This document shows positions 1 through 24,644 of a stretch of 24,644 bases of DNA, piece after piece. The notes beneath the pieces were generated by a model. The model was not told where the DNA came from, searched no databases, and saw only the letters and a program-made list of their open reading frames with translations. How positions within the stretch are numbered: position 1 is the stretch's first letter; every line of letters starts with the position of its first letter. Both the position numbers and the translations under genes were made by a program. The DNA is taken from the UHGV virus genome UHGV-2020843, one strand, 5' to 3'. Source of the stretch: a virus.

Positions 1-401
1 GCTGTAGGATTATCAAGCCCGACGTGATCACCATGCCAGTGACTACCGCCATTAATGGAGCAGTCAAAACCTAACAAGATGATGTTTTTCGCCCCCTGGC
101 TGGCAGCAAACAGAATAGCGCGCTGCCCGGAGTTGAAGGCCCACCGGGTATCTGTATCAAACAGATTTAGCCCATAGCGTTTATGAGCCCGGTAATTACA
201 GGTCCAGCGAGAGGCGGAGGACGGCAGAACATCGATGTTTGCATCCCACCAGCGCAGATCACCCGCGTAAATGTATTCACAATCAGGCACGGCTCGCCAG
301 GTGGAGTTAACAGCAATAACCGGCAGCCCCGATCCGGAGATCAGTTCGCAATCTGATTTATTGAGAGACGGGCCGGATGCACAAATGATGAATGTATTCA
401 T
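1..401 (-). CDS. Hypothetical protein, N-terminal 133 aa only (gene continues beyond window start); first gene downstream of Q and the terminator
   Basis: Minus-strand frame open from ATG at 401 to position 1 with no stop (MNTFIICASGPSLNKSDCELISGSGLPVIAV...). GPSL motif is reminiscent of DUF115/MptE-like folds, but this is unverified. Confidence 0.5.
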   Translation of the reverse strand, partial: MNTFIICASGPSLNKSDCELISGSGLPVIAVNSTWRAVPDCEYIYAGDLRWWDANIDVLPSSASRWTCNYRAHKRYGLNLFDTDTRWAFNSGQRAILFAASQGAKNIILLGFDCSINGGSHWHGDHVGLDNPT

Positions 402-594
402 TCGTGTTGACCTGGTTCGGGAGTAATTGGTTACGGTTGCCGATGCTTATCTTCGGCTTGTCTCTGGGGACTGCAATTAACCGTAACGGGGAGAGCACTG
501 AGCCTACTGTGACGGGTTATCGTCACTCTTTCCCCCGAAGGGTGGCCCTCGACGCAGAACGCCCATAAGCCCAATGCTCTTCCCTGTTACGGCC

Positions 595-625
595 ATAAAA
601 AAACCCGCTCGGAGGCGGGTTTAAT
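595..625 (-). terminator. Intrinsic terminator on minus strand (tR'-like position, downstream of Q)
   Basis: Minus-strand reading gives AAACCCGC-CTCCGA-GCGGGTTT followed by TTTTT; lies about 80-110 nt after the Q stop codon. Confidence 0.55.
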
Positions 626-704
626 TTCGTGCAGGCGCAATAACCTACGATTTGAAGCATACACGACAAGTTCGGACAAAATCAAGTTTTAAGTCGCTAA
701 TATG

Positions 705-1508
705 CTAAATTTTGTTCACATCACCACGAAAGCTCGTTGCGTCCTGAAACGCCGAGTCTGCTTTTTGTTCTTCCCTGTGGCAGACGTCGACGAGCACCTC
801 CAGAAACGGTTTCCAGTTACGGGTCCACGTTCTGACGTGCAGATCCGTGACTCGCTTCAGTATCGCTTTATAGGCTGCAGTAGACGGCACCCCAGAAAAT
901 CCGTTTCCGCTGCAGCGCTCGCAGGTTTTGAACACCGGCGCGCCGCGCTCGCTTGTGGCTTTGCGGTCGAGCACCTCACCTTTGCCGCCGCAACGGCATC
1001 GGGCCAGCAGCTCACCTTTACCGTTACATGCCGCGCATTTACGCTTGACCAGTTCGTGCTTGATTTTCGGCGGTACGATTTCCATTCCGTCAGAGTTGAA
1101 GACTCCAGGATGTTTGATCACATCCTCATACTGAGAGGTTAATCCGCTGCCGCTGCAGCTGTGACACGTCACGCTGGTTTCCGCTGAACGGGAGTATTCA
1201 GCAAAGGCGAATTGTGCCAGCGTCAGCATGCACCAGCCAAACTCTCCTGCAGCTGCTTTACGTACATTCCTGGGAGCTGATTCCATTGCATGACGCGCCA
1301 GAGCCTGTACAGCCAGCTGCTCATCACTTTTGCTGATCCCGGTCTTACCAAAGAAGGCAGCCAGACCAAACCGCGCTCGGCTGCTGGTGGTACCAATGGC
1401 CGCCATAACATCGGTGCCGGTGATACGATCCGGAGAGGTTCCTTTCACGTCGTCGCTGATGTGCATTCCCTGAGGGCTAAAGTGTTTTAGTGATGCCTCC
1501 AGTTTCAT
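705..1508 (-). CDS. Q: Late-gene antitermination protein, lambda Q family
   Basis: 267-aa ORF; recalled lambda Q shares blocks EASLKHFSP/ESVAKFHSP, TGTDVMAAIG/SGTDVMAAMG, FGLAAFFGK/FGMAAFCGK, YSRSAET/YCRSAAT, PSTAAYKAI/PASAAYRAV and C-terminal VLVDVCHREEQKAD/ALVVQCHKEESIAD; Cys-rich zinc-finger region. Start overlaps upstream stop as ATGA. Confidence 0.8.
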   Translation of the reverse strand: MKLEASLKHFSPQGMHISDDVKGTSPDRITGTDVMAAIGTTSSRARFGLAAFFGKTGISKSDEQLAVQALARHAMESAPRNVRKAAAGEFGWCMLTLAQFAFAEYSRSAETSVTCHSCSGSGLTSQYEDVIKHPGVFNSDGMEIVPPKIKHELVKRKCAACNGKGELLARCRCGGKGEVLDRKATSERGAPVFKTCERCSGNGFSGVPSTAAYKAILKRVTDLHVRTWTRNWKPFLEVLVDVCHREEQKADSAFQDATSFRGDVNKI

Positions 1509-2365
1509 TCTTCACACTCCCCTACCAGGTTAAGAATCACCGCCGCGCCGTGGTTTTCCATGAATTCGTCCTTTCCACTGTCAAGAAACCAGCGACATAC
1601 CTCAACGGCTTCGACGCGCGTTACGGGTTTGATGGTAGCCAGCAATTTTTCAAGGTAGCGCTCGCGGTCATATACCGATTCGTGATGCTCTGAGTAACCA
1701 AACTCATAGCCCTGTTCTTTAGTTGCAGTGTGGCGAACGCTGTAGAGCCAGTCCCAGTAAACAAACTCACGAACAACGTCAGAAAGCGTATTGGGCTCTG
1801 GCAGTACATCACGATAGCCTTCAACAAATGCCCGGCGCTGTTCATCAATTTCGTTCATACGGCTGCCGTTAATGCTGCCAGCTTTCCTCTCGGCCGGAGT
1901 CCATCCCCAAAGGTGATCGTCGATAAATTTCGGGGAAGACTTGATTACTCGCTCGGCCTCCACATCTTCGAGAGCTGCCTCATAGCTGCCGAACGTGGCC
2001 CTGACTGATGCTGCTTTTTTGATGTCCTCCCGGGCGTTCCTGATTGCCTGTGCCGGGTTATCCATGCCGATGGTACCGAAAGCAACCTGGAAAGGATCGC
2101 CACCATTCGCCAGCAAATAACGCGCGTAACGTTCCTCGGCCTCTTTTGGGGAGATTTCAATTTTCTCCAGCGCGGCTTCGGCTGCGTCCAGATGTGCGGG
2201 TTCGTTCAGACGGATCACCTCCAGCACCCAAAGATAAGCGTCAGTTTGCTTATGCCCGGTGATTCTCCGTTGCTCGGGCAGACGCTTGATGTTTGCGAGG
2301 GCGGAGCTGTGCGCTGCCGTCGGGATGGTGAATAGTGCTTTATGTTCGTTGTTATCAGTACGCAT
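1505..2365 (-). CDS. Hypothetical protein (286 aa) translationally coupled between primase and Q
   Basis: Long ORF with TAATG overlap to primase stop and ATGA overlap to Q start; no motif I can assign. Confidence 0.6.
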   Translation of the reverse strand: MRTDNNEHKALFTIPTAAHSSALANIKRLPEQRRITGHKQTDAYLWVLEVIRLNEPAHLDAAEAALEKIEISPKEAEERYARYLLANGGDPFQVAFGTIGMDNPAQAIRNAREDIKKAASVRATFGSYEAALEDVEAERVIKSSPKFIDDHLWGWTPAERKAGSINGSRMNEIDEQRRAFVEGYRDVLPEPNTLSDVVREFVYWDWLYSVRHTATKEQGYEFGYSEHHESVYDRERYLEKLLATIKPVTRVEAVEVCRWFLDSGKDEFMENHGAAVILNLVGECEE

Positions 2366-3339
2366 TACGCAGCCGCCTTTTTCTTGAAGAAAACCACCTC
2401 ACGAACCTGATCGCCGTTCATGAGCATGTCGTTAAAATCCCCGTTATCCGGGTAGTAGATGCTGATTTTTTCCAGGTCATTTTTTGCCAGTAAGTTGGCA
2501 TGGGCGCATTCCGTGGCCGCAGCCAATCCAGTGGCGCTGTTTACGTCTCGATCTGCGAAAATAATCAAATTTTTCACACCTGCAGGAACACGGAATTTCT
2601 TCATGAATCCGCTGGTCATGGTGGCCCAGGTGTTAACGTTGTATAGCTGCTTGCAGGAAAGAGCCGTTTCGATACCCTCGGCAATTCCGAGGGTCGTCGC
2701 TACCGGGAACATGCGAATAGCGACGGAACGGGCATGATCCAGATAGCTTTCGTCCTGAAGAGATTTCTGGCGCTTCGCTCCGGCAGAATCCCTTAGTTGG
2801 GCTTTCTGATTGCCGTCCAGTAAGGTTCTGTGCAGATAGCAAAGCTCGCCTTTGTCGTCAGTTGCGAGTGAATACAGACACTGGTAAACCTTACCGCCGT
2901 AGCGTTGTTTATCATTGAACTTCACTGCCTCTTGTGGGAGCTGATAAATTCCCCTGGCCTGCAGATATTCCGCCCCGGTAGTTCCTTTCAGGTTGACCAG
3001 TTTCGAAAATTTGGACAGAACCCGATCACGGGCGCTTACGGCATCTGAAGTGCGCGGAAACGCTTCGCGGGTAAAGTTATTACCAATCAGCTGGTCTATT
3101 TCCCTGCAAATTTCATTGAATGGCTTCCCTTGCGTCAGAGTGACAAGCTTCATTCCGTCACCGCTGCCGCAGGTACAGATCCATGTTCCCCGGCCGTCCC
3201 GGTCATCAATACGCAGCTTTCCCCGCGCACCACATACCGGACATTCGCCTTTAAAGTGATTTCTGGCATTAATGGGAGGTAACCCGAAGTGCTCAAAAAT
3301 CATTGCCCATTGACCTTTTGCCGCTTCTGCCGTCTTCAT
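2365..3339 (-). CDS. DNA primase (zinc-ribbon plus TOPRIM domain, phage/P4-type)
   Basis: N-terminal CPVCGARGK...WICTCGSGDG zinc-binding motif followed by TOPRIM-like IAEGIETALS and FADRD acidic motifs; ATGA overlap with helicase stop. Confidence 0.8.
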   Translation of the reverse strand: MKTAEAAKGQWAMIFEHFGLPPINARNHFKGECPVCGARGKLRIDDRDGRGTWICTCGSGDGMKLVTLTQGKPFNEICREIDQLIGNNFTREAFPRTSDAVSARDRVLSKFSKLVNLKGTTGAEYLQARGIYQLPQEAVKFNDKQRYGGKVYQCLYSLATDDKGELCYLHRTLLDGNQKAQLRDSAGAKRQKSLQDESYLDHARSVAIRMFPVATTLGIAEGIETALSCKQLYNVNTWATMTSGFMKKFRVPAGVKNLIIFADRDVNSATGLAAATECAHANLLAKNDLEKISIYYPDNGDFNDMLMNGDQVREVVFFKKKAAA

Positions 3340-4952
3340 GCTCGTTTTCCTAACTGCTGTTTGATATCGCTAATCGCTTTCTGTGCTTGCTGTACTGAGG
3401 ATGGGGCTGCCGTGCCTGATGCCTCCTGCAGGCGCTTGGCCTTCTCCTGCCCTTTCGCATACGCAATCAATTTGTGCCGGATGAAATTAGAGACAGTCGG
3501 GGTGATCTCCATCGGAAAATCGCTTAACCCGTTAGGCCACTCGTCAAACCGTTCGCGAAAGGTATTTGCGCACCAGCCATCGCTGACGGGCTTTTTCCCC
3601 TGCGATACGCGCTGACGCTGATAGAATTTGATCTGACTCCACCAGGCCTGTTTCTCTGCCTTAGTGGGCTGATGCTGGTTTTTACCCAGCTTTTTGAGTT
3701 TGCGGCCGGTGTCGGTATCGACGTCCTCACCGCCCAGCGGCTTATGCCCACATTTCGGGCATACATAGACGCCAGCTGGCTTCATGTAATGGCATTGAGA
3801 GCATTCGTGTGGCAGTTTTTCGGCCCGTTCCTCAGCTGCGCGGCGCGCGCTTTCCTCCATGCCGTCAGACTTACCGGGAAGATCGTCGTACTCGATTGAA
3901 TCCGGATAACCCAAACGGTGCACGGTACCGCTGTGATCGAAGATGAGGCAGGACTCTTTACCCGGTGCGGTGCGCAGGCCACGCCCGAGCGCCTGCAGCC
4001 AGCGAATTTCGCTTTTTGTTGGCCTGGCGTAGATGATGCAACGAACGTCACTATCGAAGCCGGCCACCAGAACGCCCACACTAACGATGATTTTCGTTGC
4101 ACCGGTTTCAAAGCGGTGAATGATGGTCTGGCGTTCATCCACTGGAGTGTCGGCGGTCATGACCTCAGCGTTAACACCCGCCAGGTTAAACTGAATTGTC
4201 AGGTAATTGGCGTGGGCTACGTTGACGCAGAAAGCGATGGTAGGCAGATCCCGGCCATTCTCCAGCCAGTTCTGTACGATGTCGCCCACCAGCGTAGAGC
4301 CGCACATGATTTCAGCCAGCTGCGTTTCGTTGTAATCGCTGCCGTACTCAAGCGATGCTTTGGTTTTAACACCTTTCAGATCCGGCTTAGTTGGCGCGTA
4401 AAATTCATATTTACTCAGATCGCCACGCTGAATTAACTCGCCGATGGTGGTGGGCTTAATCAGTCGGTCATAGTATTTGCCCAGGAACGGGGAAAACGGA
4501 GTACCCGACAGGCCAATCACCTTTACGCCTTTGCCGCGTAGACGGTCGATATCCTTCAGGATGCGTTTTTTACGCAGGTGTGCTTCGTCGATAATCAGCA
4601 GATCGATATTTTCAGGAAAAACACGACGAATAAGCGTATCGGCGCTGGCAATCTGAATTTTCCGGTCCGGATCGTAGTTCGGGTGATCCGCCCAGATATA
4701 ACCGATTTCATCCCCCGGTAATCCATACTCCACGAACCGATTAGCCGTCTGACCGATCAGGATGGTGTACGGTGCACAGAACAGGACGCGCATACCACGG
4801 CTGACAAACCCGGCAACGATGAAGGCCGCCAAACCCGTTTTACCGCTACCGGTTGGCGAATACACCATGAAGGTGTCGTTTGCCTTCCAGTCACGGCGCA
4901 ACATGTTTAGCGCTCGTTCCTGTGCAAAATTCGGCGTGATCGTCAGCTCCAT
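3336..4952 (-). CDS. Phage SF2 DNA helicase (DEAD/DEAH-box type)
   Basis: Walker A SPTGSGKT, Walker B IIDEAHL, C-terminal Cys4 motif CSQCH...CPKCGH; 538 aa; GGGGG ribosome-binding site upstream. Confidence 0.8.
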   Translation of the reverse strand: MELTITPNFAQERALNMLRRDWKANDTFMVYSPTGSGKTGLAAFIVAGFVSRGMRVLFCAPYTILIGQTANRFVEYGLPGDEIGYIWADHPNYDPDRKIQIASADTLIRRVFPENIDLLIIDEAHLRKKRILKDIDRLRGKGVKVIGLSGTPFSPFLGKYYDRLIKPTTIGELIQRGDLSKYEFYAPTKPDLKGVKTKASLEYGSDYNETQLAEIMCGSTLVGDIVQNWLENGRDLPTIAFCVNVAHANYLTIQFNLAGVNAEVMTADTPVDERQTIIHRFETGATKIIVSVGVLVAGFDSDVRCIIYARPTKSEIRWLQALGRGLRTAPGKESCLIFDHSGTVHRLGYPDSIEYDDLPGKSDGMEESARRAAEERAEKLPHECSQCHYMKPAGVYVCPKCGHKPLGGEDVDTDTGRKLKKLGKNQHQPTKAEKQAWWSQIKFYQRQRVSQGKKPVSDGWCANTFRERFDEWPNGLSDFPMEITPTVSNFIRHKLIAYAKGQEKAKRLQEASGTAAPSSVQQAQKAISDIKQQLGKRA

Positions 4953-5380
4953 TGTGCTGCCCCCGTGCTGATGAGATAATAATTTTGTGATGTGGTTTTC
5001 ATGGATTCCCCCTCACATGGCTGGTGGCCTCCCCAAAGGCTGCCAGCCTCCCTTCTGATTCAGCTCCTCTGAAAAAATCACTCTTCCAGGAAGAACCCTT
5101 TTCGTTTCTCAGCGCCTGAGCGCTTTGTACTACCTTGCTGATACAGGCGTTTTTTAAATTGCGCCCTTAAGACAGTGATCTACCTAACCAATGGATCTCT
5201 CCTGTTGGAAAAGACCCTATTCCTGCCCCTACACCCAATCCCCCCTTACCCCCCTTTCCCTCTTCCCCATAAAAACGTACTACTTCCCTAGTACATATGA
5301 GGAGTTGGGTCAGTTGGTTGCCAACCTGAACAGGCACCTTTAAGCCTGCTTCTGTTCGGGTACCTTTAAACCCGAAACAA

Positions 5381-5674
5381 TCAGGATCGCGATTGCGTTC
5401 CAGCCAGGGGAGGTTCGGCGGTATACCCCTGTAAAGCTCTGCCCTGATTTCTCACAAACAGGCGAAGCCTTGTGTTTGCTTCATGCCTTGCCCGGTTCTC
5501 CTTGCGGTACGAAACGGGTTCGGCCTCGAACGTCTCCTGATACACTGCTGCATAACGCTGCATGGCTTTTTGTTTGGCGGCCATACTGAGTGACTGCAGT
5601 TGCTCACCTATCCACTGACTGTCCGCAAGGCAAAACACAGCTGGCATCTCTAACTGCTGAAATGCCTGTGACAT
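5381..5674 (-). CDS. Hypothetical protein (97 aa) immediately downstream of cro (cII-like position)
   Basis: In-frame ATG at 5674 lies 1 nt after the cro stop; the open frame extends to 5776 (131 aa) but that would overlap cro by about 100 nt. No recognisable similarity to lambda CII. Confidence 0.4.
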   Translation of the reverse strand: MSQAFQQLEMPAVFCLADSQWIGEQLQSLSMAAKQKAMQRYAAVYQETFEAEPVSYRKENRARHEANTRLRLFVRNQGRALQGYTAEPPLAGTQSRS

Positions 5675-5675
5675 A

Positions 5676-5906
5676 TCAGATATCCCCGGAAGGTCGTGGG
5701 AATACCGTTGGGATATCAGGCCGTAATTCGTATGGCTTAACCTCCCCGTTTGTAGCCATTGAGATAGCGACTGCATTTTGAGGGGAAATCTTCTGATGGT
5801 TGTTCAGCCACTTCCAAACAGCCCCCTGAGTGACACCGATGGCTCTAGCCAACGCAGATTGGCCCCCTGCCAATCTCACTGCTTTCTGAATAGCGTTTTC
5901 TGACAT
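5676..5906 (-). CDS. cro: Cro/YdaS-like helix-turn-helix regulator
   Basis: 76-aa ORF with HTH-like segment QSALARAIGVTQGAVWKW, divergent from the cI-like repressor across an operator-containing intergenic region. Confidence 0.7.
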   Translation of the reverse strand: MSENAIQKAVRLAGGQSALARAIGVTQGAVWKWLNNHQKISPQNAVAISMATNGEVKPYELRPDIPTVFPRPSGDI

Positions 5907-5922
5907 ATTAGCGCCCTTAAAA

Positions 5923-6010
5923 ATACTTTAGGATTTGGATGATATTACCATAGTATTAATTTAGCAAGAATACTCTAGTGTTGAATGGAAAAAGCTTTTG
6001 TACTAAATTA
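5923..6010. promoter_or_regulatory. Immunity switch: three operator sites (5923-5936, 5945-5958, 5970-5983) with divergent PR-like and PRM-like promoters
   Basis: Three 14-bp sites each 2 mismatches from palindrome AATACTATAGTATT, spaced 22-25 bp. Minus strand -35 TTGCTA (5963-5968) and -10 TATCAT (5940-5945), 17-bp spacer, for cro. Plus strand -35 TTGAAT (5982-5987) and -10 TAAATT (6005-6010), 17-bp spacer, for cI. Confidence 0.5.
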
Positions 6011-6039
6011 ATCCGATCGTATTAACCAGAGGCAAAAAC

Positions 6040-6747
6040 ATGAGTGGAACGACTTTTTCGGACCGGCTAAGAGACAGCATGCAGAAGGCTGGGCTGACCC
6101 AAAGCCAGTTAGCTGAAGCAGTCGGAGTGTCACAGGGGGCAATTCAGAAACTTGTATCTGGTAAGGCAAAGTCGACAACTAAGCTTGTTCAGATAGCTAA
6201 TGTCCTTGGTGTTCGCCCTGAATGGTTAAGCGAAGGCGTTGGTGCGATCCGTAAATCAGATGATTTCCCTCCAGAAGAAAAGTGGAGCAAAGTCGAGACC
6301 TGGGATAGCAACACGCCTTTAGAATCTGATGAAGTGGAAGTCCCATTCCTTAAAGATATTGAGTTTGCATGCGGTAGCGGCAGAGTTATGGAAGAAGATT
6401 ACAACGGTTATAAACTGAGGTTTTCGAAGTCTACCCTGAGAAGAGTTGGAGCAAGCACAGATGGTTCAGGCATTATCTGTTTCCCGGCTGCCGGGAACAG
6501 TATGGAACCACTCATACCAGACGGTACAACAGTGGCTGTTAACATCGAAGACAAAAAAATCGTTGATGGAAAGATTTACGCGATCAATCAGGAAGGGTGG
6601 AAGCGGATCAAACTCCTATACCGGACAGGCCCGGATGAGTTGACTATCCGTAGCTATAACGCAGAAGAGTACCCTGATGAGGTAGTGAAGATGTCCAGCG
6701 TAGAGGTCGTTGGTAGAGTGTTTTGGACTTCTACAGTTTGGAACTAA
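6040..6747 (+). CDS. cI: CI-type phage repressor (N-terminal HTH, C-terminal S24/LexA-like peptidase domain)
   Basis: 235 aa; HTH LTQSQLAEAVGVSQGAIQKL; C-terminal AGNSMEP Ser motif and downstream Lys (KRIK), typical of autocleaving LexA/CI repressors; GAGG ribosome-binding site upstream. Confidence 0.85.
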   Translation: MSGTTFSDRLRDSMQKAGLTQSQLAEAVGVSQGAIQKLVSGKAKSTTKLVQIANVLGVRPEWLSEGVGAIRKSDDFPPEEKWSKVETWDSNTPLESDEVEVPFLKDIEFACGSGRVMEEDYNGYKLRFSKSTLRRVGASTDGSGIICFPAAGNSMEPLIPDGTTVAVNIEDKKIVDGKIYAINQEGWKRIKLLYRTGPDELTIRSYNAEEYPDEVVKMSSVEVVGRVFWTSTVWN

Positions 6748-6748
6748 G

Positions 6749-6770
6749 CCGGGGAAACCCGGTTTTTTTT
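6749..6770 (+). terminator. Intrinsic terminator after cI
   Basis: CCGGG-GAAA-CCCGG hairpin followed by T8, immediately after the cI stop codon. Confidence 0.65.
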
Positions 6771-6828
6771 GCGAAAAAAAATAAAATCCATTATTTTCAT
6801 TAGGTTACATGAAAAAGAAAATAAGATT

Positions 6829-6869
6829 AATACTATAGTATTGACGCGGGATTAATCCTCCCCTATTCT
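6829..6869 (+). promoter_or_regulatory. PL-like early promoter with perfect palindromic operator
   Basis: Perfect 14-bp palindrome AATACTATAGTATT (6829-6842) overlapping -35 TTGACG (6841-6846); 17-bp spacer; -10 TATTCT (6864-6869); about 30 bp upstream of ORF 6901. Confidence 0.5.
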
Positions 6870-6900
6870 CATCTCATCGGCAAACAACGGAGCCAGTGAG

Positions 6901-7221
6901 ATGACGACCAATACGACAATCAAAAAATTATATCAGCTTGTTGATATTCCAGATTTTCGCTACAGCAAAGATAGTTCAAGTATTGATTATGGTGATATTG
7001 CATCAGATTGCGATACTAAAACTGTTTCTATCTTTGAAGCCATTAACCATATCAGCTTAAATATTTTTTCCATTGCTGAAGATAAAGAAATCAGCAAAGA
7101 AAAGATATTAAACCTTTCTTGTATCATCGCTGACCTTGCAGAAATTGGAATGGCAACGAATAAAATTTCTCAAGCTGCCTCATATCTTTCTGGATTAAAG
7201 GATGGCAATCATGGCGCATGA
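6901..7221 (+). CDS. Hypothetical small acidic protein (106 aa), first gene after the PL-like promoter
   Basis: ORF in AT-rich segment directly downstream of predicted early promoter; no recognisable motif. Confidence 0.5.
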   Translation: MTTNTTIKKLYQLVDIPDFRYSKDSSSIDYGDIASDCDTKTVSIFEAINHISLNIFSIAEDKEISKEKILNLSCIIADLAEIGMATNKISQAASYLSGLKDGNHGA

Positions 7222-7405
7222 ATTTTCATTAGAACAAGCGAAAGAGAAAGCATATCAGGCAGAAATAATCTGCAAAATGATTGAGTTATACCCCAACAAA
7301 ATGGACTGTTCTGAAATCGAGGCCATTGCAGCATTATTAAGTAAGTTAACCAGTGATGTTTGTGCATGGTTAATTGAAGAGCAAGCTATTAGATCCAACG
7401 CTTAG
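7211..7405 (+). CDS. Hypothetical small acidic protein (about 65 aa)
   Basis: ORF overlapping the previous gene's end (alternative start at 7202); AT-rich. Confidence 0.45.
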   Translation: MAHEFSLEQAKEKAYQAEIICKMIELYPNKMDCSEIEAIAALLSKLTSDVCAWLIEEQAIRSNA

Positions 7406-7578
7406 TTTTTTTAGATTCCTAAATAAATAACAGCTTTATTGCTGAGGGGATTCCATACACTTTTTTAGGAAAAAACATGATAAACATCAACGCCTTTAAT
7501 ACTGCTAAGTTATTTTGTTCAGCCGGTTACTGGGATATTGCGAATTTATATCTCAGGAAAGCATACGGGAGATAAATC

Positions 7579-7803
7579 ATGTCAACACAAGATCGCCAAG
7601 ACGTGCAAGGTGTGAATATTAAAGCTGAACAACTTAACTTCCTTATGCAAACAATTCACGCTCACCATAAGGATTTTGACTGCCATCAACTTGATGGCCT
7701 TTTAGGTCTGGCTTATGACCTTGCCGGGTCGGTATATAGCTGGCCCGAGGCAGAGGAAAGGATCGTTTTAGAAAATGAAGATGCACAAAGAAAGGTGTAT
7801 TAA
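7579..7803 (+). CDS. Hypothetical small acidic protein (74 aa)
   Basis: ORF with GGGAG ribosome-binding site; stop TAA immediately followed by the next ATG. Confidence 0.5.
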   Translation: MSTQDRQDVQGVNIKAEQLNFLMQTIHAHHKDFDCHQLDGLLGLAYDLAGSVYSWPEAEERIVLENEDAQRKVY

Positions 7804-8169
7804 ATGGATAATTTAACCAATACGTATCGCCGAAGAATTTTAAAAGCTGCGTTATTACGCCACCAGCGTAAAACCGGAAGCACCTGCATCATTATTAATA
7901 TGCCTAAAGGTGGAATAAACACAGTCGAATTAACAGAAATACTGCTTGATGGTTTGTTGAGACGATTCGAAAAGCTGGCTCTCAGTGAATACGGGAATAT
8001 CGACGGTGTAAAAGCCATCAGAGGAATTTACAGCAACGCCGTAGATGTGAATGGCAGCGGTGAGTTCCTGACAGAAAGCGGAAAGGCATTAATCGACGAT
8101 CTCATTGCTGAGCTGGTCGAATTTGCTAAGAAACAAAAATCAGTCACAGCGGAGACAAGCCATGAGTGA
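7804..8169 (+). CDS. Hypothetical protein (121 aa) with arginine-rich N-terminus
   Basis: ORF begins MDNLTNTYRRRILKAALLRHQRK; contiguous with flanking ORFs. Confidence 0.5.
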   Translation: MDNLTNTYRRRILKAALLRHQRKTGSTCIIINMPKGGINTVELTEILLDGLLRRFEKLALSEYGNIDGVKAIRGIYSNAVDVNGSGEFLTESGKALIDDLIAELVEFAKKQKSVTAETSHE

Positions 8170-8374
8170 TCAGACACCAATTATCACGCACGAACCAGTA
8201 AATATCGTGCTGACAATCGAGAACGGGAAAGTTATCCACGCGCGCCCGGTTCAGAACGGCGAGGTTACAGCATCGCTGGAGACTTTTTTATGGATGGCTG
8301 AACAAGCCGGTTACACGATCACCCCACCTGCAGGAGAGAAGGACAATGGCCCTGACAGCGATACGAATTCCTGA
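8162..8374 (+). CDS. Hypothetical small acidic protein (70 aa); candidate antitoxin partner of the following ORF
   Basis: ATG at 8162 with GGAG ribosome-binding site 7 nt upstream; overlaps upstream stop and overlaps downstream ORF by 29 nt. Confidence 0.45.
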   Translation: MSDQTPIITHEPVNIVLTIENGKVIHARPVQNGEVTASLETFLWMAEQAGYTITPPAGEKDNGPDSDTNS

Positions 8375-8567
8375 GTGGGTGCACCTGCAGGCGGTCCATG
8401 TCCTCCGCCAGTTCAGAGCCAGGCGGATTCATCCCTGCCGTATGCACGGCTCCGGAAACCTGAGCCTGAGGGTTAATCGCCGCTGGCGGCTGCTGTCCCG
8501 AGACGGCGGCCATAACTGGGAAGTAATGAGCCATGAACGATACAGCAAACTGAAGGACAGAAAATGA
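8346..8567 (+). CDS. Candidate RelE/ParE/HigB-superfamily toxin-like protein (73 aa)
   Basis: Segment GSGNLSLRVNRRWRLLSRDGGHNWEVMSHERY resembles the RelE/HigB core (recalled E. coli HigB GGNELRVVAMVFF...YIREVMTHKEYD); strong ribosome-binding site GGAGAGAAGGA; GC-rich relative to neighbours. Confidence 0.4.
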   Translation: MALTAIRIPEWVHLQAVHVLRQFRARRIHPCRMHGSGNLSLRVNRRWRLLSRDGGHNWEVMSHERYSKLKDRK

Positions 8568-8665
8568 AAGCGCTTTTCCTTTCCCTGCTGTTTGGCCTGT
8601 TATTGGTGGCCGTCGTTTTCGGCGCGCTGATTGAGTACAAATTTTTGATGGATTTCGGGAGTTGA
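8564..8665 (+). CDS. Small hydrophobic peptide (33 aa), likely membrane-inserted
   Basis: MKALFLSLLFGLLLVAVVFGALIEYKFLMDFGS; ATGA overlap with upstream stop; AAGGA ribosome-binding site. Confidence 0.4.
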   Translation: MKALFLSLLFGLLLVAVVFGALIEYKFLMDFGS

Positions 8666-8667
8666 TT

Positions 8668-8880
8668 ATGAAAACGGGACAACAACCAGCTTACCCATGC
8701 CCTCGCACTGATTCTCCTCAGGGTATGACATATCGCCAGTATCTTGTAAGTCAGCTCGCGCCCGTAATCGCTGCTCAGTTCTTCGAAAGTAGCGCATGGA
8801 CCGACTACGACGACATGGGCGGCTCTCTGATGATGATGGTCGACAGCATTATTGAAGCTGAAAAGGAGACAGCACAATGA
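8668..8880 (+). CDS. Hypothetical small acidic protein (70 aa)
   Basis: ATG at 8668 with GGGAG ribosome-binding site; the ORF track extends it to a TTG at 8662. Confidence 0.45.
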   Translation: MKTGQQPAYPCPRTDSPQGMTYRQYLVSQLAPVIAAQFFESSAWTDYDDMGGSLMMMVDSIIEAEKETAQ

Positions 8881-9275
8881 GCAAATCAGCAAAAGAGCTT
8901 TATACCGTACCTGAATGGATGCGCCCATACCTTACGTTATTCCAAAACACTGGAGGTAATGACGTTGAGGATCTGCTGCACGATGAAGACACCAATATGT
9001 TCGCAAATAGCATTCGGTACATGTTGATCGTGTCCGCTCGTTCACAATTCAGATTGCTGATGGATATGTATAAAAATGGGCAGATTATCGAGCTTGAAAC
9101 GATGAAAACAGACCCTGTTGGTGAAGATTATCAGTCAGCGATCGACATCTTGCGCGACAGAGCTGCTCGCGAACTCGATGGTGGTTTTCGCTCACATCAC
9201 AACGCCCTGATTTATGCAGCTAATGAACTGGAAAATGCCCAGGCCTTCGGGCGGGAGGTCAGCCATGAGTCTTGA
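8877..9275 (+). CDS. Hypothetical protein (132 aa)
   Basis: ORF with ATGA overlap to the upstream stop; no recognisable motif. Confidence 0.5.
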   Translation: MSKSAKELYTVPEWMRPYLTLFQNTGGNDVEDLLHDEDTNMFANSIRYMLIVSARSQFRLLMDMYKNGQIIELETMKTDPVGEDYQSAIDILRDRAARELDGGFRSHHNALIYAANELENAQAFGREVSHES

Positions 9276-9474
9276 TTGCGTACCCCTTTCTACGTACTGC
9301 AGGGACGCGGGGGAAACGGTAGAAGCCGTTAACAAACGGATACAAAGGGGGTTATGGAAGGAGGGAGTACATGTATTAAAAGTCGATGGCGTTAAAGAAC
9401 GCTGGATTGACTTAACGGAGGTTTCAAAGTGGGCAAGAAAGAACAAGGATCATTATCTCTCCCAAGAGGAGTAA
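9265..9474 (+). CDS. xis: Excisionase-like protein
   Basis: About 69 aa, immediately upstream of and overlapping the integrase; GGGAGG ribosome-binding site; small basic DNA-binding-like protein in the canonical xis position. Confidence 0.55.
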   Translation: MSLDCVPLSTYCRDAGETVEAVNKRIQRGLWKEGVHVLKVDGVKERWIDLTEVSKWARKNKDHYLSQEE

Positions 9475-10601
9475 CCATCCGCCAGCATAAAACTGGCGAC
9501 ACTCTGGTTATCACTTTCACATACAAAGGGGTTCTGTGCCGGGAGCCCCTCTCCAAAATGGAAGCAAACGCGCGCGGTGTGAAGTACGCCGAGCGCCTGC
9601 TCGGGGAGATACAGAACCAGATCGTCAGTGGCACCTTTGAATATGCGAAATATTTCCCCAACTCCAAAAAGCTGGAGCTATTCGGGGTGGTGAAGAAAAC
9701 CAAAAACATAAAGTCCTACCTGGACGAGTACCTCAAAATCTGCCAGAACCGCAACCTGTCCCCGTCGACTATAAATGGTTATGAAAAATGCCTGTCGGCA
9801 CTGTCAGCTCTGCATAAACTCCACGTGTCAGAACTGACGCCAGCGGTCCTTAAAAACTGGATAGCCAGCCGGAAAACAAAGCTGAAAACGACCAGGAATA
9901 ACCTTTCGTTTCTGCGCAGCGCAATCGATGAAGCTGTTACGGATGGCCTGCTGACCATTAACCCGGTAACCCTCGTCAGCGCCAGCCGGTACCACGTGAT
10001 CGACAGCAGCCCGAGCGCCGACGATTACGAGGTTGACCCGTTCACGCCAGCGGAGACCCTCGCCATTTACCAGAACTGCAGGTACCCGGAATGGGAAAAC
10101 CTGTTCCGCTTTGCTTTCAATACCGGTCTGCGGAGCTCCGAACTGTGCGCGCTGCGCTGGCCTGATCTCGACACCATCGCGAACACAGCCCACGTTCAGG
10201 CGGCCAGTGTCGTAGGGGTACTTAAAGGCACCAAGACAAAAGCCGGTACCCGCAAGGTGGAGCTGAACAGTGAGGCGCTGGCGGCCCTGCAGGCGCAGAA
10301 GCAATACACCTTTATGAAAAGTGAGTTCATATTCAGCGATCCGAAAACGGGAGAACCCTGGGCGAACGCCGACGCTATCCGTAAAAAAGCATGGGTGCCG
10401 ACCCTGAAAAAAGCTGGCGTGCGCTACCGTAACCCGTACCAGACGCGGCACACATTCGCCACCAAGCATATTAGCCAGGGCGTTAACCTCTTCTGGCTTG
10501 CCGGACAGATGGGCCACAAAGGGCCGGAAATGATATTCCGCAACTACGGTAAATACCTGGCTGAATATGACGGTAAAACCGCGATTTCAACCGCGCTGTA
10601 G
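9429..10601 (+). CDS. int: Tyrosine site-specific integrase (lambda Int-like)
   Basis: 390 aa; C-terminal catalytic region with RHTFATKH, GHKG and YGKY (R-H-R-Y type residues); located next to the attachment-site core. Confidence 0.85.
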   Translation: MGKKEQGSLSLPRGVTIRQHKTGDTLVITFTYKGVLCREPLSKMEANARGVKYAERLLGEIQNQIVSGTFEYAKYFPNSKKLELFGVVKKTKNIKSYLDEYLKICQNRNLSPSTINGYEKCLSALSALHKLHVSELTPAVLKNWIASRKTKLKTTRNNLSFLRSAIDEAVTDGLLTINPVTLVSASRYHVIDSSPSADDYEVDPFTPAETLAIYQNCRYPEWENLFRFAFNTGLRSSELCALRWPDLDTIANTAHVQAASVVGVLKGTKTKAGTRKVELNSEALAALQAQKQYTFMKSEFIFSDPKTGEPWANADAIRKKAWVPTLKKAGVRYRNPYQTRHTFATKHISQGVNLFWLAGQMGHKGPEMIFRNYGKYLAEYDGKTAISTAL

Positions 10602-10724
10602 CGGGGTAAATATTTCAAAATGTTGGACAGAATCAGGACGTTAGACAGACCTCAATATGCACGTAAAATGCACCTGAGGTATATCACAGTGAAAGAATTG
10701 TTTATTTTCAATGAGTTAAATGCC

Positions 10725-10760
10725 TTTCGGACGCGAGTTCAACTCCCGCCAGCTCCACCA
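10725..10760 (+). other. Attachment-site core: 36-nt copy of the 3' end of tmRNA (ssrA) ending in CCA, not a complete gene
   Basis: TTTCGGACGCGAGTTCAACTCCCGCCAGCTCCACCA matches the recalled 3' end of E. coli ssrA with one mismatch (A for G in the T-arm stem); sequence upstream does not resemble the ssrA body. Confidence 0.7.
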
Positions 10761-10807
10761 AAATTCTCCATCGGTGATTACCAGAGTCATCCGATGAAGT
10801 CCTAAGA

Positions 10808-10839
10808 GCCCGCACGGCGCAAGCCCTGCGGGCTTTTTT
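10808..10839 (+). terminator. Intrinsic terminator downstream of the ssrA 3'-end copy
   Basis: GCCCGCA...TGCGGGC stem followed by T6. Confidence 0.6.
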
Positions 10840-10963
10840 GTGCCCTCAATTTGTCCCGCGAAGTCCGAAGAGAACTAATTAAATCCGAACCTTTTAGGCC
10901 CATTGATAGGCCCAACGAAAAGCTCTATTGTTTACGTTGGGCCTAAACGCAGGGAGACTCCCC

Positions 10964-12205
10964 ATGGCAAGAAAAACCAAGCCGTTAACTGATACGGAAA
11001 TCAAAGCCGCCAAACCTAAAGATGCCGATTACCAGCTTTATGACGGTGACGGGCTTACTCTGTTAATCAAGTCCAGTGGCAGTAAGCTTTGGCAATTCCG
11101 TTACTATCGGCCTTTGACCAAGCAGCGAACCAAACAGAGCTTCGGTGCCTATCCTGCCGTCTCGCTTTCTGATGCACGTAAACTCAGAGCCGAATCTAAA
11201 GTTTTATTGGCGAAAGACATTGATCCTCAGGAACATCAGAAAGAACAGGTGAGGAATTCTCAAGAGGCCAAAACCAATACCTTCTTGTTAGTTGCCGAGC
11301 GTTGGTGGAATGTGAAGAAAACCAGCGTAACAGAGGACTATGCCGACGATATCTGGCGCTCGCTTGAGAGAGATATTTTCCCGGCAATCGGTGATATCAG
11401 TATCACTGAGATTAAGGCTCATACTCTGGTTAAAGCAGTTCAGCCGGTTCAGGCCAGAGGTGCATTAGAGACTGTTCGCCGCCTTTGTCAGCGTATTAAC
11501 GAAGTCATGATTTATGCGCAGAACACAGGCCTGATTGATGCTGTTCCTAGTGTAAATATCGGAAAAGCTTTCGAGAAACCGCAAAAGAAAAACATGCCAA
11601 GCATCCGGCCGGATCAACTTCCGCAGCTAATGCACACCATGCGTACGGCAAGTATCAGCATGTCCACAAGATGCCTGTTCATGTGGCAACTTCTAACCAT
11701 CACCCGCCCTGCCGAAGCTGCTGAGGCTCGATGGGATGAGATCGATTTCAATGCTAGCGAATGGAAAATTCCTGCAGCTCGAATGAAGATGAACCGGGAC
11801 CATACGGTTCCACTATCTGATGGGGCTCTTGCTATTCTGGAAATGATGAAGCCTCTCAGTGGTGGCCGAGAATTTATCTTTCCTAGCCGTATCAAGCCCA
11901 ACCAACCAATGAATAGCCAAACAGTGAATGCAGCACTCAAGCGTGCTGGCTTAGGAGGTGTACTTGTTTCACACGGCTTGCGTTCTATCGCCAGTACGGC
12001 ACTCAATGAGGAAGGATTTCCACCTGATGTCATTGAAGCAGCGCTTGCTCATGTAGACAAAAATGAGGTGCGTCGCGCTTATAACCGCAGTGATTATCTT
12101 GAGCAACGTCGTCCGATGATGCAATGGTGGGCTGATCTCGTAAAAGCAGCAGATAGTGGTAGCATCGTTTTAACTCATTTGAGCAAAATTCGTCTTGTCG
12201 GATAA
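10964..12205 (+). CDS. intA: P4-type tyrosine integrase IntA
   Basis: 413 aa starting MARKTKPLTDTEIKAAKPKDADYQLYDGDGLTL; AGGGAG ribosome-binding site; C-terminal HGLRS...AHVDKNEVRRAYNRSDY catalytic region. Confidence 0.9.
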   Translation: MARKTKPLTDTEIKAAKPKDADYQLYDGDGLTLLIKSSGSKLWQFRYYRPLTKQRTKQSFGAYPAVSLSDARKLRAESKVLLAKDIDPQEHQKEQVRNSQEAKTNTFLLVAERWWNVKKTSVTEDYADDIWRSLERDIFPAIGDISITEIKAHTLVKAVQPVQARGALETVRRLCQRINEVMIYAQNTGLIDAVPSVNIGKAFEKPQKKNMPSIRPDQLPQLMHTMRTASISMSTRCLFMWQLLTITRPAEAAEARWDEIDFNASEWKIPAARMKMNRDHTVPLSDGALAILEMMKPLSGGREFIFPSRIKPNQPMNSQTVNAALKRAGLGGVLVSHGLRSIASTALNEEGFPPDVIEAALAHVDKNEVRRAYNRSDYLEQRRPMMQWWADLVKAADSGSIVLTHLSKIRLVG

Positions 12206-12448
12206 AATATTTATCAGCCCAGCTCTCTGGGCTGATATTTCTAAAAGATCGCACTAAATAGCTACGCGGAATAGTGCTCTACTTTCGTTTAGCCCTTTCA
12301 GAGGTAAGACATTAGGGCAATTTCACTGTATGACTGCGCAGTCATCGAGTCTGTGGGGTGTTGCTCCTTTTGCAACGTATCACTTGTCAATAAATAGAAA
12401 GTGTAGATGTATTAGGCGCAGCTATTTAGTCTATATGGCAAGTAGTAA

Positions 12449-13405
12449 TTATTTACTTCTTTTTTTTCTACGAACAGCGCTATCGAAAGCTTGTTTTACA
12501 TCTTCATTTTTTAAAGACCATTGATTTAAAATAGTATCAACCAAAGCATCTTGACTCATTGTTGCTACACGATATTTTTTATTTTGATTATTTATCTCAA
12601 ACTCTGACATTTGAATAAAATCCCATAGCGGTTCGATAAGTTCATTAACTGCTACAACCTTATTTTTCCACCCATCATTCGGAACAGAGTCATTAATTAG
12701 CTCAACCAACTTCAGTTGAATGATATGGTACACTTCCGCTTTGCTTTTGCCACCCTTCTTTCCTGCACTCCGCCTGACTTCTGATAATTTTTTTTGATTA
12801 CAAACAGAGATGTTAAACCAAGTCATACCTATGCACTTATCAAATAACTCCGCAGCCCGATGAAATGCTTTAAAGGCAACGTTTTCATTTTCAGACATGA
12901 TAGATTTTCCCCAGAAAAAAGAGATTGAGGCGAACATAAGGTGTGCCTTGAAAATGTCATTAATGGAAAATGGCTCGATAACAAGAGGTAAAAACGTTTC
13001 CTTGGTAAGGTTTGAACTTAGATTTTTCCAGCATTCTTGAGCTGGATCATATAATTCAGTGTATTCTTCCTTTATCTCCAGTTGCCCATTCACTGTATGG
13101 TGCCTTGTTTCCCATGGTACATCGCAGGAATATAACCTCACACGAGTACCTATTTTCTCAGAGCTCCAGAATTGCTCTCGCATTCTGCCTAGCTCAATCC
13201 GTATTTCCGGATGATCTTCCTCTAGAACATCAGTATCCACCGCCCATTCGCATTCGGACATGTGATAGGCGAGATCACGTCGTTTTCTACAAATTTGTTC
13301 ATAAAAATCATTCAGAGAAATCATAAAACCACCATAAATCAATGTATTAGAGGTTGTAAAAATTGTATTTTTGGTACATGGGTTTTTTGCCTTAAAGATA
13401 CCCAT
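12449..13405 (-). CDS. yfjH: Uncharacterised island protein YfjH (318 aa from ATG at 13405; alternative start at 13324)
   Basis: AT-rich ORF between intA and alpA, on the opposite strand; position and length match recalled CP4-57 yfjH. Confidence 0.65.
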   Translation of the reverse strand: MGIFKAKNPCTKNTIFTTSNTLIYGGFMISLNDFYEQICRKRRDLAYHMSECEWAVDTDVLEEDHPEIRIELGRMREQFWSSEKIGTRVRLYSCDVPWETRHHTVNGQLEIKEEYTELYDPAQECWKNLSSNLTKETFLPLVIEPFSINDIFKAHLMFASISFFWGKSIMSENENVAFKAFHRAAELFDKCIGMTWFNISVCNQKKLSEVRRSAGKKGGKSKAEVYHIIQLKLVELINDSVPNDGWKNKVVAVNELIEPLWDFIQMSEFEINNQNKKYRVATMSQDALVDTILNQWSLKNEDVKQAFDSAVRRKKRSK

Positions 13406-13448
13406 TAATCTCTCTGCAACCAAAGTGAACCAATGAGAGGCAACAAGA

Positions 13449-13661
13449 ATGAACAATCGATCGGCCGTTAGAATACTACGGTTACCAGCGGTTATCCAAA
13501 AAACAGGTATGGCACGGGCCACCATCTATGACTGGTTGAACCCCAAATCACCACGATACGATGCCACCTTTCCCAAAAAGCGAATGCTCGGCGTGAAATC
13601 TGTCGGATGGATTGAGGCCGAGATTGATGAGTGGTTATCACAACGCTGTAAACTTATTTGA
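13449..13661 (+). CDS. alpA: AlpA-family transcriptional regulator (excision/int regulator)
   Basis: 70 aa, MNNRSAVRILRLPAVIQKTGMARATIYDWL HTH typical of AlpA/phage regulatory proteins. Confidence 0.85.
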   Translation: MNNRSAVRILRLPAVIQKTGMARATIYDWLNPKSPRYDATFPKKRMLGVKSVGWIEAEIDEWLSQRCKLI

Positions 13662-13789
13662 GGGTGTTACATGAATTCATACTCAATTGCTGTCATCGGA
13701 GTGTAAACATCCTGCTATTTCCGCCATTAATAGCGGAATAGCCATATTTGCTAAACAATTTCTTAATTTAATTAAATAAGAGGCATTGC

Positions 13790-15199
13790 ATGTTCAATGG
13801 TCGTCCTTTCCCTGTAGATGCATTTCCTAAAATTATCAGGAATGCAATTTATGAAGTGGAACAGCATACGCAGGCCCCTCAAGGTTTGATTGCTGCTTCT
13901 GCTCTTGGGGTAATTTCTCTTGCCTGTCAGAACCGGATTGATGTTTGCCGATTGAATAATCTACGTGGCCCGGTATCACTTTTCTTAATGACTCTGGCTG
14001 AATCAGGTGAACGTAAGAGTACGGTTGATAAACTGCTGATGAAGCCATTATATCAACTGGAAGAGGATTTATTTGAAAAATACACCCACGATCTTACCGC
14101 ATGGAGAAATGATGAAGCAATTTTTAATATTGAAAAAAAAGCACTGATGTCAAAACTTAAATCAGATATTCGACGTAACAAAGATCACTTGGCAACAAAT
14201 GAAAGACTTAAAGAACTACTTACGACAAACCCGAAAGCTCCAGTGAGATTCAAATTTTTATTTAACGATGCCACACCTGCAGCTATTAAAGCTCATCTCT
14301 GTGGGCACTGGCGATCAGTCGGCATCATGTCTGATGAAGCTGGGATCATTTTTAATGGTTACACACTTAACGAGCTGCCGTTTATCAATAAGATGTGGGA
14401 TGGTTCAATATTTACGGTGGAAAGGAAAAACGAGCCCGAGAAATTAATTAGAGATGCAAGAATAACACTGTCGCTGATGGTCCAGCCTAATGTTTTTAAG
14501 GGTTATATCGACAGGAAAGGAGATATGGCAAAGGGGATTGGATTTTTTGCACGGTGCCTCATGTGCCAGCCTGCTTCAACACAAGGTAACAGAAAAATTT
14601 CCAACCCAATTTTTTCAAATGAACATTTGCCGGTATTTCACCAACGTCTTATGGAAATTGTTAATGAGAGCATCATTAAAATTAATGAAAATAATCGCAT
14701 CTGCCTCCGATTCTCTGCAGAAGCAGAAAGACATTGGATCGAATTCTACAACCAGGTCGAGTCAGAAATGAGAATGATTGGCCTTCTTTATGATTTTAAG
14801 GATTATGCTTCTAAAATGGCGGAGAACATGGCGAGGCTTGCTGCCTTACTTCATTACTTCAGCGGTGATGGAGGCGATATATCTGTTACCGCAGTAAAAG
14901 CAGCAGTGGAGATAGTGGCTTGGTATATTGAAGAATACATCCGCTTGTTCTCTAAAAAAGAAGAGTTTTCTTTAGATGTTTCAGAAGCAGATGAGCTTTA
15001 TTGTTGGATAAAAGATTACTGCACGCAAAAATTTTCTTCCTGCATCAAGAAAAATATTATCTTACAATTTGGGCCAAATAAATTTAGAAATCGTGACAAG
15101 GCAAATGAATTAATTAGAATCTTAATTTCACAAAACAAAATATTTATATCTTCATGGGGTAAAACAAAAATAATAAACATAACTCATTGTGTTTTTTGA
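13790..15199 (+). CDS. yfjI: YfjI, DUF3987-type protein (possible replication or primase-associated)
   Basis: 469-aa ORF in AT-rich region following alpA, matching CP4-57 order. Confidence 0.75.
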   Translation: MFNGRPFPVDAFPKIIRNAIYEVEQHTQAPQGLIAASALGVISLACQNRIDVCRLNNLRGPVSLFLMTLAESGERKSTVDKLLMKPLYQLEEDLFEKYTHDLTAWRNDEAIFNIEKKALMSKLKSDIRRNKDHLATNERLKELLTTNPKAPVRFKFLFNDATPAAIKAHLCGHWRSVGIMSDEAGIIFNGYTLNELPFINKMWDGSIFTVERKNEPEKLIRDARITLSLMVQPNVFKGYIDRKGDMAKGIGFFARCLMCQPASTQGNRKISNPIFSNEHLPVFHQRLMEIVNESIIKINENNRICLRFSAEAERHWIEFYNQVESEMRMIGLLYDFKDYASKMAENMARLAALLHYFSGDGGDISVTAVKAAVEIVAWYIEEYIRLFSKKEEFSLDVSEADELYCWIKDYCTQKFSSCIKKNIILQFGPNKFRNRDKANELIRILISQNKIFISSWGKTKIINITHCVF

Positions 15200-15351
15200 T
15201 TTTAATGACAATCTAAAAGGACTTAATTTAAGAGTAAAAACAAACTCTAAACCCAGTTCGGATAAAAGCTTGTCATCTTGATAGGTAATATATAGGTACA
15301 TAGACACATCAGAACGATCACTTACTCCAATATCATTGGCCAGGATACTAT

Positions 15352-15978
15352 ATGACATACGATAGTGAATTCGGATCACATGTATCCCTATATCGGGATA
15401 GAATCAAACAGGTTATTGATGACTCCCTAAACGAACATCTTAACTCAATGATTCTACGTGTTGATCTGCATGACCCAATTGATACAGAAAATATGGATAA
15501 CCCATTCTTTCAACCCAGGGTTGACTCTGGTGCTATATCTCGCTTTACCAGTGCGTTAAAAGCAAAGCTTAAACACGATAAGCATATTAAAACTCAACGG
15601 AAAGACTGGCCTGATACTCGACATTCAACCTTACGTTACGCATGGGTCCGAGAATATACCAAAAATAGAAAGCGGCATTACCATTTGATACTGTGTTTCA
15701 ATCAGGATGCTTATTATCATTTAGGTGATTACGACTTAAACCGTAACACGTTACGTACAATGATAACGACAGCTTGGTACAGTGCACTTGGCATCCCTAT
15801 AGATAGCTCGGGGAAGTTAGTTAATTACCCGCCAAATGGCAAATACCTTCTCAATCGTAAAAGGGACAACTTTGAGCAGACTTATAGCGATTTGATGAAT
15901 AGGGTGGATTACATGACCAAAGTAAGGACTAAAATAGTCGGTGACGGAGACCGTAATTTCGGCTGCAGTCGCGGGTAA
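15352..15978 (+). CDS. yfjJ: YfjJ, YagK/YfjJ-family protein (inovirus Gp2-like replication-initiation fold)
   Basis: 208-aa ORF with AGGA ribosome-binding site, followed by a hairpin terminator. Confidence 0.7.
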   Translation: MTYDSEFGSHVSLYRDRIKQVIDDSLNEHLNSMILRVDLHDPIDTENMDNPFFQPRVDSGAISRFTSALKAKLKHDKHIKTQRKDWPDTRHSTLRYAWVREYTKNRKRHYHLILCFNQDAYYHLGDYDLNRNTLRTMITTAWYSALGIPIDSSGKLVNYPPNGKYLLNRKRDNFEQTYSDLMNRVDYMTKVRTKIVGDGDRNFGCSRG

Positions 15979-15996
15979 TTTATTTTTTACAACAAT

Positions 15997-16035
15997 GGCC
16001 TTTCTTATGGCTGGAAAGGCCTGATTTGTTTGTAT
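15997..16035 (+). terminator. Intrinsic terminator between convergent yfjJ and yfjK
   Basis: GGCCTTTC-9 nt loop-GAAAGGCC hairpin followed by T-rich TGATTTGTTTGTATT. Confidence 0.6.
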
Positions 16036-16155
16036 TAAGATATCGGTAATCTTTTGATGGTTGGAAGCCCGTCCTGGTAGACGACCTAGCCTACCGAAGA
16101 TGTGAGTTATTCAAAAATGTCGCTTTCCCGCGTTCCGTAGACAAACGTACCTAAA

Positions 16156-18345
16156 TCAATGTCGTCTAATACCGAGCGCGCGCCTGATAAACATCTGATC
16201 AACGTACCCAATCGATCTACTCCAAATGTCCTGAGTATCCCGAAGATACTGGCTCAACTCATCCACATCAGCCTCGTCGGAAAATTCCAGCAAGTCTACC
16301 AGTCGGTGTAACGTCTGAATGGGAATGCCAATCTCTTCTAAGGCATTGACACCTGGTGGTAGATGGAAACTTTCGAACGCCAATTTGACATGTGTGTAAT
16401 CGACTTTGCTGCGTATACCACGCTTTACAGCGTGGTGTTTAACTACATCCTCCATCAAGCTGAGCACCTTAGGTAGGGTATAGCCGAAGGTATTGGTTAT
16501 GAGCTTCAAATCATTGTTGAGGGCAATGGAAAGAGTACGTTTCTCCCCTTCAGAAATCCACTGTCGTGCATAATCGATCTGATTTTTCAGATATTCCGAA
16601 TAACTTTCAGCACTTAAATAGCCGGCAAGTTTTGCGATCATGACATCCGTAGGCTTAACAGGGACCCCATTGCGACTGAACGTATGGGGAACCAGTCTGG
16701 CAATGATCTTTGCAAAGGTCTTGAGGAAGTTTGTCGCGGGAGTCCAGTGAAACACTAACGAGGAAAATTCGTTATCGTCCATCATCTCGAACATGCTTTG
16801 CAGCATTTCGAACTGCTCGACACGGAAGTACGAATGCTTCTTCACAAGGTCGATGGAAACACGGTCGTTTATGAAAACCTCATCAAAGCGATCCTGTGAA
16901 AACTCGGACAAGTGGTCTGGTTGAACGCTGGCTAACAGGTTGATTGGGGTATCAATGCCCTGAATACCGAGCGGAATATCCACCTCTTGATTGAGATTGT
17001 CTTCCGGGATTTCCTCCAGGCAAAAGATTTTGCCGACGAAGTGAACGCCCATGCGCCCGGCGCGACCTTTGATGTTCCCATGGGTGAATTTGTCAATGCT
17101 GCGAGTTCCATCGCGGTTGTCGTAGATCACAACGTTCTTAGCGATAGTGTTGACTCCTTCAATGATCGTGGAGGTGCAGAGCAAAAAGCGCAGTTTTCCA
17201 GCATTGAATTGGTCGGCAGTGTATTGCTGCAGTGCCCTCGGTAGCGCGCCAAAATGCAAGCCAATACCGTTTCTAAGGGCGACTGTGTAATCCCAGTCGG
17301 CATCGAACTCTTCGCTGACCCAGTCGACATGGGGATTCTCAGTCGGAGTGCCATGCCCAAGCCTGATCAGCTCGCGCGCCACCAGGCCCGCAACAGTTGG
17401 TGACTTGCAATAAATGATCGTTGCGTCGACACATGCGTGCGCGATTTCCCCCAGCGCTTTGAGCTTGGCTTTGTCGTCATTCGCTTTGATGCCGAACGTC
17501 TTAACATCTAGCGCGACTGTATTGAAGTCGGTAGAAACGAAAGTATGCGGATATCCAAGTTTTTCGAGACCGCGAATGCTGTTAACGAACGGTCCCGTCA
17601 GGTAAAACTGCCTGGAGACCTTAAGCAGTTTGCTTAACGCAATGTTGAGCTCGATGACTCGTTCGTCTTGATGATCAATGTCCCCGCTTTTCAGTTGTCG
17701 GAACGCCAACTTGTAAAACTCGTCAATGACGAAGAGGTCAATGTCGACGATGTCGTCACGCTCGTTCACTCGCTCCTGAGTTAACACATAAACAGCCTGA
17801 TCGGAATGGCACACTTGGGAACTGTGGTGGATGATCTGATATCGGTCACCGAATCGCTCTTGCAGTCGGCGACGGGTTTCGTCGGCAAGAGCCACGGTTG
17901 GAACAACCAGAACAAGCCGTTTCAAAGTTCCCATGCCGAGCAATGAATCGACGATTGCACTTTTGCCCATGCTTGTAGGTGCACTCAGCACCACGTTTTG
18001 ACCAGACTTGAGCAGATCGAATATGTGGAACTGCATTGAGTGGAAAACATAACCATCCGAGAATGGCGTCCGGTATAGCTCAAGCACCCTCAGGTCATCC
18101 GGTGTCAGGCTGGTGAACTCCTTTTTGAGATACGGGAACAAACCTGATTTTCTCACCATATTTTTCAAAATTGTGGTGTGCTCGGAAAACCGCTCGCGCG
18201 AATCGAGAGCTCGCACGATCAAGTCCCGTCCCAAGTCATACGAAACAGGGTTAGACAACAGCTTGTTAACCGCAAACAGATAATTGAACGATGAGAAGTC
18301 CTCACCCTGCAGGCTATGTTTCGCCTGTTCATAGATCTCTGTCAT
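16156..18345 (-). CDS. yfjK: SF2 helicase YfjK (AbpB), Hachiman-type defence helicase HamB homologue
   Basis: 729 aa with Walker A LSAPTSMGKS and DEAD/DExH-like VIDEFYKL; ATGA overlap with the upstream yfjL stop. Confidence 0.85.
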   Translation of the reverse strand: MTEIYEQAKHSLQGEDFSSFNYLFAVNKLLSNPVSYDLGRDLIVRALDSRERFSEHTTILKNMVRKSGLFPYLKKEFTSLTPDDLRVLELYRTPFSDGYVFHSMQFHIFDLLKSGQNVVLSAPTSMGKSAIVDSLLGMGTLKRLVLVVPTVALADETRRRLQERFGDRYQIIHHSSQVCHSDQAVYVLTQERVNERDDIVDIDLFVIDEFYKLAFRQLKSGDIDHQDERVIELNIALSKLLKVSRQFYLTGPFVNSIRGLEKLGYPHTFVSTDFNTVALDVKTFGIKANDDKAKLKALGEIAHACVDATIIYCKSPTVAGLVARELIRLGHGTPTENPHVDWVSEEFDADWDYTVALRNGIGLHFGALPRALQQYTADQFNAGKLRFLLCTSTIIEGVNTIAKNVVIYDNRDGTRSIDKFTHGNIKGRAGRMGVHFVGKIFCLEEIPEDNLNQEVDIPLGIQGIDTPINLLASVQPDHLSEFSQDRFDEVFINDRVSIDLVKKHSYFRVEQFEMLQSMFEMMDDNEFSSLVFHWTPATNFLKTFAKIIARLVPHTFSRNGVPVKPTDVMIAKLAGYLSAESYSEYLKNQIDYARQWISEGEKRTLSIALNNDLKLITNTFGYTLPKVLSLMEDVVKHHAVKRGIRSKVDYTHVKLAFESFHLPPGVNALEEIGIPIQTLHRLVDLLEFSDEADVDELSQYLRDTQDIWSRSIGYVDQMFIRRALGIRRH

Positions 18346-19958
18346 ACGACCTCTCTCACCTTCTCATCAACTAATTGGGTTAACCGCTCAAGACTCGGGG
18401 CTGGATAAATGAATACGTGGATGCAAAGATTCGCAAACGGCGAATCCTCGATGAGGTCAGCCGCGAATTTTTCGAACAGCACCGCTGTTTCTTTCTCCAG
18501 GTCATCCTCGAACCCCGGCGTTTCAGGCTCGGTTAGTAGATTAGAGTCGTAGCCCACGAACAGAACAAACGTGAAACGATCGAGGTGAGCATCGAAAGGT
18601 TGGCTGCCATCAAGAATTTCGTCAATGTCGTGGCGAAGCAGGTAGTTATCGTCTTTAATGTCGAGGATTTTTTTGCGCGCGGTATCGATGCAATCCGAAA
18701 TGTCCTCGTACAACTGATCCCGTATCTCCGGCAATCTGACGGCAATGTTAATATCAGTCACCAACTCGCTGAAGCCAATCCAAAGCTGATCACCTTCTGG
18801 ATCGCGGCGAACGATATGCACGTTTTCAAGAATTTTTTCGGCCCCTGCTTTTTCCACGTATAGCATGCAAGGAATAGGCTGGCTTTCGTGGTGCTGCCGG
18901 ATCGTTGCGTGCAACAGCACTCGACCCAAAAATTCGCTGACGTCATGGAGCGATTTGAAGACGGAATTCTTTAGTCGTTCTCGCTTTTCAATGAATGTCA
19001 GTTTATGAATATCAGACATTTCTTTTGGTCGGAGAAAAACCTCATCCAACCATTGACAGACGTTATCCGCGATGTGCTTGTAGCGGTATTTCTTAAGTGA
19101 GTACTGCTGATGTAGAACCTGGCCTTTACGCTTAGCGCAGACCGAAGCCATAGGCGCTCTAAATGGCGTAAGGATGTGGGGTAAGTCCCGTTTGACGTAG
19201 ATTTTGCGGCCTGACCGAGATTGGTCATCTTCGACACGCTGCTTGAACCACTCAAGTAGGTCTGGTCGTAAGTAGGACTTGTCATCAGCACTGTGAATGC
19301 GTCGAGAATGCTCGCCCTTGCGCGTCACAGTATCAAGGATGCGGCACCAAATGTCTTCGGCGACGGTTTCGGAACTGAGAATGACCCCATGTAGATCTTG
19401 GGAGGCCAGCCGTATGTTCTTGATCCCTAGAAGTTCCAGTTCGCGCAGGGATGAAAACACTTCCCATGTAGCCGCATCGATCCAATCTGAAACGCTTATA
19501 CCTGAGTCTGTTAAAAAATTGTCTGTGCGTTTGTTGAGGTCATCGATGAGTTCCTGTCGACCTGGCTTATCTAGTCGGGCGTTTGGGCTGATCGTCAAGT
19601 ACTCAAGGGTTTTGTTGACCTTTTCCTCTGTGACGATGGAGTACCTACGTCCAAGGGACAGGTCAGACTCACACTGCATTGATTTGTGCAAAATTGAACT
19701 GCAGGGGATCGTCTTTTTATCAGCACCTTTTGAATTCTGAACGATGTCCGAAATGTTCCAACGTGTTTTGCCGGTGCTTTTTACCTGAACGAAGTCGATG
19801 TATCCATCAGATACAATGTCGATATCGTCTGTGACCTCGCAGCGCACACTGCGGATAGTCTTGTCACGAAGCATTCGGGTGACATGGTAAGCGGCTACGC
19901 AGTCCTGAAATAAGAAACCGTGCTTGGCGGCTACTCCGCCTGAATCGTTCGACTCCAT
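18342..19958 (-). CDS. yfjL: YfjL (AbpA), Hachiman-type defence effector HamA homologue (DUF1837-type)
   Basis: 538-aa ORF immediately upstream of and translationally coupled to the helicase, in the conserved CP4-57 position. Confidence 0.8.
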   Translation of the reverse strand: MESNDSGGVAAKHGFLFQDCVAAYHVTRMLRDKTIRSVRCEVTDDIDIVSDGYIDFVQVKSTGKTRWNISDIVQNSKGADKKTIPCSSILHKSMQCESDLSLGRRYSIVTEEKVNKTLEYLTISPNARLDKPGRQELIDDLNKRTDNFLTDSGISVSDWIDAATWEVFSSLRELELLGIKNIRLASQDLHGVILSSETVAEDIWCRILDTVTRKGEHSRRIHSADDKSYLRPDLLEWFKQRVEDDQSRSGRKIYVKRDLPHILTPFRAPMASVCAKRKGQVLHQQYSLKKYRYKHIADNVCQWLDEVFLRPKEMSDIHKLTFIEKRERLKNSVFKSLHDVSEFLGRVLLHATIRQHHESQPIPCMLYVEKAGAEKILENVHIVRRDPEGDQLWIGFSELVTDINIAVRLPEIRDQLYEDISDCIDTARKKILDIKDDNYLLRHDIDEILDGSQPFDAHLDRFTFVLFVGYDSNLLTEPETPGFEDDLEKETAVLFEKFAADLIEDSPFANLCIHVFIYPAPSLERLTQLVDEKVREVV

Positions 19959-20217
19959 TTAGACATCCGTGACAATTTTGCGAAAATTAAGGAGATGTTA
20001 TGACACAGTCCAATCGGATCACTGCATCATCACCAGTGATCTAAATACTTCACAGCCATTCTCGGTCGCAGGTATCAAGCTTTTCAGGATTCCACAAATA
20101 TTGTAACCCTGACGTCTAATTTGGTTATATAACATACTGCCCCAACTAACGTAAGGTAGGCACAGCCTTAATCAAGGTTTTGGTTTTCAAATAGTTCAGA
20201 GCTGAGACCGCCAACCG

Positions 20218-20284
20218 CACTATGGCACTATGGCACTATGGCACTATGGCACTATGGCACTATGGCACTATGGCACTATGGCAC
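20218..20284. repeat. Perfect tandem octamer repeat (TATGGCAC) x 8, intergenic
   Basis: Eight uninterrupted copies of TATGGCAC (20221-20284) preceded by a partial CAC; lies between the yfjM stop and the yfjL start. Confidence 0.95.
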
Positions 20285-20333
20285 CGCCAGCGATTGTAAT
20301 CACACTTGATATTATAAAACACAGTTGCACGCA

Positions 20334-20597
20334 TTATTTCCTGGTTGGTAGGGTCATATCTCGATGCTCTTTGAGCAATGTCAACATCGCGTGTTCATGG
20401 CTTTCTATATTGTTGATGCCTTGCCCATCCGGACCCCACTCCTTATAGCTCATCATGATGGCTTGTTTTGGGCTCTCTGCTCGTTCTGTTTCGACGTAGA
20501 ATTTTTTCTTGTCTGCTGGCGAATAATTACTAAGTATCGAGTTGCTGCTTGGTGAGATCAGGAAGAGGTTACCGAAACGATGGACATCATCCCCCAT
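20334..20597 (-). CDS. yfjM: Small uncharacterised island protein YfjM
   Basis: 87-aa ORF in the CP4-57 position between yfjL and rnlA. Confidence 0.6.
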
Positions 20598-20738
20598 TTT
20601 GTGGACTGCCCCCCCGGTAGACGATCCTGCCCTATAGTTGGAGTGCCCCCTATTCAGGTGGCTAAATTTAGCAAATCAATACACTTCAGGGGGGTATTAT
20701 TGTAGAGTTTCCCCATATGTTTCTATGGGATCCAGGAA

Positions 20739-21812
20739 ATGACAATCAGGAGTTACAAAAACTTAAATCTGGTCAGGGCAAATATCGAGACTGAATCCAG
20801 ACAATTCATTGAAAATAAAAACTATTCAATCCAATCAATTGGTCCTATGCCAGGGTCAAGGGCTGGGCTTCGGGTCGTATTTACCAGACCAGGGGTTAAC
20901 TTGGCAACTGTGGACATTTTTTATAACGGGGACGGTTCGACTACAATTCAATATCTCACTGGAGCCAATCGTTCTCTGGGCCAAGAGTTAGCGGATCATC
21001 TTTTTGAAACCATCAATCCTGCTGAATTTGAGCAGGTAAATATGGTACTGCAAGGATTTGTAGAGACAAGCGTTCTACCTGTACTTGAGCTATCAGCAGA
21101 TGAATCGCATATAGAGTTCAGAGAACACTCTCGTAACGCTCATACCGTAGTGTGGAAAATTATTTCCACCAGCTATCAGGACGAATTGACTGTGAGCCTG
21201 CATATCACAACAGGTAAGCTCCAGATTCAGGGCCGACCGCTGTCATGTTACAGAGTTTTCACGTTTAACTTGGCAGCCCTGCTTGATTTACAGGGTTTGG
21301 AGAAAGTGCTAATCCGCCAGGAGGATGGTAAAGCTAATATTGTTCAACAGGAGGTTGCCCGCACTTACTTGCAGACTGTAATGGCCGATGCTTACCCGCA
21401 TCTCCACGTGACTGCCGAAAAATTGCTCGTTTCAGGGCTATGTGTTAAACTCGCCGCCCCTGATTTGCCTGACTACTGTATGTTACTTTATCCTGAACTA
21501 CGCACCATTGAAGGTGTCTTAAAAAGTAAGATGAGTGGGTTAGGCATGCCAGTACAGCAGCCGGCAGGTTTTGGAACTTACTTTGATAAACCTGCTGCTC
21601 ATTACATTCTGAAACCGCAATTTGCAGCTACTCTTAGACCGGAACAGATTAACATCATCAGCACAGCCTATACTTTTTTTAATGTGGAACGTCATTCTCT
21701 GTTCCACATGGAAACTGTGGTCGATGCCAGCCGTATGATTTCTGATATGGCCCGGTTGATGGGTAAAGCCACTAGAGCGTGGGGAATAATCAAGGACTTA
21801 TATATTGTTTGA
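20739..21812 (+). CDS. rnlA: RnlA toxin (RNase LS endoribonuclease)
   Basis: 357 aa starting MTIRSYKNLNLVRANIETESRQFIENKNYS; followed by overlapping antitoxin gene. Confidence 0.85.
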   Translation: MTIRSYKNLNLVRANIETESRQFIENKNYSIQSIGPMPGSRAGLRVVFTRPGVNLATVDIFYNGDGSTTIQYLTGANRSLGQELADHLFETINPAEFEQVNMVLQGFVETSVLPVLELSADESHIEFREHSRNAHTVVWKIISTSYQDELTVSLHITTGKLQIQGRPLSCYRVFTFNLAALLDLQGLEKVLIRQEDGKANIVQQEVARTYLQTVMADAYPHLHVTAEKLLVSGLCVKLAAPDLPDYCMLLYPELRTIEGVLKSKMSGLGMPVQQPAGFGTYFDKPAAHYILKPQFAATLRPEQINIISTAYTFFNVERHSLFHMETVVDASRMISDMARLMGKATRAWGIIKDLYIV

Positions 21813-22176
21813 AATCACCGGAATTAACGTCTCAGGGGCTCTAAAAGCTGTCGTTATGGCGACCGGCTTCGAGAACCCTTTGTCCTCAGTTAATGAAATT
21901 GAGACGAAACTTTCTGCCCTACTGGGTAGTGAGACCACTGGTGAAATCCTTTTTGACCTCTTGTGCGCTAACGGTCCAGAGTGGAACCGCTTCGTTACGC
22001 TGGAAATGAAATATGGCCGGATCATGCTGGATACGGCCAAAATTATTGATGAGCAGGACGTTCCGACACATATCCTGAGCAAACTGACTTTTACTTTACG
22101 TAATCATCCTGAGTACCTAGAAGCCTCTGTTTTGTCTCCCGATGATGTACGCCAAGTCCTGTCAATGGATTTTTGA
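21805..22176 (+). CDS. rnlB: RnlB antitoxin
   Basis: 123-aa ORF overlapping the rnlA 3' end by 8 nt; canonical toxin-then-antitoxin order of the rnlAB module. Confidence 0.8.
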   Translation: MFEITGINVSGALKAVVMATGFENPLSSVNEIETKLSALLGSETTGEILFDLLCANGPEWNRFVTLEMKYGRIMLDTAKIIDEQDVPTHILSKLTFTLRNHPEYLEASVLSPDDVRQVLSMDF

Positions 22177-22478
22177 AACTCTTCTTTCTAAACGAACCAG
22201 TATAGAATTCGCCCTTTTGGCATGATATTAACTTGTCCAATATGATCAAATAGCATTAACCCCCCCTCACAACGTCCTGCATAGGGAACACGTTTTCCCC
22301 TGTGCACCCACGACTAAATTTCCCCCCCTTTAAACTTCTCAATAATGTCACCAATTTTCTGGAAATCCTATGATGCCTTTCCCGGTAAATGGTGCTGTGA
22401 GTTCAGAAAGATTCTGCAATCTATGTGCATTGAAAAAATCTTCAGATAGATATCATTCTCCTGAACAATCCGATGAAC

Positions 22479-22511
22479 GGCAGAACCTCGCGGTTCTGCC
22501 GTTTTTGTTTT
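22479..22511 (+). terminator. Intrinsic terminator-like hairpin in the leader immediately upstream of yfjP
   Basis: GGCAGAACC-TCGC-GGTTCTGCC followed by GTTTTTGTTTT; ends 10 nt before the yfjP ribosome-binding site. Confidence 0.6.
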
Positions 22512-22530
22512 ACTTTTCAGAGGAGTGGTG

Positions 22531-23394
22531 ATGAAAAATTTTGAAGTTCTGCAGCCACTACAGAACTCCCTTTCCGGTCTACCGCTATGGGTATCTGAAC
22601 GTATATTGCAGCAGATAAATCAGTTAACCCACTACGAGCCAGTGATCGGCATCATGGGTAAAACTGGGGCGGGAAAGAGTAGCCTTTGCAATGCCCTGTT
22701 TGCCGGTGAAGTATCGCCGGTCAGCGATGTAGCGGCCTGTACACGTGATCCTTTACGCTTTCGCCTGCAGATTGGAGAACACTTTATGACCATCGTGGAT
22801 CTGCCCGGCGTGGGCGAAAGTGGCGTTCGCGATACCGAGTATGCTGCGCTGTACCGCGAACAACTTCCCCGGCTCGACCTGATTCTGTGGCTGATTAAGG
22901 CTGATGATCGGGCACTGGCGACTGATGAGCATTTTTACCGTCAGGTGATTGGCGAAGCATACCGGCATAAGATGCTGTTTGTTATCAGCCAGTCAGACAA
23001 AGCTGAACCCACCAGCGGTGGAAATATCCTTTCCACAGAGCAGAAACAAAATATCAGCCGCAAAATCTGCCTGCTGCATGAGCTATTCCAGCCCGTGCAT
23101 CCGGTGTGTGCCGTGTCGGTTCGCCTGCAGTGGGGACTAAGGGTGATGGCAGAGCGGATGATTAAGTGTCTGCCGCGTGAGGCCAGCAGCCCGGTAGTAG
23201 CGCTACTGCAACATCCCTTTCGAACAACGGTAGCCCGGGAGCAGGCACGTGACGATTTCGGTGAAACCGTAGGTGCCATACTCGATACGGTAAGCACCTT
23301 TCCCCTTATTCCCGCCCCGGTGCGGACCATTATTCAGGCCGTGCGTTCCTCGGTGGTGTCAGTGGCCCGCGCTGTCTGGGATTTCTTCTTCTGA
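22531..23394 (+). CDS. yfjP: YfjP, predicted GTPase (YeeP/YkfA paralogue family)
   Basis: P-loop GIMGKTGAGKSSL and DLPG G3-like motif; 287 aa from ATG at 22531 with AGGAG ribosome-binding site. Confidence 0.8.
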   Translation: MKNFEVLQPLQNSLSGLPLWVSERILQQINQLTHYEPVIGIMGKTGAGKSSLCNALFAGEVSPVSDVAACTRDPLRFRLQIGEHFMTIVDLPGVGESGVRDTEYAALYREQLPRLDLILWLIKADDRALATDEHFYRQVIGEAYRHKMLFVISQSDKAEPTSGGNILSTEQKQNISRKICLLHELFQPVHPVCAVSVRLQWGLRVMAERMIKCLPREASSPVVALLQHPFRTTVAREQARDDFGETVGAILDTVSTFPLIPAPVRTIIQAVRSSVVSVARAVWDFFF

Positions 23395-23485
23395 GTGTTT
23401 AATTCTGCCCTATTATTCTCCGAGCCCTGTCGCAAGTGCGGCAGGGCTTTCTTTATTTGTTTTACCCATACTGAGGAGTCTGCTT

Positions 23486-24307
23486 ATGACCCGTCTGGCT
23501 TCGCGCTTTGGCGCTGCAAATCTTATTCGCCGTGACCGTCCGTTAACCCGTGAAGAGTTATTTCGCGTGGTGCCCAGCGTATTCAGTGAGGATAAACACG
23601 AATCCCGCAGTGAACGCTACACGTATATACCCACAATTTCCCTGCTGGACAGCCTGCAGCGGGAAGGCTTCCAGCCATTCTTTGCCTGTCAGACACGGGT
23701 ACGTGACCCCCGTCGTCGTGAGCATACTAAGCATATGCTGCGCCTACGTCGGGAGGGGCAAATTACCGGTAAACAGGTTCCGGAAATTATCCTGCTTAAC
23801 TCTCACGATGGCACCAGTTCGTACCAGATGCTGCCGGGCATGTTCAGGGCGGTGTGCCAGAACGGTCTGGTCTGCGGCGAGTCGTTTGGCGAGGTGCGGG
23901 TGCCACACAAGGGGGATGTGGTGAGTCAGGTTATTGAGGGGGCGTATGAAGTGCTGGGGATTTTTGAGCGTGTGGAAGAAAAGAGGGATGCCATGCAGTC
24001 GTTGCTTTTACCGCCACCTGTGCAGCAGGCACTGGCAAAAGCAGCGCTTACGTATCGCTTTGGTGAGGACCACCAGCCGGTTACTGAATCGCAGATACTC
24101 TCCCCACGCCGCTGGCAGGATGAGAGCAATGACCTTTGGACCACCTATCAGCGGATTCAAGAAAACCTGATTAAGGGCGGACTCAGTGGGCGTAATGCTA
24201 AAGGCGGACGAACTCATACTCGTGCCGTGCGTGGCATTGACGGGGATGTGAAGCTTAACCGTGCGCTGTGGGTGATGGCAGAAACACTGCTCACGCAACT
24301 GCAGTAG
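23486..24307 (+). CDS. yfjQ: YfjQ, DUF932-family protein
   Basis: 273-aa ORF following yfjP, matching CP4-57 order; GAGGAG ribosome-binding site. Confidence 0.75.
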   Translation: MTRLASRFGAANLIRRDRPLTREELFRVVPSVFSEDKHESRSERYTYIPTISLLDSLQREGFQPFFACQTRVRDPRRREHTKHMLRLRREGQITGKQVPEIILLNSHDGTSSYQMLPGMFRAVCQNGLVCGESFGEVRVPHKGDVVSQVIEGAYEVLGIFERVEEKRDAMQSLLLPPPVQQALAKAALTYRFGEDHQPVTESQILSPRRWQDESNDLWTTYQRIQENLIKGGLSGRNAKGGRTHTRAVRGIDGDVKLNRALWVMAETLLTQLQ

Positions 24308-24523
24308 ACGTTTCATGTTGCCACGTTGTTAATATCGGACACCACCTGTCCGCATCGCTATGTGCTCGTGTGCCTCAATCCCCCGGTTATAGCTTTTAAC
24401 CCCCGTTACATCTGGCTTTTGCAGAAATAAAAAATAGTTTCTGCGTTGTCCATACCCTGTCCGCCCCCCTCTTTAAAGTAATCACATCATTTTCAGTCAG
24501 TTAACTTTCCTGGAGAATCTCTC

Positions 24524-24644
24524 ATGACACAGGCAGAACGCCGCCATGACCGGCTGGCTGTCAGGCTGTCACTGATAATCAGCCGTCTGGTTGCGGGTGA
24601 AACGTTGAGCGTGCGCAAACTGGCGGCTGAGTTTGGCGTGTCAG
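24524..24644 (+). CDS. yfjR: YfjR N-terminus (DeoR-type HTH regulator), truncated by window end
   Basis: ATG at 24524 with GGAG ribosome-binding site; [43 protein letters not shown]-like start. Confidence 0.7.

Follow-up and report, generated by a model that had tools for sequence, protein, structure and literature searches.

Past the tR'-like terminator that follows the antiterminator gene Q, the virus genome UHGV-2020843 carries a conserved, structured leader RNA of ~165 nt, which is the most unusual feature of the junction between Q and the late genes. The window, by which we mean the whole stretch of DNA analysed, is 24,644 nt long. Its positions 1–704, read 5' to 3' on the minus strand, run from Q upstream through the terminator and the leader RNA into the first late gene. 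We consider it probable that this stretch controls the late operon of a lambdoid prophage from an Enterobacter-type host, with proposed processing of the leader and a proposed glycosylation cassette behind it. The junction joins a known type of control region to an uncharacterised accessory cassette and an apparently undescribed family of leader RNAs. Its features, in the order of transcription, are:

705–1508, minus strand: antiterminator Q of the lambda-Q family, 267 aa, with PF03589 and phrog_127 matches
656–685, minus strand: candidate PR'-like promoter, –35 TTGATT (685–680), 18-nt spacer, –10 TATGCT (661–656)
597–649, minus strand: predicted short PR'-to-tR' transcript of ~50 nt, its start placed from the –10, with a small 5' hairpin and then the terminator hairpin
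597–622, minus strand: tR'-like intrinsic terminator, AAACCCGC-CUCCGA-GCGGGUUU then UUUU
565–595, minus strand: 5' strand of the long stem A in MFE folds, containing R1 (595–586, GGCCGUAAC), the upstream copy that pairs with R2
508–564, minus strand: apical part of stem A, three small hairpins meeting at a junction in the window, variable and wholly different between unit classes
479–507, minus strand: 3' strand of stem A, ending in R2 (487–479, GUUACGGUU), the strand common to two mutually exclusive helices
439–478, minus strand: conserved core, consisting of AAUUGCA, hairpin D, AA and hairpin C
430–438, minus strand: R3 (AACCGUAAC), the 3' strand of stem B, which closes the core
1–401, minus strand: 5' part (133 codons out of 183) of the first late gene, whose product is a putative glycosyltransferase, Maf/sialyltransferase-like and of the MptE fold

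The analogy with lambda PR'/tR' drawn in the first-pass annotation is well supported. A Q-family antiterminator gene lies immediately upstream of the junction, as in a lambda-type late module. Its ORF scores 8e-51 with PF03589 ('Antitermination protein Q') and 2e-96 with phrog_127, and BLASTP aligns it to lambda Q with 31% identity (2e-37), the alignment showing an extra insert of ~50 aa in the window Q that bears two additional CxxC motifs. Contigs with an identical Q have a gap of 303 nt between Q and the next gene, the same length as in the window, and relatives show a matching gene order. Outside the window, lysis and morphogenesis genes (holin, lysozyme, spanin-like and TerL) follow downstream on the Q strand in L002, L197, L207 and L208. 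The order of Q, promoter region, terminator, untranslated leader and late genes is that of lambda, as is the Q family; the first late gene, however, is the holin S in lambda and glycosyltransferase-like in the window.

The strong minus-strand terminator that had been noted ~100 nt past Q is present, beginning 82 nt after the Q stop codon with a predicted ΔG of –12.3 kcal/mol. Its hairpin (622–601) comprises 8 pairs, 5 of them G-C, and a 6-nt loop, and the 7-U run that follows ends at 597. Terminator-like patterns number 6 over 3 kb, against 3.6±2.2 in shuffles, and that at 622–597 is the strongest of the 6. The terminator separates the candidate promoter from the late genes, as expected of a late module, and is conserved base for base in E. 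coli, Enterobacter and Pseudocitrobacter relatives (identical in L001, L002, L195, L197 and L201).

The promoter named in the same annotation was a reasonable call, both hexamers and the spacer being present, but TTGATT-18-TATGCT matches the consensus at only 8 of 12 positions, below the 9/12 threshold of the scanner. At the density of such matches over the window, 2.07 per kb on each strand, 0.19 are expected by chance in the 90-nt gap, and the sequence alone is not significant. Between TTGATT and the terminator, relatives differ only by single-base changes. We regard the promoter as a weak candidate, plausible by position and conservation. The spacer also holds a TTGTCC/TTGTCG repeat, 10 nt apart, which it is tempting to speculate is a Q-binding element, and –10-like hexamers, AATCGT and TAGGTT, of the kind at which a sigma-dependent promoter-proximal pause would occur, are also visible. 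The short transcript predicted from this promoter would be the counterpart of lambda 6S RNA and StxS. The terminated PR' transcript of lambda is 194 nt long, whereas that predicted here is ~50 nt. As with StxS (Stx2 phage) and lambda 6S RNA, a constitutive short PR' RNA terminated in lysogens is predicted (PMC7547250), but the window RNA is shorter, has no sequence similarity to either and is followed by a conserved leader RNA past the terminator.

The gap from the terminator to the first late gene is ~195 nt, and what had implicitly been taken for plain spacer proves to be conserved structured RNA over ~165 nt of it (595–430). The near-invariant core, AAUUGCAGUCC..GAGACAA..AAGAUAAGC, contains hairpin D (GUCC-NNN-GAGAC, 471–460) and hairpin C (GCCGA-AGAUAAGCA-UCGGC, 457–439) and is enclosed by the 9-bp stem B. 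Stem A is ~29 bp long with two single-nucleotide interruptions (18–29 bp in other classes), its duplex energies range from –26 to –37 kcal/mol across classes, and it reaches the length of duplex that RNase III acts on, at least roughly two helical turns. R2 can pair either with R1, in stem A, or with R3, in stem B, and the two conformers are 4.6 kcal/mol apart. Folded alone, the 3' fragment of the leader is predicted to form stem B and the core.

Folding and comparative data both point to a conserved structure. A folding energy of –90.9 kcal/mol is predicted for the 236-nt region, with z=–4.8 relative to shuffles. For the core structure, 91.8% of cells are paired, against 79% in shuffles and 22–48% in slid controls. 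Pairing reaches 90.7% in the R1:R2 helix and, in the full-unit set, 99.1% in R2:R3 (stem B). Both alternative helices are preserved while their sequences change together, giving CACAAC, CGUAAC and GCACCC types. Double-sided changes are found in 10 of the 18 core pairs and in 7 of the 9 pairs of stem B, and three pairs covary in R1:R2; the covariation of R1, R2 and R3 represents about 3–4 independent sequence types, so relatedness inflates these counts.

The element matches no family that we searched for. Rfam returned no match in the whole window at the gathering threshold and, over 350–760 at E≤10, weak chance matches only, the stronger ones being driven by the terminator hairpin; ARAGORN found no tRNA or tmRNA in the window. 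The core motifs and strand order of HDV-like, hammerhead, twister and pistol ribozymes do not fit by eye, nor does Rfam report such a match. A mimic of CRISPR repeats was likewise set aside, the element being unlike the enterobacterial type I-E and I-F repeats. A pseudoknot between the loops and the hairpin D triloop was dropped because its apparent complementarity, seen in epsilon34 and pE76, is not preserved in other classes. The UGCUCU in stem A was considered as an rrn/nut boxA and rejected, since in N-leader copies a canonical boxA (GGCUCUUUAACAA, CGCUCUUUC) and a boxB of their own are present upstream of the unit and since the motif varies (ACUCU, GUUCU).

Lambda itself contains the scaffold. 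From 7 nt past the tR' U-tract, CACAACAGGUAAGAGCAUUG...CCAGUGCUCUUUCCGUUGUGCUG...CAGCACAAC corresponds to R1, stem A, R2 and R3, the duplex strands of the lambda stem being CACAACAGGUAAGAGCA and UGCUCUUUCCGUUGUG. In both late leaders CACAAC/CGUAAC is followed by AGG-AAGAGCAUUG...AGUGCUCU...GUUGUG/GUUACG and then by the closing repeat. The enclosed core differs, however, and model R1, which scores the window core at 86.5 bits, has no match in lambda, so the homology is at the level of the scaffold only. The title of Daniels et al. (1988), cited in PMC7547250, refers to RNase III processing sites in the Q-dependent late RNA of lambda; our literature search found no role assigned to the lambda leader element.

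A second likeness lies in the N leader. There lambda has CUUUGGGGUGUGUG...CCACACACCAAAG, a match to CUUUGGGGUGUGGUG...CACCACACCACCAAAG, which forms the extended stem B when the unit lies in an N leader. The lambda N-leader hairpin modulates N translation via RNase III. In other phages, 28 window-type cores occupy exactly its interval, from nutL to the N ribosome-binding site, but its interior is unrelated to the core and the window copy is in a late leader. PMC5725501 describes the lambda nutL–N interval as highly structured and cites Wilson (2002) for RNase III control of N translation. The c4 antisense RNA of P1 and P7 (RF01695), processed by RNase P and tRNA-like, resembles the element as a small structured phage RNA in a leader, with complementary-sequence copies upstream and downstream and an acceptor-like closing stem. 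In the window, by contrast, the repeats pair with the closing stem and not with loops and there is no downstream antirepressor gene; Rfam gave no C4 match over 350–760 at E≤10.

At least 118 distinct sequences from phages and prophages contain the window-type core. The exact core pattern occurs in 83 viral contigs, and model R1 finds 45 further loci at 56–87 bits. The places taken by these 118 copies include the interval from a nutL-type site to the N start codon (28 copies), late leaders after Q/tR' (~33) and the flanks of tRNA arrays (7); the core is always on the strand of the downstream genes. Three kinds of core were seen (window type, lambda/rV5/D6 type and phage C1 type). Cores related to that of lambda occur within the tRNA arrays of rV5-like virulent phages, at most 10 nt from the flanking tRNAs, and after a tRNA-Ser-like gene in the P1-like phage D6. 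The 5' and 3' halves of the unit and the differing cores are shuffled among unrelated phages, tandem units occur, and in several unit classes an intrinsic terminator follows directly.

Of 185,579 species genomes, only 11 have a copy, all of them Enterobacterales; 5,426 E. coli genomes gave one partial match, and plasmids another, on an Enterobacter plasmid that resembles a plasmid-prophage. The window holds no second copy. E. coli relatives 96% identical in Q and the cassette are without the unit entirely, as is L001 (E. coli DX6), which indicates that it is dispensable for late expression. Rfam reported only tRNAs on nine related loci (lambda, rV5-like, D6, C1, Sasha and viral contigs, three of the latter), no promoter was found directly upstream of free-standing-looking units (L160), and a full-text literature search with the core sequence returned nothing relevant.

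These observations suggest how the leader might work. By the lambda paradigm, a constitutive PR'-like promoter would give the ~50-nt RNA stopping at tR', and Q, modifying polymerase at the promoter, would bring about read-through into the leader and late genes. The leader would then serve as a processing and folding device. In the fresh transcript R1 would pair with R2 and the ~29-bp stem A would form, a duplex of the length that RNase III cuts; we infer this cleavage from duplex length and by analogy with lambda. The cut would detach the 5' part together with the terminator, and the freed R2 could pair with R3, closing the core as a compact, tRNA-sized domain. This domain would either form the 5' terminus of the cut late mRNA or be released as a separate stable RNA. 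One processing scheme may not fit every context, since in N leaders it is the extended stem B, and not stem A, that provides the long duplex.

In its general form our interpretation is tentative. The element at 430–595 may belong to a modular family of phage RNAs in which a helix-switching scaffold (R1, stem A, R2, core, R3), probably switching on RNase III cleavage, holds an interchangeable tRNA-sized core. The cores themselves would be stable and functional as RNAs, acting with a particular partner from the host or the phage, and would be placed directly behind N- and Q-loading sites in temperate phages and within tRNA arrays in virulent ones.

A less likely possibility is that the core is a free-standing gene for a stable sRNA, a non-coding cargo excised by RNase P, RNase E and RNase III and acting in trans through its invariant loops. 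The core is tRNA-sized, its closing stem stacks directly on hairpin C as an acceptor stem does on the T arm, NCCA-like tails follow many copies of the core, and one class lies ~25 nt upstream of a tRNA-Met/His/Gly array. The lambda-type cores in the rV5-like arrays and in D6 agree with it, as do the tandem units and the intrinsic terminators directly after several classes, where an sRNA gene would have one; Stx phages, moreover, carry tRNA genes at the equivalent late position. On the other hand, neither ARAGORN nor the Rfam tRNA model calls the core, no trans target was identified, and 28 of the 118 copies are placed ~25–40 nt upstream of the N ribosome-binding site, which suggests a role in cis. 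Such an sRNA and the processing model can coexist.

A role in cis is also the basis of a third and rather improbable reading, in which the unit is a switch that senses a protein or small ligand. The bound core would favour stem B over R1:R2 and alter translation of, or elongation into, the next gene, possibly via the antitermination complex. Two mutually exclusive helices that are both conserved and covarying, conformers close in energy and near-invariant unpaired nucleotides in the core are what a switch would show, as is the constant position just 3' of N/Q polymerase-modification sites and just 5' of the first gene. In most classes, however, R3 overlaps neither the ribosome-binding site nor a terminator and no expression platform is evident. 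Copies in tRNA arrays or directly before terminators have no gene to regulate, and the likeness of UGCUCU to boxA does not explain the unit, for the reason given above.

A reading in which the 165 nt do nothing at the RNA level is very unlikely. The unit would then be neutral or selfish DNA, either a palindromic insertion that moves or a linker for recombination where modules meet, and would be found here only through having been inserted between tR' and the gene. In favour of this, it is an indel relative to the 96%-identical E. coli prophages, its halves and cores are shuffled as at a recombination hotspot, and R1 and R3 resemble flanking direct repeats. Against it, its orientation always tracks transcription, it is absent from the rest of the window and rare among species genomes, and compensatory helix substitutions and invariant loops persist across phages that otherwise share nothing. 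The supposed repeats R1 and R3 also vary from class to class, covarying with R2, which argues for pairing and not target-site duplication.

The first gene behind the leader was correctly described as partial, with 133 aa present, and as neither holin nor endolysin. It starts at 401 and its ORF (401–1) runs off the window; in identical-Q contigs its full length is 183 aa, the first 133 residues being 100% identical, and the lysis genes lie farther downstream. Profile and structure searches with this sequence point to a Maf/sialyltransferase-like protein of the MptE fold. PF01973 (MptE-like/DUF115) scores 32.4 bits with the window fragment and 29.6 at full length, below the curated cut-off of 34.6, and precomputed Pfam tables list PF01973 for most homologues. 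The cassette models are confident (pLDDT 92.6 and 92.5); that of gene 1 is predicted to have the characteristic MptE-like/DUF115 fold, its best structural match being Maf, a flagellin (protein) glycosyltransferase. Conserved motifs are SGPSL, the histidines H121, H123 and H126, and an invariant HWHGDH. The N-terminal xSGPSL and SG...LLGFD resemble GNGPSL and SG...LSGID in Cst-II. Unlike Maf or the GT42 enzymes Cst-I/II, gene 1 has only 183 aa, a core domain without the Maf flanking domains, and has the HWHGDH motif; a profile search of PDB sequences gave E of 0.5–1 against Cst-II, which is not significant.

Behind the Maf-like gene, identical-Q contigs carry in turn a GT9 heptosyltransferase-like gene, a SAM methyltransferase gene and the holin, lysozyme and spanin-like genes. 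Gene 2, outside the window and absent from some relatives, encodes 313 aa whose predicted structure best matches TibC, a protein glycosylator. Its invariant Cys/His cluster (C258, C260, H265 and C267) is reminiscent of the TibC iron-binding site. Its fold is GT9-like, as in WaaC/WaaF and the TibC/BAHT heptosyltransferases, but it has no Pfam or NCBIfam match. Gene 3 matches Methyltransf_23 at 3e-11. NCBIfam and the PADLOC defence models gave no matches for the cassette proteins, and PDB sequences, searched with phmmer and with profiles, gave nothing significant; gene 1 matches no toxin or defence family. A literature search for MptE-like proteins in phages found nothing relevant.

The first-pass annotation had called gene 1 a candidate cargo gene at the classic moron position, which is a fair description: gene 1 heads an accessory cassette that varies between relatives, consisting of the Maf-like gene alone, with the lysis genes directly after, or of this gene with the GT9-like and methyltransferase genes. 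In other phages with related Q genes or leaders, tRNAs or lysis genes come directly. Presence in some similar phages and absence from others is what a moron would show. A classic moron, however, also has its own promoter and terminator and an atypical composition, and none of these was seen for gene 1: no promoter-like site was found on the minus strand at 402–600, no promoter or terminator of its own was detected, and the cassette has a neighbour-like GC content (0.54–0.57 vs 0.50–0.56).

The cassette would glycosylate and methylate an acceptor late in infection. Donors of the CMP-Kdo and ADP-heptose types are a guess from the products of enteric hosts, and virion proteins and the cell envelope are candidate acceptors. 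It is less probable, and in our view unlikely, that the first late gene acts instead in lysogenic conversion, altering host LPS or capsule so as to change the serotype or mask a receptor, and is not a late-acting modifier of virions or DNA. Phage-borne O-antigen modification is common in Enterobacteriaceae, sialyl/nonulosonate transferases and LPS heptosyltransferases have the folds predicted here, and leaky read-through of tR' could allow low expression in lysogens. Lying behind tR' with no promoter of its own detected, however, the cassette should be off in lysogens. Furthermore, the best match of gene 2, TibC, glycosylates protein and not LPS, that of gene 1, Maf, is a flagellin glycosyltransferase, and the models predict soluble α/β folds.

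The Q/PR'/tR' switch is textbook; the leader RNA and the cassette are not. Stx phages carry their toxin genes at this late position, and here it is taken by a cassette, with expected late co-expression, in a widespread group of Enterobacter, Citrobacter and Klebsiella-type prophages. With this late position and expected expression, the cassette is a candidate for glycosylating virions or the envelope in enteric phages, a process that to our knowledge has so far been studied mainly in mycobacteriophages. If functional, the leader RNA would be a new family among the few structured RNAs that phages encode and would give leaders, that of lambda included, a concrete and testable role beyond 'RNase III sites'. 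Indeed, should the leader prove to be a modular family of this kind, the ~400-nt 'empty' leader between tR' and S of lambda would contain a functional RNA overlooked for decades.

A lambdoid prophage that reads on the minus strand occupies the window's left 10 kb, with the following genes.

9429–10601, plus strand: 390-aa ORF, in the place occupied by an Arm-DNA-binding integrase in relatives
6040–6747, plus strand: cI-like repressor
5676–5906: Cro/YdaS-type gene
3336–4952: DEAD-box helicase
2365–3339: zinc-ribbon/Toprim primase
1505–2365, minus strand: 286-aa protein between primase and Q (phrog_6204, a tight PHROG, 6e-176)
705–1508, minus strand: Q, 267 aa (Pfam 'Antitermination protein Q', 8e-51; phrog_127, 2e-96)

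The prophage probably ends near 10.7 kb, with host DNA beyond. The non-prophage part of the window also holds a perfect tandem array of ~10 copies of the 8-nt GCACTATG (20209–20296); the unit is not a multiple of three, which points to phase variation of the tract or to a repeat with a regulatory role. The 286-aa protein has no match in Pfam, NCBIfam or PADLOC, and a homologue is named 'helix-turn-helix domain-containing' by RefSeq. Q belongs to the lambda family because it is 31% identical to lambda Q across its full length (2e-37). Unlike lambda Q, it has an extra insert of ~50 residues with two more CxxC motifs. The insert brings the protein to four CxxCxGxG-like repeats, and there is a sub-threshold match to the DnaJ central zinc-finger domain.

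The first-pass annotation had placed an intrinsic terminator ~100 nt past Q, preceded by a possible promoter.

685..680 and 661..656, minus strand: candidate promoter, TTGATT and TATGCT with an 18-nt spacer, 8 of 12 consensus positions
622..601, minus strand: intrinsic terminator hairpin, AAACCCGC/GCGGGUUU with a 6-nt loop, then a run of 7 U to 597

The terminator is real. Its start lies 82 nt past the Q stop codon, its predicted energy is −12.3 kcal/mol, and relatives among the prophages of E. coli, Enterobacter and Pseudocitrobacter carry it unchanged. The promoter hexamers are likewise present, conserved and well placed, but statistical support for them is absent: an 8/12 match lies under the scanner's threshold, and the window has about two matches of this quality per kb on each strand, so that 0.19 are expected by chance in the gap between Q and the terminator. 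Position and conservation make the promoter plausible. Within its spacer (662–679, minus strand), TTGTCC and TTGTCG are spaced 10 nt apart, one helical turn, a repeat that from its sequence could be a Q-binding element. The Q/PR'/tR' junction is an already known kind of element.

In 96%-identical E. coli prophages the first late gene starts ~25 nt past the terminator; by alignment, the window holds ~175 nt more. Folded over 236 nt, this stretch reaches −90.9 kcal/mol, far better than its shuffles (z = −4.8), and forms the following elements.

595–565 with 507–479, minus strand: stem A, ~29 bp, topped by three small hairpins
439–478, following stem A: core of AAUUGCA, hairpin D (GUCC-NNN-GAGAC) and hairpin C (GCCGA-AGAUAAGCA-UCGGC)
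487–479 with 438–430: stem B, 9 bp, able to close the entire core

The structure of the core is supported by covariation. Paired cells make up 91.8% of its alignment, compared with 79% for shuffles and 22–48% for slid controls, with double-sided changes at 7/9 pairs of stem B and 2/5 pairs of hairpin C; the unpaired nucleotides are near-invariant. No Rfam family matched the leader RNA in the window or related loci, nor did ARAGORN give a match. In the units of five fetched loci (L006, L039, L042, L058 and L154), the variable apex of stem A carries two hairpins resembling tRNA T-arms, CUGGUUCGAUUCCAG and a GUUCGAUUCGG variant.

Stems A and B share a strand. This strand, R2 (487..479), reads GUUACGGUU in the window and GUUGUGGUG or GGGGUGCGGUG in other units with stem A, and it can pair either with its upstream complement R1 (595..586), lengthening stem A, or with the downstream R3 (438..430), making stem B. 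Over the sequence types, pairing stands at 90.7% for R1:R2, where 3 pairs covary, and at 99.1% for R2:R3, where 4 do. These joint changes, drawn from three or four independent sequence types, are suggestive rather than conclusive of both pairings being maintained. In the window the two conformers are predicted to lie 4.6 kcal/mol apart, and without the 5' strand the remaining RNA is predicted to fold as stem B plus core.

BLAST finds the 3' part of the unit in unannotated intergenic DNA of unrelated phages: in Salmonella phage epsilon34 between PL/nutL and N, in Sasha-like siphoviruses, and in an Enterobacter plasmid resembling a plasmid-prophage. With a degenerate core pattern, 83 viral contigs match exactly, and a covariance model built on 38 distinct copies recovers 45 further copies among loci fetched through half-patterns. 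With one genome per species, the core occurs in only 11 genomes, all Enterobacterales. Of 118 distinct copies, 28 are in N leaders; there the start codon of N comes ~73 nt past the core and, in the copies inspected, a boxA/boxB-type nutL is upstream. About 33 lie in late leaders, having Q upstream and/or lysis genes downstream, and accompany Q proteins of the lambda and 933W types alike. Seven stand beside tRNA-Met/His/Gly arrays, and the remainder are mostly near immunity regions. An intrinsic terminator directly follows some copies, and some are in tandem; the unit is always oriented as its downstream genes are. At two loci (L023 and L198) a long terminator-like hairpin lies ~60–130 nt past the core and presents a Shine-Dalgarno sequence and a two-codon mini-ORF, AGGAGGAUGAAGAUAAUGUUCUGA, in its loop; it looks like a translation-coupled attenuator. 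At a Kluyvera sp. locus (L193, ~4745) a core with a truncated closing stem directly follows an NlpC/P60-like gene and precedes a terminator. No phage genes were seen near this copy, which may be a remnant or a chromosomal sRNA.

After the U-tract of tR', lambda itself reads AUAUCUG-CACAACAGGUAAGAGCAUUGAG...CCAGUGCUCUUUCCGUUGUGCUG-AAUUAAGCGAAUA-CCGGAAGCAGAACCGG-...-CAGCACAACCC. Like the window, its late leader has the scaffold of R1, stem A, R2 and R3, but the core enclosed is a different one that the covariance model misses. Since lambda has the scaffold after tR', what resembles an insertion in the window has long been part of the late leaders of lambdoid phages; its absence from the 96%-identical E. 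coli relatives is either loss there or gain in the window's lineage. By its title, the work of Daniels et al. cited in PMC7547250 concerns RNase III processing sites in the Q-dependent late RNA of lambda. The lambda N leader in turn holds CUUUGGGGUGUGUG...CCACACACCAAAG, which corresponds to the extended stem B seen in N-leader copies. This is the structure, sensitive to RNase III, by which N-mediated repression of translation is relieved. The same interval is highly structured according to PMC5725501, which cites RNase III work.

The lambda-type core also occurs inside tRNA arrays of rV5-like virulent phages, with a tRNA-Ser-like gene and the next tRNA within ~10 nt. In the P1-like phage D6 it follows a tRNA-Ser-like gene and is nested within a helix like stem A, at its apex, and in phage C1 the scaffold encloses a core of a third kind. 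Scaffold and cores are therefore modular. The gene directly upstream of the lambda-type core in both rV5-like APCEc02 (1398–1484 of the fetched locus) and D6 (1390–1476) resembles a tRNA-Ser(UGA) gene but is atypical, and its variable arm is long. It lacks annotation in the rV5-like phage, and the Rfam tRNA model at gathering threshold does not call it; the D6 record annotates its tRNAs on the strand opposite to that found with Rfam.

Downstream of the leader lies a gene that had been flagged as candidate cargo, neither holin nor recognizable endolysin, at the position where Stx phages carry toxin genes. It is indeed not a lysis gene, nor is it a toxin, but a member of a Maf/sialyltransferase-like phage protein family. 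The window contains 133 residues of it (partial ORF, 401..1). Three contigs with an identical Q protein and the window's 303-nt gap between Q and gene complete it at 183 aa, and in one of them (L208) the initial 133 residues are 100% identical. A profile search matched the protein to phrog_4603, labelled 'alpha-2,3-sialyltransferase' (4e-52), and, slightly under the curated cut-off, to Pfam MptE-like. Its 99 detectable homologues are all unnamed, from Enterobacterales and about 180–200 aa, with invariant SGPSL, N32, D48, WW, HWHGDH and NP motifs; the fold is common to many small uncharacterized phage proteins.

The gene, a member of this widespread, uncharacterized family, heads a putative glycosylation cassette. 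The second gene, a 313-aa GT9-like gene, is uncalled in two identical-Q contigs (L208, 7653–8594, and L209), a short opposite-strand ORF being called instead; L207 and L197 have it intact, so a disrupted form may be present in some copies of this phage. The third encodes a 204-aa Methyltransf_23 protein, and a holin, a lysozyme and a spanin-like gene follow. The cassette is variable, since in several relatives the lysis genes come directly after the Maf-like gene. Its GC content is that of its neighbours, the promoter scan found no promoter of its own, and it has no match among defence or NCBIfam models. We conclude that the cassette is an accessory module, expressed late and with a putative role in glycosylation and methylation, for which a virion protein or the envelope is the candidate acceptor. 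CMP-Kdo and ADP-heptose are our guess for the donors, from the folds and from what enteric hosts make.

By analogy with lambda, a constitutive PR'-like promoter would yield a ~50-nt RNA ending at tR', the window's counterpart of lambda 6S RNA and StxS (PMC7547250), and Q would allow polymerase to read through. Judging from structure and from lambda, the leader would form the long stem A first, RNase III would cleave it, and R2:R3 pairing would come next, turning the conserved core into a compact domain. The late mRNA would carry this domain at its 5' end, with a possible effect on stability or translation of the first gene, or else the domain would be part of a stable RNA that is released. The main rival takes the core for a stable RNA that acts in trans and is processed in the manner of a tRNA; this view is favoured by the tRNA-array contexts and is compatible with the same RNase III scheme. 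A ligand- or protein-sensing switch is less likely, as is a purely DNA-level recombination linker. Most interesting at the locus is the leader RNA, apparently a conserved RNA family not described before, with a homologue in lambda.

What the first reader, a model, noticed from the sequence alone, without database searches (positions are those of the whole stretch)
1505..2365. Uncharacterised 286-aa gene translationally coupled between primase and the Q antiterminator
Helicase, primase, the 286-aa ORF and Q form a chain of overlapping stop/start codons (ATGA, TAATG, ATGA), implying co-expression. The 286-aa protein has no motif I recognise and sits where lambdoid phages carry the variable nin region, which often hosts accessory functions. 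The coupling of Q directly to a helicase-primase module is itself a compact, unusual arrangement.
Basis: partly seen in the sequence, partly recalled or inferred. Interest (0 to 1): 0.5.

Follow-up and report, generated by a model that had tools for sequence, protein, structure and literature searches.

The report
Unknown conserved phage gene before Q
This is a real, conserved but dispensable accessory gene of Fels-1-like prophages; it encodes an acidic, all-helical protein of unknown function with no recognisable structural relatives, and the gene order around it is normal for this phage group.

Summary
On the minus strand, helicase (3336-4952), primase (2365-3339), a 286-aa ORF (1505-2365) and Q (705-1508) overlap as ATGA / TAATG / ATGA. 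The ORF is under purifying selection (median dN/dS 0.15). It matches no Pfam, NCBIfam or PADLOC model. It is a full-length member of PHROG 6204 ("unknown function"), 82.5% identical to Fels-1 STM0902.

The arrangement is not unusual. Helicase plus primase is the published "Eru1" replication unit. The slot between primase and Q is variable. It is empty in isolated phages YP3 and PSTCR3, whose helicase, primase and Q are close to the window's. It holds NinB/NinG/NinH or methyltransferases in other phages. The gene is therefore a dispensable nin-slot accessory, co-inherited with Q more than with primase.

Function remains unassigned. My best guess, at low confidence, is a non-enzymatic adaptor or regulator. 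Relatives carry HTH, RHH, ParB-N or Bro-N DNA-binding domains.

The parts
1505..2365 (-). The 286-aa ORF ('X'): an HTH-less member of PHROG 6204 (the Fels-1 STM0902 family). It is acidic (pI 5.2, net charge about -14) and all-alpha. The N lobe spans roughly residues 1-165 and the C lobe roughly 166-286; the C lobe corresponds to PHROG 2887/19083.
705..1508 (-). Q antiterminator, 267 aa, of the PF03589 type with DnaJ-like CXXC zinc-finger repeats. Its start overlaps the stop of X (ATGA).
2365..3339 (-). Primase, 324 aa (Zn_Ribbon_Prim + DUF7146 + Toprim_3), 55% identical to Eru1B of Stx phage TL-2011c. Its stop overlaps the start of X (TAATG).
   Evidence: PMC8044961
3336..4952 (-). SF2 DEAD/DEAH-box helicase, 538 aa (Eru1A-like). 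Its stop overlaps the primase start (ATGA).
601..622 (-). Strong intrinsic-terminator-like hairpin (8 pairs followed by TTTTT) 83 nt downstream of Q. This is the position expected for the terminator of a short late leader transcript on which Q acts.
   Evidence: The functional role is inferred from lambdoid gene logic.
5939..5967 (-). PR-like sigma-70 promoter candidate (TTGCTA-17-TATCAT) upstream of the Cro/YdaS gene. It is the likely start of the early transcript that runs through helicase, primase, X and Q.
   Evidence: This is a consensus match only.

Best explanation
Shown by the analysis:
- ORF 1505-2365 (minus strand) is a genuine protein-coding gene made from the early rightward transcript together with helicase, primase and Q.
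- It belongs to a widespread, uncharacterised family of early proteins of temperate phages and phage satellites (PHROG 6204; Fels-1 STM0902).
- It occupies the variable 'nin' slot between an Eru1-type helicase-primase replication unit and Q.
- It is dispensable for a phage with nearly the same helicase, primase and Q.
- It lacks the DNA-binding domain that many relatives carry.
- It is inherited with Q more than with the primase.

Inferred, at low confidence: the protein is a non-enzymatic, acidic, all-alpha protein-binding module, that is, an adaptor or co-regulator. It would modulate a DNA-associated regulatory step of early lytic development rather than catalyse a reaction or bind DNA itself. 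In relatives the same core is tethered to DNA by any of four unrelated DNA-binding domains. In the Fels-1-type form the tether is gone and the protein is produced in fixed proportion to Q by stop/start coupling. It must therefore reach its target through protein contacts. The target is unknown.
For: A real gene and a coherent family:
- 387 homologues and 137 clusters at 50% identity.
- All 78 diverse members tested hit PHROG 6204.
- Median dN/dS is 0.15.

Structure:
- The AF2 model has pLDDT 90.7 and pTM 0.85 and is all-alpha, with 14 helices.

No enzymatic signature: the near-invariant positions are mostly P, W, Y, F, L and G, plus scattered D, E and R.

Charge: the protein is acidic (-13.6), while Q, primase and helicase are basic (+9 to +10).

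Modular DNA-binding domains in relatives:
- Sigma70_r4_2 / HTH_23-type HTH in at least 14 members, and Bro-N in one.
- ParB-like in P0309 (named 'ParB/RepB/Spo0J family' by NCBI) and in other A1 members that hit ParB-like PHROGs.
- RHH-like N-termini, by my reading of the sequences.

Dispensable accessory gene:
- The primase occurs in 129 phage records, X in only 12.
- Yersinia phage YP3 has helicase 93%, primase 76.5% and Q 78% identical to the window's and no X.
- PSTCR3 likewise has no X.
- Other phages fill the slot with NinB/NinG/NinH, methyltransferases, RusA or Lar.

Linkage to the regulator downstream:
- Of 134 unique loci, 79 have a PF03589 Q and 22 a PF06530 Q immediately downstream.
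- In some satellites a PerC activator follows instead.
- Over 55 loci, X distances track Q distances (rho 0.68) better than primase distances (rho 0.40). Among close pairs the values are 0.44 and -0.02.
- The X-Q pair recurs in a satellite-like element with an unrelated primase-DUF927 and an SSB gene.
Against: - No direct evidence exists for any binding partner or phenotype.
- No literature addresses the function.
- The Q family downstream is swapped (PF03589 or PF06530) while X stays at least 80% identical in 8 loci. This argues against a Q-specific contact.
- A phage with a 78%-identical Q works without X.
- In three betaproteobacterial prophages the homologue sits in the opposite, PL-like operon between the S24 repressor and integrase, with no Q nearby.
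- Adjacency to Q may merely reflect X being the only nin-slot gene in a compact genome.
- The census is dominated by a few enterobacterial lineages.
Confidence: 0.35

Rival explanations
1. Replication-module accessory factor. X would bind the primase, SF2 helicase, SSB or a host replisome component and tune initiation, primosome assembly or copy number.
For: - The immediate upstream neighbour is a replication gene in about 116 of 134 unique loci: primase 98, SSB 11, DnaB 5, SF2 helicase 2.
- This adjacency persists across unrelated replicon types: RepO/DnaB in Herbaspirillum, an IstB/DnaC-like gene in Xenophilus, D5_N and primase-DUF927 satellites.
- X overlaps the primase stop codon.
Against: - Only about 12 of 129 phage records with this primase have X.
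- YP3 and PSTCR3 replicate with the same module and no X.
- X sequence distances do not track primase distances among close relatives (rho -0.02).
- Betaproteobacterial homologues lie in the operon opposite to the replication genes.
- There are no iterons or AT-rich origin features inside the ORF.
Confidence: 0.2
2. Anti-defence or host-takeover factor. X would be an accessory protein that inhibits a host immunity or repair system, as other nin-region and PL-operon genes do (ren, Lar/Ral and Gam are recalled examples).
For: - X occupies the two classical accessory regions of lambdoid genomes: the nin slot and the PL-like operon in betaproteobacterial prophages.
- It is dispensable and patchily distributed.
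- It is acidic and helical with no enzymatic motif.
- It shares the slot with methyltransferases and a Lar-like restriction-alleviation gene.
Against: - Fusion of the core to four kinds of DNA-binding domain is not typical of known anti-defence proteins.
- Sequence conservation is as high as that of the primase (mean pairwise distance 0.18 against 0.21), not the rapid divergence often seen in counter-defence genes.
- There is no structural similarity to any solved anti-defence protein.
Confidence: 0.2
3. A sequence-specific helix-turn-helix transcription factor, as the RefSeq product name implies.
For: RefSeq and PGAP call it a 'helix-turn-helix domain-containing protein'. Distant relatives do carry an N-terminal HTH.
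Against: - No HTH model matches the window protein at E<=0.1.
- The window protein aligns to residues 44-324 of the HTH-bearing relative P0133, so it starts just after that relative's HTH.
- The last helices are hydrophobic (AAVILNLVG) and the protein is strongly acidic.
Confidence: 0.03

Closest known systems
Salmonella phage Fels-1 STM0902 (YP_001700555.1) and PHROG 6204
   Same: Full-length homologue, 82.5% identical, with a PHROG HMM E-value of 6e-176 over residues 1-286. It has the same helicase-primase-X-Q order and the same overlapping junctions.
   Different: Nothing of substance. Both are uncharacterised 'hypothetical' proteins.
PHROG 2887: Klebsiella prophage gp43-like 'HTH domain protein' (158 aa; for example KPP5665-2 gp43)
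   Same: It shares the C-terminal lobe (window residues 166-286, 39% identity) and the C-terminal LNLVGECEE tail. It has the same position between primase and a PF03589 Q.
   Different: It lacks the N lobe of X and has an unrelated N-terminus of about 50 aa. The C lobe can therefore stand alone.
Eru1 replication unit of non-lambdoid Stx phages (eru1A helicase, eru1B Toprim primase, eru1C; PMC8044961)
   Same: The helicase-primase pair is homologous (primase 55% identical) and has the same overlapping gene starts.
   Different: The third gene in Eru1 is DUF1367/NinB, followed by NinG, NinH and a different antiterminator. None of these is related to X.
Lambdoid nin-region accessory genes (NinB/Orf, NinG/Rap, NinH, RusA, methyltransferases)
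   Same: Same genomic slot between replication genes and Q. They are likewise variable and dispensable.
   Different: X matched no Pfam model, so it did not match the Pfam models of these families. X is all-alpha with no fold match in PDB.
Modular phage regulators of the Bro-N / KilA-N / Ant type (recalled from Iyer, Koonin and Aravind 2002; not re-read here)
   Same: The logic is the same: one conserved C-terminal module combined with interchangeable N-terminal DNA-binding domains. One relative is a Bro-N fusion that hits anti-repressor PHROGs through that domain. Bro-N genes follow X in some betaproteobacterial prophages.
   Different: The X core is not homologous to the known C-terminal modules. 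The window protein has no DNA-binding domain at all.

Membership tests
PHROG 6204 (Fels-1 STM0902-like, function unknown) | Full-length match to the family HMM | tested here: met
   E=5.8e-176, residues 1-286 on profile positions 1-286 of 286. All 78 diverse relatives also match.
Helix-turn-helix DNA-binding proteins (the RefSeq product name) | A recognisable HTH motif or domain in the protein | tested here: not met
   No Pfam HTH at E<=0.1. The HTH of relatives lies in an N-terminal extension of about 45 aa that the window protein lacks.
Lambdoid nin-region accessory genes (a positional class) | Located between the replication genes and Q on the early rightward transcript | tested here: met
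   Gene order and overlaps. The slot holds NinB/NinG/NinH and similar genes in relatives.
Lambdoid nin-region accessory genes (a positional class) | Dispensable for phage viability | tested here: met
   Comparative evidence only. Isolated phages YP3 and PSTCR3 have the same helicase, primase and Q and no X anywhere in the record. No deletion was made.
Core replication module (initiator, helicase loader or primase subunit) | Obligate co-occurrence with the helicase-primase pair | tested here: not met
   X is present in about 12 of 129 phage records that carry the primase.
Core replication module (initiator, helicase loader or primase subunit) | Structural or sequence similarity to known loaders, initiators or primase C-terminal domains | tested here: not met
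Q-specific cofactor or antagonist | Pairs with a single Q family and is present whenever that Q is | tested here: not met
   X is followed by PF03589 Q in 79 loci and by the unrelated PF06530 Q in 22. YP3 has the PF03589 Q without X.
Q-specific cofactor or antagonist | Physical interaction with Q | not testable with these tools
   No multimer prediction or experiment was available.
Rpp (PICI packaging-redirection proteins) | Protein of about 144-153 aa with a winged-helix DNA-binding domain and a coiled coil; the RppC structure is solved | tested here: not met
Known anti-phage defence proteins (PADLOC) | Match to a defence-system HMM | tested here: not met
   0 families at E<=0.01 for X and for two distant relatives.

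The most novel reading that the evidence does not exclude
The PHROG 6204 core could be a previously undescribed protein fold that temperate phages and their satellites deploy as a DNA-tethered effector, with HTH, RHH, ParB-N or Bro-N as interchangeable tethers. The tether-less, Q-coupled copy in Fels-1-like phages could act in trans in one of two ways. It could be a stoichiometric timer or antagonist of the early-to-late switch. Alternatively it could be a decoy that poisons the HTH-bearing copies carried by P4-like satellites, which have a core about 50% identical. Either role would be a new layer of phage regulation or of phage-satellite conflict.
Probability: 0.12. Interest if true: 0.65.

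Novelty: new member of a known kind. Interest (0 to 1): 0.3.

Why it matters
For this window it matters little. The gene and its neighbourhood are a standard Fels-1-like early region that is already in the databases.

The family is a reasonable target for follow-up. It is widespread in Enterobacterales and Betaproteobacteria, in both prophages and P4-like satellites. It has no Pfam model and folds confidently into a structure with no detectable relative. Its public name ('HTH domain-containing protein') is misleading for the most common, HTH-less form. A natural 'deletion' (phage YP3) shows that it is not essential, so any role is modulatory.

Tried and rejected
1. Sequence families. Pfam, NCBIfam and PADLOC gave nothing for the ORF. 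PHROGs gave only unknown-function families.

2. Solved structures by sequence. The only hit was an insignificant RelB match at E 0.58, and a profile of 78 relatives found nothing under E 0.05.

4. Rpp, the PICI packaging-redirection protein, was considered because homologues sit at the end of satellite operons. It was rejected on size and architecture.

5. Split C-terminal half of a longer primase. The primase covers only positions 16-363 of the 667-position PHROG 510 profile, which raised this idea. It was rejected because X does not hit PHROG 510.

6. Origin of replication hidden in the ORF. There are no iterons and no AT-rich dip.

7. Internal duplication of the two lobes. hhalign probability was 0.4%.

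8. A split DNA-binding domain in the small ORFs coupled upstream of HTH-less betaproteobacterial homologues. Those ORFs are mutually unrelated and show no evident DNA-binding domain.

9. Extra domains in longer relatives. No Pfam hits were found.

10. The search for related loci with family alignments failed because no conserved stretch was available.

11. Literature searches for STM0902, the PHROG identifiers and Fels-1 replication gave no functional data.

12. Rfam found no known RNA in the window.

Full report
**Observation.** ORF listing and direct reading of the sequence show four consecutive minus-strand genes: helicase 3336-4952, primase 2365-3339, a 286-aa ORF 1505-2365 (called X here), and Q 705-1508. 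Pfam identifies the helicase as an SF2 ResIII/DEAD/Helicase_C protein. It identifies the primase as Zn_Ribbon_Prim + DUF7146 + Toprim_3, and Q as PF03589 Antiterm (E=8e-51) with DnaJ-like zinc-finger repeats. X has no Pfam hit at E<=0.1, no meaningful NCBIfam hit and no PADLOC hit. A PR-like promoter precedes the Cro/YdaS gene at 5967-5939, and a strong terminator-like hairpin follows Q at 622-601. Nothing comparable interrupts the chain.

**Is it a real gene?** Yes. X has 387 homologues at E<=1e-3 in the 5.8-billion-protein set and 137 cluster representatives at 50% identity. Against 42 close homologues of identical length, the median dN is 0.045, dS 0.278 and dN/dS 0.15.

**What family is it?** X matches PHROG 6204 end to end (E=6e-176). 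Its C-terminal 115 residues also match PHROG 2887 and PHROG 19083. All three are 'unknown function'. All 78 diverse relatives tested match PHROG 6204.

The nearest annotated copies are 'hypothetical' genes in Escherichia phages vB_EcoS-611R1 (90.9%) and phi467 (88.8%), Salmonella phage Fels-1 (STM0902, 82.5%) and Cronobacter phage ENT39118 (78%). All sit between a primase and Q. Klebsiella prophages carry a 158-aa short form with only the C lobe, again between primase and Q and ending in the same LNLVGECEE.

RefSeq names the protein 'helix-turn-helix domain-containing protein'. In the family, however, the HTH (Sigma70_r4_2 / HTH_23-like) is an N-terminal extension of about 45 aa found in distant relatives. 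The window protein aligns to residues 44-324 of the HTH-bearing relative P0133 and has no HTH of its own. The name is misleading for this form.

**Structure.** An AlphaFold2 model built on 78 diverse relatives is confident (mean pLDDT 90.7, pTM 0.85). It is entirely alpha-helical, with 14 helices after an ordered N-terminal arm. It has no informative neighbour:
- Foldseek against PDB peaks at E=0.49.
- Foldseek against BFVD peaks at E=1.1.
- afdb50 could not be searched.

The two lobes are not a duplication. Near-invariant positions are mostly structural residues (P15, P30, G37, W46, Y80, F125, G126, P191, W204, L207, P247, L280) plus D42, E138, R211 and E252. No catalytic motif is apparent. 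The protein is acidic (pI 5.2, charge -13.6; C lobe -10.9), whereas Q, primase and helicase are basic.

**Domain fusions.** Relatives attach the same core to several unrelated DNA-binding domains:
- sigma-70-region-4-like or HTH_23-like HTH, and Bro-N;
- ParB-like N-termini, as in P0309 (named 'ParB/RepB/Spo0J family' by NCBI) and in other A1 members that hit ParB-like PHROGs;
- ribbon-helix-helix-like N-termini, by my reading of the sequences.

This suggests that the core acts on, or next to, DNA-bound complexes. The window protein has lost the tether.

**Genomic context.** I fetched 185 loci in all. The census used the 177 held at that point and extracted 134 unique X genes. I labelled the neighbours by homology and checked the labels with Pfam.
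- Upstream of X: Toprim primase in 98 loci, SSB in 11, ProQ/FinO in 7, DnaB in 5.
- Downstream of X: a PF03589 Q in 79 loci and an unrelated PF06530 Q in 22.
- In P4-like satellite elements (integrase, AlpA, primase-DUF927, SSB, HTH-X), X is followed by Q, by a PerC activator, or by nothing.
- In Herbaspirillum, X follows RepO/DnaB and precedes RusA.
- In Xenophilus, a ParB-X fusion follows an IstB/DnaC-like gene.
- In three betaproteobacterial prophages, X lies in the PL-like operon between the S24 repressor and integrase.

**Is the arrangement unusual?** No. The helicase-primase pair is the published Eru1 replication unit of non-lambdoid Stx phages (PMC8044961), and the window primase is 55% identical to Eru1B. 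That primase occurs in 129 phage records, and X occurs in about 12 of them. The slot after the primase is a typical variable nin region:
- NinB-NinG-NinH in TL-2011c;
- NinG plus a methyltransferase in a Klebsiella phage;
- a methyltransferase plus NinB and NinG in Vibrio phages;
- DksA-like, methyltransferase, NinB, RusA and Lar-like genes in Pseudomonas PS-1.

Most tellingly, the slot is empty in Yersinia phage YP3 and Providencia phage PSTCR3, both isolated from sewage or waste water. YP3's helicase, primase and Q are 93%, 76.5% and 78% identical to the window's. Its Q starts 6 nt after the primase stop, and X is absent from the whole record. X is not needed for replication or for Q function.

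**Which module does X belong to?** Among 55 loci with primase, X and a PF03589 Q, pairwise X distances correlate with Q distances (Spearman 0.68) more than with primase distances (0.40). Among close pairs the values are 0.44 and -0.02. The X-Q pair also turns up behind a completely different primase in a satellite-like element. Mosaic joints therefore fall more often between primase and X than between X and Q. Even so, 8 loci with X at least 80% identical carry the other Q family, and the C-terminal LNLVGEC motif is kept whichever Q follows. A Q-specific contact is therefore unlikely.

**Mechanism.** The data do not assign a function. I favour, at about 0.35, a non-enzymatic protein-binding adaptor or co-regulator that modulates a DNA-associated step of early lytic development and travels with the Q/late-regulator module. 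The rivals are:
- a replication-module accessory (0.2), supported by adjacency to replication genes but weakened by YP3/PSTCR3 and the lack of co-variation with the primase;
- an anti-defence or host-takeover factor (0.2), supported by its location in both classical accessory regions and its patchy distribution, but weakened by the DNA-binding-domain fusions and slow divergence;
- an HTH transcription factor as annotated (0.03), contradicted by the sequence.

Rpp, a split primase domain, a hidden origin and an internal duplication were each tested and rejected.

**Verdict.** The finding is a correct observation of an ordinary, already-catalogued gene arrangement. The gene is another member of an uncharacterised but widespread family. 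What may be new lies at the level of the family: it has no Pfam model, no fold relative, interchangeable DNA-binding tethers and a presence in both phages and satellites. This locus adds nothing beyond that.

Noticed in passing
window 5160-5372 (non-coding, between the 131-aa ORF ending at 5381 and the helicase start at 4952): On the minus strand there is a strongly G-rich tract (ggggaagagggaaaggggggtaaggggggattgggtgtagggg; GC skew down to -0.43 on the plus strand). It lies next to two 21-nt direct repeats spaced 26 nt apart (5326-5346 and 5352-5372). This could be the replication origin or a regulatory element of the helicase-primase module. No Rfam family matches.
   Followed up: partly
window 601-705: Downstream of Q there is a weak sigma-70-like promoter candidate on the minus strand by my own reading (TTGATT, 18-nt spacer, TATGCT at about 685-656; below the scan's threshold). 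It is followed by a strong terminator hairpin at 622-601. The layout resembles the lambda PR'/6S leader/tR' arrangement on which Q acts.
   Followed up: partly
window 3-401 (minus strand; the ORF runs off the window end): The first gene after the post-Q terminator encodes a protein with a sub-threshold MptE-like (PF01973) match (E=1e-7, 32.4 bits against a cutoff of 34.6). This is an unusual first late-operon gene.
   Followed up: partly
window 10928-24307: Immediately beyond the prophage integrase (9429-10601) lies a second, P4-type integrase (10928-12205) and a CP4-like island. The island carries DUF3987, YagK/YfjJ, a Hachiman-like pair (DEAD helicase 16156-18345 and Cap4-nuclease/HamA 18342-19958, both minus strand), the RnlA/RnlB toxin-antitoxin pair (20739-21812 and 21805-22176), a GTPase and DUF932.
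   Followed up: partly
L011 1-12148 (Logan SRR29694046 contig) and L012: This is a satellite-like element: integrase, AlpA, an 888-aa primase-DUF927, SSB. It carries an HTH-bearing X homologue followed by a PF03589 Q antiterminator whose N-terminus is nearly identical to the window's Q. A Q gene in a satellite suggests it could switch on a helper phage's late operon.
   Followed up: partly
window 1505-2365, and RefSeq homologues (for example WP_462090398.1 in L178): The RefSeq/PGAP product name 'helix-turn-helix domain-containing protein' appears to be carried over from HTH-bearing relatives to the HTH-less 285-286-aa form. No HTH is detectable in that form.
   Followed up: yes
L185 (Salmonella plasmid pLG26p2, NZ_CP045061.1 47367-62200): A complete Fels-1-like early region (helicase-primase-X-Q, followed by lysis and terminase genes) sits inside a 271-kb conjugative MOBF plasmid. 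A prophage of this type is therefore integrated in a plasmid.
   Followed up: no

Follow-up and report, generated by a model that had tools for sequence, protein, structure and literature searches.

A conserved G-run pair upstream of the replication helicase gene in Eru1-type lambdoid phages: a candidate transcription-triggered origin element

The bacteriophage T4 origins oriF and oriG are R-loop origins, at which the R-loop made by a promoter transcript is used for replisome loading and on which the SF2 helicase UvsW acts; they rely on a downstream unwinding element and not on G-runs. The lambda origin (ori-lambda), which works with the O protein, needs transcription from pR. In ColE1, a run of six G in RNA II makes a persistent hybrid, and mitochondrial CSB II consists of two adjacent G-runs. 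The RNA II primer and R-loop origin of ColE1 was reportedly described by Masukata and Tomizawa in 1990. At CSB II, RNA and non-template DNA form a hybrid G-quadruplex (G4) at the leading-strand origin (PMC3488243). A G4 in the RNA as well as in the hybrid, a persistent R-loop and transcript 3' ends have been described there, and a helicase has been proposed to resolve the structure (PMC3488243, PMC4176368). The Eru nomenclature (Eru1A, Eru1B) was taken from PMC8044961; neither this paper nor PMC8951638 names an origin for the Eru1 replication module, and our literature search found no paper on the motif described below or on the origin of an Eru1 phage.

The window, by which we mean the whole stretch of DNA analysed (24 644 nt), is a lambdoid prophage whose replication module, made up of an SF2 helicase and a toprim primase, is of the 'Eru1' type. 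The Stx2a phage of the strain behind the 2011 O104:H4 outbreak (P13374), TL-2011c and many O157 Stx phages have modules of this type as well. On the minus strand, the gene for the 97-aa phrog_852 protein (5674–5381) is followed by a 428 bp gap (4953–5380, previously given as 430 bp), by the gene for an Eru1A-like SF2 DEAD/DEAH helicase (4952–3336; RadD/RecG-like by weak profile matches only) and by that for an Eru1B-like toprim/zinc-ribbon primase (2365–3339). Within the gap, positions 5215–5268 carry the G-run tract, GGGGAAGAGGGAAAGGGGGGTAAGGGGGGATTGGGTGTAGGGGCAGGAATAGGG, on the minus strand (33 G, 14 A, 6 T, 1 C), which is the sense strand of the early-right operon. A promoter-like site lies upstream of it at 5967–5939 on the same strand. 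The preliminary description located the 54 nt C-rich plus-strand run exactly and gave its content correctly; to the six G-runs that it listed (GGGG, GGG, G6, G6, GGG, GGGG) a seventh has to be added (GGG, 5217–5215), and its label 'polypurine' is approximate, 47 of the 54 bases being purines.

The G-quadruplex potential that had been proposed was borne out by prediction. The tract has the highest absolute G4Hunter score in the window (2.4); when the whole window was dinucleotide-shuffled 500 times, this value was reached only twice. It also holds the sole four-run motif (G3+ N1–7) on the minus strand of the window, at 5240–5268. When G4 energies were included in ViennaRNA, a quadruplex was placed at the tract in the minimum-energy fold of the window, and a G4 was part of the minimum-energy fold in 14 of 15 clade representatives. 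For an RNA:DNA hybrid relative to the DNA duplex, the tract was the most favoured site on either strand (−17.8 kcal/mol per 30 steps, z = −5.8), calculated with the nearest-neighbour values of Sugimoto 1995 and SantaLucia 1998. Breaks of public assemblies inside the tract are an indirect hint of physical G4 formation.

Absence of the tract from close relatives, an outcome considered in the preliminary description, was not observed: it was found in every complete relative examined. Nucleotide diversity of the tract, calculated over 100 unique clade variants, was 0.036; in the same 100 genomes, fourfold-degenerate sites of the neighbouring helicase gene gave 0.350. The tract value is ten times below that of the fourfold sites and similar to that of codon positions 1 and 2; none of 10 000 resamples of fourfold sites gave so low a value. 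The tract is more than a chance occurrence, and its conservation is a stronger argument for this than the G4Hunter score.

The tract, which hundreds of related phages, Shiga-toxin phages included, retain with hardly any change, forms part of a non-coding module of about 135 nt situated after phrog_852 and upstream of the helicase gene. Across 235 unique variants from many Enterobacterales, three features are constant: a pair of G5–6 runs split by 1–3 A/T, a GC-N4-CCA box and a GATC about 55–65 nt downstream. The universal core (5240–5254, minus strand) reads GGGGGG-TAA-GGGGGG in the window and is a pair of G4–9 runs with a 1–3 nt A/T spacer across clades. All 229 variants that were sufficiently complete for scoring had the pair, with 4–9 G in run 1 and 5–8 G in run 2 (mode 6 for both) and with TAA (167), AAA (31), A (12), TA (6), TTT (5), TT (4) or another sequence (4) as spacer. 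Core columns were invariant over 13 clade representatives (alignment A3). The second block (5201–5214, minus strand; TCTTTTCCAACAGG) has the cross-clade consensus GC-N4-CCA(A/G); its C and CCA columns were invariant in the same alignment and it is also kept within the clade. The third block (5170–5197, minus strand; GATCCATTGGTTAGGTAGATCACTGTCT) has the consensus TTA(R)GTAGATC(W)C(W)GT with an invariant T-GATC, and contains two GATC (Dam) sites, at 5194–5197 and 5177–5180. Of 227 variants scored for a GATC after the G pair, 210 had one at a distance of 55–64 nt.

The remaining G-runs behave differently from the pair. Flanking runs are gained and lost among variants, inter-run bases vary and run lengths drift; 23 of the 229 variants have two G5–6 runs alone, and Fels-1, the Stx phages and loci L281, L282 and L225 have no four-run motif. 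Strong purifying selection acts on the G-runs, and the inter-run bases are not under it. The earlier view of the tract is to be corrected on two points: what is conserved as a core is the G5–6 pair and not a four-run G4 motif, and the tract is only one of three conserved blocks in a larger module.

The sequences around the module are less constant. The downstream flank (5127–5166, minus strand), with a hairpin GGGCG-CAATTTAAAAAA-CGCC (5166–5146) and a second site, GTATCA-N6-TAGTAC (5144–5127), is clade-specific and more variable than the core (diversity 0.173). Two 21 nt repeats just past the stop of the upstream gene (5326–5372, minus strand; repeat family D6) each form a hairpin with an identical 8 nt loop, TTAAAGGT, and are hairpins in the alifold consensus. 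One copy was found in Fels-1 and in Klebsiella and none in distant clades, and the repeats are clade-specific and probably outside the universal core. In some clades the G pair is followed by a hairpin with a GAA loop, in which compensatory changes occur (AGCCCGAAGGGCT versus AGTGCGAAGCACT); this fits selection on a single-stranded form.

The association of the module with the replication genes was assessed with a context-free pattern, G5-N3-G5-N45–70-TAGATCWCWGT. It matched 120 viral contigs, 114 of them with enough flank; the helicase gene lay 186–786 nt downstream in 113 of the 114, the exception being a deletion remnant. The phrog_852 gene is always directly upstream, and the module remains beside it even where ORFs (STM0899-like, HNH) have been inserted before the helicase gene. 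Since it stays with phrog_852 and apart from the helicase gene, it is not a helicase translation signal. Minimal operons (Providencia PSTCR3 and Morganella pMM1680-3) consist of cro, phrog_852, the module, helicase, primase and Q. The orientation of the tract relative to transcription is identical in all relatives, the pR operon having the G-runs on its sense strand. The element is non-coding, strand-fixed with respect to transcription and exclusive to the Eru1-type replication module. The same linkage to the helicase operon would be expected if the element regulated this operon at the level of transcription or RNA. Klebsiella and Morganella 'plasmids' (37–42 kb) carrying the module were rejected as origin evidence; with lysis and antitermination genes in the stretches read, they resemble whole phage genomes and thus say nothing on autonomous origin function.

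Sister phages with an orthologous helicase and primase use the same position for recognizable origins. In Vibrio and Pseudoalteromonas phages, whose helicase and primase are 55–57% identical, iterons and RepL occupy the place of the module. At loci L333–L335, phrog_852 and the helicase are kept (59–67% identity) and the G module is replaced by an ORF of 164–184 aa with a winged helix. In L333 this ORF scored 19.0 bits against RepL, just below the Pfam cutoff of 20.3, and is preceded by three AGGAC-N6-GTCC repeats; L335 has no such repeat family. The G module is positionally interchangeable with iteron-plus-Rep cassettes, the equivalence being one of position only.

The usual components of such a cassette were sought in the window. 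Family searches of the window proteins found no O-, RepA- or DnaA-like protein. Iterons (at least three direct repeats) beside an initiator gene do not occur in the gap, which has only the two-copy, clade-specific 21 nt repeat. A duplex-stability scan revealed no AT-rich unwinding element in the module; the least stable 20-step window in 4700–5900 falls on a uORF at 4966–4994 (−21.5 kcal/mol, the window-wide maximum being −18.4). The gap contains no DnaA box (TTATNCACA, at most one mismatch) and no IHF consensus, and scans for DnaA, IHF and oriC 13-mers were negative or weak. The phrog_852 protein belongs to no Pfam or NCBIfam family, its PDB sequence matches had E > 0.6 and all 418 homologous clusters are annotated 'hypothetical'. 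Its AlphaFold model is a three-helix bundle (pLDDT 73), for which Foldseek gave no match and in which a known DNA-binding fold was not seen. This protein could act as an initiator by binding to the CCA or GATC boxes, in which case the G-runs would be accessory. The cumulative GC skew has a minimum near the element, but the divergent pR and pRM units about 700 bp away could explain it, and the skew is no help to an origin assignment.

Like CSB II, the locus has paired G-runs in a non-template strand rich in G, situated downstream of a promoter and beside an origin, here a candidate one. It differs in its polymerase (POLRMT there, the multisubunit RNA polymerase of E. coli here), in being a bacteriophage element, and in that the G pair is accompanied by CCA and GATC boxes and, in most variants, by four or five further G-runs. 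With ColE1 it would share, putatively, an initiator-less start, the need for a hybrid between a transcript G-run and a template C-run, and firing that requires transcription. In ColE1 the primer has a promoter dedicated to it, RNA II is long and folded, and RNase H and Pol I are used, whereas no RNA II-like structure, Rfam match or promoter of its own was seen for the present element and the helicase and primase are phage-encoded. T4 oriF and oriG are likewise phage origins with an SF2 helicase and with a promoter-transcript R-loop such as is proposed here; the module differs from them in that no AT-rich unwinding element was found. The RepL-type sister origins and ori-lambda occupy the same slot of the early-right operon, immediately upstream of the genes for the replication helicase and primase, but the G module is without iterons, initiator gene or AT-rich region. 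The nutR (boxA–boxB) and HK022 put RNAs also lie in the early-right operon, and CTTTTCCAACAG is loosely boxA-like by eye. An antitermination element of this kind was rejected, however: no gap element is repeated in the pL operon (6748–9500), where the leader is about 30 nt, and neither an N gene, a boxB-like or put-like fold nor an Rfam match was seen.

An origin, a transcriptional pause and a regulatory RNA had all been offered as explanations of the tract. Comparative evidence (linkage, slot equivalence, lack of an initiator and selection on the G-runs) favours the origin-associated element over the other two. Because the tract is real, conserved and located in the origin slot of sister phages, it is most likely part of an unusual, transcription-triggered origin. 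The fuller claim, that it may be the core of a cis-acting, initiator-less replication-origin element of the Eru1-type module (phrog_852, module, helicase, primase), is made tentatively and at somewhat less than even confidence. Its extension to Eru1-type phages in general (Stx2a phages of E. coli O104:H4 and O157:H7 and many Klebsiella, Salmonella and Enterobacter prophages) is possible but doubtful. These phages would then have an initiator-less origin fired by pR transcription through a CSB II-like G pair, via an R-loop or RNA–DNA hybrid G4, and the SF2 helicase would be a PriA/UvsW-like loader that recognizes R-loops.

We infer the origin activity, the formation of an R-loop or G4 and all later steps, which may be pictured as follows. 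After loss of the repressor, transcription from pR would cross the element, whose G-runs belong to the non-template strand. The transcript, rich in G, would remain paired to the C-rich template as an R-loop; alternatively or additionally, a hybrid G4 could be built from the paired G5–6 runs of the transcript together with those of the displaced DNA strand. Either structure would keep the duplex open without a dedicated origin-binding initiator, and the phage SF2 helicase and primase could use the open structure or the RNA 3' end to start DNA synthesis, possibly joined by PriA or Pol I of the host. The neighbouring CCA and GATC boxes might provide a sequence-specific loading or priming site, with GATC as a Dam-methylation checkpoint. 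In mitochondria the hybrid G4 is, according to one proposal, a hindrance to primer use, so that the effect here could be of either sign.

It is unlikely that the element is instead a transcription attenuator or pause site, an analogue of tR1 in phages lacking N, at which a weak hairpin and U-run followed by an RNA or hybrid G4 behind RNA polymerase would slow or partly terminate pR transcription and so time or dose the expression of helicase, primase and Q. Its place between the immunity genes and the delayed-early genes would suit this function, as would the lack of an N gene or a nut-like copy in the pL leader and the premature termination caused by CSB II through its G4. An AU-rich hairpin and a T5–9 run also lie directly upstream of the tract in most clades, with GTACTA-GGGAAG-TAGTAC and then G-TTTTT-A in the window (5270–5294, minus strand) and a different hairpin with a T5–9 run at the same place in distant clades. 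Yet a consensus scan called no intrinsic terminator on the minus strand of the gap, this hairpin included; its stem (5294–5277) is AU-rich, 6 bp long and followed by G and T5. Stems at this place are short, AU-rich and clade-dependent, and within the clade alifold puts the U-run region into a larger stem. Attenuation also leaves unexplained both the invariant CCA and GATC boxes 45–65 nt downstream and the exchange of the module for an iteron-plus-Rep cassette. Rather less probable is an RNA-level leader, in which G-rich, C-poor RNA would shield the 428 nt untranslated stretch from Rho loading or RNase or would be a platform for 30S subunits or a CsrA- or Hfq-like protein, affecting mRNA stability and translation. 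The sense strand of the gap does have an excess of G over C (132 versus 78), the tract is rich in SD-like and GGA motifs, and one-sided substitutions in neighbouring predicted hairpins mostly preserve G–U pairing. Against this, Rfam searches (the whole window at gathering thresholds, 4800–6100 at permissive ones) gave only two chance-level matches (E = 6.6), and an RNA structure backed by covariation was rejected: two-sided changes within the clade are too few, with almost no compensatory covariation, and across clades only blocks of sequence and composition align, in no consensus structure. Moreover, low C would suffice for evasion of Rho, without a strict G5–6 pair, and the invariant GATC points to recognition at the DNA level.

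Such recognition could also mean a duplex protein-binding site, operator-like or enhancer-like, at which the G-runs, CCA and GATC are read by a phage protein (phrog_852, helicase or primase) or by a factor of the host, and at which G4 or R-loop formation is irrelevant; we consider this a little less probable still than the RNA leader. It would agree with three sequence blocks at roughly fixed spacing, with the constant proximity of phrog_852 and with clade-specific palindromes (GTACTA-N6-TAGTAC and others) that flank the core like operators. Runs of 4–9 G, a spacer of 1–3 nt and flanking runs that number from two to nine would, in contrast, be unusual for a protein that reads the duplex, and phrog_852 also accompanies the iteron-plus-Rep cassette where the G module is missing; its predicted model, as noted, offers no known DNA-binding fold. 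The plus strand, C-rich and G-poor (33 C and 1 G in 54 nt), might alternatively serve as a Rho-loading (rut) site that ends antisense transcripts arising in the replication genes ahead of cro and cI, the latter lying downstream on the plus strand. That is highly improbable: no plus-strand promoter is predicted in or near the gap, and the paired-run architecture, the GATC and CCA boxes and the restriction to this module would go unexplained.

Several other identities were examined and rejected. A small ORF in the tract (MGKRERGVRGDWV; 13 codons, ATG at 5270) was discarded because neither its start nor its frame is conserved: the start codon is ACG in pRM11060 and GTG in L015, and changes in G-run length shift the frame. 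The gap is not a pseudogene of the 122-aa STM0899-like ORF of Fels-1 and phi467, for which tblastn gave no match in the gap; the only trace is a short DNA remnant downstream of the module, and in Fels-1 the ORF is itself preceded by a G tract. The cI/Cro operators OR and OL (ATTAATAC..GTATTAAT) are unlike the GTACTA-N6-TAGTAC sites of the gap, a pattern that is not enriched in the window (4 matches versus 4.6 expected). No promoter-like site was found on either strand of the gap, as would serve the replication genes or an oop-like antisense RNA. A plus-strand 'terminator' at 5331–5348 lacks a real U-run and corresponds to one of the hairpins with the TTAAAGGT loop. The resemblance of TAGATCACTATAGGGG, from one Xenorhabdus variant, to a T7-like promoter was seen by eye and is not conserved; there was no RNA polymerase among the scanned window proteins.

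If the candidate origin is confirmed, it would be the first G-quadruplex or R-loop origin described in a temperate enterobacterial phage. An R-loop or hybrid G4 mechanism would extend the principle of ColE1, T4 and mitochondria to lambdoid phages, would make this one of few bacterial cases of a G4-type motif under demonstrable strong purifying selection, and would point to G4 ligands or the level of RNase H as means of modulating Stx-phage induction. The replication speed of the Stx phages that carry the module matters for toxin output, and a defined cis element of about 135 nt gives a direct handle on the start of their replication. Public assemblies break inside the G-run tract; it appears to interrupt short-read prophage assemblies, which is of relevance for Stx-phage typing.

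The C-rich run of the plus strand at 5215-5268 was confirmed by sequence. The minus strand here reads GGGGAAGAGGGAAAGGGGGGTAAGGGGGGATTGGGTGTAGGGGCAGGAATAGGG (33 G, 14 A, 6 T, 1 C) and carries every G-run named in the preliminary description, together with a seventh, GGG at 5217-5215. The gap holding this G tract upstream of the helicase gene is non-coding, as had been claimed (ORF-free, 428 bp, 4953-5380). The tract gave the top G4Hunter score of the whole window (|2.4|), which was reached by 2 of 500 whole-window dinucleotide shuffles, and its G3+N1-7 x4 motif has no counterpart elsewhere on the minus strand of the window. A 13-codon ORF from an ATG just upstream was rejected: its start is lost in close relatives (ACG, GTG) and its frame is shifted by changes in G-run length, so that the tract is not coding. 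A search of Rfam gave no match for the tract, which is thus not a known RNA.

Relatives were gathered by helicase, by phrog_852 (the small gene directly upstream), by a context-free DNA pattern and by BLAST. Their hosts include Escherichia, Salmonella, Klebsiella, Enterobacter, Citrobacter, Cronobacter, Yersinia, Serratia, Pectobacterium, Xenorhabdus, Providencia and Morganella, and each of these relatives has a non-coding module (the G module) that starts shortly 3' of the phrog_852 stop. Only three blocks are constant in the alignment of 13 clade representatives: a pair of G-runs, GC-N4-CCA(A/G) (the CCA box) and T-GATC within a TTA(R)GTAGATC(W)C(W)GT box (the GATC box). The pair was scored in the 229 of 235 unique variants that were complete enough. 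Run 1 has 4-9 G and run 2 5-8 G (mode 6 for both), separated by 1-3 A/T-rich bases (TAA 167, AAA 31, A 12, others). Of 227 variants scored for GATC, 210 have one 55-64 nt past the pair. G-runs outside the pair are optional; most variants have 6-7 runs of three or more G, and 23 have the pair only, including Fels-1 (GGGGAGGGGG) and Stx phages (GGGGGTAAGGGGG). The conserved unit is therefore the run pair: a four-run quadruplex motif is present in the window but is not what relatives retain. To judge from these variants, selection acts on G-runs and not on an exact sequence.

GATC is the sole fully invariant tetranucleotide of the third block in all relatives, kept while its flanks vary (TAGATCAC, ACCGATCTTG, GGGATCGATCAG). 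The window has copies at 5177-5180 and 5194-5197, potential sites of Dam methylation, and DNA methyltransferase genes are annotated nearby in several relatives.

Nucleotide diversity was computed for 100 unique genomes of the window's own clade. It was 0.036 in the G tract, compared with 0.038 and 0.026 at helicase codon positions 1 and 2 and 0.350 at helicase fourfold-degenerate sites; none of 10,000 fourfold-site resamples was as low as the tract. The context-free pattern matched at least 120 contigs. Among the matches listed, the helicase lay 186-786 nt downstream in 113 of the 114 contigs with enough flank, the remaining one being a deletion remnant. Extra gap ORFs (STM0899-like, HNH-like) are inserted between module and helicase, the module staying beside phrog_852. 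The shortest intergenic spaces hold little beyond a T-run, the G tract and the CCA and GATC boxes; the G tract is 146 nt from the helicase ATG in Pectobacterium, and the gap is 188 nt in Serratia OS31. In Fels-1, phi467 and Stx phages an ORF of 122-125 aa with a PD-(D/E)xK-like motif lies between module and helicase (loci L006, 2616-2984, and L108, 2627-3004). In Fels-1 and phi467 it has 122 aa and lies in a longer gap, downstream of their own G tract; its remnant in the window is a short stretch, CTTCCTGGAAGAGTGATT, at 5075-5092.

Folding with ViennaRNA using quadruplex energies placed the anticipated G-quadruplex (G4) in the minimum-energy fold of the window and of 14 of the 15 clade representatives; the predicted G4s are two-layer where only the pair exists. 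Nearest-neighbour energies, taken over the whole window and both strands, give the G tract the strongest preference for an RNA:DNA hybrid relative to the DNA duplex (-17.8 kcal/mol per 30 steps, z = -5.8); the parameters are reportedly those of Sugimoto 1995 and SantaLucia 1998. Transcription from the early-right promoter pR puts the G-runs on the non-template strand in every relative. A GAA-loop hairpin 3' of the pair in two clades shows compensatory changes (AGCCCGAAGGGCT versus AGTGCGAAGCACT), which hints at selection on the single-stranded form. No secondary structure is common to the clades, and two-sided covariation is almost absent within the window's clade.

Seventeen contigs begin in the 2.5 kb upstream of the helicase, eight of them 290-325 nt from it. 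Contigs start in the G tract at L030, L042, L044, L048, L053, L060, L064 and L105 and end in it at L110, L121, L141 and L166. The frequent breaks of public assemblies in the tract fit polymerase or sequencing trouble, sequencing drop-out at the G-runs being the likely cause; repeat-induced breakage is a possible alternative. One circular-looking contig of 38.6 kb both starts and ends inside the tract.

The window is a lambdoid prophage of the ENT39118/Fostie/YP3/Fels-1 kind. Its immunity region contains an S24 repressor (6040-6747, plus strand) and operator-like repeats of the form ATTAATAC..GTATTAAT at 5943-6023 (OR) and 6826-6867 (probable OL/pL). The early-right operon, on the minus strand, consists of cro (5906-5676), phrog_852 (97 aa, 5674-5381), the gap, an SF2 DEAD/DEAH helicase (4952-3336), a toprim/zinc-ribbon primase (3339-2365), a 286-aa protein and the Q antiterminator. 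The helicase and primase pair corresponds to the 'Eru1' replication type of Llarena et al. (PMC8044961), which takes in TL-2011c, the O104:H4 Stx2a phage P13374, PA2 and VT2phi_272. No origin of the Eru1 module is named in the Eru papers (PMC8044961, PMC8951638) or in the further literature searched. No early-operon protein of the window matched the O, RepA or DnaA families. The gap has no DnaA or IHF sites, AT-rich unwinding element or iterons (one two-copy, clade-specific repeat only), no promoter-like site on either strand and no terminator called on the sense strand. No second copy of the gap element, as for nut/put, was found in the pL operon; the pL leader, about 30 nt up to the first gene (6901), has no nut-like element, and no N gene was recognisable.

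The region upstream of orthologous helicase-primase pairs takes three forms. The great majority have phrog_852 and the G module; minimal operons of this kind (Providencia PSTCR3, Morganella) comprise cro, 852, module, helicase, primase and Q. In loci L333-L335 phrog_852 is followed by a winged-helix ORF of 164-184 aa, without the G module and with the orthologous helicase kept. In L333 (3315-4130) three AGGAC-N6-GTCC repeats precede this ORF, which scores 19.0 bits for RepL (Pfam cut-off 20.3) and also matches HTH_36 and MarR; the slot looks like an alternative origin cassette. Vibrio and Pseudoalteromonas phages have iterons and an annotated RepL, without phrog_852. The G module thus takes the slot otherwise holding a classical origin and initiator, an equivalence that is positional only. 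A role for phrog_852 as dedicated initiator of the module is unlikely, given its presence with the alternative cassette as well; its predicted fold is a three-helix bundle, and it matched no family or fold.

The best-supported reading, which we hold tentatively, is that the module is a candidate initiator-less origin element. It would open when its CSB II-like G-run pair is transcribed, through formation of either an R-loop or a hybrid quadruplex of RNA with non-template DNA. Sequence specificity would reside in the CCA and GATC boxes, and the opened structure would be the substrate of the phage SF2 helicase and primase. One precedent is the hybrid G4 formed by mitochondrial CSB II at the leading-strand origin, where it accompanies termination and primer formation (PMC3488243, PMC4176368). 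Further precedents are the G-run of ColE1 RNA II, T4 oriF and oriG with UvsW, and PriA-dependent initiation at R-loops.

A transcriptional attenuator, which we consider rather unlikely, would fit the same data on linkage, conservation and propensity; so would an RNA leader element, for which our expectation is low, and a site bound by protein as duplex, which seems more doubtful still. The element itself is real, strongly selected and unannotated; its origin function we infer, and its replication module is medically relevant. R-loop and G4-associated origins as such are already known; the literature searched gave no description of such an element in a temperate enterobacterial phage, linked to an SF2-helicase/primase module and kept as a G-run pair together with CCA and GATC boxes.

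Several other features were observed. Right after the phrog_852 stop, two 21-nt repeats 26 nt apart (5326-5372, minus strand) each form a hairpin with an identical 8-nt loop, TTAAAGGT. In ENT39118 the closing pairs are swapped between the two; a single copy is present in Fels-1 and Klebsiella, and none in distant clades. An 18-bp palindrome, GTACTA-N6-TAGTAC (5277-5294), and a related GTATCA-N6-TAGTAC (5127-5144) lie on either side of the conserved core, about 150 bp from each other. In other clades the same places hold different inverted repeats (TTTAGAC/GTCTAAA, ATAGTT/AACTAT), and in Fels-1 and Xenorhabdus pairing between the two sites would be possible over 12-16 bp; they may serve as protein sites specific to a clade or form a long-range stem. 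A 19-codon uORF, MKTTSQNYYLISTGAAQWS (4943-5002, minus strand), has a 10-nt overlap with the helicase ATG, and translational coupling of the helicase is its probable effect. Upstream of it lie a Shine-Dalgarno GAGGGGG (5008-5014) and a conserved imperfect hairpin, GGCTGGCAGCC..GGCCACCAGCC (5016-5045); the uORF is kept in the window's clade and Fels-1. Past the prophage integrase (9429-10601), the stretch 10928-24307 holds a second integrase and a CP4-57-like island with DUF3987, a YfjJ-like protein, a GTPase, a DUF932 protein, a Hachiman-type defence pair (HamA with a Cap4 nuclease domain, 18342-19958; helicase, 16156-18345) and an RnlA toxin (20739-21812); GC is low (0.31-0.43) at about 12.5-16 kb of the window.

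What the first reader, a model, noticed from the sequence alone, without database searches (positions are those of the whole stretch)
5907..6869. Complete lambda-style bistable switch with a distinct operator family (consensus AATACTATAGTATT)
Three operator-like sites between divergent cro and cI overlap predicted PR and PRM elements, and a perfect copy of the palindrome overlaps the -35 of a PL-like promoter downstream of the cI terminator. The repressor has an intact S24 autocleavage domain. This suggests an inducible, possibly still functional prophage with its own immunity specificity.
Basis: seen in the sequence. Interest (0 to 1): 0.45.

Follow-up and report, generated by a model that had tools for sequence, protein, structure and literature searches.

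The report
Lambdoid prophage immunity switch, uncharacterised operator
This is an ordinary lambda-type prophage on/off switch (repressor, Cro and their shared DNA binding sites) whose binding-site sequence has not been described, although the same switch occurs in many enterobacterial prophages and in one isolated Yersinia phage.

Summary
The core AATAC-N4-GTATT occurs five times with at most one mismatch. Four copies lie between cro (5679-5906, -) and cI (6040-6747, +), and a perfect copy lies at 6829-6842. About 0.03 are expected locally, and no shuffle of 20,000 reached two.

Support from other loci:
- All nine loci with 96-100% identical cI keep every site at the same offset.
- Relatives with 54-62% identity carry different 14-bp palindromes at matching positions, and these track the recognition helix.
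- No variable intergenic column falls on a core position.

cI has a 434-like HTH domain. Its phi80-like S24 domain has C111-G112, S154 and K191 in place. Cro belongs to the Cro family.

The ~2.2 kb module (5574-7801) is a swappable immunity cassette in a Fels-1/ENT39118-like prophage at what appears to be ssrA.

The specificity is not private. The identical cI is on 70 contigs, and Yersinia phage YP3 has a 95% identical cI and the same OL/PL, but lacks cro and sites A-C.

Binding, bistability, SOS induction and prophage viability are inferred, not shown. Verdict: new member of a known kind, low interest.

The parts
5679..5906 (-). cro gene (76 aa); stop codon at 5676-5678
   Evidence: Pfam YdaS_toxin 5e-23 and P22_Cro 9e-9. 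It matches PDB Cro proteins 3bd1 and 5w8y at about 1e-6 and phrog_35. The exact sequence is on 124 contigs.
5381..5674 (-). first gene after cro (97 aa, function unknown); its start codon is 1 nt after the cro stop
   Evidence: phrog_852, 3e-37, no Pfam hit. YP3 annotates the same gene. The left joint of the immunity cassette (5573/5574) lies inside it.
5922..5935 (.). operator site A, AATACTTTAGGATT; covers the predicted PR start (about 5932)
   Evidence: One core mismatch. Identical in 9 related loci.
5944..5957 (.). operator site B, ATTACCATAGTATT; lies in the PR spacer and touches the -10
   Evidence: One core mismatch. The only variant among relatives is at central position 6, C to T.
5969..5982 (.). 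operator site C, AATACTCTAGTGTT; 1 bp upstream of the PR -35 and sharing 2 bp with the PRM -35 (centre about -40 from the PRM start)
   Evidence: One core mismatch. The only variant is at central position 9. Site 2 of L014 and L017 abuts the same TTGAAT hexamer.
   Evidence: One core mismatch. Invariant in all relatives, including YP3. Distant relatives have their own palindrome at the same offset from the cI ATG: 3970 there against 3971 here.
5939..5967 (-). PR: -35 TTGCTA (5967-5962), 17-nt spacer, -10 TATCAT (5944-5939)
   Evidence: Promoter scan, 9 of 12. Some relatives have TTGCCA.
5981..6009 (+). candidate PRM: -35 TTGAAT, 17-nt spacer, -10 TAAATT (8 of 12); AGAGG ribosome-binding site at 6028-6032
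   Evidence: Read from the sequence; below the scan threshold. The same TTGAAT next to an operator occurs in L014 and L017.
6040..6747 (+). cI repressor (235 aa): 434-like HTH domain and phi80-like S24 domain with C111-G112, S154 and K191
   Evidence: Pfam HTH_3 2.5e-13 and Peptidase_S24 3e-17, covering profile positions 5-116 of 116. 434 repressor 1.5e-8. phi80 cI 50% identity. Alignment with LexA and lambda cI.
6746..6773 (+). intrinsic terminator after cI (8-bp stem followed by T8)
   Evidence: -14 kcal/mol, z -2.3. The stem keeps pairing in relatives despite base changes.
6829..6842 (.). left operator, promoter-distal site: perfect AATACTATAGTATT; its last two bases are the first two of the PL -35
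   Evidence: Invariant in 8 aligned loci beside a variable spacer.
6854..6867 (.). candidate promoter-proximal left-operator site, AATCCTCCCCTATT; lies in the PL spacer and overlaps the -10 by 4 bp
   Evidence: Two core mismatches, which is chance level alone. It lies 25 bp from the distal site, the same spacing as B to C. L012 has AATACTCCCCTATT, one mismatch fewer. Relatives have a second site in the same place.
6841..6869 (+). PL-like promoter: TTGACG, 17-nt spacer, TATTCT
   Evidence: Promoter scan, 9 of 12, in the window and in YP3. Invariant in 8 loci through to the next ATG.
6901..7803 (+). three small genes of unknown function after PL (6901-7221, 7202-7405, 7579-7803), inside the immunity cassette
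   Evidence: phrog_2583, phrog_1478 and phrog_8959, all of unknown function. The right joint of the cassette is at 7801/7802.

Best explanation
Window 5574-7801 is the immunity cassette of a lambdoid (Fels-1/ENT39118/phi467-like) prophage.

Proposed mechanism (all steps inferred, none shown):
- A dimeric cI with a 434-type HTH domain binds 14-bp sites with the core AATAC-N4-GTATT.
- In the lysogen, cI on sites A and B blocks PR, and with it cro, the helicase, the primase and Q.
- cI on site C sits about -40 from PRM. It probably stabilises binding at B and stimulates cI transcription.
- Site D, over the PRM start, would shut PRM off when occupied by excess cI or by Cro.
- After the cI terminator, the perfect site plus a weak promoter-proximal site flank the -35 and -10 of PL, as OL2 and OL1 do in lambda. 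They hold the leftward operon, which runs to xis and int, silent.
- DNA damage would trigger RecA-stimulated self-cleavage at C111-G112 by S154 and K191.
- Cro would then bind the same sites and lock in lytic growth.

Shown here: the sequence elements, their conservation, homology, and co-variation of the operator with the recognition helix. Inferred: binding, site hierarchy, activation, cleavage and bistability.
For: - Enrichment: 5 core sites against 0.66 expected in the window and 0.025 expected locally, with 0 of 20,000 shuffles reaching 2.
- All five sites sit at identical offsets in L003 and L007-L013 and in L021, all with 96-100% identical cI. They are absent from loci with 54-62% identical cI.
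- Those distant loci have their own palindromes at matching positions. L014 and L017 have ATAACC-N2-GGTTAT three times. L005 and L018 have ACAAC-N4-GTTGT. L015 has ATAGCATATGCTAT.
- The recognition helix tracks the operator: SQG with AATAC, SQA with ACAAC, SQP with ATAAC or ATAGC. L005 and L018 share both helix and operator.
- Eleven intergenic columns vary among 10 loci. None is in the 40 core positions and two are in central positions (P = 0.016).
- The spacer between the terminator and the left operator is variable, but the left operator, PL and its 5'UTR are invariant.
- Domains and catalytic residues are in place.
- The 20-mer covering the left operator and the PL -35 occurs in 8 viral contigs. 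Seven are the contigs that carry this cI.
- The cassette is exchanged as a unit against an otherwise 96-99% identical backbone.
Against: - There are no binding, transcript or induction data.
- PRM is only an 8 of 12 match, chosen by eye.
- The proximal left-operator site is at chance level by sequence. Without it, the perfect site sits in the same geometry as the presumed activating site C.
- No cII, cIII or N homologue was recognised.
- The close relatives are too similar for real co-variation statistics within the group.
- The operator-helix correlation rests on about five specificity classes read by eye.
Confidence: 0.85

Rival explanations
1. The switch is intact in sequence but belongs to a defective or cryptic prophage. 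It would then act only as a repressor module that silences leftover phage genes and gives superinfection immunity, like the Rac RacR/YdaS or Qin DicA/DicC modules. It would not control a phage that can be induced and released.
For: - The window shows only about 10.7 kb of the prophage (Q to int).
- One relative with the identical Q (L019) runs from the lysis genes through three tail-associated genes to DinI and SmpB, with no terminase, portal or head genes called, and so looks truncated.
- Cro's best Pfam match is the YdaS family, which is named after a cryptic-prophage protein.
- The prophage sits in tandem with a second island at the same site.
Against: - L021 is 100% identical to window 1-8569 and continues into lysozyme, a portal and a Mu-F-like head gene.
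- All the early genes seen (Q, primase, helicase, cro, cI, xis, int) are full-length open reading frames.
- cI keeps its cleavage site and catalytic dyad. RacR-type repressors have no S24 domain (my knowledge).
- A plaque-forming phage, YP3, carries the same cI and left operator/PL.
Confidence: 0.25
2. The perfect palindrome at 6829-6842 is an activator site rather than a repressor site for the downstream promoter. On this reading the three small cassette genes (6901-7803) are expressed in the lysogen, like lambda rexAB, for example as exclusion functions.
For: - The junction between operator and -35 is the same at site C/PRM (…GTGTTGAAT) and at the left operator/PL (…GTATTGACG). In both, the operator's last TT is the start of the -35.
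- The proximal site that would give steric repression is weak.
- The three genes travel with the immunity cassette.
Against: - Lambda OL2/PL and OR2/PR have the same overlap with the -35 and are repressive together with OL1 and OR1 (established knowledge of lambda).
- Relatives have clear second sites in the PL spacer.
- The same transcription direction leads on to xis and int, which should be silent in a lysogen.
- The -35 TTGACG is already strong and should not need activation.
Confidence: 0.08
3. The repeats are not repressor sites. They would be chance AT-rich or -10-like (TATAGT) sequences, or sites for another DNA-binding protein.
For: The intergenic regions are AT-rich (34% G+C), and the palindrome centre resembles a -10 hexamer.
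Against: - The local shuffle test gave 0 of 20,000.
- The repeats occur only next to this cI among viral contigs, apart from one chance hit inside a tail-fibre gene.
- Relatives with another recognition helix have another palindrome at the same offsets.
Confidence: 0.03

Closest known systems
Bacteriophage lambda immunity region (cI, Cro, OR1-3, OL1-3, PR, PRM, PL)
   Same: - Divergent cI and cro around a multi-site operator.
- One site abuts the PRM -35 at about -40, as OR2 does.
- One site lies over PRM, like OR3 in function.
- PL lies downstream of cI in the same direction, with one site overlapping its -35 and a possible site in its spacer and -10, as with OL2 and OL1.
- The predicted PR and PRM starts are about 84 bp apart, against 82 in lambda (my recall).
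- The repressor carries an S24 self-cleaving domain.
   Different: - Operators are 14 bp rather than 17 bp, with an unrelated sequence.
- There are four right-operator sites with spacings of 22, 25 and 41 bp.
- Site D lies at the PRM start, not in its spacer.
- The cI mRNA has a leader and a ribosome-binding site instead of being leaderless.
- There are no rexAB genes, so the left and right operators are only about 0.9 kb apart.
- The strongest left-operator site is the promoter-distal one.
- No recognisable N, cII or cIII was found.
Phage 434 repressor and Cro with 14-bp operators (ACAA-N6-TTGT)
   Same: The N-terminal domain is homologous (phmmer 1.5e-8 to 1.6e-7 over residues 6-67). The operator is a 14-bp palindrome whose central bases vary between sites. 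Gln at the position of 434 Q28 is kept.
   Different: The residues at 434 positions 29 and 33 are Gly and Lys instead of Gln and Gln (alignment). The half-site is AATAC rather than ACAA. Cro here is of the P22/Xfaso-1 Cro type, not a 434 Cro paralogue of the repressor.
Phage phi80 cI
   Same: It is the closest characterised repressor, at 50% identity overall, and the C-terminal two thirds are much more similar. It has the same VEVPFLKDIEFACG(D/S)G motif. A Cys-Gly scissile bond is known for phi80 cI and for UmuD (my knowledge, not checked against a paper here).
   Different: The N-terminal DNA-binding domain is not alike: STSPQTVNNWIKR in phi80 against VSQGAIQKLVSGK here. The annotated phi80 O-R and O-L regions hold AAATCAACA/AATCCACA-type repeats, not this palindrome.
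Yersinia phage YP3 (PV092592.1) and unnamed prophages of Enterobacter, Citrobacter, Salmonella and E. coli
   Same: cI is 95-100% identical, and the left operator, PL and its 5'UTR are identical, so they belong to the same predicted immunity group.
   Different: YP3 has a clean 317-bp deletion matching window 5685-6001. It removes cro, sites A-C, PR and the PRM -35. None of these elements has a published operator analysis that I could find.

Membership tests
Lambdoid cI/Cro immunity switch | Divergently transcribed repressor and cro genes separated by a short regulatory region | tested here: met
   cro is at 5679-5906 (-) and cI at 6040-6747 (+), with a 133-bp gap between them.
Lambdoid cI/Cro immunity switch | Repressor made of an N-terminal HTH domain and a C-terminal LexA-like S24 domain, with a scissile (Ala/Cys)-Gly bond and a Ser/Lys dyad | tested here: met
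   Pfam HTH_3 and Peptidase_S24. C111-G112, S154 and K191 align with LexA A84-G85, S119 and K156 and with lambda A111-G112, S149 and K192.
Lambdoid cI/Cro immunity switch | Small Cro-family DNA-binding protein as the first gene of the rightward operon | tested here: met
   P22_Cro 9e-9, YdaS 5e-23, and PDB 3bd1 'Cro protein' 9e-7.
Lambdoid cI/Cro immunity switch | Several related palindromic operators overlapping PR and PRM, and a second operator set at PL | tested here: met
   Sites A-D and the left operator, placed against the promoters. PRM was placed by eye only.
Lambdoid cI/Cro immunity switch | Repressor and Cro actually bind these sites; bistability; SOS-dependent induction | not testable with these tools
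   This needs EMSA or footprinting, reporter fusions and induction experiments.
Lambdoid cI/Cro immunity switch | Establishment and antitermination functions (cII, cIII, N) beside the switch | tested here: inconclusive
   The genes flanking the switch match only PHROG families of unknown function and have no Pfam hit. A Q antiterminator is present at 705-1508. These proteins diverge quickly, so failure to find them proves little.
434-type repressor DNA-binding domain | Sequence homology to the 434 repressor N-terminal domain across the whole five-helix domain | tested here: met
   phmmer 1.5e-8 to 2.5e-7, query residues 6-67 against chain residues 2-63.
434-type repressor DNA-binding domain | Same immunity specificity as 434 (ACAA…TTGT operators; Q28, Q29 and Q33 in the recognition helix) | tested here: not met
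   The helix reads Q-G-A-I-Q-K and the operators are AATAC-N4-GTATT. This is the same fold family but a different specificity.
phi80 cI family | Full-length homology including the C-terminal cleavage and oligomerisation domain | tested here: met
   50% identity over 232 residues, E = 3e-84.
Cryptic-prophage RacR/YdaS-type module | Repressor without an S24 domain, paired with a YdaS-like protein | tested here: not met
   Cro matches the YdaS family, but the partner repressor has a full S24 domain.

The most novel reading that the evidence does not exclude
The cassette may define an uncharacterised, widely spread immunity group of Enterobacterales phages whose wiring departs from lambda in two ways. 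First, the right operator has four sites, with the autoregulatory site moved downstream of the PRM -10. Second, the high-affinity left-operator site sits in the activating geometry and the promoter-proximal site is degenerate. cI might therefore tune or even stimulate the PL-side cassette genes in lysogens rather than simply silence them.

Linked to this, the therapeutic Yersinia phage YP3 would be a spontaneous cro/OR deletion derivative of a temperate phage of this group. It still carries cI and an integrase. It would be sensitive to the immunity of such lysogens.
Probability: 0.12. Interest if true: 0.4.

Novelty: new member of a known kind. Interest (0 to 1): 0.2.

Why it matters
The practical value is modest. 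The result gives a concrete, testable operator (AATAC-N4-GTATT) and a site map for an immunity group found in Enterobacter, Citrobacter, Salmonella, E. coli and Yersinia phages. That allows prediction of which lysogens are immune to which phages.

The set of related repressors offers a small natural series for reading the recognition code of 434-type domains: SQG with AATAC, SQA with ACAAC, SQP with ATAAC or ATAGC.

It also flags that phage YP3, which has been used experimentally in trout, is derived from a temperate phage and retains a repressor and an integrase.

It does not change how lambdoid switches are understood.

Tried and rejected
- Megablast of 5600-7000 against complete E. coli genomes found nothing, so the module is not in that set.
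- ARAGORN and Rfam (gathering threshold) on the whole window found nothing. No RNA gene explains the region.
- Full-text searches found no paper holding the palindrome and no open paper on the phi80 Cys-Gly bond.
- The 20-mer scan of viral contigs gave one extra locus, L025. It proved to be a chance match inside a 749-aa tail-fibre-like ORF of an AT-rich phage with no cI.
- Allowing two core mismatches gives 14 matches against 9.8 expected. This setting is uninformative, so the 6854-6867 site cannot be claimed from sequence alone.
- I first read TAATAT at the YP3 deletion joint as a good -10. It is only 4 of 6, and the scan finds no 9 of 12 promoter there, so I dropped the idea that the deletion creates a clear fusion promoter.
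- Alternative PRM placements (TTTGTA, 17-nt spacer, TATTAA, with site D in the spacer as in relatives) are weaker, and that -10 lacks its final T, so I rejected them.
- The 10-bp palindromes AAAAGCTTTT (5990-5999) and GGATTAATCC (6849-6858) are each broken in some relatives and were not pursued.
- No structure prediction was run, because the sequence evidence was sufficient.

Full report
**Observation**

- A 76-aa gene on the minus strand (5679-5906) and a 235-aa gene on the plus strand (6040-6747) diverge from a 133-bp gap.
- The palindrome AATACTATAGTATT is perfect at 6829-6842. It recurs with 2 mismatches at 5922, 5944 and 5969, and with 3 mismatches at 6010. That is five matches against 0.75 expected.
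- The sites are better described as AATAC-N4-GTATT. On that pattern the left operator (OL) is perfect and each of the four right-operator (OR) sites has one good half and one half with a single mismatch. That is 5 matches against 0.66 expected in the window.
- Shuffling only the two AT-rich intergenic stretches gives 0.025 expected sites, and none of 20,000 shuffles reached two.
- The promoter scan places PR on the minus strand (TTGCTA 5967-5962, TATCAT 5944-5939). It places a PL-like promoter at TTGACG 6841-6846 and TATTCT 6864-6869.
- A canonical terminator follows cI at 6746-6765 plus T8, folding at -14 kcal/mol.

**The proteins**

cI:
- It has HTH_3 (2.5e-13) and a full-length Peptidase_S24 match (3e-17, profile positions 5-116 of 116).
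- Its N-terminal domain is homologous to the 434 repressor domain (1.5e-8).
- Over its whole length the closest characterised relative is phi80 cI (50% identity). The C-terminal part is far more conserved and shares the motif VEVPFLKDIEFACG(D/S)G.
S154 and K191 are invariant and align with the catalytic Ser and Lys.
- Cys-Gly is the scissile bond in UmuD and, as I recall, in phi80 cI. One family member (L018) has Ala-Gly at the same position.

Cro:
- The small protein matches P22_Cro and YdaS.
- It also matches solved Cro proteins 3bd1 and 5w8y.

**Comparative evidence that the palindromes are the operators**

1. Conservation. Eight loci with 96-100% identical cI (L003, L007-L013) keep all five sites at identical offsets. 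So does L021, which carries the identical cI. The eight loci with 54-62% identical cI do not have them.
2. Other specificities. The distant loci carry their own 14-bp palindromes at matching positions upstream and downstream of cI.
   - L014 and L017: ATAACC-N2-GGTTAT at offsets 3921, 3946 and 3970.
   - L005 and L018: ACAAC-N4-GTTGT.
   - L015: ATAGCATATGCTAT.
   - L004: ATAAC-type sites.
3. Helix tracking. The recognition helix changes with the operator: VSQGAIQK with AATAC, ISQAAIQK with ACAAC, and (V/I)SQP or AQP with ATAAC or ATAGC. L005 and L018 share both helix and operator. The varying residue is at the position of Gln29 of 434 repressor. I read this correlation by eye over about five classes.
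4. Column variation. Among ten close loci, 11 of the 133 intergenic columns vary. None falls in the 40 core positions, and two fall in the central N4 (P = 0.016).
5. Footprint at OL. Downstream of cI, the ~50 bp between the terminator and OL differ freely among eight loci. The sequence from AAAATAAGATTAATACTATAGTATTGACG through the -10 to the next ATG is almost invariant.
6. Co-occurrence. A 20-mer spanning OL and the -35 occurs in eight viral contigs. Seven are the contigs that carry this cI. The eighth is a chance hit inside a tail-fibre-like ORF.

**Anatomy and likely mechanism (inferred)**

Relative to PR (start near 5932):
- Site A covers +1.
- Site B fills the spacer and touches the -10.
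- Site C lies 1 bp upstream of the -35.

Relative to PRM:
- A weak PRM can be read as TTGAAT 5981-5986, a 17-nt spacer, then TAAATT 6004-6009. This is 8 of 12 and below the scan threshold.
- Its -35 shares two bases with site C, so C is centred near -40, like lambda OR2 at PRM.
- The same TTGAAT abuts the second operator in L014 and L017.
- Site D lies over the predicted PRM start.
- Every distant relative has a palindrome at the same offset from the cI ATG, so D is a family feature. It is the functional counterpart of OR3.

At PL:
- The perfect site overlaps the -35 by two bases, as lambda OL2 does.
- A candidate second site, AATCCTCCCCTATT (6854-6867), lies 25 bp away, the same spacing as B to C. 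It overlaps the -10.
- By sequence alone that site is at chance level.
- L012 has a variant closer to consensus (AATACTCCCCTATT), and relatives have clear second sites there.

Proposed model:
- cI on A and B, helped by C, shuts PR.
- cI on C stimulates PRM.
- D limits PRM.
- OL shuts PL.
- RecA-stimulated cleavage at C111-G112 relieves all of this.
- Cro then takes over.

**Context**

- The left arm (Q at 705-1508, an unknown gene, primase, helicase) resembles Fels-1, ENT39118 and phi467.
- PL leads through small unknown genes to xis (9214-9474) and int (9429-10601).
- L019 and L020 are 99.3% identical to window 1-5573 and 96% identical from 7802 onward. Between those points they carry a different repressor and cro pair. 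Window 5574-7801 therefore behaves as a classic exchangeable immunity cassette.
- L021 is 100% identical to window 1-8569 and continues into lysis and head genes. The same phage therefore exists with late genes, but the window itself cannot show whether this copy is complete.
- The exact cI sequence is on 70 contigs and the exact Cro on 124. They are named from the Enterobacter cloacae complex, Citrobacter, Salmonella, Kluyvera and E. coli. The exact integrase is named mostly from Enterobacter roggenkampii, the likely kind of source genome.

**Comparison with known systems and novelty**

- The wiring is that of lambda, 434 and phi80.
- The repressor combines a 434-like DNA-binding domain with a phi80-like cleavage domain.
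- The operator sequence is absent from the searchable literature. It differs from the operators of lambda, 434 and P22 (my knowledge) and from the annotated phi80 operator regions.
- The only isolated phage of this group in the phage collection is Yersinia phage YP3. Its cI is 95% identical and its OL/PL is identical.
- This is a new member of a known kind, not a new mechanism.

**What remains open**

- Binding, site hierarchy, activation from C, the role of D, and repression against stimulation at PL.
- SOS cleavage, bistability and prophage viability.
- What replaces PR in YP3.

Noticed in passing
L001 (Yersinia phage YP3, PV092592.1) 8084/8085, equivalent to window 5685-6001: YP3 is a plaque-forming phage that has been tested in rainbow trout. 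It has a clean 317-bp deletion that removes cro, operator sites A-C, PR and the PRM -35. It keeps cI, the left operator and PL, an excisionase and a tyrosine integrase. No 9 of 12 promoter is found at the joint, so what drives its early-right operon is unexplained. It looks like a virulent-type deletion derivative of a temperate phage.
   Followed up: partly
window 10729-10760: GGACGCGAGTTCAACTCCCGCCAGCTCCACCA looks like the 3' end of ssrA (tmRNA), from my recall. No complete tmRNA or tRNA gene is called in the window. It lies between the prophage int gene and a second integrase gene, which suggests two elements inserted in tandem at ssrA. In L019 the far end of the related prophage borders smpB.
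   Followed up: partly
window 10928-22176: A CP4-57-like island lies here. It carries an integrase (10928-12205), YfjI (13790-15199), YfjJ (15352-15978) and a Hachiman-type defence pair: the AbpB helicase (16156-18345), whose sequence is one named for E. coli AbpB, plus a Cap4-nuclease/HamA protein (18342-19958). It also carries an RnlA-type toxin (20739-21812) followed by a small ORF (21805-22176).
   Followed up: partly
window 5573/5574 and 7801/7802; L019 and L020: These are sharp mosaic joints. Prophages with the identical Q and a 99.3% identical replication arm carry a different immunity cassette (222-aa cI and a 74-aa HTH_3 Cro). The left joint falls inside the 97-aa gene after cro. Window 8569 is another recurrent breakpoint, being both a contig end and the end of several matches.
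   Followed up: partly
window 5643-5666 (-): A hairpin lies about 10 nt after the cro stop, inside the first codons of the next gene (-13.6 kcal/mol, z -1.7). It is followed by a poor T-run. YP3 conserves it, with changes only in the loop. It could be a tR1-like pause or terminator site.
   Followed up: no
window 6849-6858 and 5990-5999: Two 10-bp perfect palindromes of another kind sit in promoter spacers: GGATTAATCC in PL and AAAAGCTTTT in the candidate PRM. Each is broken in at least one close relative, so they are probably not functional sites.
   Followed up: partly
L019 (GCA_048767915.1 contig) 15700-20804: This relative with the identical Q runs from the lysis genes through three tail-associated genes (a baseplate wedge, a Gp53-like protein and a tail fibre assembly protein) to DinI and then host smpB. 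No terminase, portal or head genes are called, so it looks like a truncated copy of the same prophage backbone.
   Followed up: no

What the first reader, a model, noticed from the sequence alone, without database searches (positions are those of the whole stretch)
6901..7803. AT-rich small acidic ORFs directly after the PL-like early promoter: candidate anti-defence or exclusion genes
The first genes after the predicted early promoter are three small, acidic, AT-rich ORFs (106, about 65 and 74 aa) with no recognisable motifs, plus a possible 32-aa ORF at 7468-7566. Small acidic proteins expressed first from an early promoter are the classic signature of anti-restriction or other anti-defence proteins, and the region flanking cI is a known hotspot for accessory genes in lambdoid phages.
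Basis: inference. Interest (0 to 1): 0.55.

Follow-up and report, generated by a model that had tools for sequence, protein, structure and literature searches.

The report
Small early genes after prophage repressor
Four small genes just downstream of the repressor of a Fels-1-like prophage are real, conserved, early-expressed helical-hairpin proteins of unknown function; the first two occupy a slot that related phages fill with different genes, which suggests, but does not show, a counter-defence role.

Summary
All four are under purifying selection (dN/dS about 0.1) and AT-rich (34-43% GC). o1, o2 and o4 are mildly acidic (pI 4.6-4.8); o3 is basic.

They match only PHROG families of unknown function. 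Pfam, NCBIfam, PADLOC, PDB sequence searches and fold searches give nothing. The o1 and o4 models are plain helical hairpins, and o2 is a distant paralogue of o4.

Comparison with about 170 related loci splits the region. o1-o2 is one of at least eight alternative cassettes in a variable slot between the repressor and o3. o3-(o4)-o5 is a conserved block.

The published Fels-1 study shows that its left operon is repressor-controlled and induced by DNA damage. That makes exclusion in the lysogen unlikely.

The anti-defence reading is therefore partly supported: by position only, and only for o1-o2. Function remains unknown. The most likely role is protein-binding inhibitors made at the onset of lytic growth. 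Interest is moderate to low.

The parts
6746..6775 (+). Intrinsic terminator after cI: 8-bp G+C-rich stem, 4-nt loop and a T9 run. It insulates the downstream genes from cI (PRM-type) transcription.
   Evidence: Terminator scan and the sequence itself.
6828..6867 (.). OL-like operators. TAATACTATAGTATTGA (6828-6844) overlaps the -35. A weaker copy, ATTAATCCTCCCCTATT (6851-6867), overlaps the spacer and -10. Both belong to the same repeat family as the OR sites at 5943-5959 and 6009-6025.
   Evidence: the repeat finder families D1, D2, I3 and I5.
6841..6869 (+). PL-like sigma-70 promoter: TTGACG, 17-nt spacer, TATTCT.
   Evidence: Promoter scan. This is a consensus match only. Support for function comes from the operator overlap and from Fels-1 experiments on the homologous operon (PMC3121763).
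6901..7221 (+). o1: 106 aa, pI 4.8, phrog_2583. The AF2 model is an N-terminal segment packed on a two-helix hairpin (H30-60, H66-103). Invariant motifs are IPD, DCDTKT and ATNKI..Y..G. It is the first gene of the operon and the first half of the exchangeable o1-o2 cassette.
7211..7405 (+). o2: 64 aa (the ORF could start at 7202), pI 4.6, phrog_1478. It overlaps the end of o1 by 11 nt, which suggests translational coupling. It is a distant paralogue of o4.
7431..7454 (+). Conserved intergenic hairpin CAGC-TTTATT-GCTG followed by AGGGGATTCC, about 30 nt upstream of o3. The stem is kept by compensatory changes in relatives. Function unknown.
   Evidence: (93% of cells paired, 4 of 4 pairs with double changes, 0 of 500 shuffles reach this). 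There is a single copy in the window and no Rfam match.
7477..7575 (+). o3: a conserved 32-aa basic microprotein with consensus M.NK.AFKTA.L..SAGYW.IA.L.LKKAYGR. It is usually unannotated and is the first gene of the conserved block.
   Evidence: (dN/dS 0.11).
7579..7803 (+). o4: 74 aa, pI 4.75, phrog_8959. The AF2 model is a two-helix hairpin (H3-32, H35-73) with an invariant His cluster, H27/H29/H30, plus D34 at the tip. It belongs to the conserved block but is absent from KPP5665-2-type phages.
7804..8169 (+). o5: 121 aa, phrog_1737. It lies outside the finding but is the anchor of the conserved o3-(o4)-o5 block and is about three times more widespread than o1 (319 against 112 IMG/VR relatives).

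Best explanation
The region is the promoter-proximal end of the early-left (PL-type) operon of a Fels-1-like temperate phage integrated in an Enterobacter-type genome. In the lysogen the CI-like repressor sits on operators that overlap the promoter, so the genes are silent. On infection or SOS induction they are the first products of leftward transcription, which runs on to xis and int.

The four genes fall into two units. o1-o2 is a translationally coupled, exchangeable two-gene cassette. It occupies a variable slot between the repressor and o3, which related phages fill with at least seven other cassettes. o3-o4, continuing into o5, belongs to a block conserved across the lineage.

The modelled products, o1 and o4, are simple antiparallel helical hairpins. 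o2 is inferred to be one by paralogy with o4, and o3 from its sequence pattern. None carries catalytic or DNA-binding motifs.

The most likely mode of action is stoichiometric binding to, and inhibition or redirection of, another protein at the onset of lytic development.

For the exchangeable o1-o2 cassette the target is most probably a strain-variable host or co-resident-prophage factor. My estimates are about 0.3 for a defence system, about 0.2 for a repressor or regulator, about 0.2 for a housekeeping host protein, and the rest for something else. For the conserved o3-o4 genes a lineage-core regulatory or host-takeover role is more likely.

Shown here: gene reality, operon anatomy, the operator and promoter arrangement, the split into variable slot and conserved block, and the hairpin folds as predictions. 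Inferred: the timing of expression (by homology with Fels-1), the protein-binding mechanism, and every target.
For: Anatomy:
- cro (-), cI (+), terminator, operator-overlapped promoter, then o1 to o9, xis and int on one strand with overlapping or abutting genes.

Gene reality:
- dN/dS is 0.09-0.14.
- There are 69, 22 and 173 homologue clusters for o1, o2 and o4.
- Independent gene calls agree.

Synteny:
- In 93 loci anchored on o1 the order cI-o1-o2-gap-o3-(o4)-o5 is kept.
- The cassette sits next to at least 10 repressor types, 86-219 nt after the repressor stop codon.

Variable slot:
- In o5-anchored loci o1-o2 is present in about 24 of 74.
- The other loci carry cassettes such as [101 aa + stand-alone S24 peptidase], [71 + 72 aa + S24], [HTH protein + S24], a 137-aa protein, and others.

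Fold:
- AF2 gives pLDDT 87 for o1 and 85 for o4, both helical hairpins.
- The o2/o4 paralogy rests on PHROG cross-hits (E 4.6e-6), an in-register hhalign match (E 0.006) and a merged alignment.

Expression control by homology:
- In Fels-1, which carries o1 (57% identity), o2, o3, an o4-family gene and o5 in the same order, the CI-like repressor FsoR is cleaved on mitomycin C treatment.
- A left-operon gene product, FsoA, is under FsoR control and accumulates after DNA damage (PMC3121763).
- That study also shows that a small left-operon protein of this lineage acts by binding another protein, the Gifsy-2 repressor.
Against: No target, partner or phenotype is known for any of the four proteins, so the protein-binding mechanism rests on fold simplicity and analogy. 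Helical hairpins are generic, and every fold match has E above 0.3.

Promoter and operators are consensus or repeat matches. They were not tested in this phage.

The o5-anchored sample is the 80 closest of 319 relatives, so the cassette frequencies are biased.

o1-o2 is under ordinary purifying selection, with no sign of an arms race at the sequence level.

The o1 family is tiny, with 27 representatives among 1.84 billion proteins. That limits inference from diversity.
Confidence: 0.45

Rival explanations
1. One reading: o1, o2 and o4 are anti-defence proteins (anti-restriction or another counter-defence), made first from the early promoter to disarm host immunity before phage DNA is attacked.
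For: They are the first genes after an early, repressor-controlled promoter. o1-o2 sits in a slot with at least eight alternative cassettes between conserved flanks. That pattern marks anti-CRISPR and other anti-defence loci in other phages (established knowledge, not tested here). The proteins are small, helical and mildly acidic. Lambda's PL operon does carry ral and gam (established knowledge). The host region next to the prophage carries Hachiman and RnlA, so defences are present locally.
Against: There is no profile, sequence or fold similarity to any known anti-defence family. Acidity is ordinary (14-18% D+E, pI 4.6-4.8; cI itself has pI 5.1), so a DNA mimic is unlikely. o3 and o4 are not in the variable slot. 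Homologues occur only in this phage lineage, never in plasmid leading regions or other anti-defence islands. Sister cassettes contain S24 peptidase and HTH proteins, which point to regulation rather than counter-defence. During induction of a resident prophage, restriction is not an issue.
Confidence: 0.25
2. Regulatory binders of repressors or activators: o1-o2, and possibly o4, act like the small trans-acting antirepressors of Gifsy and Fels-1 prophages, or like TraM-type anti-activators. They would bind a transcription factor, either the phage's own or that of a co-resident prophage, to lock in lytic commitment or to cross-induce neighbours.
For: The Fels-1 left operon encodes such a protein, FsoA, under CI-like repressor control (PMC3121763). 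Alternative cassettes in the same slot carry a conserved stand-alone S24 (CI/UmuD-type) domain protein, and in some loci an HTH protein of the CI type, so the slot has a regulatory flavour. The best PDB fold match of o1, although not significant, is the TraM anti-activator hairpin (2q0o, probability 0.96, E 0.56).
Against: The Fels-1 interval that contains fsoA has no homologue in this window. The o1-o2 cassette combines freely with at least 10 repressor types, which argues against a target in the phage's own repressor. The fold match is generic.
Confidence: 0.15
3. Host-takeover proteins of the Kil, cIII or Gam type: small early-left proteins that inhibit a conserved host housekeeping function, such as cell division, FtsH or Lon proteolysis, or RecBCD, to favour phage development.
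For: This is the classical content of lambdoid PL operons (established knowledge). The operon here has no recognisable gam, kil or cIII, so analogues could be hidden among the unknown genes. The strict conservation of o3-o4-o5 across the lineage fits a conserved host target.
Against: No similarity to any of these families was found. A conserved host target does not explain why o1-o2 is replaced by unrelated cassettes in two thirds of relatives.
Confidence: 0.12
4. Superinfection-exclusion or other lysogenic-conversion genes, expressed in the lysogen to protect it from other phages, as rexAB does next to lambda cI.
For: They lie next to cI, where lambda carries rexAB. The DNA is AT-rich and looks like a moron.
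Against: A strong terminator separates them from cI, and their own promoter is overlapped by operator copies. The homologous Fels-1 operon is repressed until induction (PMC3121763). There are no PADLOC hits for these proteins or for the sister cassettes. There are no membrane or nuclease features.
Confidence: 0.04

Closest known systems
Left-operon genes of Salmonella phage Fels-1 (STM0898.7n, .6n, an unannotated 35-aa ORF, .4n and .3n), downstream of the repressor FsoR (STM0898)
   Same: The order and orientation are the same: cro, CI-like S24 repressor, o1 (57% identity), o2 (47%), o3 (67%), an o4-family gene (phrog_8959), o5 (46%), and eventually xis and int. The same helicase and P4-type primase replication module lies on the other side. 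Repressor control and DNA-damage induction of this operon are experimentally shown for Fels-1 (PMC3121763).
   Different: The immunity type differs, because the repressor is not detectably similar. Fels-1 has an extra 61-aa gene after o2 and a longer distal part that includes fsoA and an ORF6N-like gene, both absent here. The window instead carries a ParE-like gene (o7). None of the shared genes has been characterised in Fels-1 either.
Accessory genes of the lambda and P22 PL operons (ral, sieB, cIII, kil, gam, abc)
   Same: They are small, non-essential proteins transcribed leftward from a repressor-controlled early promoter, between the immunity region and xis-int. Several act by binding host proteins.
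   Different: There is no sequence or profile similarity. There is no N-type antiterminator gene or nutL between the promoter and the first gene. The only conserved hairpin is single-copy and lies after o2. No recombination genes are present.
Small trans-acting antirepressors GftA, GfoA and FsoA (Lemire et al. 2011)
   Same: They are small proteins of enterobacterial prophages. FsoA lies in the left operon of the closest characterised relative and works by binding a repressor.
   Different: The fsoA-bearing segment of Fels-1 is not in this window. Sequence relatedness could not be tested. Gifsy antirepressors are LexA-controlled and located elsewhere in the genome.
Variable anti-defence loci flanked by conserved genes (for example, anti-CRISPR loci of Mu-like Pseudomonas phages, and T7 gene 0.3 ocr as the first early gene)
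   Same: Alternative, unrelated small-protein cassettes occupy one fixed genomic slot, with early expression and promoter-proximal position.
   Different: No member of this slot has a known anti-defence function or similarity to one. Some cassettes carry S24 peptidase or HTH proteins. Acidity is well below that of Ocr or ArdA DNA mimics.

Membership tests
PHROG families phrog_2583 (o1), phrog_1478 (o2) and phrog_8959 (o4); all of unknown function | Full-length profile match | tested here: met
   E-values are 1.9e-41, 1.3e-26 and 1.1e-27, over nearly the whole profile in each case.
Known anti-restriction and anti-defence families (Ocr, ArdA, ArdB/KlcA, Ral, Gam, anti-CRISPRs and others, as represented in Pfam, PHROGs and the PDB) | Sequence or profile similarity to a member | tested here: not met
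   No Pfam or NCBIfam hit at E up to 1. PHROG hits are to unknown-function families only. PDB sequence and profile searches are empty or chance. Dedicated anti-defence HMM sets (dbAPIS, AntiDefenseFinder) were not available.
Known anti-restriction and anti-defence families | Fold similarity to a solved or predicted anti-defence protein | tested here: not met
   Foldseek of the o1 and o4 models against PDB, and of o1 against BFVD, gives best E values of 0.36-0.56, all to generic helical hairpins. o2 and o3 were not modelled.
DNA-mimic anti-restriction proteins (Ocr or ArdA type) | Very high negative charge density (roughly pI 4 or below and at least 25% Asp+Glu; threshold from general knowledge) | tested here: not met
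   D+E is 14%, 16% and 18%, and pI is 4.80, 4.63 and 4.75, for o1, o2 and o4.
Known anti-restriction and anti-defence families | Restores phage plating on a defence-carrying host | not testable with these tools
   Needs experiments.
Lambdoid early housekeeping genes (N, cIII, Kil, Gam, Bet, Exo) | Profile similarity to annotated PHROG or Pfam families | tested here: not met
   No hit to any annotated family.
N-type antitermination module | A small basic Arg-rich protein as the first PL gene, plus paired nut (boxA/boxB) sites in both early operons | tested here: not met
   o1 is acidic. The leader before o1 is only about 25 nt. The one conserved hairpin (7431-7444) is single-copy in the window.
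Gifsy/Fels-1 small antirepressors (GftA, GfoA, FsoA) | Sequence relatedness to FsoA or GftA | tested here: inconclusive
   The Fels-1 interval that holds fsoA (around STM0898.1n and STM0896) has no homologue in the window (tblastn). The published protein sequences are in a figure and could not be retrieved.
Gifsy/Fels-1 small antirepressors | Derepresses a prophage when expressed alone | not testable with these tools
   Needs experiments.
Superinfection-exclusion or defence genes next to cI (rexAB type) | Expressed in the lysogen (co-transcribed with cI or from a constitutive promoter) | tested here: not met
   A terminator lies between cI and o1, and an operator overlaps the only predicted promoter. 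This is a sequence inference, supported by Fels-1 data (PMC3121763).
Superinfection-exclusion or defence genes | Match to a known defence protein model | tested here: not met
   PADLOC gives no hits for o1-o9 or for the sister cassettes, apart from generic HTH matches.

The most novel reading that the evidence does not exclude
The slot directly downstream of the PL-type promoter of Fels-1-like enterobacterial phages is an unrecognised counter-defence, or prophage-crosstalk, hotspot. o1-o2 and at least seven sister cassettes would each neutralise a different host defence or rival-prophage regulator through small helical-hairpin binders. The slot could then be mined by guilt-by-location for new inhibitor families, as anti-CRISPR loci were.
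Probability: 0.22. Interest if true: 0.7.

Novelty: new member of a known kind. Interest (0 to 1): 0.35.

Why it matters
If o1-o2 and its sister cassettes prove to be inhibitors of host immunity or of rival prophage repressors, this fixed, easily recognised slot would be a compact source of new small protein inhibitors. Its flanks are the repressor and terminator on one side and the o3-o5 block on the other, and it occurs in hundreds of Enterobacter, Klebsiella, Salmonella, Citrobacter and E. coli prophages.

Even without that, the analysis adds three things. It assigns four uncharacterised genes, one of them a 32-aa microprotein that annotation pipelines skip, to defined units of a widespread prophage operon. 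It shows which part is exchangeable and which is core. And it shows that these genes cannot be filed as anti-defence genes from sequence alone.

Tried and rejected
- Family searches. Pfam, NCBIfam and PADLOC scans of o1-o9 gave nothing for o1-o4.
- PDB searches. phmmer and profile searches returned only chance hits, such as designed 'Pizza' and TPR proteins.
- Fold searches. Foldseek of the o1 model against PDB and BFVD, and of the o4 model against PDB, returned generic hairpins only.
- Remote homology. An exhaustive profile search with o1 against 1.84 billion representatives found only 27 relatives. None has a Pfam domain, and the two very long hits are repeat or coiled-coil noise.
- o1 as a relative of o2/o4. 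Rejected by hhalign, E 0.1-0.5.
- The 101-aa first gene of the alternative cassette as a divergent o1. Rejected.
- The stand-alone S24 protein of sister cassettes as a relic of the neighbouring cI. Rejected, because it is its own conserved family and only 20-39% identical to the resident CI.
- nut-like or Rfam RNA elements. The conserved hairpin is single-copy with no Rfam match.
- Homologues in plasmids. The only hits are excised phage genomes filed as 37-42 kb non-mobilizable plasmids.
- Depositor names of homologues. 'Recombination-related exonuclease' (KPP5665-2 GP36) and 'methyl-accepting chemotaxis protein' (Erwinia) have no support in any profile search.
- Literature. Searches for the PHROG ids and for anti-defence in lambdoid early-left operons found nothing on these families.
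Full report
**1. What is in the sequence**

The window carries the immunity region and left arm of a temperate phage.
- A Cro-like gene (YdaS/P22_Cro Pfam) lies at 5676-5906 on the minus strand.
- A CI-like repressor (HTH_3 plus Peptidase_S24) lies at 6040-6747 on the plus strand.
- The cro-cI intergenic region contains palindromic 17-mers at 5943-5959 and 6009-6025.
- cI ends in a strong intrinsic terminator (6746-6775).
- A sigma-70-type promoter follows: TTGACG, 17-nt spacer, TATTCT (6841-6869).
- Its -35 is overlapped by a third copy of the 17-mer (6828-6844). A weaker copy covers the spacer and -10.

The promoter itself is only a consensus match.

Downstream, on the same strand and almost without gaps, lie these genes:
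- o1: 6901-7221, 106 aa.
- o2: 7211-7405, 64 aa. Homologues and independent gene calls start at MAHE, so the start is 7211 rather than 7202.
- A 71-nt gap.
- o3: 7477-7575, 32 aa.
- o4: 7579-7803, 74 aa.
- o5: 7804-8169.
- o6: 8162-8374.
- o7: 8346-8567, a ParE-like protein.
- Three more small ORFs, then an excisionase (9214-9474) and an integrase (9429-10601).

**2. Check of the observation**

The lengths, coordinates and AT-richness are as described. The exception is the 32-aa ORF, which is at 7477-7575 rather than 7468-7566 and is basic rather than acidic.

Every ORF has a Shine-Dalgarno sequence at proper spacing.

The ORFs are genes, not chance.
- o1, o2 and o4 have 69, 22 and 173 homologue clusters, all in Enterobacterales and all named 'hypothetical'.
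- The 32-aa ORF is conserved at the protein level in Klebsiella, Salmonella, Escherichia, Cronobacter and Aeromonas phages. It is usually not annotated there.
- Nei-Gojobori dN/dS against relatives is 0.14, 0.12, 0.11 and 0.09 for o1 to o4, at synonymous divergences above 1.

The acidity is real but unremarkable. D+E is 14-18% and pI is 4.6-4.8. cI has pI 5.1, and o6, o8 and o9 are more acidic still.

The low GC is a property of this block in all relatives. The median is 39%, against 54% for the helicase gene in the same loci.

**3. What the proteins look like**

Nothing matches in Pfam, NCBIfam, PADLOC or PDB sequences. The only family matches are PHROGs of unknown function: phrog_2583, phrog_1478 and phrog_8959.

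The AlphaFold2 model of o1 has pLDDT 87. It is an N-terminal segment packed against a long two-helix hairpin. The invariant residues (IPD, DCDTKT, ATNKI..Y..G) cluster at the open end of the hairpin.

The model of o4 has pLDDT 85. It is a bare two-helix hairpin with an invariant HAHH..FD motif at the tip.

Foldseek against PDB and BFVD finds only generic hairpins, with E of at least 0.36. These include the TraM anti-activator, FadA, the histidine-kinase DHp domain and the ING4 dimerisation domain.

o2 and o4 are distant paralogues.
- o2 hits the o4 PHROG at E 4.6e-6, and o4 hits the o2 PHROG at E 0.0024.
- hhalign aligns 50 columns in register.
- A merged alignment shares the KA.Q motif, the DC loop, a Trp after helix 2 and the EE motif.
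- Iterated HMM searches of all fetched loci recover only o2-type and o4-type proteins, one to three per locus.

o1 is unrelated to them. Its family is very small, with 27 representatives at 50% identity among 1.84 billion proteins. None has a Pfam domain.

o3 reads like a single TPR-like helix-turn-helix.

**4. Comparative anatomy**

Anchoring on o1 gave 8 genome loci and 80 IMG/VR loci, to which the reference phages were added. The order cro, repressor, o1, o2, gap, o3, (o4), o5, (o6), o7 is kept almost everywhere. The o1-o2 pair sits 86-219 nt after the stop codon of at least ten different repressor types. It is therefore not tied to one immunity specificity.

Anchoring on o5 changes the picture. 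o5 has 319 IMG/VR relatives against 112 for o1. I examined the 74 of the 80 closest o5 loci that have a recognisable repressor.
- o3-(o4)-o5 is constant.
- The stretch between the repressor and o3 (480-1950 nt) is variable.
- o1+o2 fills it in about 24 loci.

The other loci carry different cassettes:
- a 101-aa protein plus a stand-alone S24 peptidase protein (about 8 loci);
- 71-aa and 72-aa proteins plus the same S24 protein (about 18);
- a 143-169-aa protein plus S24 (about 6), where one version has an N-terminal CI-type HTH domain;
- a 137-aa protein (5);
- 73 + 88 aa (3);
- 130 + 113 + 78 aa (4);
- 66 + 51 + 140 aa (4);
- and a few others.

None of these has a known function or a PADLOC match. 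The S24 protein is a conserved family of its own, not a remnant of the neighbouring cI.

- an exchangeable promoter-proximal cassette, o1-o2;
- the start of a lineage-conserved block, o3-o4-o5.

The sample is biased towards close relatives of the window, so the proportions are indicative only.

**5. Experimental anchor from the literature**

The closest characterised phage is Salmonella Fels-1. It has o1 (57% identity), o2 (47%), o3 (67%), an o4-family gene, o5 and o6 in the same order after its repressor.

Lemire, Figueroa-Bossi and Bossi (PLoS Genet 2011, PMC3121763) showed the following:
- The Fels-1 repressor FsoR is CI-like and is cleaved after mitomycin C treatment.
- The left operon is under FsoR control.
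- One of its small products, FsoA, accumulates after DNA damage and inactivates the repressor of the unrelated Gifsy-2 prophage.
- FsoA is dispensable for Fels-1 induction.

The fsoA segment is not present in this window.

The study supports two inferences here. The operon is silent in the lysogen and early after induction. Small left-operon proteins of this lineage can work by binding other proteins.

**6. Interpretation**

The best-supported account is this. These are early, repressor-controlled, small helical-hairpin proteins that most probably act as stoichiometric binders of other proteins at the onset of lytic growth.

For the exchangeable o1-o2 cassette a strain-variable target is most plausible. 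That target could be a host defence or a rival-prophage regulator. For the conserved o3-o4 genes a core regulatory or host-takeover role is more plausible.

It also loses several:
- It applies only to o1-o2.
- There is no similarity of any kind to known anti-defence proteins.
- The charge is ordinary.
- No homologue lies outside this phage lineage, and the 'plasmid' hits are excised phage genomes.
- Sister cassettes look regulatory.

Exclusion in the lysogen is unlikely, given the terminator, the operators and the Fels-1 data.

I rate anti-defence for o1-o2 at about 0.25-0.3. No single specific function rates above that.

**7. Novelty and score**

The genes are already catalogued as hypothetical proteins and unknown-function PHROGs. 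They belong to a familiar kind: small accessory genes of a lambdoid early-left operon.

What is new here is modest:
- the split into a variable slot and a conserved block;
- the o2/o4 paralogy;
- the conserved but unannotated 32-aa gene;
- a covarying hairpin in the o2-o3 gap.

A specialist would not be surprised. The slot is a reasonable place to look for new inhibitors, but nothing yet shows that it holds any. Interest: 0.35.

Noticed in passing
window 7477-7575: A 32-aa basic microprotein (o3, ...LYLRKAYGR) is conserved at the protein level across Fels-1-like phages of at least six genera, with dN/dS 0.11. It is skipped by most annotations and by the gene calls in public assemblies. It always lies immediately upstream of the o4 or o5 homologue.
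   Followed up: yes
window 7431-7454: A short hairpin, CAGC-TTTATT-GCTG followed by AGGGGATTCC, lies in the o2-o3 gap. Its 4-bp stem is maintained by compensatory changes in 40 distinct relatives: 93% of cells paired, all 4 pairs with double changes, 0 of 500 shuffles reaching this, and slid controls at 26-47%. It follows the o1-o2 cassette and at least one other cassette, and is absent where an S24 gene abuts o3. It is single-copy in the window, has no Rfam match and has no known function.
   Followed up: partly
window 8162-8567: o6 (70 aa, pI 4.3, phrog_340) overlaps o7 by 29 nt. o7 is 73 aa, pI 11.8, and matches Pfam ParE_like PF24732 at E 1.7e-19. The pair looks like an antitoxin-toxin pair embedded in the early-left operon, and it is conserved in most relatives.
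   Followed up: partly
L005:3537-3923, L004:4500-4894 and about 33 IMG/VR loci (e.g. L118, L140): Many relatives carry a conserved stand-alone S24 peptidase protein (128-131 aa, GDSM and K motifs, phrog_6201) as an early gene in the slot that o1-o2 occupies here. In some loci an HTH protein precedes it. It is only 20-39% identical to the resident CI, so it is not a relic of it. A UmuD-like or repressor-interfering role is possible.
   Followed up: partly
window 10669-10800 and 10928-12205: A tmRNA-like fragment (Rfam E 1.2e-5, below the gathering score) lies just after the phage integrase. A second tyrosine integrase follows. The prophage probably sits at ssrA in tandem with another integrative island.
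   Followed up: no
window 13790-21812: The neighbouring AT-rich island carries a Hachiman defence system: HamA at 18342-19958(-), PADLOC E 2.8e-266, and HamB at 16156-18345(-), E 4.2e-220. It also carries an RnlA-type toxin (20739-21812, with three RnlA Pfam domains), a DUF3987 protein (13790-15199) and a YagK/YfjJ-like protein (15352-15978).
   Followed up: partly
L002 (Fels-1) 5502-5687: Fels-1 has an extra 61-aa gene (phrog_20558) between o2 and the hairpin. Its sequence pattern resembles another helical hairpin, but the o2/o4 HMM does not recover it.
   Followed up: partly
L003 (Klebsiella phage KPP5665-2) 4992-5306; protein P0065 (Erwinia rhapontici): Depositor names for o1 homologues, 'recombination-related exonuclease' and 'methyl-accepting chemotaxis protein', have no support in any profile or fold search and appear to be annotation artefacts.
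   Followed up: yes

What the first reader, a model, noticed from the sequence alone, without database searches (positions are those of the whole stretch)
10602..10963. Two integrative elements abutting at a shared ssrA attachment core
The lambdoid integrase ends at 10601 and the CP4-57-like intA starts at 10964; between them lies a 36-nt copy of the ssrA 3' end with one T-arm stem mismatch and no ssrA body upstream. This implies the lambdoid prophage inserted at the ssrA site already occupied by the CP4-57-like island (or the reverse), with the intact ssrA presumably beyond the left end of the window. Tandem occupation invites int/xis cross-talk between the elements.
Basis: partly seen in the sequence, partly recalled or inferred. 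Interest (0 to 1): 0.5.

Follow-up and report, generated by a model that had tools for sequence, protein, structure and literature searches.

The report
Phage and island sharing ssrA site
The 36-base piece of the tmRNA gene (ssrA) between the two integrase genes is the scar left when a temperate phage integrated into ssrA just upstream of the old CP4-57 island, a well-known and ordinary kind of tandem arrangement.

Summary
Window 10725-10760 is a 35/36 copy of the last 36 nt of E. coli ssrA (G->A at 10736, T-stem), with no ssrA body upstream. It lies between a phage integrase (ends 10601) and CP4-57 intA (starts 10964).

From 10725 rightwards the window is K-12 CP4-57, with 14 differing positions in 13.9 kb. 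To the left is the early region of a temperate phage (Q, primase, helicase, cro, cI, xis, int).

The fragment is both the phage's attR and the attL of CP4-57. The A at 10736 comes from the phage: it is present in the attP form of this phage and in attR of a near-identical prophage in an E. coli that lacks CP4-57. That lysogen and a K-12 lysogen of the related phage Nef both have an intact ssrA at the far (left) prophage end. The window's own left end lies outside the window and was not seen.

The phage most probably arrived second. The two integrases belong to unrelated subfamilies with different excisionases and arm repeats, so int/xis cross-talk has no support.

Tandem arrays at ssrA are established knowledge. 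One inferred consequence is mildly interesting: CP4-57 excision should no longer damage the working ssrA.

The parts
705..1508 (-). Phage antiterminator Q
   Evidence: Pfam Antiterm, E = 8e-51. Annotated as antitermination protein in the related prophages.
2365..4952 (-). Phage replication module: toprim/zinc-ribbon primase (2365-3339) and DEAD/ResIII helicase (3336-4952)
   Evidence: Pfam Toprim_3, Zn_Ribbon_Prim, ResIII and Helicase_C.
5676..6747 (.). Immunity region: Cro-like gene (5676-5906, - strand) divergent from a CI-like HTH + S24 peptidase repressor (6040-6747, + strand)
   Evidence: Pfam P22_Cro/YdaS, and HTH_3 + Peptidase_S24.
9265..9474 (+). Phage excisionase (69 aa), overlapping the start of int
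   Evidence: phrog_2917 excisionase, E = 2e-40. The homologue in NZ_CP054665 is annotated as excisionase.
9429..10601 (+). Phage tyrosine integrase of the lambda-Int type (arm-binding N-terminal domain)
   Evidence: Pfam Arm-DNA-bind_2 + Phage_integrase; phrog_1. The exact same protein occurs on 24 or more public contigs, always followed by an ssrA 3' fragment where the flank is held.
10602..10724 (+). Phage P arm of attR. It carries conserved direct repeats: GTTrGACAGA twice (10615-10649) and (A)ATGCAC twice, 11 bp apart (10654-10673). These are candidate arm-type Int/Xis sites.
   Evidence: Repeats found. The same blocks are conserved in P arms of related phages (LMessi, Nef, PhiR12_5, phi467). 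ATGCAC pairs and GGACAG motifs recur in the P' arm. Their function as binding sites is inferred.
10725..10760 (+). Displaced copy of the ssrA 3' end (positions 328-363), 35/36 identical. It serves as attR core of the phage and attL core of CP4-57. The phage-derived A is at 10736.
   Evidence: The same A is present in attP (L012) and in attR of the CP4-57-free lysogen L003.
10737..10760 (+). 24-nt block identical in attP, attB, attL and attR. The phage crossover must lie in it, most likely in the T-loop TTCAACT (10738-10744). The CP4-57 IntA crossover is inferred to lie within CCGCCAGC (10746-10753), 5' of T357 (10754).
   Evidence: Comparison of the four att forms. For IntA: the K-12 attR sequence TTCAGACTCCGCCAGC-CCACCA, plus the published finding that CP4-57 excision deletes only T357 (PMC10107115). 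The exact overlap positions are inferred.
10761..10963 (+). Left arm of CP4-57. It holds the ssrA terminator hairpin (10804-10837, followed by a T run), GAAGTCCnAAGAG repeats (10796-10808 and 10860-10872), and TAGGCCCA direct/inverted repeats (10893-10947) in front of intA.
   Evidence: Identical to K-12. Terminator and repeats. The CP4-57-free strain L003 has a different sequence after the core. Roles of the repeats are inferred.
10964..12205 (+). intA, the P4-type integrase of CP4-57
   Evidence: Pfam Arm-DNA-bind_3 + Phage_int_M + Phage_integrase. Identical to the K-12 intA region.
13449..13661 (+). alpA, the regulator and excision factor of CP4-57
   Evidence: Pfam Phage_AlpA, E = 7e-24. 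K-12 annotation.
12206..24644 (.). Remainder of CP4-57 present in the window: yfjH, alpA, yfjI, yfjJ, abpB, abpA, yfjM, rnlA, rnlB, yfjP, yfjQ and the start of yfjR
   Evidence: From 10725 to the window end there are 14 differing positions against K-12 NEB 5-alpha: the 10736 A, 5 SNPs and one 8-bp indel.

Best explanation
The region 10602-10963 is a hybrid attachment site. It formed when a temperate phage with a lambda-type Int integrated site-specifically into the 3' end of ssrA, in a chromosome where the CP4-57 island already sat directly after ssrA.

**How the junction arose.**
- The phage attP carries its own copy of the last ~36 nt of ssrA. That copy is imperfect 5' of the T-loop and exact from the T-loop to CCA.
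- Recombination inside the exact 24-nt block rebuilt a complete ssrA from the phage copy at the far-left prophage end (attL, outside the window).
- The original chromosomal 3' end was pushed to the right prophage end. There it is now preceded by the phage P arm and int, and still followed by the CP4-57 left arm and intA.
- The same 36 nt is therefore attR of the phage and attL of CP4-57.

**What is shown and what is inferred.**
- Shown: the sequence anatomy, the phage origin of the A at 10736, and the use of ssrA with an intact gene at attL in close relatives.
- Inferred: the order of arrival (phage second); the phage crossover in the T-loop; the IntA crossover in CCGCCAGC; independent excision of each element by its own Int and excision factor; and that CP4-57 excision here would change only the dead fragment, not the working ssrA.
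For: 1. The 36-mer matches ssrA 35/36, is unique in the window and is absent from shuffles.
2. Homology to K-12 starts exactly at 10725 and runs to the window end. The 10736 A is the only difference in the junction.
3. The same phage (98.7-99.96% identical) is seen in three forms, all with A at the 10736 position:
   - as attP, with P arm, core, then CTTTT... (L012);
   - as attR next to native flanks (L010);
   - as attR next to other P4-type integrase islands (L011).
4. In E. coli 25-07338 (L003) a 96.6%-similar prophage of about 39 kb has smpB and an intact 363-nt ssrA at its left end, followed by the P' arm. This P' arm is near-identical to the free phage LMessi attP P' arm (identical over the first ~65 nt). 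At its right end is the A-bearing fragment followed by the native flank and ypjA, with no CP4-57.
5. A K-12 'invader' strain that acquired phage Nef at ssrA in the mouse gut shows the same layout: ssrA, Nef, fragment, CP4-57 intA (PMC6731689).
6. At least five further complete E. coli genomes have the colinear int, fragment, intA junction. Pseudocitrobacter cyperus has a phage attR followed by the CP4-57-type left end and an intA-sized ORF that I did not compare with IntA.
7. The phage genes are intact and typical: Q, primase, helicase, cro, cI, xis, int.
Against: - The left prophage end and the intact ssrA of this particular genome lie outside the window, an estimated ~28 kb further left by comparison with L003. 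I found no public record containing the whole window. Completeness of the prophage and presence of ssrA are therefore extrapolated from relatives.
- Sequence alone cannot strictly tell which element arrived first.
- The crossover positions are deduced from identity blocks and one published excision product, not mapped.
Confidence: 0.9

Rival explanations
1. Reverse order of arrival. The phage was in ssrA first, and the CP4-57-like island later integrated into the displaced fragment at the phage attR, using it as a secondary attB.
For: The fragment keeps all 36 nt around the inferred IntA crossover with one mismatch. A short attB could therefore be intact. The final sequence would be the same under either order.
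Against: - More than 350 complete genomes carry this same CP4-57 (>=99% identity) joined directly to an intact ssrA with no phage.
- CP4-57 is a defective K-12 cryptic element, known to excise but not to transfer (my own knowledge; PMC10107115).
- Phage acquisition at ssrA in a CP4-57-bearing K-12 was observed directly (PMC6731689).
- The phage part is 99.96% identical to copies in a non-E. coli host, which points to recent arrival.
- As a general rule for tDNA arrays, newcomers use the intact gene and end up nearest to it (my own knowledge, Williams 2003).
Confidence: 0.05
2. The phage part is only a remnant, or the locus is rearranged. There is no complete prophage and no intact ssrA at its far end, so the fragment is a fossil of past events rather than a working attR.
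For: Only 10.7 kb of the phage is visible, and no structural or lysis genes are in the window.
Against: - All visible phage genes are intact and 99.96% identical to other copies.
- The P arm is identical to the attP form.
- Close relatives are full-length prophages of about 39 kb bounded by ssrA.
Confidence: 0.04
3. Assembly chimera or chance similarity: the junction is an artefact that joins a phage contig to K-12 DNA.
For: No public record covers 80% or more of the window.
Against: - The breakpoint falls exactly inside the att identity block, as site-specific recombination predicts.
- The phage-specific A lies on the phage side of the breakpoint.
- The same kind of junction exists in several independent complete genomes.
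- A chance match is excluded.
Confidence: 0.01

Closest known systems
K-12 lysogen of phage Nef at ssrA (E. coli IGC_EcoliInv_1.1, NZ_CP054665; Frazao et al. 2019, PMC6731689)
   Same: - Same chromosome layout: smpB, intact ssrA, P' arm, prophage, xis, int, P arm, ssrA 3' fragment, CP4-57 intA.
- Same P-arm repeat blocks and same 23-24-nt exact core.
   Different: - It is a different phage, 90.6% identical over about half of the window's phage part.
- It has two extra ORFs between int and the fragment.
- Its fragment carries different variants (GGATACGGG instead of GGACGCGAG).
[quoted passage not shown]
   Same: - Each element has its own integrase and its own displaced 3' tDNA fragment.
- The fragments have the same orientation as the gene.
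- ssrA is the most enriched target, and Islander lists 125 arrays of two or more elements.
   Different: Nothing in kind; this is one more instance. The Williams 2002 and 2003 papers could not be opened here. What I take from them rests on my own knowledge and on the citation in PMC4383910.
CP4-57 cryptic prophage of E. coli K-12 and its excision switch (Kirby et al. 1994; Wang et al. 2009; Onodera et al. 2022, PMC10107115)
   Same: The right-hand element is this island: 14 differing positions in 13.9 kb. It has intA, alpA, abpAB and rnlAB.
   Different: In K-12 the CP4-57 attL is the end of the working ssrA, so excision deletes T357 and inactivates tmRNA. Here attL is a detached fragment behind a phage, so by inference that coupling is broken.
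ssrA-integrating temperate phages LMessi (PP925823), PhiR12 series, phi467 (LN997803) and phiES15
   Same: Related int (about 85-88% DNA identity). attP has the P-arm repeats, an ssrA 3' copy and the P' arm.
   Different: Different early genes and immunity regions. Only partial DNA similarity to the window phage.

Membership tests
Tandem array of integrative elements at a tDNA (Islander criteria) | A displaced fragment identical or nearly identical to the 3' end of the target tDNA marks the distal end of an element | tested here: met
   10725-10760 matches ssrA positions 328-363 at 35/36. It is unique in the window, with 0 matches in 100 shuffles.
Tandem array of integrative elements at a tDNA (Islander criteria) | [quoted passage not shown] | tested here: met
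   Phage int at 9429-10601 and intA at 10964-12205. Both have Phage_integrase catalytic domains but different arm-binding domains.
Tandem array of integrative elements at a tDNA (Islander criteria) | [quoted passage not shown] | not testable with these tools
   The intact ssrA (left) and the CP4-57 attR (right) lie outside the window, and the source genome was not found. Relatives meet the criterion:
- intact ssrA at attL in L003 and L015;
- degenerate CP4-57 attR in K-12.
attR of a tDNA-targeting phage (attP carries the 3' part of the gene) | The free or circular phage form joins the same P arm and the same gene fragment to a P' arm. That P' arm follows the intact gene in lysogens. | tested here: met
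   - The L012 contig of the same phage reads P arm, fragment with A, then CTTTT.
- The free phage LMessi attP and the attL of L003 and L015 share the P' arm CTTTTGATAGGACTGCAACCGGACAGC....
CP4-57 cryptic prophage (E. coli K-12) | Colinear near-identity to the K-12 island starting at the ssrA 3' end, with intA, alpA and downstream genes | tested here: met
   99.9% identity over 10725-24644. Differences from K-12 are 5 SNPs, one 8-bp indel and the 10736 A.
Lambdoid temperate phage (early-region architecture) | Divergent cI/cro, replication genes, Q antiterminator, and xis-int at the prophage end with the int 3' end next to att | tested here: met
   Pfam and PHROG assignments and gene order. Head, tail and lysis modules are not in the window. 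In relatives they include baseplate genes, so the virion may not be lambda-like.
Heterobivalent lambda-Int-type integrase system | An N-terminal arm-binding domain, plus repeated arm-type sites in both P and P' arms | tested here: inconclusive
   The Arm-DNA-bind_2 domain is present. Conserved repeats (ATGCAC pairs, GGACAG-type) occur in both the P and P' arms. Binding was not tested.
Int/Xis cross-talk between co-resident elements | Related integrases or excision factors, or shared arm sites | tested here: not met
   - Int against IntA gives BLASTP E = 0.48.
- The arm domains differ: Arm-DNA-bind_2 against Arm-DNA-bind_3.
- The excision factors differ: phrog_2917 excisionase against Phage_AlpA.
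- The repeat sets on the two sides of the core differ.

The most novel reading that the evidence does not exclude
By taking over the ssrA end, the phage disconnects the known CP4-57 'excision switch' from tmRNA.

In K-12, CP4-57 excision deletes U357 and inactivates tmRNA. In this lysogen the same excision would change only the detached fragment at the phage attR, and the working ssrA would stay wild type.

The U357 deletion would then be stored in the phage attR. If the phage crossover is in the T-loop, 5' of position 357, the deletion would pass into ssrA only when the phage later excised. This would be a two-step, phage-gated version of the switch.
Probability: 0.5. Interest if true: 0.4.

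Novelty: already known. Interest (0 to 1): 0.2.

Why it matters
This is mostly bookkeeping. It fixes the right boundary of a prophage and the left boundary of CP4-57 to the base, and it shows the phage is a recent arrival that also occurs in other enterobacterial genera.

The one point with biological content is the position of the CP4-57 attL. It is no longer part of the functional tmRNA gene. The published link between CP4-57 excision, tmRNA inactivation and ArfA activation should therefore be lost or delayed in such lysogens. That prediction is easy to test, and it matters for anyone using CP4-57 excision phenotypes in strains that carry an ssrA phage.

Tried and rejected
- **Finding the source genome, to see the left end.**
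  - Whole-window and left-half megablast against 5,426 complete E. coli genomes gave no record covering 80% or more.
  - An exact look-up of the integrase found 24 or more contigs. None carried this phage next to K-12-type intA beyond 10867.
- **Scan of one genome per species** with a P-arm + core pattern. It gave only two hits, Pseudocitrobacter cyperus and Enterobacter soli. These were useful as context, not as the source.
- **A hidden tmRNA gene in the window.** Rejected: ARAGORN found none, and Rfam gave only a sub-threshold hit for the 3' end.
- **The left half as an ABC-transporter operon,** suggested by ORF sizes. Rejected: the ORFs are phage helicase, primase and Q.
- **Narrowing the phage crossover** with natural variants. 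phi467's junction ends ...CCACTT. That only places the crossover 5' of the last two or three bases.
- **Opening Williams 2003 ('Traffic at the tmRNA gene').** The paper is not held.
- **Cross-talk between the two recombination systems.** Rejected as unsupported.

Full report
**1. The observation**

The region between 10602 and 10963 is the spacer between two integrase genes on the + strand.
- The left ORF (9429-10601, 390 aa) ends with TAG at 10599-10601.
- The right gene starts with ATG at 10964, the same start as K-12 intA.

The last 36 nt of K-12 ssrA (TTTCGGACGCGGGTTCAACTCCCGCCAGCTCCACCA) match the window once, at 10725-10760 on the + strand, with one mismatch. None of 100 dinucleotide-preserving shuffles gave a match.

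The mismatch is G->A at 10736, ssrA position 339. This is the fourth base of the 5' strand of the T-stem (GCGGG, loop TTCAACT, CCCGC), so it would give an A.C mispair. This is read directly from the sequence.

Left of 10725 the alignment to ssrA collapses. ARAGORN finds no tRNA or tmRNA gene in the whole window. Rfam finds nothing at gathering score. With relaxed thresholds it gives only a 21-bit tmRNA hit (gathering score 47) that ends at 10760.

**2. What lies on each side**

*Right side.* From 10725 to the window end the sequence is the CP4-57 cryptic prophage of E. coli K-12, at 99.9% identity to many K-12 records. A base-by-base comparison with K-12 NEB 5-alpha gives 14 differing positions in 13.9 kb:
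- the A at 10736;
- five clustered SNPs in yfjJ (15576-15649);
- one 8-bp indel (20217-20224).

The genes present are intA, yfjH, alpA, yfjI, yfjJ, abpB, abpA, yfjM, rnlA, rnlB, yfjP, yfjQ and the start of yfjR. IntA is a P4-type integrase (Arm-DNA-bind_3, Phage_int_M, Phage_integrase) and AlpA matches Phage_AlpA.

*Left side.* Left of 10725 is the early region of a temperate phage with lambda-like organisation:
- Q antiterminator (705-1508, - strand);
- a PHROG of unknown function (1505-2365, -);
- toprim primase (2365-3339, -);
- DEAD/ResIII helicase (3336-4952, -);
- a Cro-like gene (5676-5906, -), divergent from a CI-like HTH + S24 repressor (6040-6747, +);
- a run of small ORFs;
- an excisionase (9265-9474; phrog_2917, E = 2e-40);
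- the integrase (Arm-DNA-bind_2 + Phage_integrase).

**3. What the 36-mer is**

The same phage occurs elsewhere. The exact 390-aa integrase is on at least 24 public contigs. Their DNA is 98.6-99.96% identical to the window's phage part.

Wherever the flank is held, int is followed by the same P arm and the same ssrA fragment carrying the A. What comes after the fragment varies:
- the phage's own P' arm, CTTTT... (L012, the attP form);
- native chromosomal flanks (L010);
- another P4-type integrase island (L011);
- the AAAATTCTCC... sequence, as in the window (L008, L009, L013).

The complete free phage LMessi has the same attP design. It reads P arm, ssrA 3' copy, then the P' arm CTTTTGATAGGACTGCAACCGGACAGC....

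E. coli 25-07338 carries a prophage 96.6% identical over 75% of the window's phage part, and it is bounded as expected. On the left are smpB and an intact 363-nt ssrA (with G339) followed by that P' arm. About 39 kb further right are int, the P arm and the 36-nt fragment with the A. This strain has no CP4-57, and the fragment is followed by ATCATGATTGGACGG... and ypjA. That same ATCATGATTGG flank follows the degenerate CP4-57 attR in K-12.

Three conclusions follow:
- 10602-10724 is the phage P arm.
- 10725-10760 is the displaced chromosomal ssrA end, with its 5' portion replaced by the phage copy. Hence the A.
- 10761 onward is CP4-57.

The only block identical in attP, attB, attL and attR is GTTCAACTCCCGCCAGCTCCACCA (10737-10760). 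The phage crossover must lie inside it.

**4. Tandem occupancy in comparable genomes**

- **K-12 plus Nef.** NZ_CP054665 is the K-12 'invader' strain that acquired the 46-kb phage Nef 'inserted at the ssrA gene' in the mouse gut (PMC6731689). Its annotation shows smpB, intact ssrA, DinI ... prophage ... excisionase, int, two small ORFs, an ssrA fragment, then intA and the rest of CP4-57.
- **Other E. coli.** Five further complete genomes have a colinear int, fragment, intA junction covering at least 80% of a 900-bp probe.
- **Strain DX6.** As assembled, it has two copies of the phage in tandem followed by an intA-type integrase.
- **Pseudocitrobacter cyperus.** It has the phage attR followed by the CP4-57-type left end and a 425-aa ORF of the same length and TTG start as the extended intA reading frame in the window. 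I did not compare that ORF with IntA.

The Islander database lists 125 tandem arrays and notes that the tmRNA gene is the most enriched target (PMC4383910).

**5. How it most likely works**

*Shown:*
- the att anatomy above;
- the phage origin of the A;
- intact ssrA at attL in relatives.

*Inferred:*

(a) **Order of arrival.** The phage came second.
   - More than 350 genomes have this same CP4-57 joined directly to ssrA.
   - The event was observed experimentally with Nef.
   - The phage is 99.96% identical to copies in a non-E. coli host.

(b) **Phage crossover.** Among related phages, the identity block begins right at the 5' edge of the T-loop. The 5' T-stem strand varies between them: GCGAG, ACGGG, CACGGG. 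That pattern fits a 7-bp overlap equal to the T-loop (10738-10744), flanked by the T-stem halves as core-type sites.

(c) **IntA crossover.** The K-12 attR reads TTCAGACTCCGCCAGC-CCACCA. CP4-57 excision is reported to delete only T357 (PMC10107115). The crossover must therefore lie in CCGCCAGC (10746-10753), 5' of T357 (10754). The two enzymes would then cut in adjacent, distinct parts of the shared 24-nt block.

(d) **Arm sites.** The P arm has GTTrGACAGA twice (10615-10649) and ATGCAC twice, 11 bp apart (10654-10673). These are conserved across related phages and echoed in the P' arm. The CP4-57 arm has different repeats: GAAGTCCnAAGAG twice, and TAGGCCCA direct and inverted repeats before intA.

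(e) **Independent excision.** Each element keeps both of its own arms, so each should excise on its own.

**6. Cross-talk**

I found nothing to support it.
- The integrases show no significant pairwise similarity (E = 0.48).
- They have different arm-binding domains.
- The excision factors belong to different families.
- The arm repeats differ.

Cross-talk cannot be excluded without experiment, but the sequence gives no reason to expect it.

**7. A consequence worth testing (inference)**

In K-12 the CP4-57 attL is the end of the working ssrA. Excision removes U357, the G.U identity pair of the acceptor stem, and inactivates tmRNA, which switches ribosome rescue to ArfA (PMC10107115).

Here the attL is a detached fragment. 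CP4-57 loss should therefore leave the functional ssrA, rebuilt from the phage copy, untouched. The deletion would sit in the phage attR. It would reach ssrA only on later phage excision, and only if the phage crossover is 5' of position 357.

**8. Limits**

The left end of this prophage and the intact ssrA of this genome were not seen. The source record was not found. Crossover positions and binding sites are deduced, not mapped. Williams 2002 and 2003 could not be opened and are cited from memory and from reference lists.

**9. Verdict**

The finding is accurate and its main interpretation is right, but this is a textbook tandem array at the tmRNA gene. A near-equivalent K-12 example is already published. 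Interest is low (0.2). It counts as already known.

Noticed in passing
L003 5951-6110 against L003 44910-45070 (the same native flank as K-12 L004 ~4616 onward): The 'native' E. coli sequence 3' of ssrA (ATCATGATTGGACGG..., including its terminator) aligns with the phage P' arm. Local score is 25, against 11.2 +/- 1.9 (maximum 17) for shuffles. The native flank looks like a decayed P' arm left by an older phage of this att family.
   Followed up: partly
window 10761-10867; L009 3644-3750; L008: The first ~107 nt after the ssrA end, including the ssrA terminator hairpin, count as CP4-57 DNA in E. coli. The same stretch also follows this same phage's attR in a host whose neighbouring genes (ada-like, PEP mutase, YceI, ECF sigma) have no E. 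coli match. So the island's left end resembles, or is a scar in, another enterobacterial ssrA locus. It also means a 99.96%-identical phage is present in two genera.
   Followed up: partly
window 10751-10839: There is a sub-threshold Rfam hit to the Salmonella sRNA IsrM (32 bits, gathering score 376), and it covers only the terminator module. The alternative island left ends in L006, L007 and L011 carry a related GAAGTCTACTAAGCCCGCACAGCACAAGC... module. P4-type ssrA islands therefore seem to share a terminator cassette that replaces the ssrA terminator.
   Followed up: no
L019 (E. coli DX6, NZ_CP126345) 4411-43542: Two copies of the same prophage lie head to tail, with identical int protein WP_284564269.1 appearing twice. 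They sit next to an intA-type integrase, which would make a three-element array at ssrA. The record has many frameshifted genes, so an assembly artefact is possible.
   Followed up: no
window 15576-15649 and 20217-20224: Apart from 10736, the only differences from K-12 NEB 5-alpha in 13.9 kb of CP4-57 are five SNPs clustered within 74 bp of yfjJ and an 8-bp indel (GCACTATG) between abpA and yfjM. The SNP cluster looks like a short recombination or gene-conversion patch.
   Followed up: no
L007 (phage phi467 record LN997803) 14771-18296: The deposited Stx phage phi467 record runs past its own attR (core ending ...CCACTT) into a neighbouring 'CP4-57 integrase' gene. The record therefore seems to include part of a tandem neighbour island.
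   Followed up: no
window 8346-8567: A 73-aa ORF in the phage early-left operon has exact-length homologues in related prophages. These are annotated as ParE-family toxin-like (PF24732 on the called genes), and no obvious antitoxin partner was examined.
   Followed up: no

What the first reader, a model, noticed from the sequence alone, without database searches (positions are those of the whole stretch)
16156..19958. Two-gene Hachiman-type anti-phage operon (yfjL/yfjK, AbpAB) inside the CP4-57-like island
A 538-aa protein and a 729-aa SF2 helicase are translationally coupled (ATGA overlap) on the minus strand. This matches the AbpA/AbpB pair of E. coli CP4-57, which belongs to the Hachiman family (HamA DUF1837 effector plus HamB helicase). 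It is the clearest defence system in the window; it is known rather than novel, but its regulatory context here (repeat array upstream) is worth examining.
Basis: partly seen in the sequence, partly recalled or inferred. Interest (0 to 1): 0.6.

Follow-up and report, generated by a model that had tools for sequence, protein, structure and literature searches.

The report
Known AbpAB (Hachiman) anti-phage operon
These two overlapping genes are the already well-studied AbpA/AbpB (Hachiman type I-B) phage-defence pair of E. coli K-12, base-for-base identical to the published one, so the finding is correct but ordinary.

Summary
A 538-aa ORF (18342-19958, minus) and a 729-aa ORF (16156-18345, minus) overlap by ATGA. 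The 3.8 kb are 100% identical to abpA/abpB (yfjL/yfjK) of E. coli K-12 CP4-57. Both proteins match PADLOC HamA1 and HamB1 models end to end (E 3e-266 and 4e-220) and equal PDB 8ZUE chains A and B.

One refinement applies. This is the type I-B Hachiman variant. The effector is the N-terminal Cap4-type nuclease domain of AbpA (D45/Q58/K60 present). The DUF1837 domain is published as a catalytically dead scaffold that binds AbpB.

Published work on these exact proteins shows abortive infection, activation by phage SSB-ssDNA or DNA damage, and ATP-dependent non-specific DNA degradation.

The "repeat array upstream" (GCACTATG x8.5, 20217-20284) is not a conserved regulatory element. It is a slippage-prone VNTR with 1.5 copies in other genera and 6.5 to 10.5 in E. 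coli. It gained one unit in a published evolution experiment. It lies about 100-165 nt upstream of the SELEX-predicted yfjLK promoter (20089-20118).

Verdict: already known, low interest.

The parts
18342..19958 (-). abpA (yfjL, hamA type I-B), 538 aa
   Evidence: ORF. PADLOC HamA1 E 2.8e-266. Identical to PDB 8ZUE chain A. 100% DNA identity to K-12 abpA.
19314..19943 (-). AbpA N-terminal Cap4-type PD-(D/E)xK nuclease domain (aa 6-215), the effector domain; D45, Q58 and K60 present
   Evidence: Pfam PF14130 E 1e-55. Residues checked. Q58A, K60A and D45A abolish defence and nuclease activity in PMC10732053 and PMC11914072.
18402..19079 (-). AbpA C-terminal HamA/DUF1837 domain (aa 294-519); published as a catalytically inactive scaffold that binds the AbpB N-terminal domain
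   Evidence: Pfam PF08878 E 3.7e-41. Interface residues D305, R346, R428, D433 and D437 are present. The scaffold role comes from PMC11914072.
18342..18345 (-). ATGA stop/start overlap of abpA and abpB (translational coupling inferred)
   Evidence: Sequence. Conserved in 12/12 intact orthologous loci. The four-base overlap is also stated in PMC11914072.
16156..18345 (-). abpB (yfjK, hamB), 729-aa SF2 (Ski2/Hel308-like) helicase
   Evidence: ORF. PADLOC HamB1 E 4.2e-220. Identical to PDB 8ZUE chain B. Walker A G127-K128-S129 and DE 208-209 are present.
17047..18036 (-). AbpB helicase core (DEAD aa 104-210, Helicase_C aa 365-433)
   Evidence: Pfam PF00270 and PF00271, both above their cut-offs.
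20089..20118 (-). Predicted sigma-70 promoter of yfjLK (abpAB): TAGACG-18-TGGAAT
   Evidence: The motif was assigned to an RpoD-holoenzyme genomic-SELEX peak in the yfjL-yfjM spacer (PMC3946193). It has a single exact match in the window. The transcription start site has not been mapped.
20217..20284 (.). Octamer VNTR GCACTATG x8.5 (CATAGTGC on the operon strand), 99-166 nt upstream of the predicted -35 element
   Evidence: TRF score 136, 100% matches. Two units more than K-12. 1.5 copies in other genera. 6.5, 7.5, 8.5 and 10.5 copies among E. coli genomes. A +GCACTATG mutation was seen in experimental evolution (PMC4709186).
20334..20597 (-). yfjM, 87-aa 3' remnant of a GmrSD-family gene that is intact upstream of abpAB in other genera
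   Evidence: Pfam GmrSD_C E 6e-06. Intact 641-aa and 632-aa GmrSD_N+GmrSD_C genes in L005 and L008. Homology with those loci starts at window 20602.
15997..16021 (.). GC-rich hairpin between the convergent yfjJ and abpB genes (terminator-like; the T-run is on the + strand only)
   Evidence: The consensus scan was not enriched over shuffles, so this is weak evidence.

Best explanation
The locus is the abpA-abpB (yfjL-yfjK) operon of the CP4-57 cryptic prophage, a type I-B Hachiman anti-phage system.

Shown by published work on proteins identical to those encoded here:
- AbpA and AbpB form a 1:1 heterodimer. The catalytically dead DUF1837 domain of AbpA docks on the TPR-like N-terminal domain of AbpB.
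- The complex hydrolyses ATP (stimulated by short dsDNA) and unwinds DNA.
- The complex degrades linear, plasmid, ssDNA, phage and host DNA non-specifically through the N-terminal Cap4-type nuclease of AbpA (D45/Q58/K60).
- In cells the system is silent during normal growth. It is switched on by phage infection, by T4 Gp32 bound to ssDNA, by mitomycin C, norfloxacin or bleomycin, and partly by loss of recB or recC. The result is growth arrest or death (abortive infection).

Inferred:
- The two genes are translationally coupled through the ATGA overlap, which would help keep the two subunits at 1:1.
- They are transcribed from a weak constitutive sigma-70 promoter about 130 nt upstream of the abpA ATG.
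- The upstream octamer array is a neutral, slippage-prone VNTR.
For: - 100% nucleotide identity over 3803 bp to annotated abpB/abpA of K-12 MG1655, present in 363 of 5426 complete E. coli genomes.
- Full-length PADLOC HamA1 and HamB1 hits, E 2.8e-266 and 4.2e-220.
- Pfam Cap4_nuclease + HamA on AbpA, and DEAD + Helicase_C on AbpB.
- The proteins are identical to PDB 8ZUE chains A and B.
- All published catalytic and interface residues are present.
- The ATGA overlap is conserved in 12/12 orthologous loci across Enterobacterales, Pseudomonas, Stutzerimonas and Rheinheimera.
- Mechanistic data come from PMC10732053, PMC11914072 and PMC12278908.
- The promoter motif from PMC3946193 is present unchanged.
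Against: Nothing argues against the identification. Open points concern the mechanism, not what the locus is.
- The purified complex degrades DNA in vitro without any trigger, so how it is held off in vivo is not explained.
- The physical trigger is undefined. Gp41 is needed by T4 but is not sufficient, and E. coli SSB does not activate the system.
- Type I-A work proposes release of HamA from HamB, whereas type I-B work finds the complex itself to be the active nuclease.
- The published defence assays I read used plasmid-borne copies. Protection from the single chromosomal copy in this particular strain is not shown.
- I could not confirm the dead DUF1837 active site independently.
Confidence: 0.97

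Rival explanations
1. The octamer array upstream is a functional contingency (phase-variation-like) element. Copy-number changes alter the spacing or phasing between an upstream element and the abpAB promoter, and so tune expression of a self-toxic defence system.
For: - Copy number varies: 6.5 in most K-12 derivatives, 7.5 in NEB 5-alpha, ER2796 and TUM1509, 8.5 here and in mip270_04, and 10.5 in MB06021.
- A +GCACTATG mutation arose in a macrophage-evolved K-12 clone (PMC4709186).
- A yfjL/yfjM intergenic mutation spread among mice in a gut-evolution study (PMC10340439). The nature of that mutation could not be read.
- An 8-bp unit changes the helical phase with each step.
Against: - The array lies 99-166 nt upstream of the predicted -35 element, outside the core promoter.
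- The closest orthologous cassettes in Pectobacterium, Tenebrionibacter, Mixta and Pantoea have only 1.5 copies and an otherwise conserved spacer, so the array is not needed by the system.
- No parallel recurrence was reported in the macrophage study: it was one clone that also carried two other mutations.
- The repeat itself contains no recognisable promoter hexamers at a workable spacing (my own reading of the sequence).
- No literature links the array to expression.
Confidence: 0.07
2. The pair is primarily a host DNA-repair or replication-restart helicase-nuclease, and phage defence is a side effect of over-expression.
For: - AbpB resembles Hel308, Pol-theta and Ski2-type helicases.
- The system responds to DNA damage and to recB/recC defects without any phage.
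- The published defence assays used plasmids.
Against: - Activation kills or arrests the host rather than aiding survival: CFU falls below 1% after mitomycin C.
- The genes sit on a cryptic prophage next to other defence genes (the rnlAB toxin-antitoxin and a GmrSD remnant) and move horizontally as a compact cassette among distant genera.
- Only 363 of 5426 complete E. coli genomes carry it.
- It defends from its native promoter on a low-copy plasmid.
Confidence: 0.02
3. The operon is present but functionally silent in this genome, as a transcriptionally silenced cryptic-prophage cargo, and contributes no defence at chromosomal copy number.
For: - The surrounding CP4-57 DNA is AT-rich (GC 0.36-0.42 at 12-16 kb).
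- The predicted promoter is a poor match to consensus (TAGACG/TGGAAT), and my consensus scan found no strong promoter.
- The abpA Shine-Dalgarno sequence is weak.
Against: - RNA polymerase holoenzyme alone binds the spacer in vitro, and the promoter is listed without an H-NS mark.
- The native promoter on pACYC184 gives 10- to 10,000-fold protection.
- Both ORFs are intact and identical to the active proteins.
Confidence: 0.1

Closest known systems
AbpA/AbpB (YfjL/YfjK) of E. coli K-12 prophage CP4-57: Yasui et al. 2014 (cited in PMC12278908), Sasaki et al. 2023 (PMC10732053), Cui et al. 2025 (PMC11914072, PDB 8ZUE)
   Same: Identical at every one of 3803 nucleotides, so both proteins are identical. 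Same flanking genes yfjI, yfjJ, yfjM and rnlAB. Same predicted promoter.
   Different: Only the context differs. The upstream octamer array has 8.5 units instead of 6.5. There are 6 SNPs elsewhere in the island. A second prophage lies to the left of the island where K-12 has ssrA.
Canonical type I-A Hachiman: HamAB of E. coli ECOR31 (PDB 8VX9, PMC12278908) and of E. coli DEC14B (PMC11914072)
   Same: A two-gene HamA (DUF1837) plus HamB (SF2 helicase) heterodimer. Abortive infection by ATP-dependent, non-specific DNA degradation. Activated by DNA damage.
   Different: - Type I-A HamA is DUF1837 only and has an active (D/E)xK site (E138/K140 or E150/K152). Here DUF1837 is inactive and a Cap4-type nuclease is fused at the N-terminus.
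- Type I-B HamB is shorter (729 aa against 1174 aa for 8VX9_B) and lacks the winged-helix and OB-fold domains. Its ATPase is stimulated by dsDNA rather than by 3' ssDNA ends.
- Sequence similarity to 8VX9 HamB is confined to RecA2 (E 1e-07). Similarity to ECOR31 HamA was undetectable by phmmer or a shallow profile.
Cap4 effector nucleases of CBASS, and DUF4297/LmuA nucleases of Lamassu and HerA-DUF4297 systems
   Same: [quoted passage not shown] It has weak hits to LmuA models (E 5.8e-14).
   Different: There is no SAVED sensor domain, no CD-NTase, and no SMC-like LmuB or HerA partner. The nuclease is controlled by a HamB helicase through the DUF1837 domain.

Membership tests
Hachiman (HamAB) | HamA protein carrying a DUF1837 (Pfam HamA, PF08878) domain | tested here: met
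   PF08878 E 3.7e-41, 141.9 bits against a cut-off of 25, covering aa 294-519 and profile positions 1-229 of 230. PADLOC HamA1 PDLC00153 E 2.8e-266 over positions 1-540 of 541.
Hachiman (HamAB) | HamB SF2 helicase with intact ATP-binding motifs I and II | tested here: met
   PADLOC HamB1 PDLC00180 E 4.2e-220 over positions 5-706 of 709. DEAD and Helicase_C are above their Pfam cut-offs. G127-K128-S129 and D208-E209 are present.
Hachiman (HamAB) | hamA and hamB adjacent, on the same strand, in one operon, with no obligatory third gene (no type II HamC) | tested here: met
   ATGA overlap, conserved in 12/12 orthologous loci. The best models are HamA1 and HamB1. The shared cassette ends 15 nt after the abpB stop. 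The neighbouring genes gave no Hachiman-related hits.
Hachiman (HamAB) | Experimentally shown anti-phage activity | not testable with these tools
   Shown for identical proteins in PMC10732053 and PMC11914072. Not tested for this strain.
Hachiman type I-A (canonical) | Single-domain HamA whose DUF1837 carries the catalytic (D/E)xK site | tested here: not met
   AbpA has two domains, with an N-terminal Cap4 nuclease, so the single-domain architecture is not met. The loss of the DUF1837 active site itself I could not verify: neither phmmer nor an 11-sequence profile aligned it to ECOR31 HamA. That loss is reported from structures in PMC11914072 and PMC12278908.
Hachiman type I-B (Cui et al. 2025) | HamA is an N-terminal Cap4-type nuclease with a D...QxK or ExK site, fused to DUF1837 | tested here: met
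   PF14130 E 1e-55 over aa 6-215 and profile positions 1-200 of 200. D45, Q58 and K60 are present. The K-12 system is the type I-B exemplar.
AbpAB of E. coli K-12 CP4-57 | Sequence identity and the same genomic island context | tested here: met
   100% identity over 3803 bp. Window 10725-24644 is collinear with K-12 CP4-57 at 99.84%.
CBASS Cap4 effector | Cap4 nuclease fused to a SAVED sensor domain, with a CD-NTase in the operon | tested here: not met
   Pfam finds only Cap4_nuclease + HamA on the protein and no SAVED domain. The operon partner is a helicase.
Lamassu (LmuA/LmuB) | DUF4297-type LmuA effector paired with an SMC-like LmuB | tested here: not met
   There are only weak N-terminal LmuA hits (E 5.8e-14 or worse) against HamA1 at E 2.8e-266. 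The partner is HamB, not an SMC-like protein.

The most novel reading that the evidence does not exclude
The hypermutable GCACTATG array upstream of the abpAB promoter (1.5 units in other genera, 6.5 to 10.5 in E. coli, and changing by single units within laboratory lineages and evolution experiments) could act as a contingency locus. It would tune expression of a self-toxic abortive-infection nuclease-helicase, letting lineages trade defence against the cost of auto-activation by DNA damage.
Probability: 0.06. Interest if true: 0.4.

Novelty: already known. Interest (0 to 1): 0.08.

Why it matters
It matters little as a discovery. The same two proteins have been characterised genetically (2014, 2023), biochemically, and by cryo-EM (2025, PDB 8ZUE). 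The value here is a correct annotation:
- The window carries an intact, sequence-identical type I-B Hachiman system.
- Its effector is the Cap4-type nuclease domain, not DUF1837.
- The cassette (window 20602-16141) moves horizontally between genera at about 94% DNA identity. In other genera an intact GmrSD-family pair precedes it; in E. coli only the yfjM stub of that pair survives.
- The one loose end is whether the length-variable octamer array upstream affects expression.

Tried and rejected
1. A second HamA: the other 538-aa ORF in the window (3336-4952, -) is a ResIII/DEAD/Helicase_C helicase in a prophage replication module next to a Toprim primase. It is not a HamA, and the equal length is a coincidence.
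2. Independent check of the dead DUF1837 active site: phmmer with the C-terminal domain, and an 11-sequence profile (A1), against PDB sequences reached only 8ZUE and never ECOR31 HamA, even at E up to 10. I ran no further search on this, because two structural papers already agree.
3. A structured leader RNA or riboswitch: the fold of the predicted 5' leader (20082-19940) has z = -0.44, no better than shuffles. Rfam gave no hit anywhere in the window.
4. Consensus promoter and terminator scan of 15900-20800: 3 promoter-like and 3 terminator-like sites, against 6.4 and 4.3 expected by chance. It is uninformative and missed the SELEX-assigned promoter.
5. Literature on the octamer: only one paper prints it, the +GCACTATG mutation in PMC4709186. 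The supplement of the mouse-gut study that tracks a yfjL/yfjM mutation is not held.
6. Source genome: strain mip270_04 shares the 8.5-unit array but has ssrA directly next to intA and a different AbpB accession, so it is not the source of the window.
7. Conservation of the array as a regulatory feature: rejected, because orthologous cassettes have 1.5 copies.
Full report
**Observation**

The window contains a 538-aa ORF at 18342-19958 and a 729-aa ORF at 16156-18345, both on the minus strand. The stop codon of the first overlaps the start codon of the second as ATGA at 18342-18345. A purine-rich GAGAGAGG stretch lies just upstream of the second ATG.

The overlap is not a chance feature. In 12 of 12 intact orthologous loci the same ATGA junction joins a 538/539-aa ORF to a 726-730-aa ORF. 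These loci come from Pectobacterium, Tenebrionibacter, Mixta, Providencia, Pseudomonas, Stutzerimonas, Rheinheimera and two further E. coli genomes.

**Identity**

- The 3803-bp stretch is 100% identical to the region annotated abpB (DEAD/DEAH box helicase) and abpA (anti-bacteriophage protein AbpA) in E. coli K-12 MG1655 and its derivatives. It is present in 363 of 5426 complete E. coli genomes, always on the chromosome.
- Window 10725-24644 is collinear with K-12 CP4-57 (intA, yfjH, alpA, yfjI, yfjJ, abpB, abpA, yfjM, rnlA, rnlB, yfjP, yfjQ) at 99.84% identity. The differences are six SNPs and 16 extra bases in the octamer array.
- Both proteins are identical over their full length to chains A and B of PDB entry 8ZUE, "Anti-bacteriophage protein A/B".

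**Family membership**

- AbpA matches PADLOC HamA1 model PDLC00153 end to end (E 2.8e-266).
- AbpB matches HamB1 model PDLC00180 end to end (E 4.2e-220).
- Pfam splits AbpA into an N-terminal Cap4_nuclease domain (PF14130, aa 6-215, E 1e-55) and a C-terminal HamA/DUF1837 domain (PF08878, aa 294-519, E 3.7e-41).
- Pfam finds DEAD and Helicase_C in AbpB.
- NCBIfam gives only sub-threshold similarity of AbpB to Hel308-type helicases. The PDB sequence search likewise shows RecA2-level similarity to Pol-theta, Hel308, Mtr4/Ski2 and ECOR31 HamB.
- The published functional residues are all present: D45, Q58 and K60 (nuclease), G127/K128/S129 and D208/E209 (ATPase), and the interface residues.

**How it works**

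The following comes from the literature on these exact proteins.

Sasaki et al. 2023 (PMC10732053):
- AbpAB blocks many dsDNA phages and phiX174, but not the RNA phage Q-beta. It also blocks lysogenisation and induction of Sp5. It acts by abortive infection.
- Q58A or K60A in AbpA, and K128A, D208A or E209A in AbpB, abolish defence.
- T4 Gp32 activates the system only if Gp32 can bind ssDNA.
- Mitomycin C, norfloxacin and bleomycin activate the system without phage, independently of RecA and LexA. Loss of recB or recC partly activates it.

Cui et al. 2025 (PMC11914072):
- They solved the 3.1 Å cryo-EM structure. The complex is a 1:1 heterodimer in which the DUF1837 domain binds the TPR-like N-terminal domain of HamB.
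- The complex, but neither subunit alone, unwinds DNA. It degrades linear, plasmid, single-stranded, phage and host DNA in a D45/K60-dependent, Mg/Co/Zn-dependent manner.
- They classify the K-12 system as type I-B: DUF1837 without the (D/E)xK site, fused to an auxiliary Cap4 nuclease. Type I-A (86% of HamA proteins) has a single active DUF1837 domain.

Tuck et al. [quoted passage not shown]

I tried to confirm the dead active site myself. Neither phmmer nor an 11-sequence profile of AbpA C-terminal domains aligned to ECOR31 HamA in the PDB, so that point rests on the two papers.

Three mechanistic points remain open. First, it is not known what keeps a complex that is constitutively nucleolytic in vitro silent in vivo. 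Second, the physical trigger is not defined. Third, it is unsettled whether activation involves release of the nuclease, as proposed for type I-A, or action of the intact complex.

**Regulatory context**

- The array is GCACTATG x8.5 at 20217-20284, with 100% matches. It lies between the yfjM stop (20334) and the abpA start (19958).
- Genomic SELEX with RpoD holoenzyme placed a binding peak in the yfjL-yfjM spacer and assigned the yfjLK promoter TAGACG-18-TGGAAT (PMC3946193). That motif occurs once in the window, at 20118-20089 on the operon strand.
- The array therefore lies 99-166 nt upstream of the -35 hexamer, outside the core promoter.
- My own consensus scan was uninformative. The predicted leader does not fold better than shuffled sequence (z = -0.44), and Rfam finds nothing in the window.

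Comparative data show the array is a recent expansion.

- In the closest orthologous cassettes (Pectobacterium, Tenebrionibacter, Mixta, Pantoea) the otherwise conserved spacer carries only GTGCCATAGTGCC, which is 1.5 units.
- Among complete E. coli genomes the spans correspond to 6.5 units (about 359 genomes, mostly K-12 derivatives), 7.5 units (NEB 5-alpha, ER2796, TUM1509), 8.5 units (strain mip270_04, and this window) and 10.5 units (strain MB06021).
- A +GCACTATG insertion at yfjL/yfjM arose in one K-12 clone during experimental evolution with macrophages (PMC4709186).
- A yfjL/yfjM mutation spread between mice in a gut-evolution study, but I could not read which mutation it was.

The simplest reading is a slippage-prone neutral VNTR. 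A role in tuning expression is not excluded, but nothing supports it.

**The cassette and its neighbours**

- Nucleotide homology to the Pectobacterium, Tenebrionibacter, Mixta, Providencia and Pantoea loci runs from window 20602 at most (20562 and 20482 for Tenebrionibacter and Mixta) to 16141 (16153 for Pantoea). It is interrupted only by the array. Identity over the 4.1-kb block holding abpA and abpB is 89-94%. The homology ends 15 nt after the abpB stop.
- In Pseudomonas and Rheinheimera the homology is confined to the two genes and a few tens of bases upstream.
- In Pectobacterium and Providencia the cassette is preceded by an intact pair of GmrSD-family genes: 446 aa with GmrSD_N + DUF7834, and 641 or 632 aa with GmrSD_N + GmrSD_C.
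- E. coli yfjM (87 aa, GmrSD_C fragment) is the 3' stub of the second of these genes. In E. coli it is truncated where the rnlAB region begins.
- The island thus holds remnants of, or intact, three defence functions side by side: the GmrSD stub, AbpAB and RnlAB.

**Left part of the window**

Window 1-10724 is not K-12.

- It is the end of a lambdoid-type prophage. It encodes a Q antiterminator, a Toprim primase, a 538-aa ResIII/DEAD replicative-type helicase, a CI-like S24 repressor, and an Arm-binding tyrosine integrase ending at 10601.
- K-12 homology starts at 10725, inside the last roughly 36 nt of ssrA. No tmRNA gene is found in the window.
- This fits two elements integrated in tandem at ssrA.
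- The shared length of 538 aa with AbpA is a coincidence.

**Verdict**

The system is already known down to atomic structure, so novelty is nil and interest is low. The only untested idea of any novelty is that the VNTR modulates expression. I give this about 6%.

Noticed in passing
window 1-10724: The left 10.7 kb is not K-12. It is the end of a lambdoid-type prophage: Q antiterminator 705-1508(-), a 286-aa ORF with no Pfam or PADLOC family hit 1505-2365(-), Toprim primase 2365-3339(-), 538-aa ResIII/DEAD helicase 3336-4952(-), CI-like S24 repressor 6040-6747(+), and Arm-binding integrase 9429-10601(+). It lies in tandem with CP4-57. The best E. coli matches cover only 75% at 96.6% identity.
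   Followed up: partly
window 10725-10760: K-12 homology begins inside the last ~36 nt of ssrA (an att copy), but ARAGORN and Rfam find no tmRNA gene in the window. The intact ssrA presumably lies beyond the left prophage, which would mean tandem integration at ssrA.
   Followed up: partly
window 20334-20597 (-); L005 429-3681; L008 429-3654: yfjM (87 aa) is the 3' stub of a 632-641-aa GmrSD_N+GmrSD_C gene. In Pectobacterium and Providencia that gene is intact directly upstream of abpAB and is preceded by a 446-aa GmrSD_N+DUF7834 gene. The ancestral module was therefore a GmrSD pair plus Hachiman I-B.
   Followed up: partly
window 20017-20041: A perfect 8-bp inverted repeat with a 9-nt spacer, GATCACTG-N9-CAGTGATC, lies in the predicted abpA leader. 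It carries two Dam GATC sites 17 bp apart. It is only partly conserved in orthologues: one arm is mutated in L006 and L013, and the spacer differs in L007. The leader fold as a whole is not significant.
   Followed up: partly
window 20272-20350: A 70-79-bp stretch between the octamer array and the yfjM stop matches, at 86-88% identity, part of an ISEc16 (IS3-family) transposase gene on 8 E. coli plasmids (E 9e-14). It may be an old IS scar, or a chance similarity.
   Followed up: no
window 15576-15649 (yfjJ): Five of the six SNPs relative to K-12 cluster within 74 bp of yfjJ, while the adjacent abpAB is identical to K-12. This suggests a small recombination patch.
   Followed up: no
window 20739-22176 (+): The rnlA-rnlB toxin-antitoxin pair (357 aa and 123 aa, overlapping ORFs) lies divergently next to yfjM/abpAB. 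It is annotated in K-12 as a type II TA mRNA endoribonuclease system. It gave no PADLOC hit.
   Followed up: partly
L006 318-3392: In Tenebrionibacter the abpAB cassette is preceded by a type III restriction enzyme Res subunit (1024 aa, PADLOC REase_III, E = 0) instead of the GmrSD pair. The cassette therefore sits in different defence islands in different hosts.
   Followed up: no
L013 4001-5614: In the Pantoea stink-bug symbiont (SZZY01000008.1) the abpA reading frame stops after 66 codons although DNA homology continues. It is probably a pseudogene in a genome undergoing reduction.
   Followed up: no

Follow-up and report, generated by a model that had tools for sequence, protein, structure and literature searches.

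An octamer repeat upstream of the Hachiman operon abpAB of CP4-57 is probably a young, slippage-prone tract in insertion sequence-derived DNA

The intergenic region between yfjM and the anti-phage operon abpAB (type I Hachiman, HamA-HamB) of the E. coli element CP4-57 carries a perfect octamer array whose copy number differs between genomes. This variable-number tandem repeat (VNTR) is slippage-prone and probably young, lies in non-functional DNA derived from an insertion sequence (IS), and probably plays no role in the control of Hachiman. It was analyzed in a stretch of 24,644 nucleotides from the UHGV virus genome UHGV-2020843, referred to here as the window. This analysis adds that the surrounding DNA is the scar of an IS3-family element and that the array expanded stepwise across orthologous loci; the slippage events themselves are already contained, unremarked, in published tables. 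The features of the window that are relevant to the array are:

20217-20284, read on the + strand: octamer VNTR, GCAC followed by (TATGGCAC)8 (Tandem Repeats Finder, exact-match scan and alleles of other genomes)
20138-20352, - strand: 5'-truncated IS3-family (ISEc16-like) remnant with the last ~50 orfB codons and the right terminal inverted repeat
20334-20597, - strand: yfjM, what remains (87 aa) of a GmrSD-type (DUF262/DUF1524) restriction gene (Pfam)
18342-19958, - strand: abpA (yfjL, HamA), Cap4-type nuclease and HamA domains (Pfam, RefSeq annotation)
16156-18345, - strand: abpB (yfjK, HamB), SF2 helicase (Pfam, RefSeq annotation)
from 20739, + strand: rnlA-rnlB

Tandem Repeats Finder reported the array at 20217-20284 with a period of 8, 8.5 copies, 100% matches and no indels (score 136). 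Eight copies of TATGGCAC follow each other head to tail at 20221-20284 and are preceded by the partial unit GCAC; on the - strand, from which yfjM and abpAB are transcribed, the array reads (GTGCCATA)8 GTGC. It is the only array of more than three copies that the program found in the 24.6-kb window, all others having at most 2.9 copies. An exact-match scan detected two further occurrences of TATGGCAC outside the array (0.63 expected), and the total of 10 matches was reached by none of 100 shuffles; an array of eight units is far beyond chance. The perfect eightfold repeat described in an earlier note on this DNA was thereby confirmed, and the distances given there to the yfjL start and the yfjM stop were also correct: the abpA ATG (19958, - strand) is located 260-326 bp downstream of the array, and the yfjM stop codon at 20334 is 50 bp away from it. 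An assembly artefact was considered and rejected, since an independent complete genome (mip270_04) carries the identical 8-unit allele; assemblies with 6, 7 and 10 units and identical flanks, as well as published short-read calls, also contradict it. Inspection of the octamer unit revealed no EcoKI, Dam or Dcm sites. On the + strand, the array contains an ATG in every unit and is free of stop codons in three frames (repeating MALWHYGT), while TAG occurs within 24 nt in all three frames of the - strand. A mechanically called 72-aa ORF (20230-20448, + strand) begins within the array and runs antisense to the IS remnant and yfjM; it is probably spurious and meaningless.

The relationship of the surrounding DNA to an insertion sequence emerged from eight plasmid matches in a search with a 751-bp query around the array, which led to an 'IS3-like element ISEc16 family transposase'. 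By blastn, window positions 20149-20224 (79% identity) and 20272-20350 (86% identity) align with ISEc16, both collinear with the 3' end of orfB, and ISEc16 carries a single GCACTGTG at the site of the array. A tblastx comparison of the remnant with an ISEc16-type element gave an e-value of 2.5e-17. When the eight units are replaced by one, the - strand of the remnant yields a 39-residue translation that aligns with the C-terminal end of ISEc16 OrfB. Homology continues past the orfB stop to the TG at 20138, the expected position of the terminal repeat, where ISEc16 agrees at ~12 of the 19 terminal positions. A distant search found IS3-family copies that match both flanks, and whose length fits a single unit, in 4411 of the 5426 E. 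coli genomes; in one example (H149), the match spans 146 bp against 202 bp of the query. Taken together, these comparisons assign 20138-20352 to the IS3 family. Since no orfA, left end or transposase is present, and since nothing IS-like was found past ~20352, where homology ends abruptly, the segment is a remnant and not an element. It thus resembles elements of the ISEc16/IS3 group in having the orfB 3' end and the right terminal repeat in correct order and orientation, but differs from them in that only ~155 bp survive (the expansion not counted), with neither transposase nor left end. The array is located inside its dead orfB; the remnant is oriented like yfjM and abpAB, and the yfjM stop codon falls within IS-derived DNA. 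Because a unit of 8 bp is not a multiple of three and would shift the orfB reading frame, the expansion must postdate the death of orfB. Immediately 5' of the array on the - strand (20284-20291) lies GCTGGCGG, which differs by one mismatch from the Chi octamer GCTGGTGG. As GCTGGCGG also occurs in ISEc16 it is IS-derived, and the likeness to Chi is probably a coincidence.

Orthologous loci provide intermediate stages. A distant plasmid search returned two megaplasmids, pAR0468_1 (Enterobacter asburiae) and pRHBSTW-00267_2 (Citrobacter freundii), that match the whole intergenic region. Their islands are arranged in the order type III R-M, two GmrSD-like genes (446 and 641 aa), abpA and abpB, with the IS remnant between the 641-aa gene and abpA, and the array consists of three imperfect units, GTGCCATA GTGCCGTA GTGCCGTA GTGCC. 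A search with the AbpA protein identified a chromosomal locus of Providencia alcalifaciens (AbpA 90% identical) that possesses the GmrSD pair and the IS remnant as well, but only a single unit, GTGCTATAGTACC, at the array site. Apart from the repeat, the Providencia, plasmid and CP4-57 loci are 86-98% identical. The loci therefore form a series of one (Providencia), three (plasmids) and six to ten units (CP4-57). In Aeromonas, Pseudomonas and Shewanella, abpA (85-87% identical at the protein level) has other neighbors, and neither the IS scar nor the repeat was found at these loci; for this reason, the array is not a conserved part of the abpAB system. What these loci share with CP4-57 upstream of the abpA ATG amounts to 68 bp in Aeromonas, 38 bp in Pseudomonas and 30 bp in Shewanella. 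This stretch corresponds to window positions 19959-20026, with the promoter proposed for abpAB (TAGACG/TGGAAT, see below) outside it; natively, this Hachiman subtype may thus rely on a very short conserved control region. Within E. coli, a distant search for diverged abpA upstream regions returned the 363 CP4-57 copies alone, all at least 99% identical, and the exact AbpA protein was found in 8130 blocks (near-identical places collapsed to one). AbpA of the window is 100% identical to the K-12 protein.

The same loci also clarify yfjM, which matches positions 77-126 of the 138 positions of the Pfam GmrSD_C profile. Intact orthologues in the same position are 641 aa long in the Enterobacter and Citrobacter plasmids and 632 aa in Providencia, so that yfjM is the C-terminal stump of a type IV restriction gene. 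The intact GmrSD-like pair (446 and 632-641 aa) lies directly upstream of abpAB (L021, 9195-12447; L024, 429-3654). Given this pair in the plasmids and in Providencia, the ancestral island would have had the order GmrSD-GmrSD-HamA-HamB, of whose GmrSD pair CP4-57 retains 87 codons. The Hachiman operon of CP4-57 adjoins the array, but the repeat lies outside the system as defined in the literature.

A simple path from the IS to the array can be proposed. On the transcribed strand, the ancestral IS-derived seed would have been GTGCC-ATA-GTGCC, a 5-bp direct repeat with 8-bp spacing and thus a proto-repeat of 1.6 copies. Replication slippage between the two GTGCC copies could have duplicated the 8-bp unit; slippage would then have become easier as the perfect array grew longer, leading to three units on the plasmids and to six to ten in CP4-57 of E. 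coli. The array shows the hallmarks of simple sequence repeat (SSR) and VNTR loci: near-identical head-to-tail units, alleles that differ by whole units between identical flanks, and gains and losses observed in real time (literature tables). Like bacterial loci used in MLVA typing, it has perfect units, conserved flanks and different alleles among near-identical strains, it gains and loses single units in laboratory lines, and it appears to have originated from a short proto-repeat. Its 8-bp unit sets it apart: E. coli has few long repeats other than mononucleotide tracts, and a unit of this size is uncommon there.

To survey alleles, we compared the 751-bp query with 5426 complete E. coli genomes, of which 363, nearly all K-12 derivatives, contain the locus. 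Direct counts gave the following alleles:

MG1655: 6 units
NEB 5-alpha, ER2796 and TUM1509 (K-12 laboratory derivatives): 7 units
mip270_04 (manure isolate): 8 units
window (UHGV-2020843): 8 units
MB06021 (Galapagos seawater isolate): 10 units

An absence of such a repeat from the K-12 reference, as implied by the earlier note, is refuted: MG1655 carries it, with six units, and accordingly aligns over 735 bp of the 751-bp query (i.e. 16 bp shorter). Across the 363 genomes, translation of the identity bands of a 188-bp query into unit counts gave 6 units in ~358, 7 in three, 8 in one and 10 in one genome, and no allele of fewer than six units. Copy number is therefore not invariant across E. 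coli genomes, the comparison proposed in the earlier note, and the 6-, 7-, 8- and 10-unit alleles share identical flanks of 20-25 bp. Six units were also present in two E. coli representatives of GTDB. In a metagenome scan with the left flank, six contigs were recovered, all with the 6-unit K-12 allele, which probably represent K-12 itself; a scan of viral contigs gave no match. Among species-representative genomes, arrays of at least three units comprised the E. coli locus and four unrelated matches of 3-4 units in MAGs, which were judged to be due to chance.

Changes by single units are on record in K-12 lines: (i) a gain of GCACTATG in the yfjL/yfjM intergenic region of a macrophage-evolved clone (PMC4709186); (ii) a change of (TATGGCAC)6->7 between abpA and yfjM in a heat-adapted line (PMC12812777); and (iii) a deletion of one unit (PMC4382111). 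Gains and losses of one unit by slippage thus occur, and these events together with the 6-, 7-, 8- and 10-unit alleles support the earlier proposal that copy number changes by slipped-strand mispairing. The papers found list the locus as a line in mutation tables, and none treating it as a marker was found. Across the 13.9 kb of CP4-57 contained in the window, a single SNP separates MB06021 from MG1655, yet MB06021 has four additional units; the window shows six SNPs and two additional units relative to MG1655, and the background of mip270_04, with eight units, is 8 further SNPs away. The array changes faster than point mutations accumulate but is not hypermutable. In absolute terms it is fairly stable, because K-12 sublines separated by decades nearly all keep six units, and the slippage rate appears to be well below that of classical contingency loci. 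Laboratory-derived alleles in complete genomes are all gains (7 units), none being shorter than six; this could hint at a directional bias or at selection, although the numbers are tiny and one deletion has been recorded. Two of the genomes with longer alleles show other differences. In MB06021, ISKpn24 (IS66 family) has inserted between yfjS and yfjT; this 'environmental' isolate may stem from an escaped K-12 strain or be a laboratory derivative. Compared with the window, MG1655 and MB06021, mip270_04 contains a 2-bp insertion (CC) between rnlB and yfjP (at about window position 22259).

The position of the array relative to the start of abpAB transcription bears directly on a possible regulatory role. 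Genomic SELEX with sigma70 holoenzyme has placed a constitutive promoter for yfjLK, TAGACG-18-TGGAAT, in the yfjL-yfjM spacer (PMC3946193). This promoter, the only one proposed for abpAB, is a prediction from binding data, and its hexamers were located here in the window sequence. Two features are needed for what follows:

20089-20118, - strand: proposed sigma70 promoter of abpAB, with the -35 TAGACG at 20118-20113, an 18-nt spacer and the -10 TGGAAT at 20094-20089
20077-20082, unstranded: HindIII site AAGCTT at the end of the insert of clone pST4-1 (mapped with window 19500 = NC_000913.3 2764695)

On the transcribed strand, the proposed promoter follows the array and lies immediately beyond the end of the IS remnant. 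A SELEX peak of RpoS (sigmaS; PMC5493296) converts to about window position 20120, the conversion between genome versions being approximate. A simple consensus scan called a promoter neither at the TAGACG/TGGAAT site nor in the array. The transcribed strand has no predicted intrinsic terminator in the yfjM-abpA interval, so read-through from yfjM is possible. The yfjM-abpA intergenic transcript folds no better than its shuffles (z = +1.06), and Rfam gave 0 matches in the whole window.

With this arrangement, a change of one unit could alter the distance and helical phase (~274 degrees per unit) to the abpAB core promoter, or the leader length of read-through transcripts from yfjM, so that cells would come to differ in how strongly they express a costly defence system. 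We consider such tuning unlikely. Copy number does vary, with changes arising on laboratory time scales, and transcripts reading through from yfjM would include the array in view of the lack of a predicted terminator. Tuning could also be useful, as over-expressed Hachiman imposes a cost in another system (PMC13064477). In addition, a mutation between yfjL and yfjM became more frequent and passed between co-housed mice during gut evolution with active phages (PMC10340439). On the other hand, the array lies outside the -35/-10 spacer, 99-166 bp upstream of the proposed -35, and further upstream in CP4-57 only the rest of the IS scar and a gene remnant are found. Orthologous loci function with one or three units or without any IS-derived DNA, and steps of 8 bp provide no on/off switch of frame or spacing. 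The functional AbpAB clone pST4-1, a HindIII fragment (NC_000913.3 2760763-2765275) that gives strong defence (PMC10732053), contains neither the array nor the IS remnant nor the promoter hexamers, all of which lie to the right of the HindIII site. The array is therefore dispensable for AbpAB function; since expression of the clone may come from a vector promoter, it is uninformative on native regulation.

The array can also be compared with contingency repeats of Neisseria, Haemophilus and Moraxella (the TA tract between -35 and -10 of hif, the TAAA tract upstream of the nadA promoter, and uspA1). It resembles these in preceding an operon for which the level of expression could be important and in changing its length by slippage. 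It differs from them in that it lies outside the core promoter and is flanked by no known regulator site, that its mutation rate is evidently much lower, that it has no known expression phenotype, and that it has expanded recently in IS-derived DNA instead of being a conserved feature of the operon. With the predicted promoter as reference, it occupies neither a promoter spacer nor a coding frame nor a defined regulator site, but non-coding IS DNA. Contingency loci switch at rates of 1e-2 to 1e-4; retention of six units in ~358 of the 363 genomes, mostly K-12 sublines, points to slower change in the array. A literature search returned no report of abpAB expression as a function of repeat copy number. 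Of the phase-variable defence control suggested by the earlier note, the slippage thus holds, whereas the control of expression found no support and is disfavored by the anatomy of the locus.

A related and likewise unlikely reading regards the array as a slow mutational rheostat, in which its length, its helical phase or the number of TGcCATAGT motifs shifts the basal expression of abpAB. If this were true, lineages would trade self-toxicity and DNA-damage sensitivity against protection from phages, and the recurrent 6->7 events and the mouse-gut mutation in yfjL/yfjM would be selected and not neutral. Under the preferred reading of a neutral tract, the mutation in the mouse gut may be a hitch-hiker. 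Together with the gains-only laboratory alleles and the TGcCATAGT motif, we count it against neutrality. Copy number nevertheless appears to drift with no meaningful effect on abpAB, the promoter region of which is situated downstream of the IS remnant.

Two further readings concern proteins that might bind the repeat itself. Each unit contains TGcCATAGT, which resembles an extended -10 element (TGnTATAAT) directed toward abpA, so that the array might act as a cluster of weak promoters or RNA polymerase-binding sites, more units recruiting more polymerase or driving more upstream transcription into abpAB. The motif fits four of six -10 positions, including A-11 and T-7, as well as the TG, and the sigma70 and sigmaS SELEX peaks fall in the intergenic region with a resolution of 100-200 bp that is compatible with the array. 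This idea is nonetheless very unlikely: it is derived from motif inspection only, the motif lacks T-12 and is accompanied by no -35, the consensus scan called no promoter in the array, and the converted SELEX peak center (~20120) falls on TAGACG/TGGAAT and not on the repeat. It is more improbable still that the array serves as an iteron-like set of binding sites for a regulator of CP4-57 (AlpA, YfjR) or, via TGGCAC, for sigma54. Eight identical sites do stand in tandem, and TGGCAC is the sigma54 -24 hexamer, but it points away from abpA. Nor is TATGGCAC enriched elsewhere in the island (two extra copies, i.e. chance level), and with an 8-bp period neighboring sites do not face the same side of the helix. 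Conservation across orthologous loci, as for iterons, is also lacking, with a single unit in Providencia, three imperfect ones on the plasmids and none at the other loci. A sigma54 promoter as such was rejected, as no match to TGGCAC-N5-TTGCW within two mismatches was found at or near the array, and no -12 at the right spacing.

The array has some practical consequences. It is a recurrent hotspot of one-unit indels in K-12 resequencing, and such changes should be regarded as background in evolution experiments unless shown otherwise. Possibly, it can also serve as a fine-scale marker to separate K-12-like lineages. Moreover, it would offer a clean, dated case of minisatellite birth, from a 5-bp proto-repeat in a dead insertion sequence through one and three to 6-10 units. 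Should copy number alter Hachiman expression after all, the locus would represent a rare case of an E. coli anti-phage system tuned by a repeat.

The remainder of the window deserves a brief description. Positions 1-10760 are neither K-12 nor CP4-57 DNA and belong to another integrated, lambdoid-like element, which includes:

705-1508: antiterminator Q
2365-3339: Toprim/zinc-ribbon primase
3336-4952: SF2 helicase
6040-6747: CI/LexA-like S24 repressor
9429-10601: tyrosine integrase

The closest relatives of this left element in complete genomes (DX6 and others) are 95-96% identical over only ~60% of its length. K-12 homology begins at 10725, within the final 36 bp of ssrA, which implies that two elements are arranged in tandem at the ssrA attachment site. 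A tRNA/tmRNA scan of the window detected none, which was read as the window not reaching ssrA. Within yfjJ (15576-15649), five SNPs in 74 bp are unique to the window when compared with MG1655, MB06021 and mip270_04, and outside this patch the 13.9 kb show one difference from MG1655. The cluster in yfjJ looks like a short recombination patch.

What the first reader, a model, noticed from the sequence alone, without database searches (positions are those of the whole stretch)
20739..22176. RnlA-RnlB toxin-antitoxin / anti-phage module adjacent to Hachiman
RnlA (RNase LS) and its antitoxin RnlB form a known module that restricts T4 lacking dmd. With the Hachiman pair about 0.8 kb away this makes a small defence cluster inside the island. 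Known biology, noted because co-location with the repeat and Hachiman suggests a defence islet.
Basis: established knowledge. Interest (0 to 1): 0.4.

Follow-up and report, generated by a model that had tools for sequence, protein, structure and literature searches.

The report
E. coli K-12 RnlA-RnlB toxin-antitoxin
This is the textbook E. coli K-12 rnlA-rnlB toxin-antitoxin pair, base-for-base identical to the reference, sitting in the CP4-57 cryptic prophage 780 bp from the known AbpAB (Hachiman) anti-phage genes; it is real and intact but entirely ordinary.

Summary
Window 20739-21812 (+) is rnlA (357 aa) and 21805-22176 (+) is rnlB (123 aa, TTG start, 8-nt overlap).

Both proteins are 100% identical over their full length to the crystallised E. 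coli K-12 RnlA and RnlB (PDB 6y2p, 4i8o). The 1438-nt DNA is an exact match to MG1655. All three RnlA domains, the Rx4-6H HEPN motif and the four residues shown to be essential (R255, E258, R318, H323) are present. There are no frameshifts or truncations.

The neighbours are abpA/abpB (yfjL/yfjK), a published Hachiman type I variant. The abpA start codon lies 780 bp from the rnlA start codon, and the two are transcribed divergently. Between them are a decayed GmrSD fragment (yfjM), an IS3-end remnant and a variable 8-bp repeat.

Both systems, and their location in cryptic prophage CP4-57, are already in the literature. The adjacency looks like island cargo rather than a functional unit. RnlAB relatives in 27 other loci, and a paralogous rnlAB in 73 E. 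coli genomes, have no AbpAB nearby; they sit beside other defence systems or at prophage ends.

Verdict: already known, low interest.

The parts
20739..21812 (+). rnlA: RNase LS / RnlA toxin, 357 aa. Domains are NTD, NRD (two TBP-like domains) and a C-terminal HEPN/Dmd-binding domain. The Rx4-6H motif is R318-H323.
   Evidence: 100% identical to PDB 6y2p_A and 4i8o_A. Pfam RnlA_toxin_N 1.3e-27, RnlA_toxin 1.4e-25, RnlA-toxin_DBD 1.2e-44, HEPN_RnaseLS 3e-11, all above gathering score. R255, E258, R318 and H323 present and invariant across 5 divergent homologues.
21805..22176 (+). rnlB: labile antitoxin, 123 aa, TTG start overlapping the rnlA stop by 8 nt. An AAGGA Shine-Dalgarno-like motif at 21792-21796 lies inside rnlA.
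   Evidence: 100% identical to PDB 6y2p_C residues 1-123. Pfam RnlB_antitoxin 9.1e-29. Start and stop codons read directly. Same coordinates in the RefSeq annotation.
20598..20738 (+). rnlA upstream region, expected to hold the operon promoter (inferred; not mapped here).
   Evidence: Sequence read. The literature describes an external rnlA promoter, IscR in Otsuka 2010 (title seen) and an internal rnlB promoter about 280 nt upstream of rnlB (PMC5535158). The consensus promoter scan found sites at no more than chance frequency and none at these positions.
22475..22504 (+). 13-bp G+C-rich hairpin followed by a T-run. It is a candidate intrinsic terminator about 300 nt after the rnlB stop and just before the yfjP start (22531).
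   Evidence: Terminator-like scan; sequence. Function is inferred only.
18342..19958 (-). Neighbour (context): abpA/yfjL, a HamA-type effector with an N-terminal Cap4 nuclease and a DUF1837/HamA domain.
   Evidence: Pfam Cap4_nuclease 1e-55 and HamA 3.7e-41. PADLOC HamA1 2e-265. Full-length PDB match to 8zue_A 'Anti-bacteriophage protein A', E=0.
16156..18345 (-). Neighbour (context): abpB/yfjK, a HamB-type Ski2-like helicase. It overlaps abpA by 4 nt.
   Evidence: PADLOC HamB1 4.6e-220. Pfam DEAD and Helicase_C. RefSeq annotation abpB.
20334..20597 (-). Spacer element (context): yfjM, 87 aa, an internal fragment of a GmrSD C-terminal (DUF1524) nuclease domain. It is a decayed type IV restriction gene.
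   Evidence: Pfam GmrSD_C 6.3e-06, residues 4-56 against profile positions 77-126 of 138. RefSeq annotation.
20217..20284 (.). Spacer element (context): (GCACTATG)x8.5 tandem repeat inside an IS3-family end remnant (about 20128-20350).
   Evidence: TRF 100% matches. 8.5 units here against 6.5 in MG1655. Flanks match IS3-family ends at about 80-83%.

Best explanation
This is the E. coli K-12 rnlA-rnlB type II toxin-antitoxin operon carried by the CP4-57 cryptic prophage.

RnlA (RNase LS) is a three-domain HEPN endoribonuclease. In uninfected cells it is held inactive by RnlB, which binds the canonical HEPN dimer and blocks the active site formed by R255, E258, R318 and H323. RNase HI assists this inhibition.

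When a T4-like phage shuts off host gene expression, the unstable RnlB is no longer replenished. Free RnlA, stimulated by RNase HI, then degrades phage late mRNAs and aborts the infection. Wild-type T4 escapes because its Dmd protein binds RnlA directly as a substitute antitoxin.

Shown here: sequence identity, intact domains and catalytic residues, operon anatomy and genomic context. Taken from the literature on this identical sequence: every biochemical and phage step. Inferred: that the allele is expressed in this particular strain.

The AbpAB/Hachiman pair next to it is an independent DNA-targeting system. The two are co-resident island cargo.
For: Full-length 100% protein identity to the crystallised RnlA and RnlB. 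An exact 1438-nt DNA match to MG1655, extending unbroken to the window end. All family Pfam domains score above gathering thresholds.

The four residues shown by alanine mutagenesis to be essential (PMC8266594) are present and invariant in homologues down to 19% identity. The toxin-then-antitoxin order with RnlB immediately downstream is conserved in most of the 27 related loci.

Mechanism: PMC5308261, PMC8266594, PMC3920263. T4 dmd becomes essential only on K-12 that expresses native rnlAB (bioRxiv 10.1101/2025.11.20.689424). Location in CP4-57.
Against: Nothing in the sequence argues against it. Expression in this strain was not measured. The simple promoter scan did not pick out either published promoter, and its hit count was at chance level. 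PADLOC-DB v2.0.0 and NCBIfam HMMs returned no hit for RnlA or RnlB. This appears to reflect missing models, not divergence, because Pfam and PDB match decisively.
Confidence: 0.97

Rival explanations
1. RnlAB and the adjacent AbpAB/Hachiman pair form one functionally coupled defence unit, co-regulated or synergistic, rather than two independent systems.
For: They lie 780 bp apart, start codon to start codon (19958 and 20739), in the same island. The abpBA-yfjM-rnlAB block is about 100% conserved in two other E. coli islands whose integrase is only 46-51% identical (L008, L010). One published Hachiman subfamily is modulated by a type II TA, PezAT in Streptococcus (PMC13064477).
Against: The two are divergently transcribed and separated by a gene fragment (yfjM), an IS3-end remnant and a repeat. 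That pattern indicates decay and mosaic assembly, not an operon. None of the 27 RnlAB loci from other species has an AbpA or AbpB homologue within +-10 kb by tblastn. Flanks of the first 17-18 of these loci (set A2) instead carry DISARM, Druantia, Mza, DRT and R-M hits. The 73 E. coli genomes with a paralogous rnlAB have it at the end of a lambdoid prophage with no Hachiman. Each system works alone when cloned or deleted (PMC11914072).
Confidence: 0.05
2. The main selected role of rnlAB here is addiction or stabilisation of the mobile element (post-segregational killing on loss of CP4-57). Phage defence would be a side effect.
For: All family members seen are on mobile DNA: CP4-57, the ends of ssrA-integrated lambdoid prophages, 3.3-kb pOSAK1-like plasmids carrying lsoAB, and large plasmids next to recombinases or integrases. 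A labile antitoxin with a stable toxin is the classic addiction design (PMC7167474).
Against: A dedicated phage counter-antitoxin (T4 Dmd) and the conditional essentiality of dmd on rnlAB+ hosts show direct selection at the phage interface. The homologues' neighbours are enriched in defence systems. The two roles are not mutually exclusive.
Confidence: 0.15
3. The pair is a decayed or inactive copy (pseudogene), as is common in cryptic prophages.
For: The immediate neighbour yfjM is a gene fragment, and the region carries an IS remnant.
Against: Both ORFs are full length and identical to the functional reference at every nucleotide.
Confidence: 0.01

Closest known systems
E. coli K-12 RnlA-RnlB (RNase LS toxin-antitoxin; PDB 4i8o, 6y2p; Koga et al. 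2011)
   Same: Everything tested: 357/357 and 123/123 residues, 1438/1438 nucleotides, gene order, the 8-nt overlap and the flanking genes yfjM and yfjP.
   Different: Nothing within the module. Nearby, the window has 8.5 rather than 6.5 copies of an 8-bp repeat 455 bp upstream of rnlA. It also carries an extra lambdoid prophage in tandem at the ssrA attachment site.
LsoA-LsoB of plasmid pOSAK1 (E. coli O157:H7; PDB 5hy3)
   Same: Same three-domain HEPN toxin followed by the antitoxin. The catalytic R/E/R/H residues are conserved. It is also inhibited by T4 Dmd.
   Different: Only about 19-20% identity to the RnlA here. It is carried on a 3.3-kb mobilisable plasmid rather than a chromosomal island.
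Prophage-borne RnlA/RnlB-family pair in 73 complete E. coli genomes (e.g. strains AZ148, N1193)
   Same: About 72% (RnlA) and 68% (RnlB) amino-acid identity, with the same overlap architecture. It is also linked to the ssrA integration hot spot.
   Different: It sits at the tail-fibre end of a lambdoid prophage with no Hachiman or yfjM next to it.
AbpAB = Hachiman type I (I-B) of E. coli K-12 (the neighbour, not the finding itself)
   Same: Also an anti-phage system in CP4-57, and identical to the published proteins.
   Different: A DNA nuclease plus helicase that senses DNA damage or phage SSB, with no toxin-antitoxin logic. It is unrelated in sequence and mechanism to RnlAB.

Membership tests
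RnlA/LsoA HEPN RNase toxin family | Three-domain architecture: N-terminal TBP-like domain, repeated TBP-like domain, C-terminal HEPN (Dmd-binding) domain | tested here: met
   Pfam PF19417 (6-88), PF15935 (98-183), PF19034 (203-325) and PF18869, all above gathering score.
RnlA/LsoA HEPN RNase toxin family | Rx4-6H HEPN motif plus conserved R255/E258, essential for RNase activity | tested here: met
   R318-HSLF-H323, R255 and E258 are present and invariant in a 5-member alignment down to 19% identity. Their essentiality comes from PMC8266594.
RnlA/LsoA HEPN RNase toxin family | Sequence identity to the reference E. coli K-12 RnlA | tested here: met
   357/357 identical to 6y2p_A, E=1.7e-239. 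DNA is an exact match.
RnlAB type II toxin-antitoxin system | Cognate RnlB-family antitoxin gene immediately downstream of the toxin ('reverse' TA order) | tested here: met
   rnlB at 21805-22176 overlaps the rnlA stop by 8 nt. Pfam RnlB_antitoxin 9.1e-29. 123/123 identical to 6y2p_C.
RnlAB type II toxin-antitoxin system | Toxin arrests growth; antitoxin is unstable and neutralises it by direct binding | not testable with these tools
   Shown in the literature for the identical proteins (PMC5308261, PMC8266594).
RnlAB type II toxin-antitoxin system | Restricts T4 dmd- and is countered by T4 Dmd | not testable with these tools
   From the literature for the K-12 allele. A plating assay would be needed for this strain.
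Hachiman (neighbouring abpA/abpB) | HamA (DUF1837) effector paired with a HamB Ski2-like helicase in one operon | tested here: met
   PADLOC HamA1 2e-265 and HamB1 4.6e-220. Pfam HamA 3.7e-41. The genes overlap by 4 nt. PDB 8zue_A.
Hachiman (neighbouring abpA/abpB) | Catalytically active PD-(D/E)xK site within the DUF1837 domain (canonical type I-A) | not tested
   Tuck 2024 reports that AbpA's HamA-like domain has inactive residues and that the fused Cap4 nuclease is the effector. Residues were not re-examined here. It is therefore best called a Hachiman variant (type I-B).

The most novel reading that the evidence does not exclude
The most novel reading not excluded is crosstalk between the two adjacent systems. 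AbpAB/Hachiman senses DNA damage and degrades DNA. RnlAB is triggered by loss of host transcription and is modulated by RNase HI. Hachiman-mediated genome damage could collapse RnlB synthesis and so fire RnlA as a second, RNA-level layer. The conserved abpBA-yfjM-rnlAB block would then be selected as a two-tier unit. A lesser variant: the hypervariable 8-bp repeat upstream of abpA tunes expression of one or both systems.
Probability: 0.05. Interest if true: 0.45.

Novelty: already known. Interest (0 to 1): 0.08.

Why it matters
As a discovery it matters little. RnlAB is one of the best-characterised anti-phage toxin-antitoxin systems, with crystal structures, a known phage counter-protein and genetics at native expression. 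Its residence in CP4-57 alongside AbpAB/Hachiman is stated in published strain descriptions (PMC11990801).

The practical value is annotation. It fixes the window as an E. coli chromosome carrying a K-12-type CP4-57 island. It also tells anyone plating phages on this strain that T4-like phages lacking dmd will be restricted. The comparative checks show that the RnlAB-Hachiman adjacency is island-specific cargo, not a recurrent pairing.

Tried and rejected
- PADLOC-DB v2.0.0 and NCBIfam HMM scans of RnlA and RnlB gave no hits. I attribute this to the libraries apparently lacking models for them, because Pfam and PDB match decisively.
- tblastn of RnlA against the phage collection gave no match, so there is no evidence of RnlA on sequenced free phages.
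- Rfam and ARAGORN on the whole window found nothing. ssrA is not in the window and there is no known RNA element near rnlAB.
- The consensus promoter scan gave hit counts at chance level (6 against 5.2 +- 2.4) and did not recover the published external or internal promoters. I did not use it as evidence.
- Koga et al. 2011 (PMC3018318) is not held in the library. Statements on RnlB lability are therefore cited from later papers and reviews. The ClpXP/Lon dependence and the roughly 2-min half-life that I recall were not verified, so I left them out of the evidence.
- A conserved RnlAB-Hachiman linkage was tested and rejected.
- The PADLOC neighbourhood summary covers only the first 113 of 194 flanking ORFs and has no random-genome control. 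It shows which defence systems occur nearby, not a measured enrichment.

Full report
**Observation.** The mechanical ORF list contains a 357-aa ORF at 20739..21812 (+, ATG..TGA). It also contains a 123-aa ORF at 21805..22176 (+, TTG..TGA) that overlaps the first by 8 nt.

phmmer against all PDB chains returns 6y2p_A/4i8o_A ('mRNA endoribonuclease toxin LS' / 'toxin RnlA') at E=1.7e-239, with every one of 357 residues identical. It returns 6y2p_C ('Antitoxin RnlB') at E=5.9e-78, with 123/123 identical. At DNA level the 1438-nt segment is an exact substring of E. coli K-12 MG1655. Exact identity continues from window 20233 to the window end at 24644. RefSeq annotates the same coordinates as rnlA and rnlB.

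**Anatomy.** Pfam finds all three RnlA domains above gathering score: RnlA_toxin_N at 6-88, RnlA_toxin at 98-183 and RnlA-toxin_DBD at 203-325, together with HEPN_RnaseLS. It finds RnlB_antitoxin in the second ORF. The HEPN Rx4-6H motif is R318-HSLF-H323.

R255 and E258 are also present. These four residues were shown by alanine substitution to be required for RNase activity and toxicity (PMC8266594). They are invariant in my alignment of RnlA with four homologues at 72%, 42%, 24% and 19% identity, including LsoA. An AAGGA motif 8 nt upstream of the rnlB TTG lies inside the end of rnlA. A 13-bp G+C-rich hairpin with a T-run at 22475-22504 lies about 300 nt after rnlB and just before the yfjP start; it is a candidate terminator. 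The simple promoter scan was at chance level and is not used. The literature places one promoter upstream of rnlA and an independent one about 280 nt upstream of rnlB (PMC5535158; PMC7167474).

**Context.** Window 10725..24644 matches the K-12 CP4-57 cryptic prophage at 99.8-99.9%. The gene order is intA, yfjH, alpA, yfjI, yfjJ, abpB (yfjK), abpA (yfjL), yfjM, rnlA, rnlB, yfjP, yfjQ.

- abpA (18342..19958, -) has Cap4_nuclease and HamA domains. It scores 2e-265 on a PADLOC HamA1 model and matches PDB 8zue_A over its full length.
- abpB (16156..18345, -) scores 4.6e-220 on HamB1.
- Tuck et al. [quoted passage not shown] PMC11914072 calls it type I-B Hachiman of prophage CP4-57. Sasaki et al. 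2023 were more cautious.
- The abpA start codon (19958) is 780 bp from the rnlA start codon (20739), and the two are transcribed divergently.

That 780-bp spacer is not empty:

- (GCACTATG)x8.5 at 20217-20284.
- Flanks resembling IS3-family ends at about 80-83%.
- yfjM (20334..20597, -), an 87-aa internal fragment of a GmrSD C-terminal nuclease domain.

The region is therefore a small cluster of two live defence systems and one dead one, inside an island.

**Mechanism.** These statements come from the literature on this identical sequence and are not re-tested here. RnlA is kept inactive by RnlB, which binds the canonical HEPN dimer and occludes the active site (PMC8266594). RNase HI is needed for efficient inhibition by RnlB, and it stimulates free RnlA (PMC5308261; PMC5535158). 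T4 infection shuts off host expression, so the unstable RnlB disappears. RnlA then degrades late T4 mRNAs, and T4 dmd- cannot propagate. T4 Dmd binds RnlA as a substitute antitoxin. A 2025 transposon screen confirmed that dmd is essential for T4 only on K-12 expressing its native rnlAB.

**Is the co-location meaningful?** I tested whether RnlAB and Hachiman travel together.

- Among 5426 complete E. coli genomes, 363 carry this allele at >=99% identity. Those listed are mostly K-12 laboratory derivatives, always with the same neighbours.
- Another 73 genomes carry a paralogous pair, about 73% identical in DNA and 72%/68% in protein. It lies at the tail-fibre end of a lambdoid prophage integrated at ssrA, with no Hachiman beside it.
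- A scan of one genome per species returned 33 RnlA loci. Outside E. coli, 27 loci were usable. tblastn finds RnlB directly downstream in most of them, but no AbpA or AbpB within +-10 kb in any.
- A PADLOC scan of 113 flanking ORFs from the first 17-18 of these loci (set A2) hit DISARM (DrmA/D/MI), Druantia (DruA/D/E), Mza, DRT reverse transcriptases and R-M enzymes.
- Two plasmid homologues sit next to a DNA methyltransferase with a recombinase, and next to a CBASS phospholipase.

RnlAB therefore behaves like ordinary defence-island cargo with changing partners. The Hachiman partner is specific to the CP4-57 island family. Within that family the abpBA-yfjM-rnlAB block is conserved even where the integrase has diverged to 46-51% identity (L008, L010). 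This is the only hint of joint inheritance. The decayed gene and IS remnant between the two systems argue against an operon-like unit.

**Comparison with what is known, and novelty.** The module is the reference member of its family, so every sequence-testable membership criterion is met. The functional criteria can only be cited. The presence of both RnlAB and Hachiman/AbpAB in K-12 cryptic prophages is stated explicitly in PMC11990801. CP4-57 is named as the location of each in PMC7167474, PMC3920263 and PMC11914072. Novelty is therefore 'already known', and interest is low.

**What distinguishes this window from MG1655.** Two differences were found, both outside the finding.

- The octanucleotide repeat has 8.5 units here, against 6.5 in MG1655. 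The record spans imply 7.5 units in NEB 5-alpha/ER2796 and about 10.5 in MB06021.
- Window 1..~10700 is the early region and integrase of a lambdoid prophage: Q antiterminator, primase, helicase, S24 repressor and int at 9429..10601. It is separated from CP4-57 by a 36-nt copy of the ssrA 3' end at 10725-10760, 35/36 identical. This is a tandem integration at ssrA, similar in layout to K-12 derivatives that acquired a prophage in the mouse gut (L002).

**Limits.** No expression or phenotype data exist for this strain. Koga 2011 could not be read. The neighbourhood survey lacks a random control and covers 113 of 194 flanking ORFs.

Noticed in passing
window 20217-20284 (flanks about 20128-20350): Perfect octanucleotide tandem repeat (GCACTATG)x8.5. 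MG1655 and three other loci have 6.5 units. Record spans imply 7.5 and about 10.5 units in other K-12-type strains, so it is hypervariable. It lies 260-325 bp upstream of the abpA start codon and 50 bp past the yfjM stop, inside sequence resembling IS3-family element ends (about 80-83%). An effect on Hachiman expression is untested.
   Followed up: partly
window 20334-20597 (-): yfjM (87 aa) is an internal fragment of a GmrSD C-terminal nuclease domain (Pfam profile positions 77-126 of 138). It is a decayed type IV restriction gene wedged between Hachiman and rnlAB, with its 3' end abutting the IS3-like remnant.
   Followed up: partly
window 10725-10760: A 36-nt copy of the 3' end of ssrA (35/36 identical) marks the junction between a lambdoid prophage on the left and CP4-57 on the right. 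This is a tandem integration at the tmRNA gene. ssrA itself is outside the window; ARAGORN and Rfam find none.
   Followed up: yes
window 1-10700: Early region of a lambdoid prophage: antiterminator Q (705-1508, -), toprim primase (2365-3339, -), DEAD-box helicase (3336-4952, -), S24/HTH repressor (6040-6747, +) and Arm-type integrase (9429-10601, +). There is a low-GC patch (37%) at about 6500-8000. No complete E. coli genome covers more than about 76% of it.
   Followed up: partly
L003 10001-11426; L004 9890-11426: A second rnlAB-family pair (about 72%/68% amino-acid identity) occurs in 73 complete E. coli genomes at the tail-fibre end of ssrA-integrated lambdoid prophages, next to a recombinase pseudogene. 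Both E. coli rnlAB lineages are thus tied to the ssrA hot spot.
   Followed up: partly
L008 and L010 (E. coli ECGI0523, ECDA1023), about 340-1480: CP4-57-like islands with an abpBA-yfjM-rnlAB block about 100% identical, but with an integrase only 46-51% identical to K-12 IntA. This is a mosaic island with a swapped integration module.
   Followed up: no
window 22177-22530: 350-nt untranslated stretch between rnlB and yfjP. It has two C-runs (CCCCCCC) and ends in a strong hairpin with a T-run at 22475-22504, immediately before the yfjP ribosome-binding site. Similar C/G-runs occur upstream of rnlA (20606-20700). No Rfam family matches.
   Followed up: no
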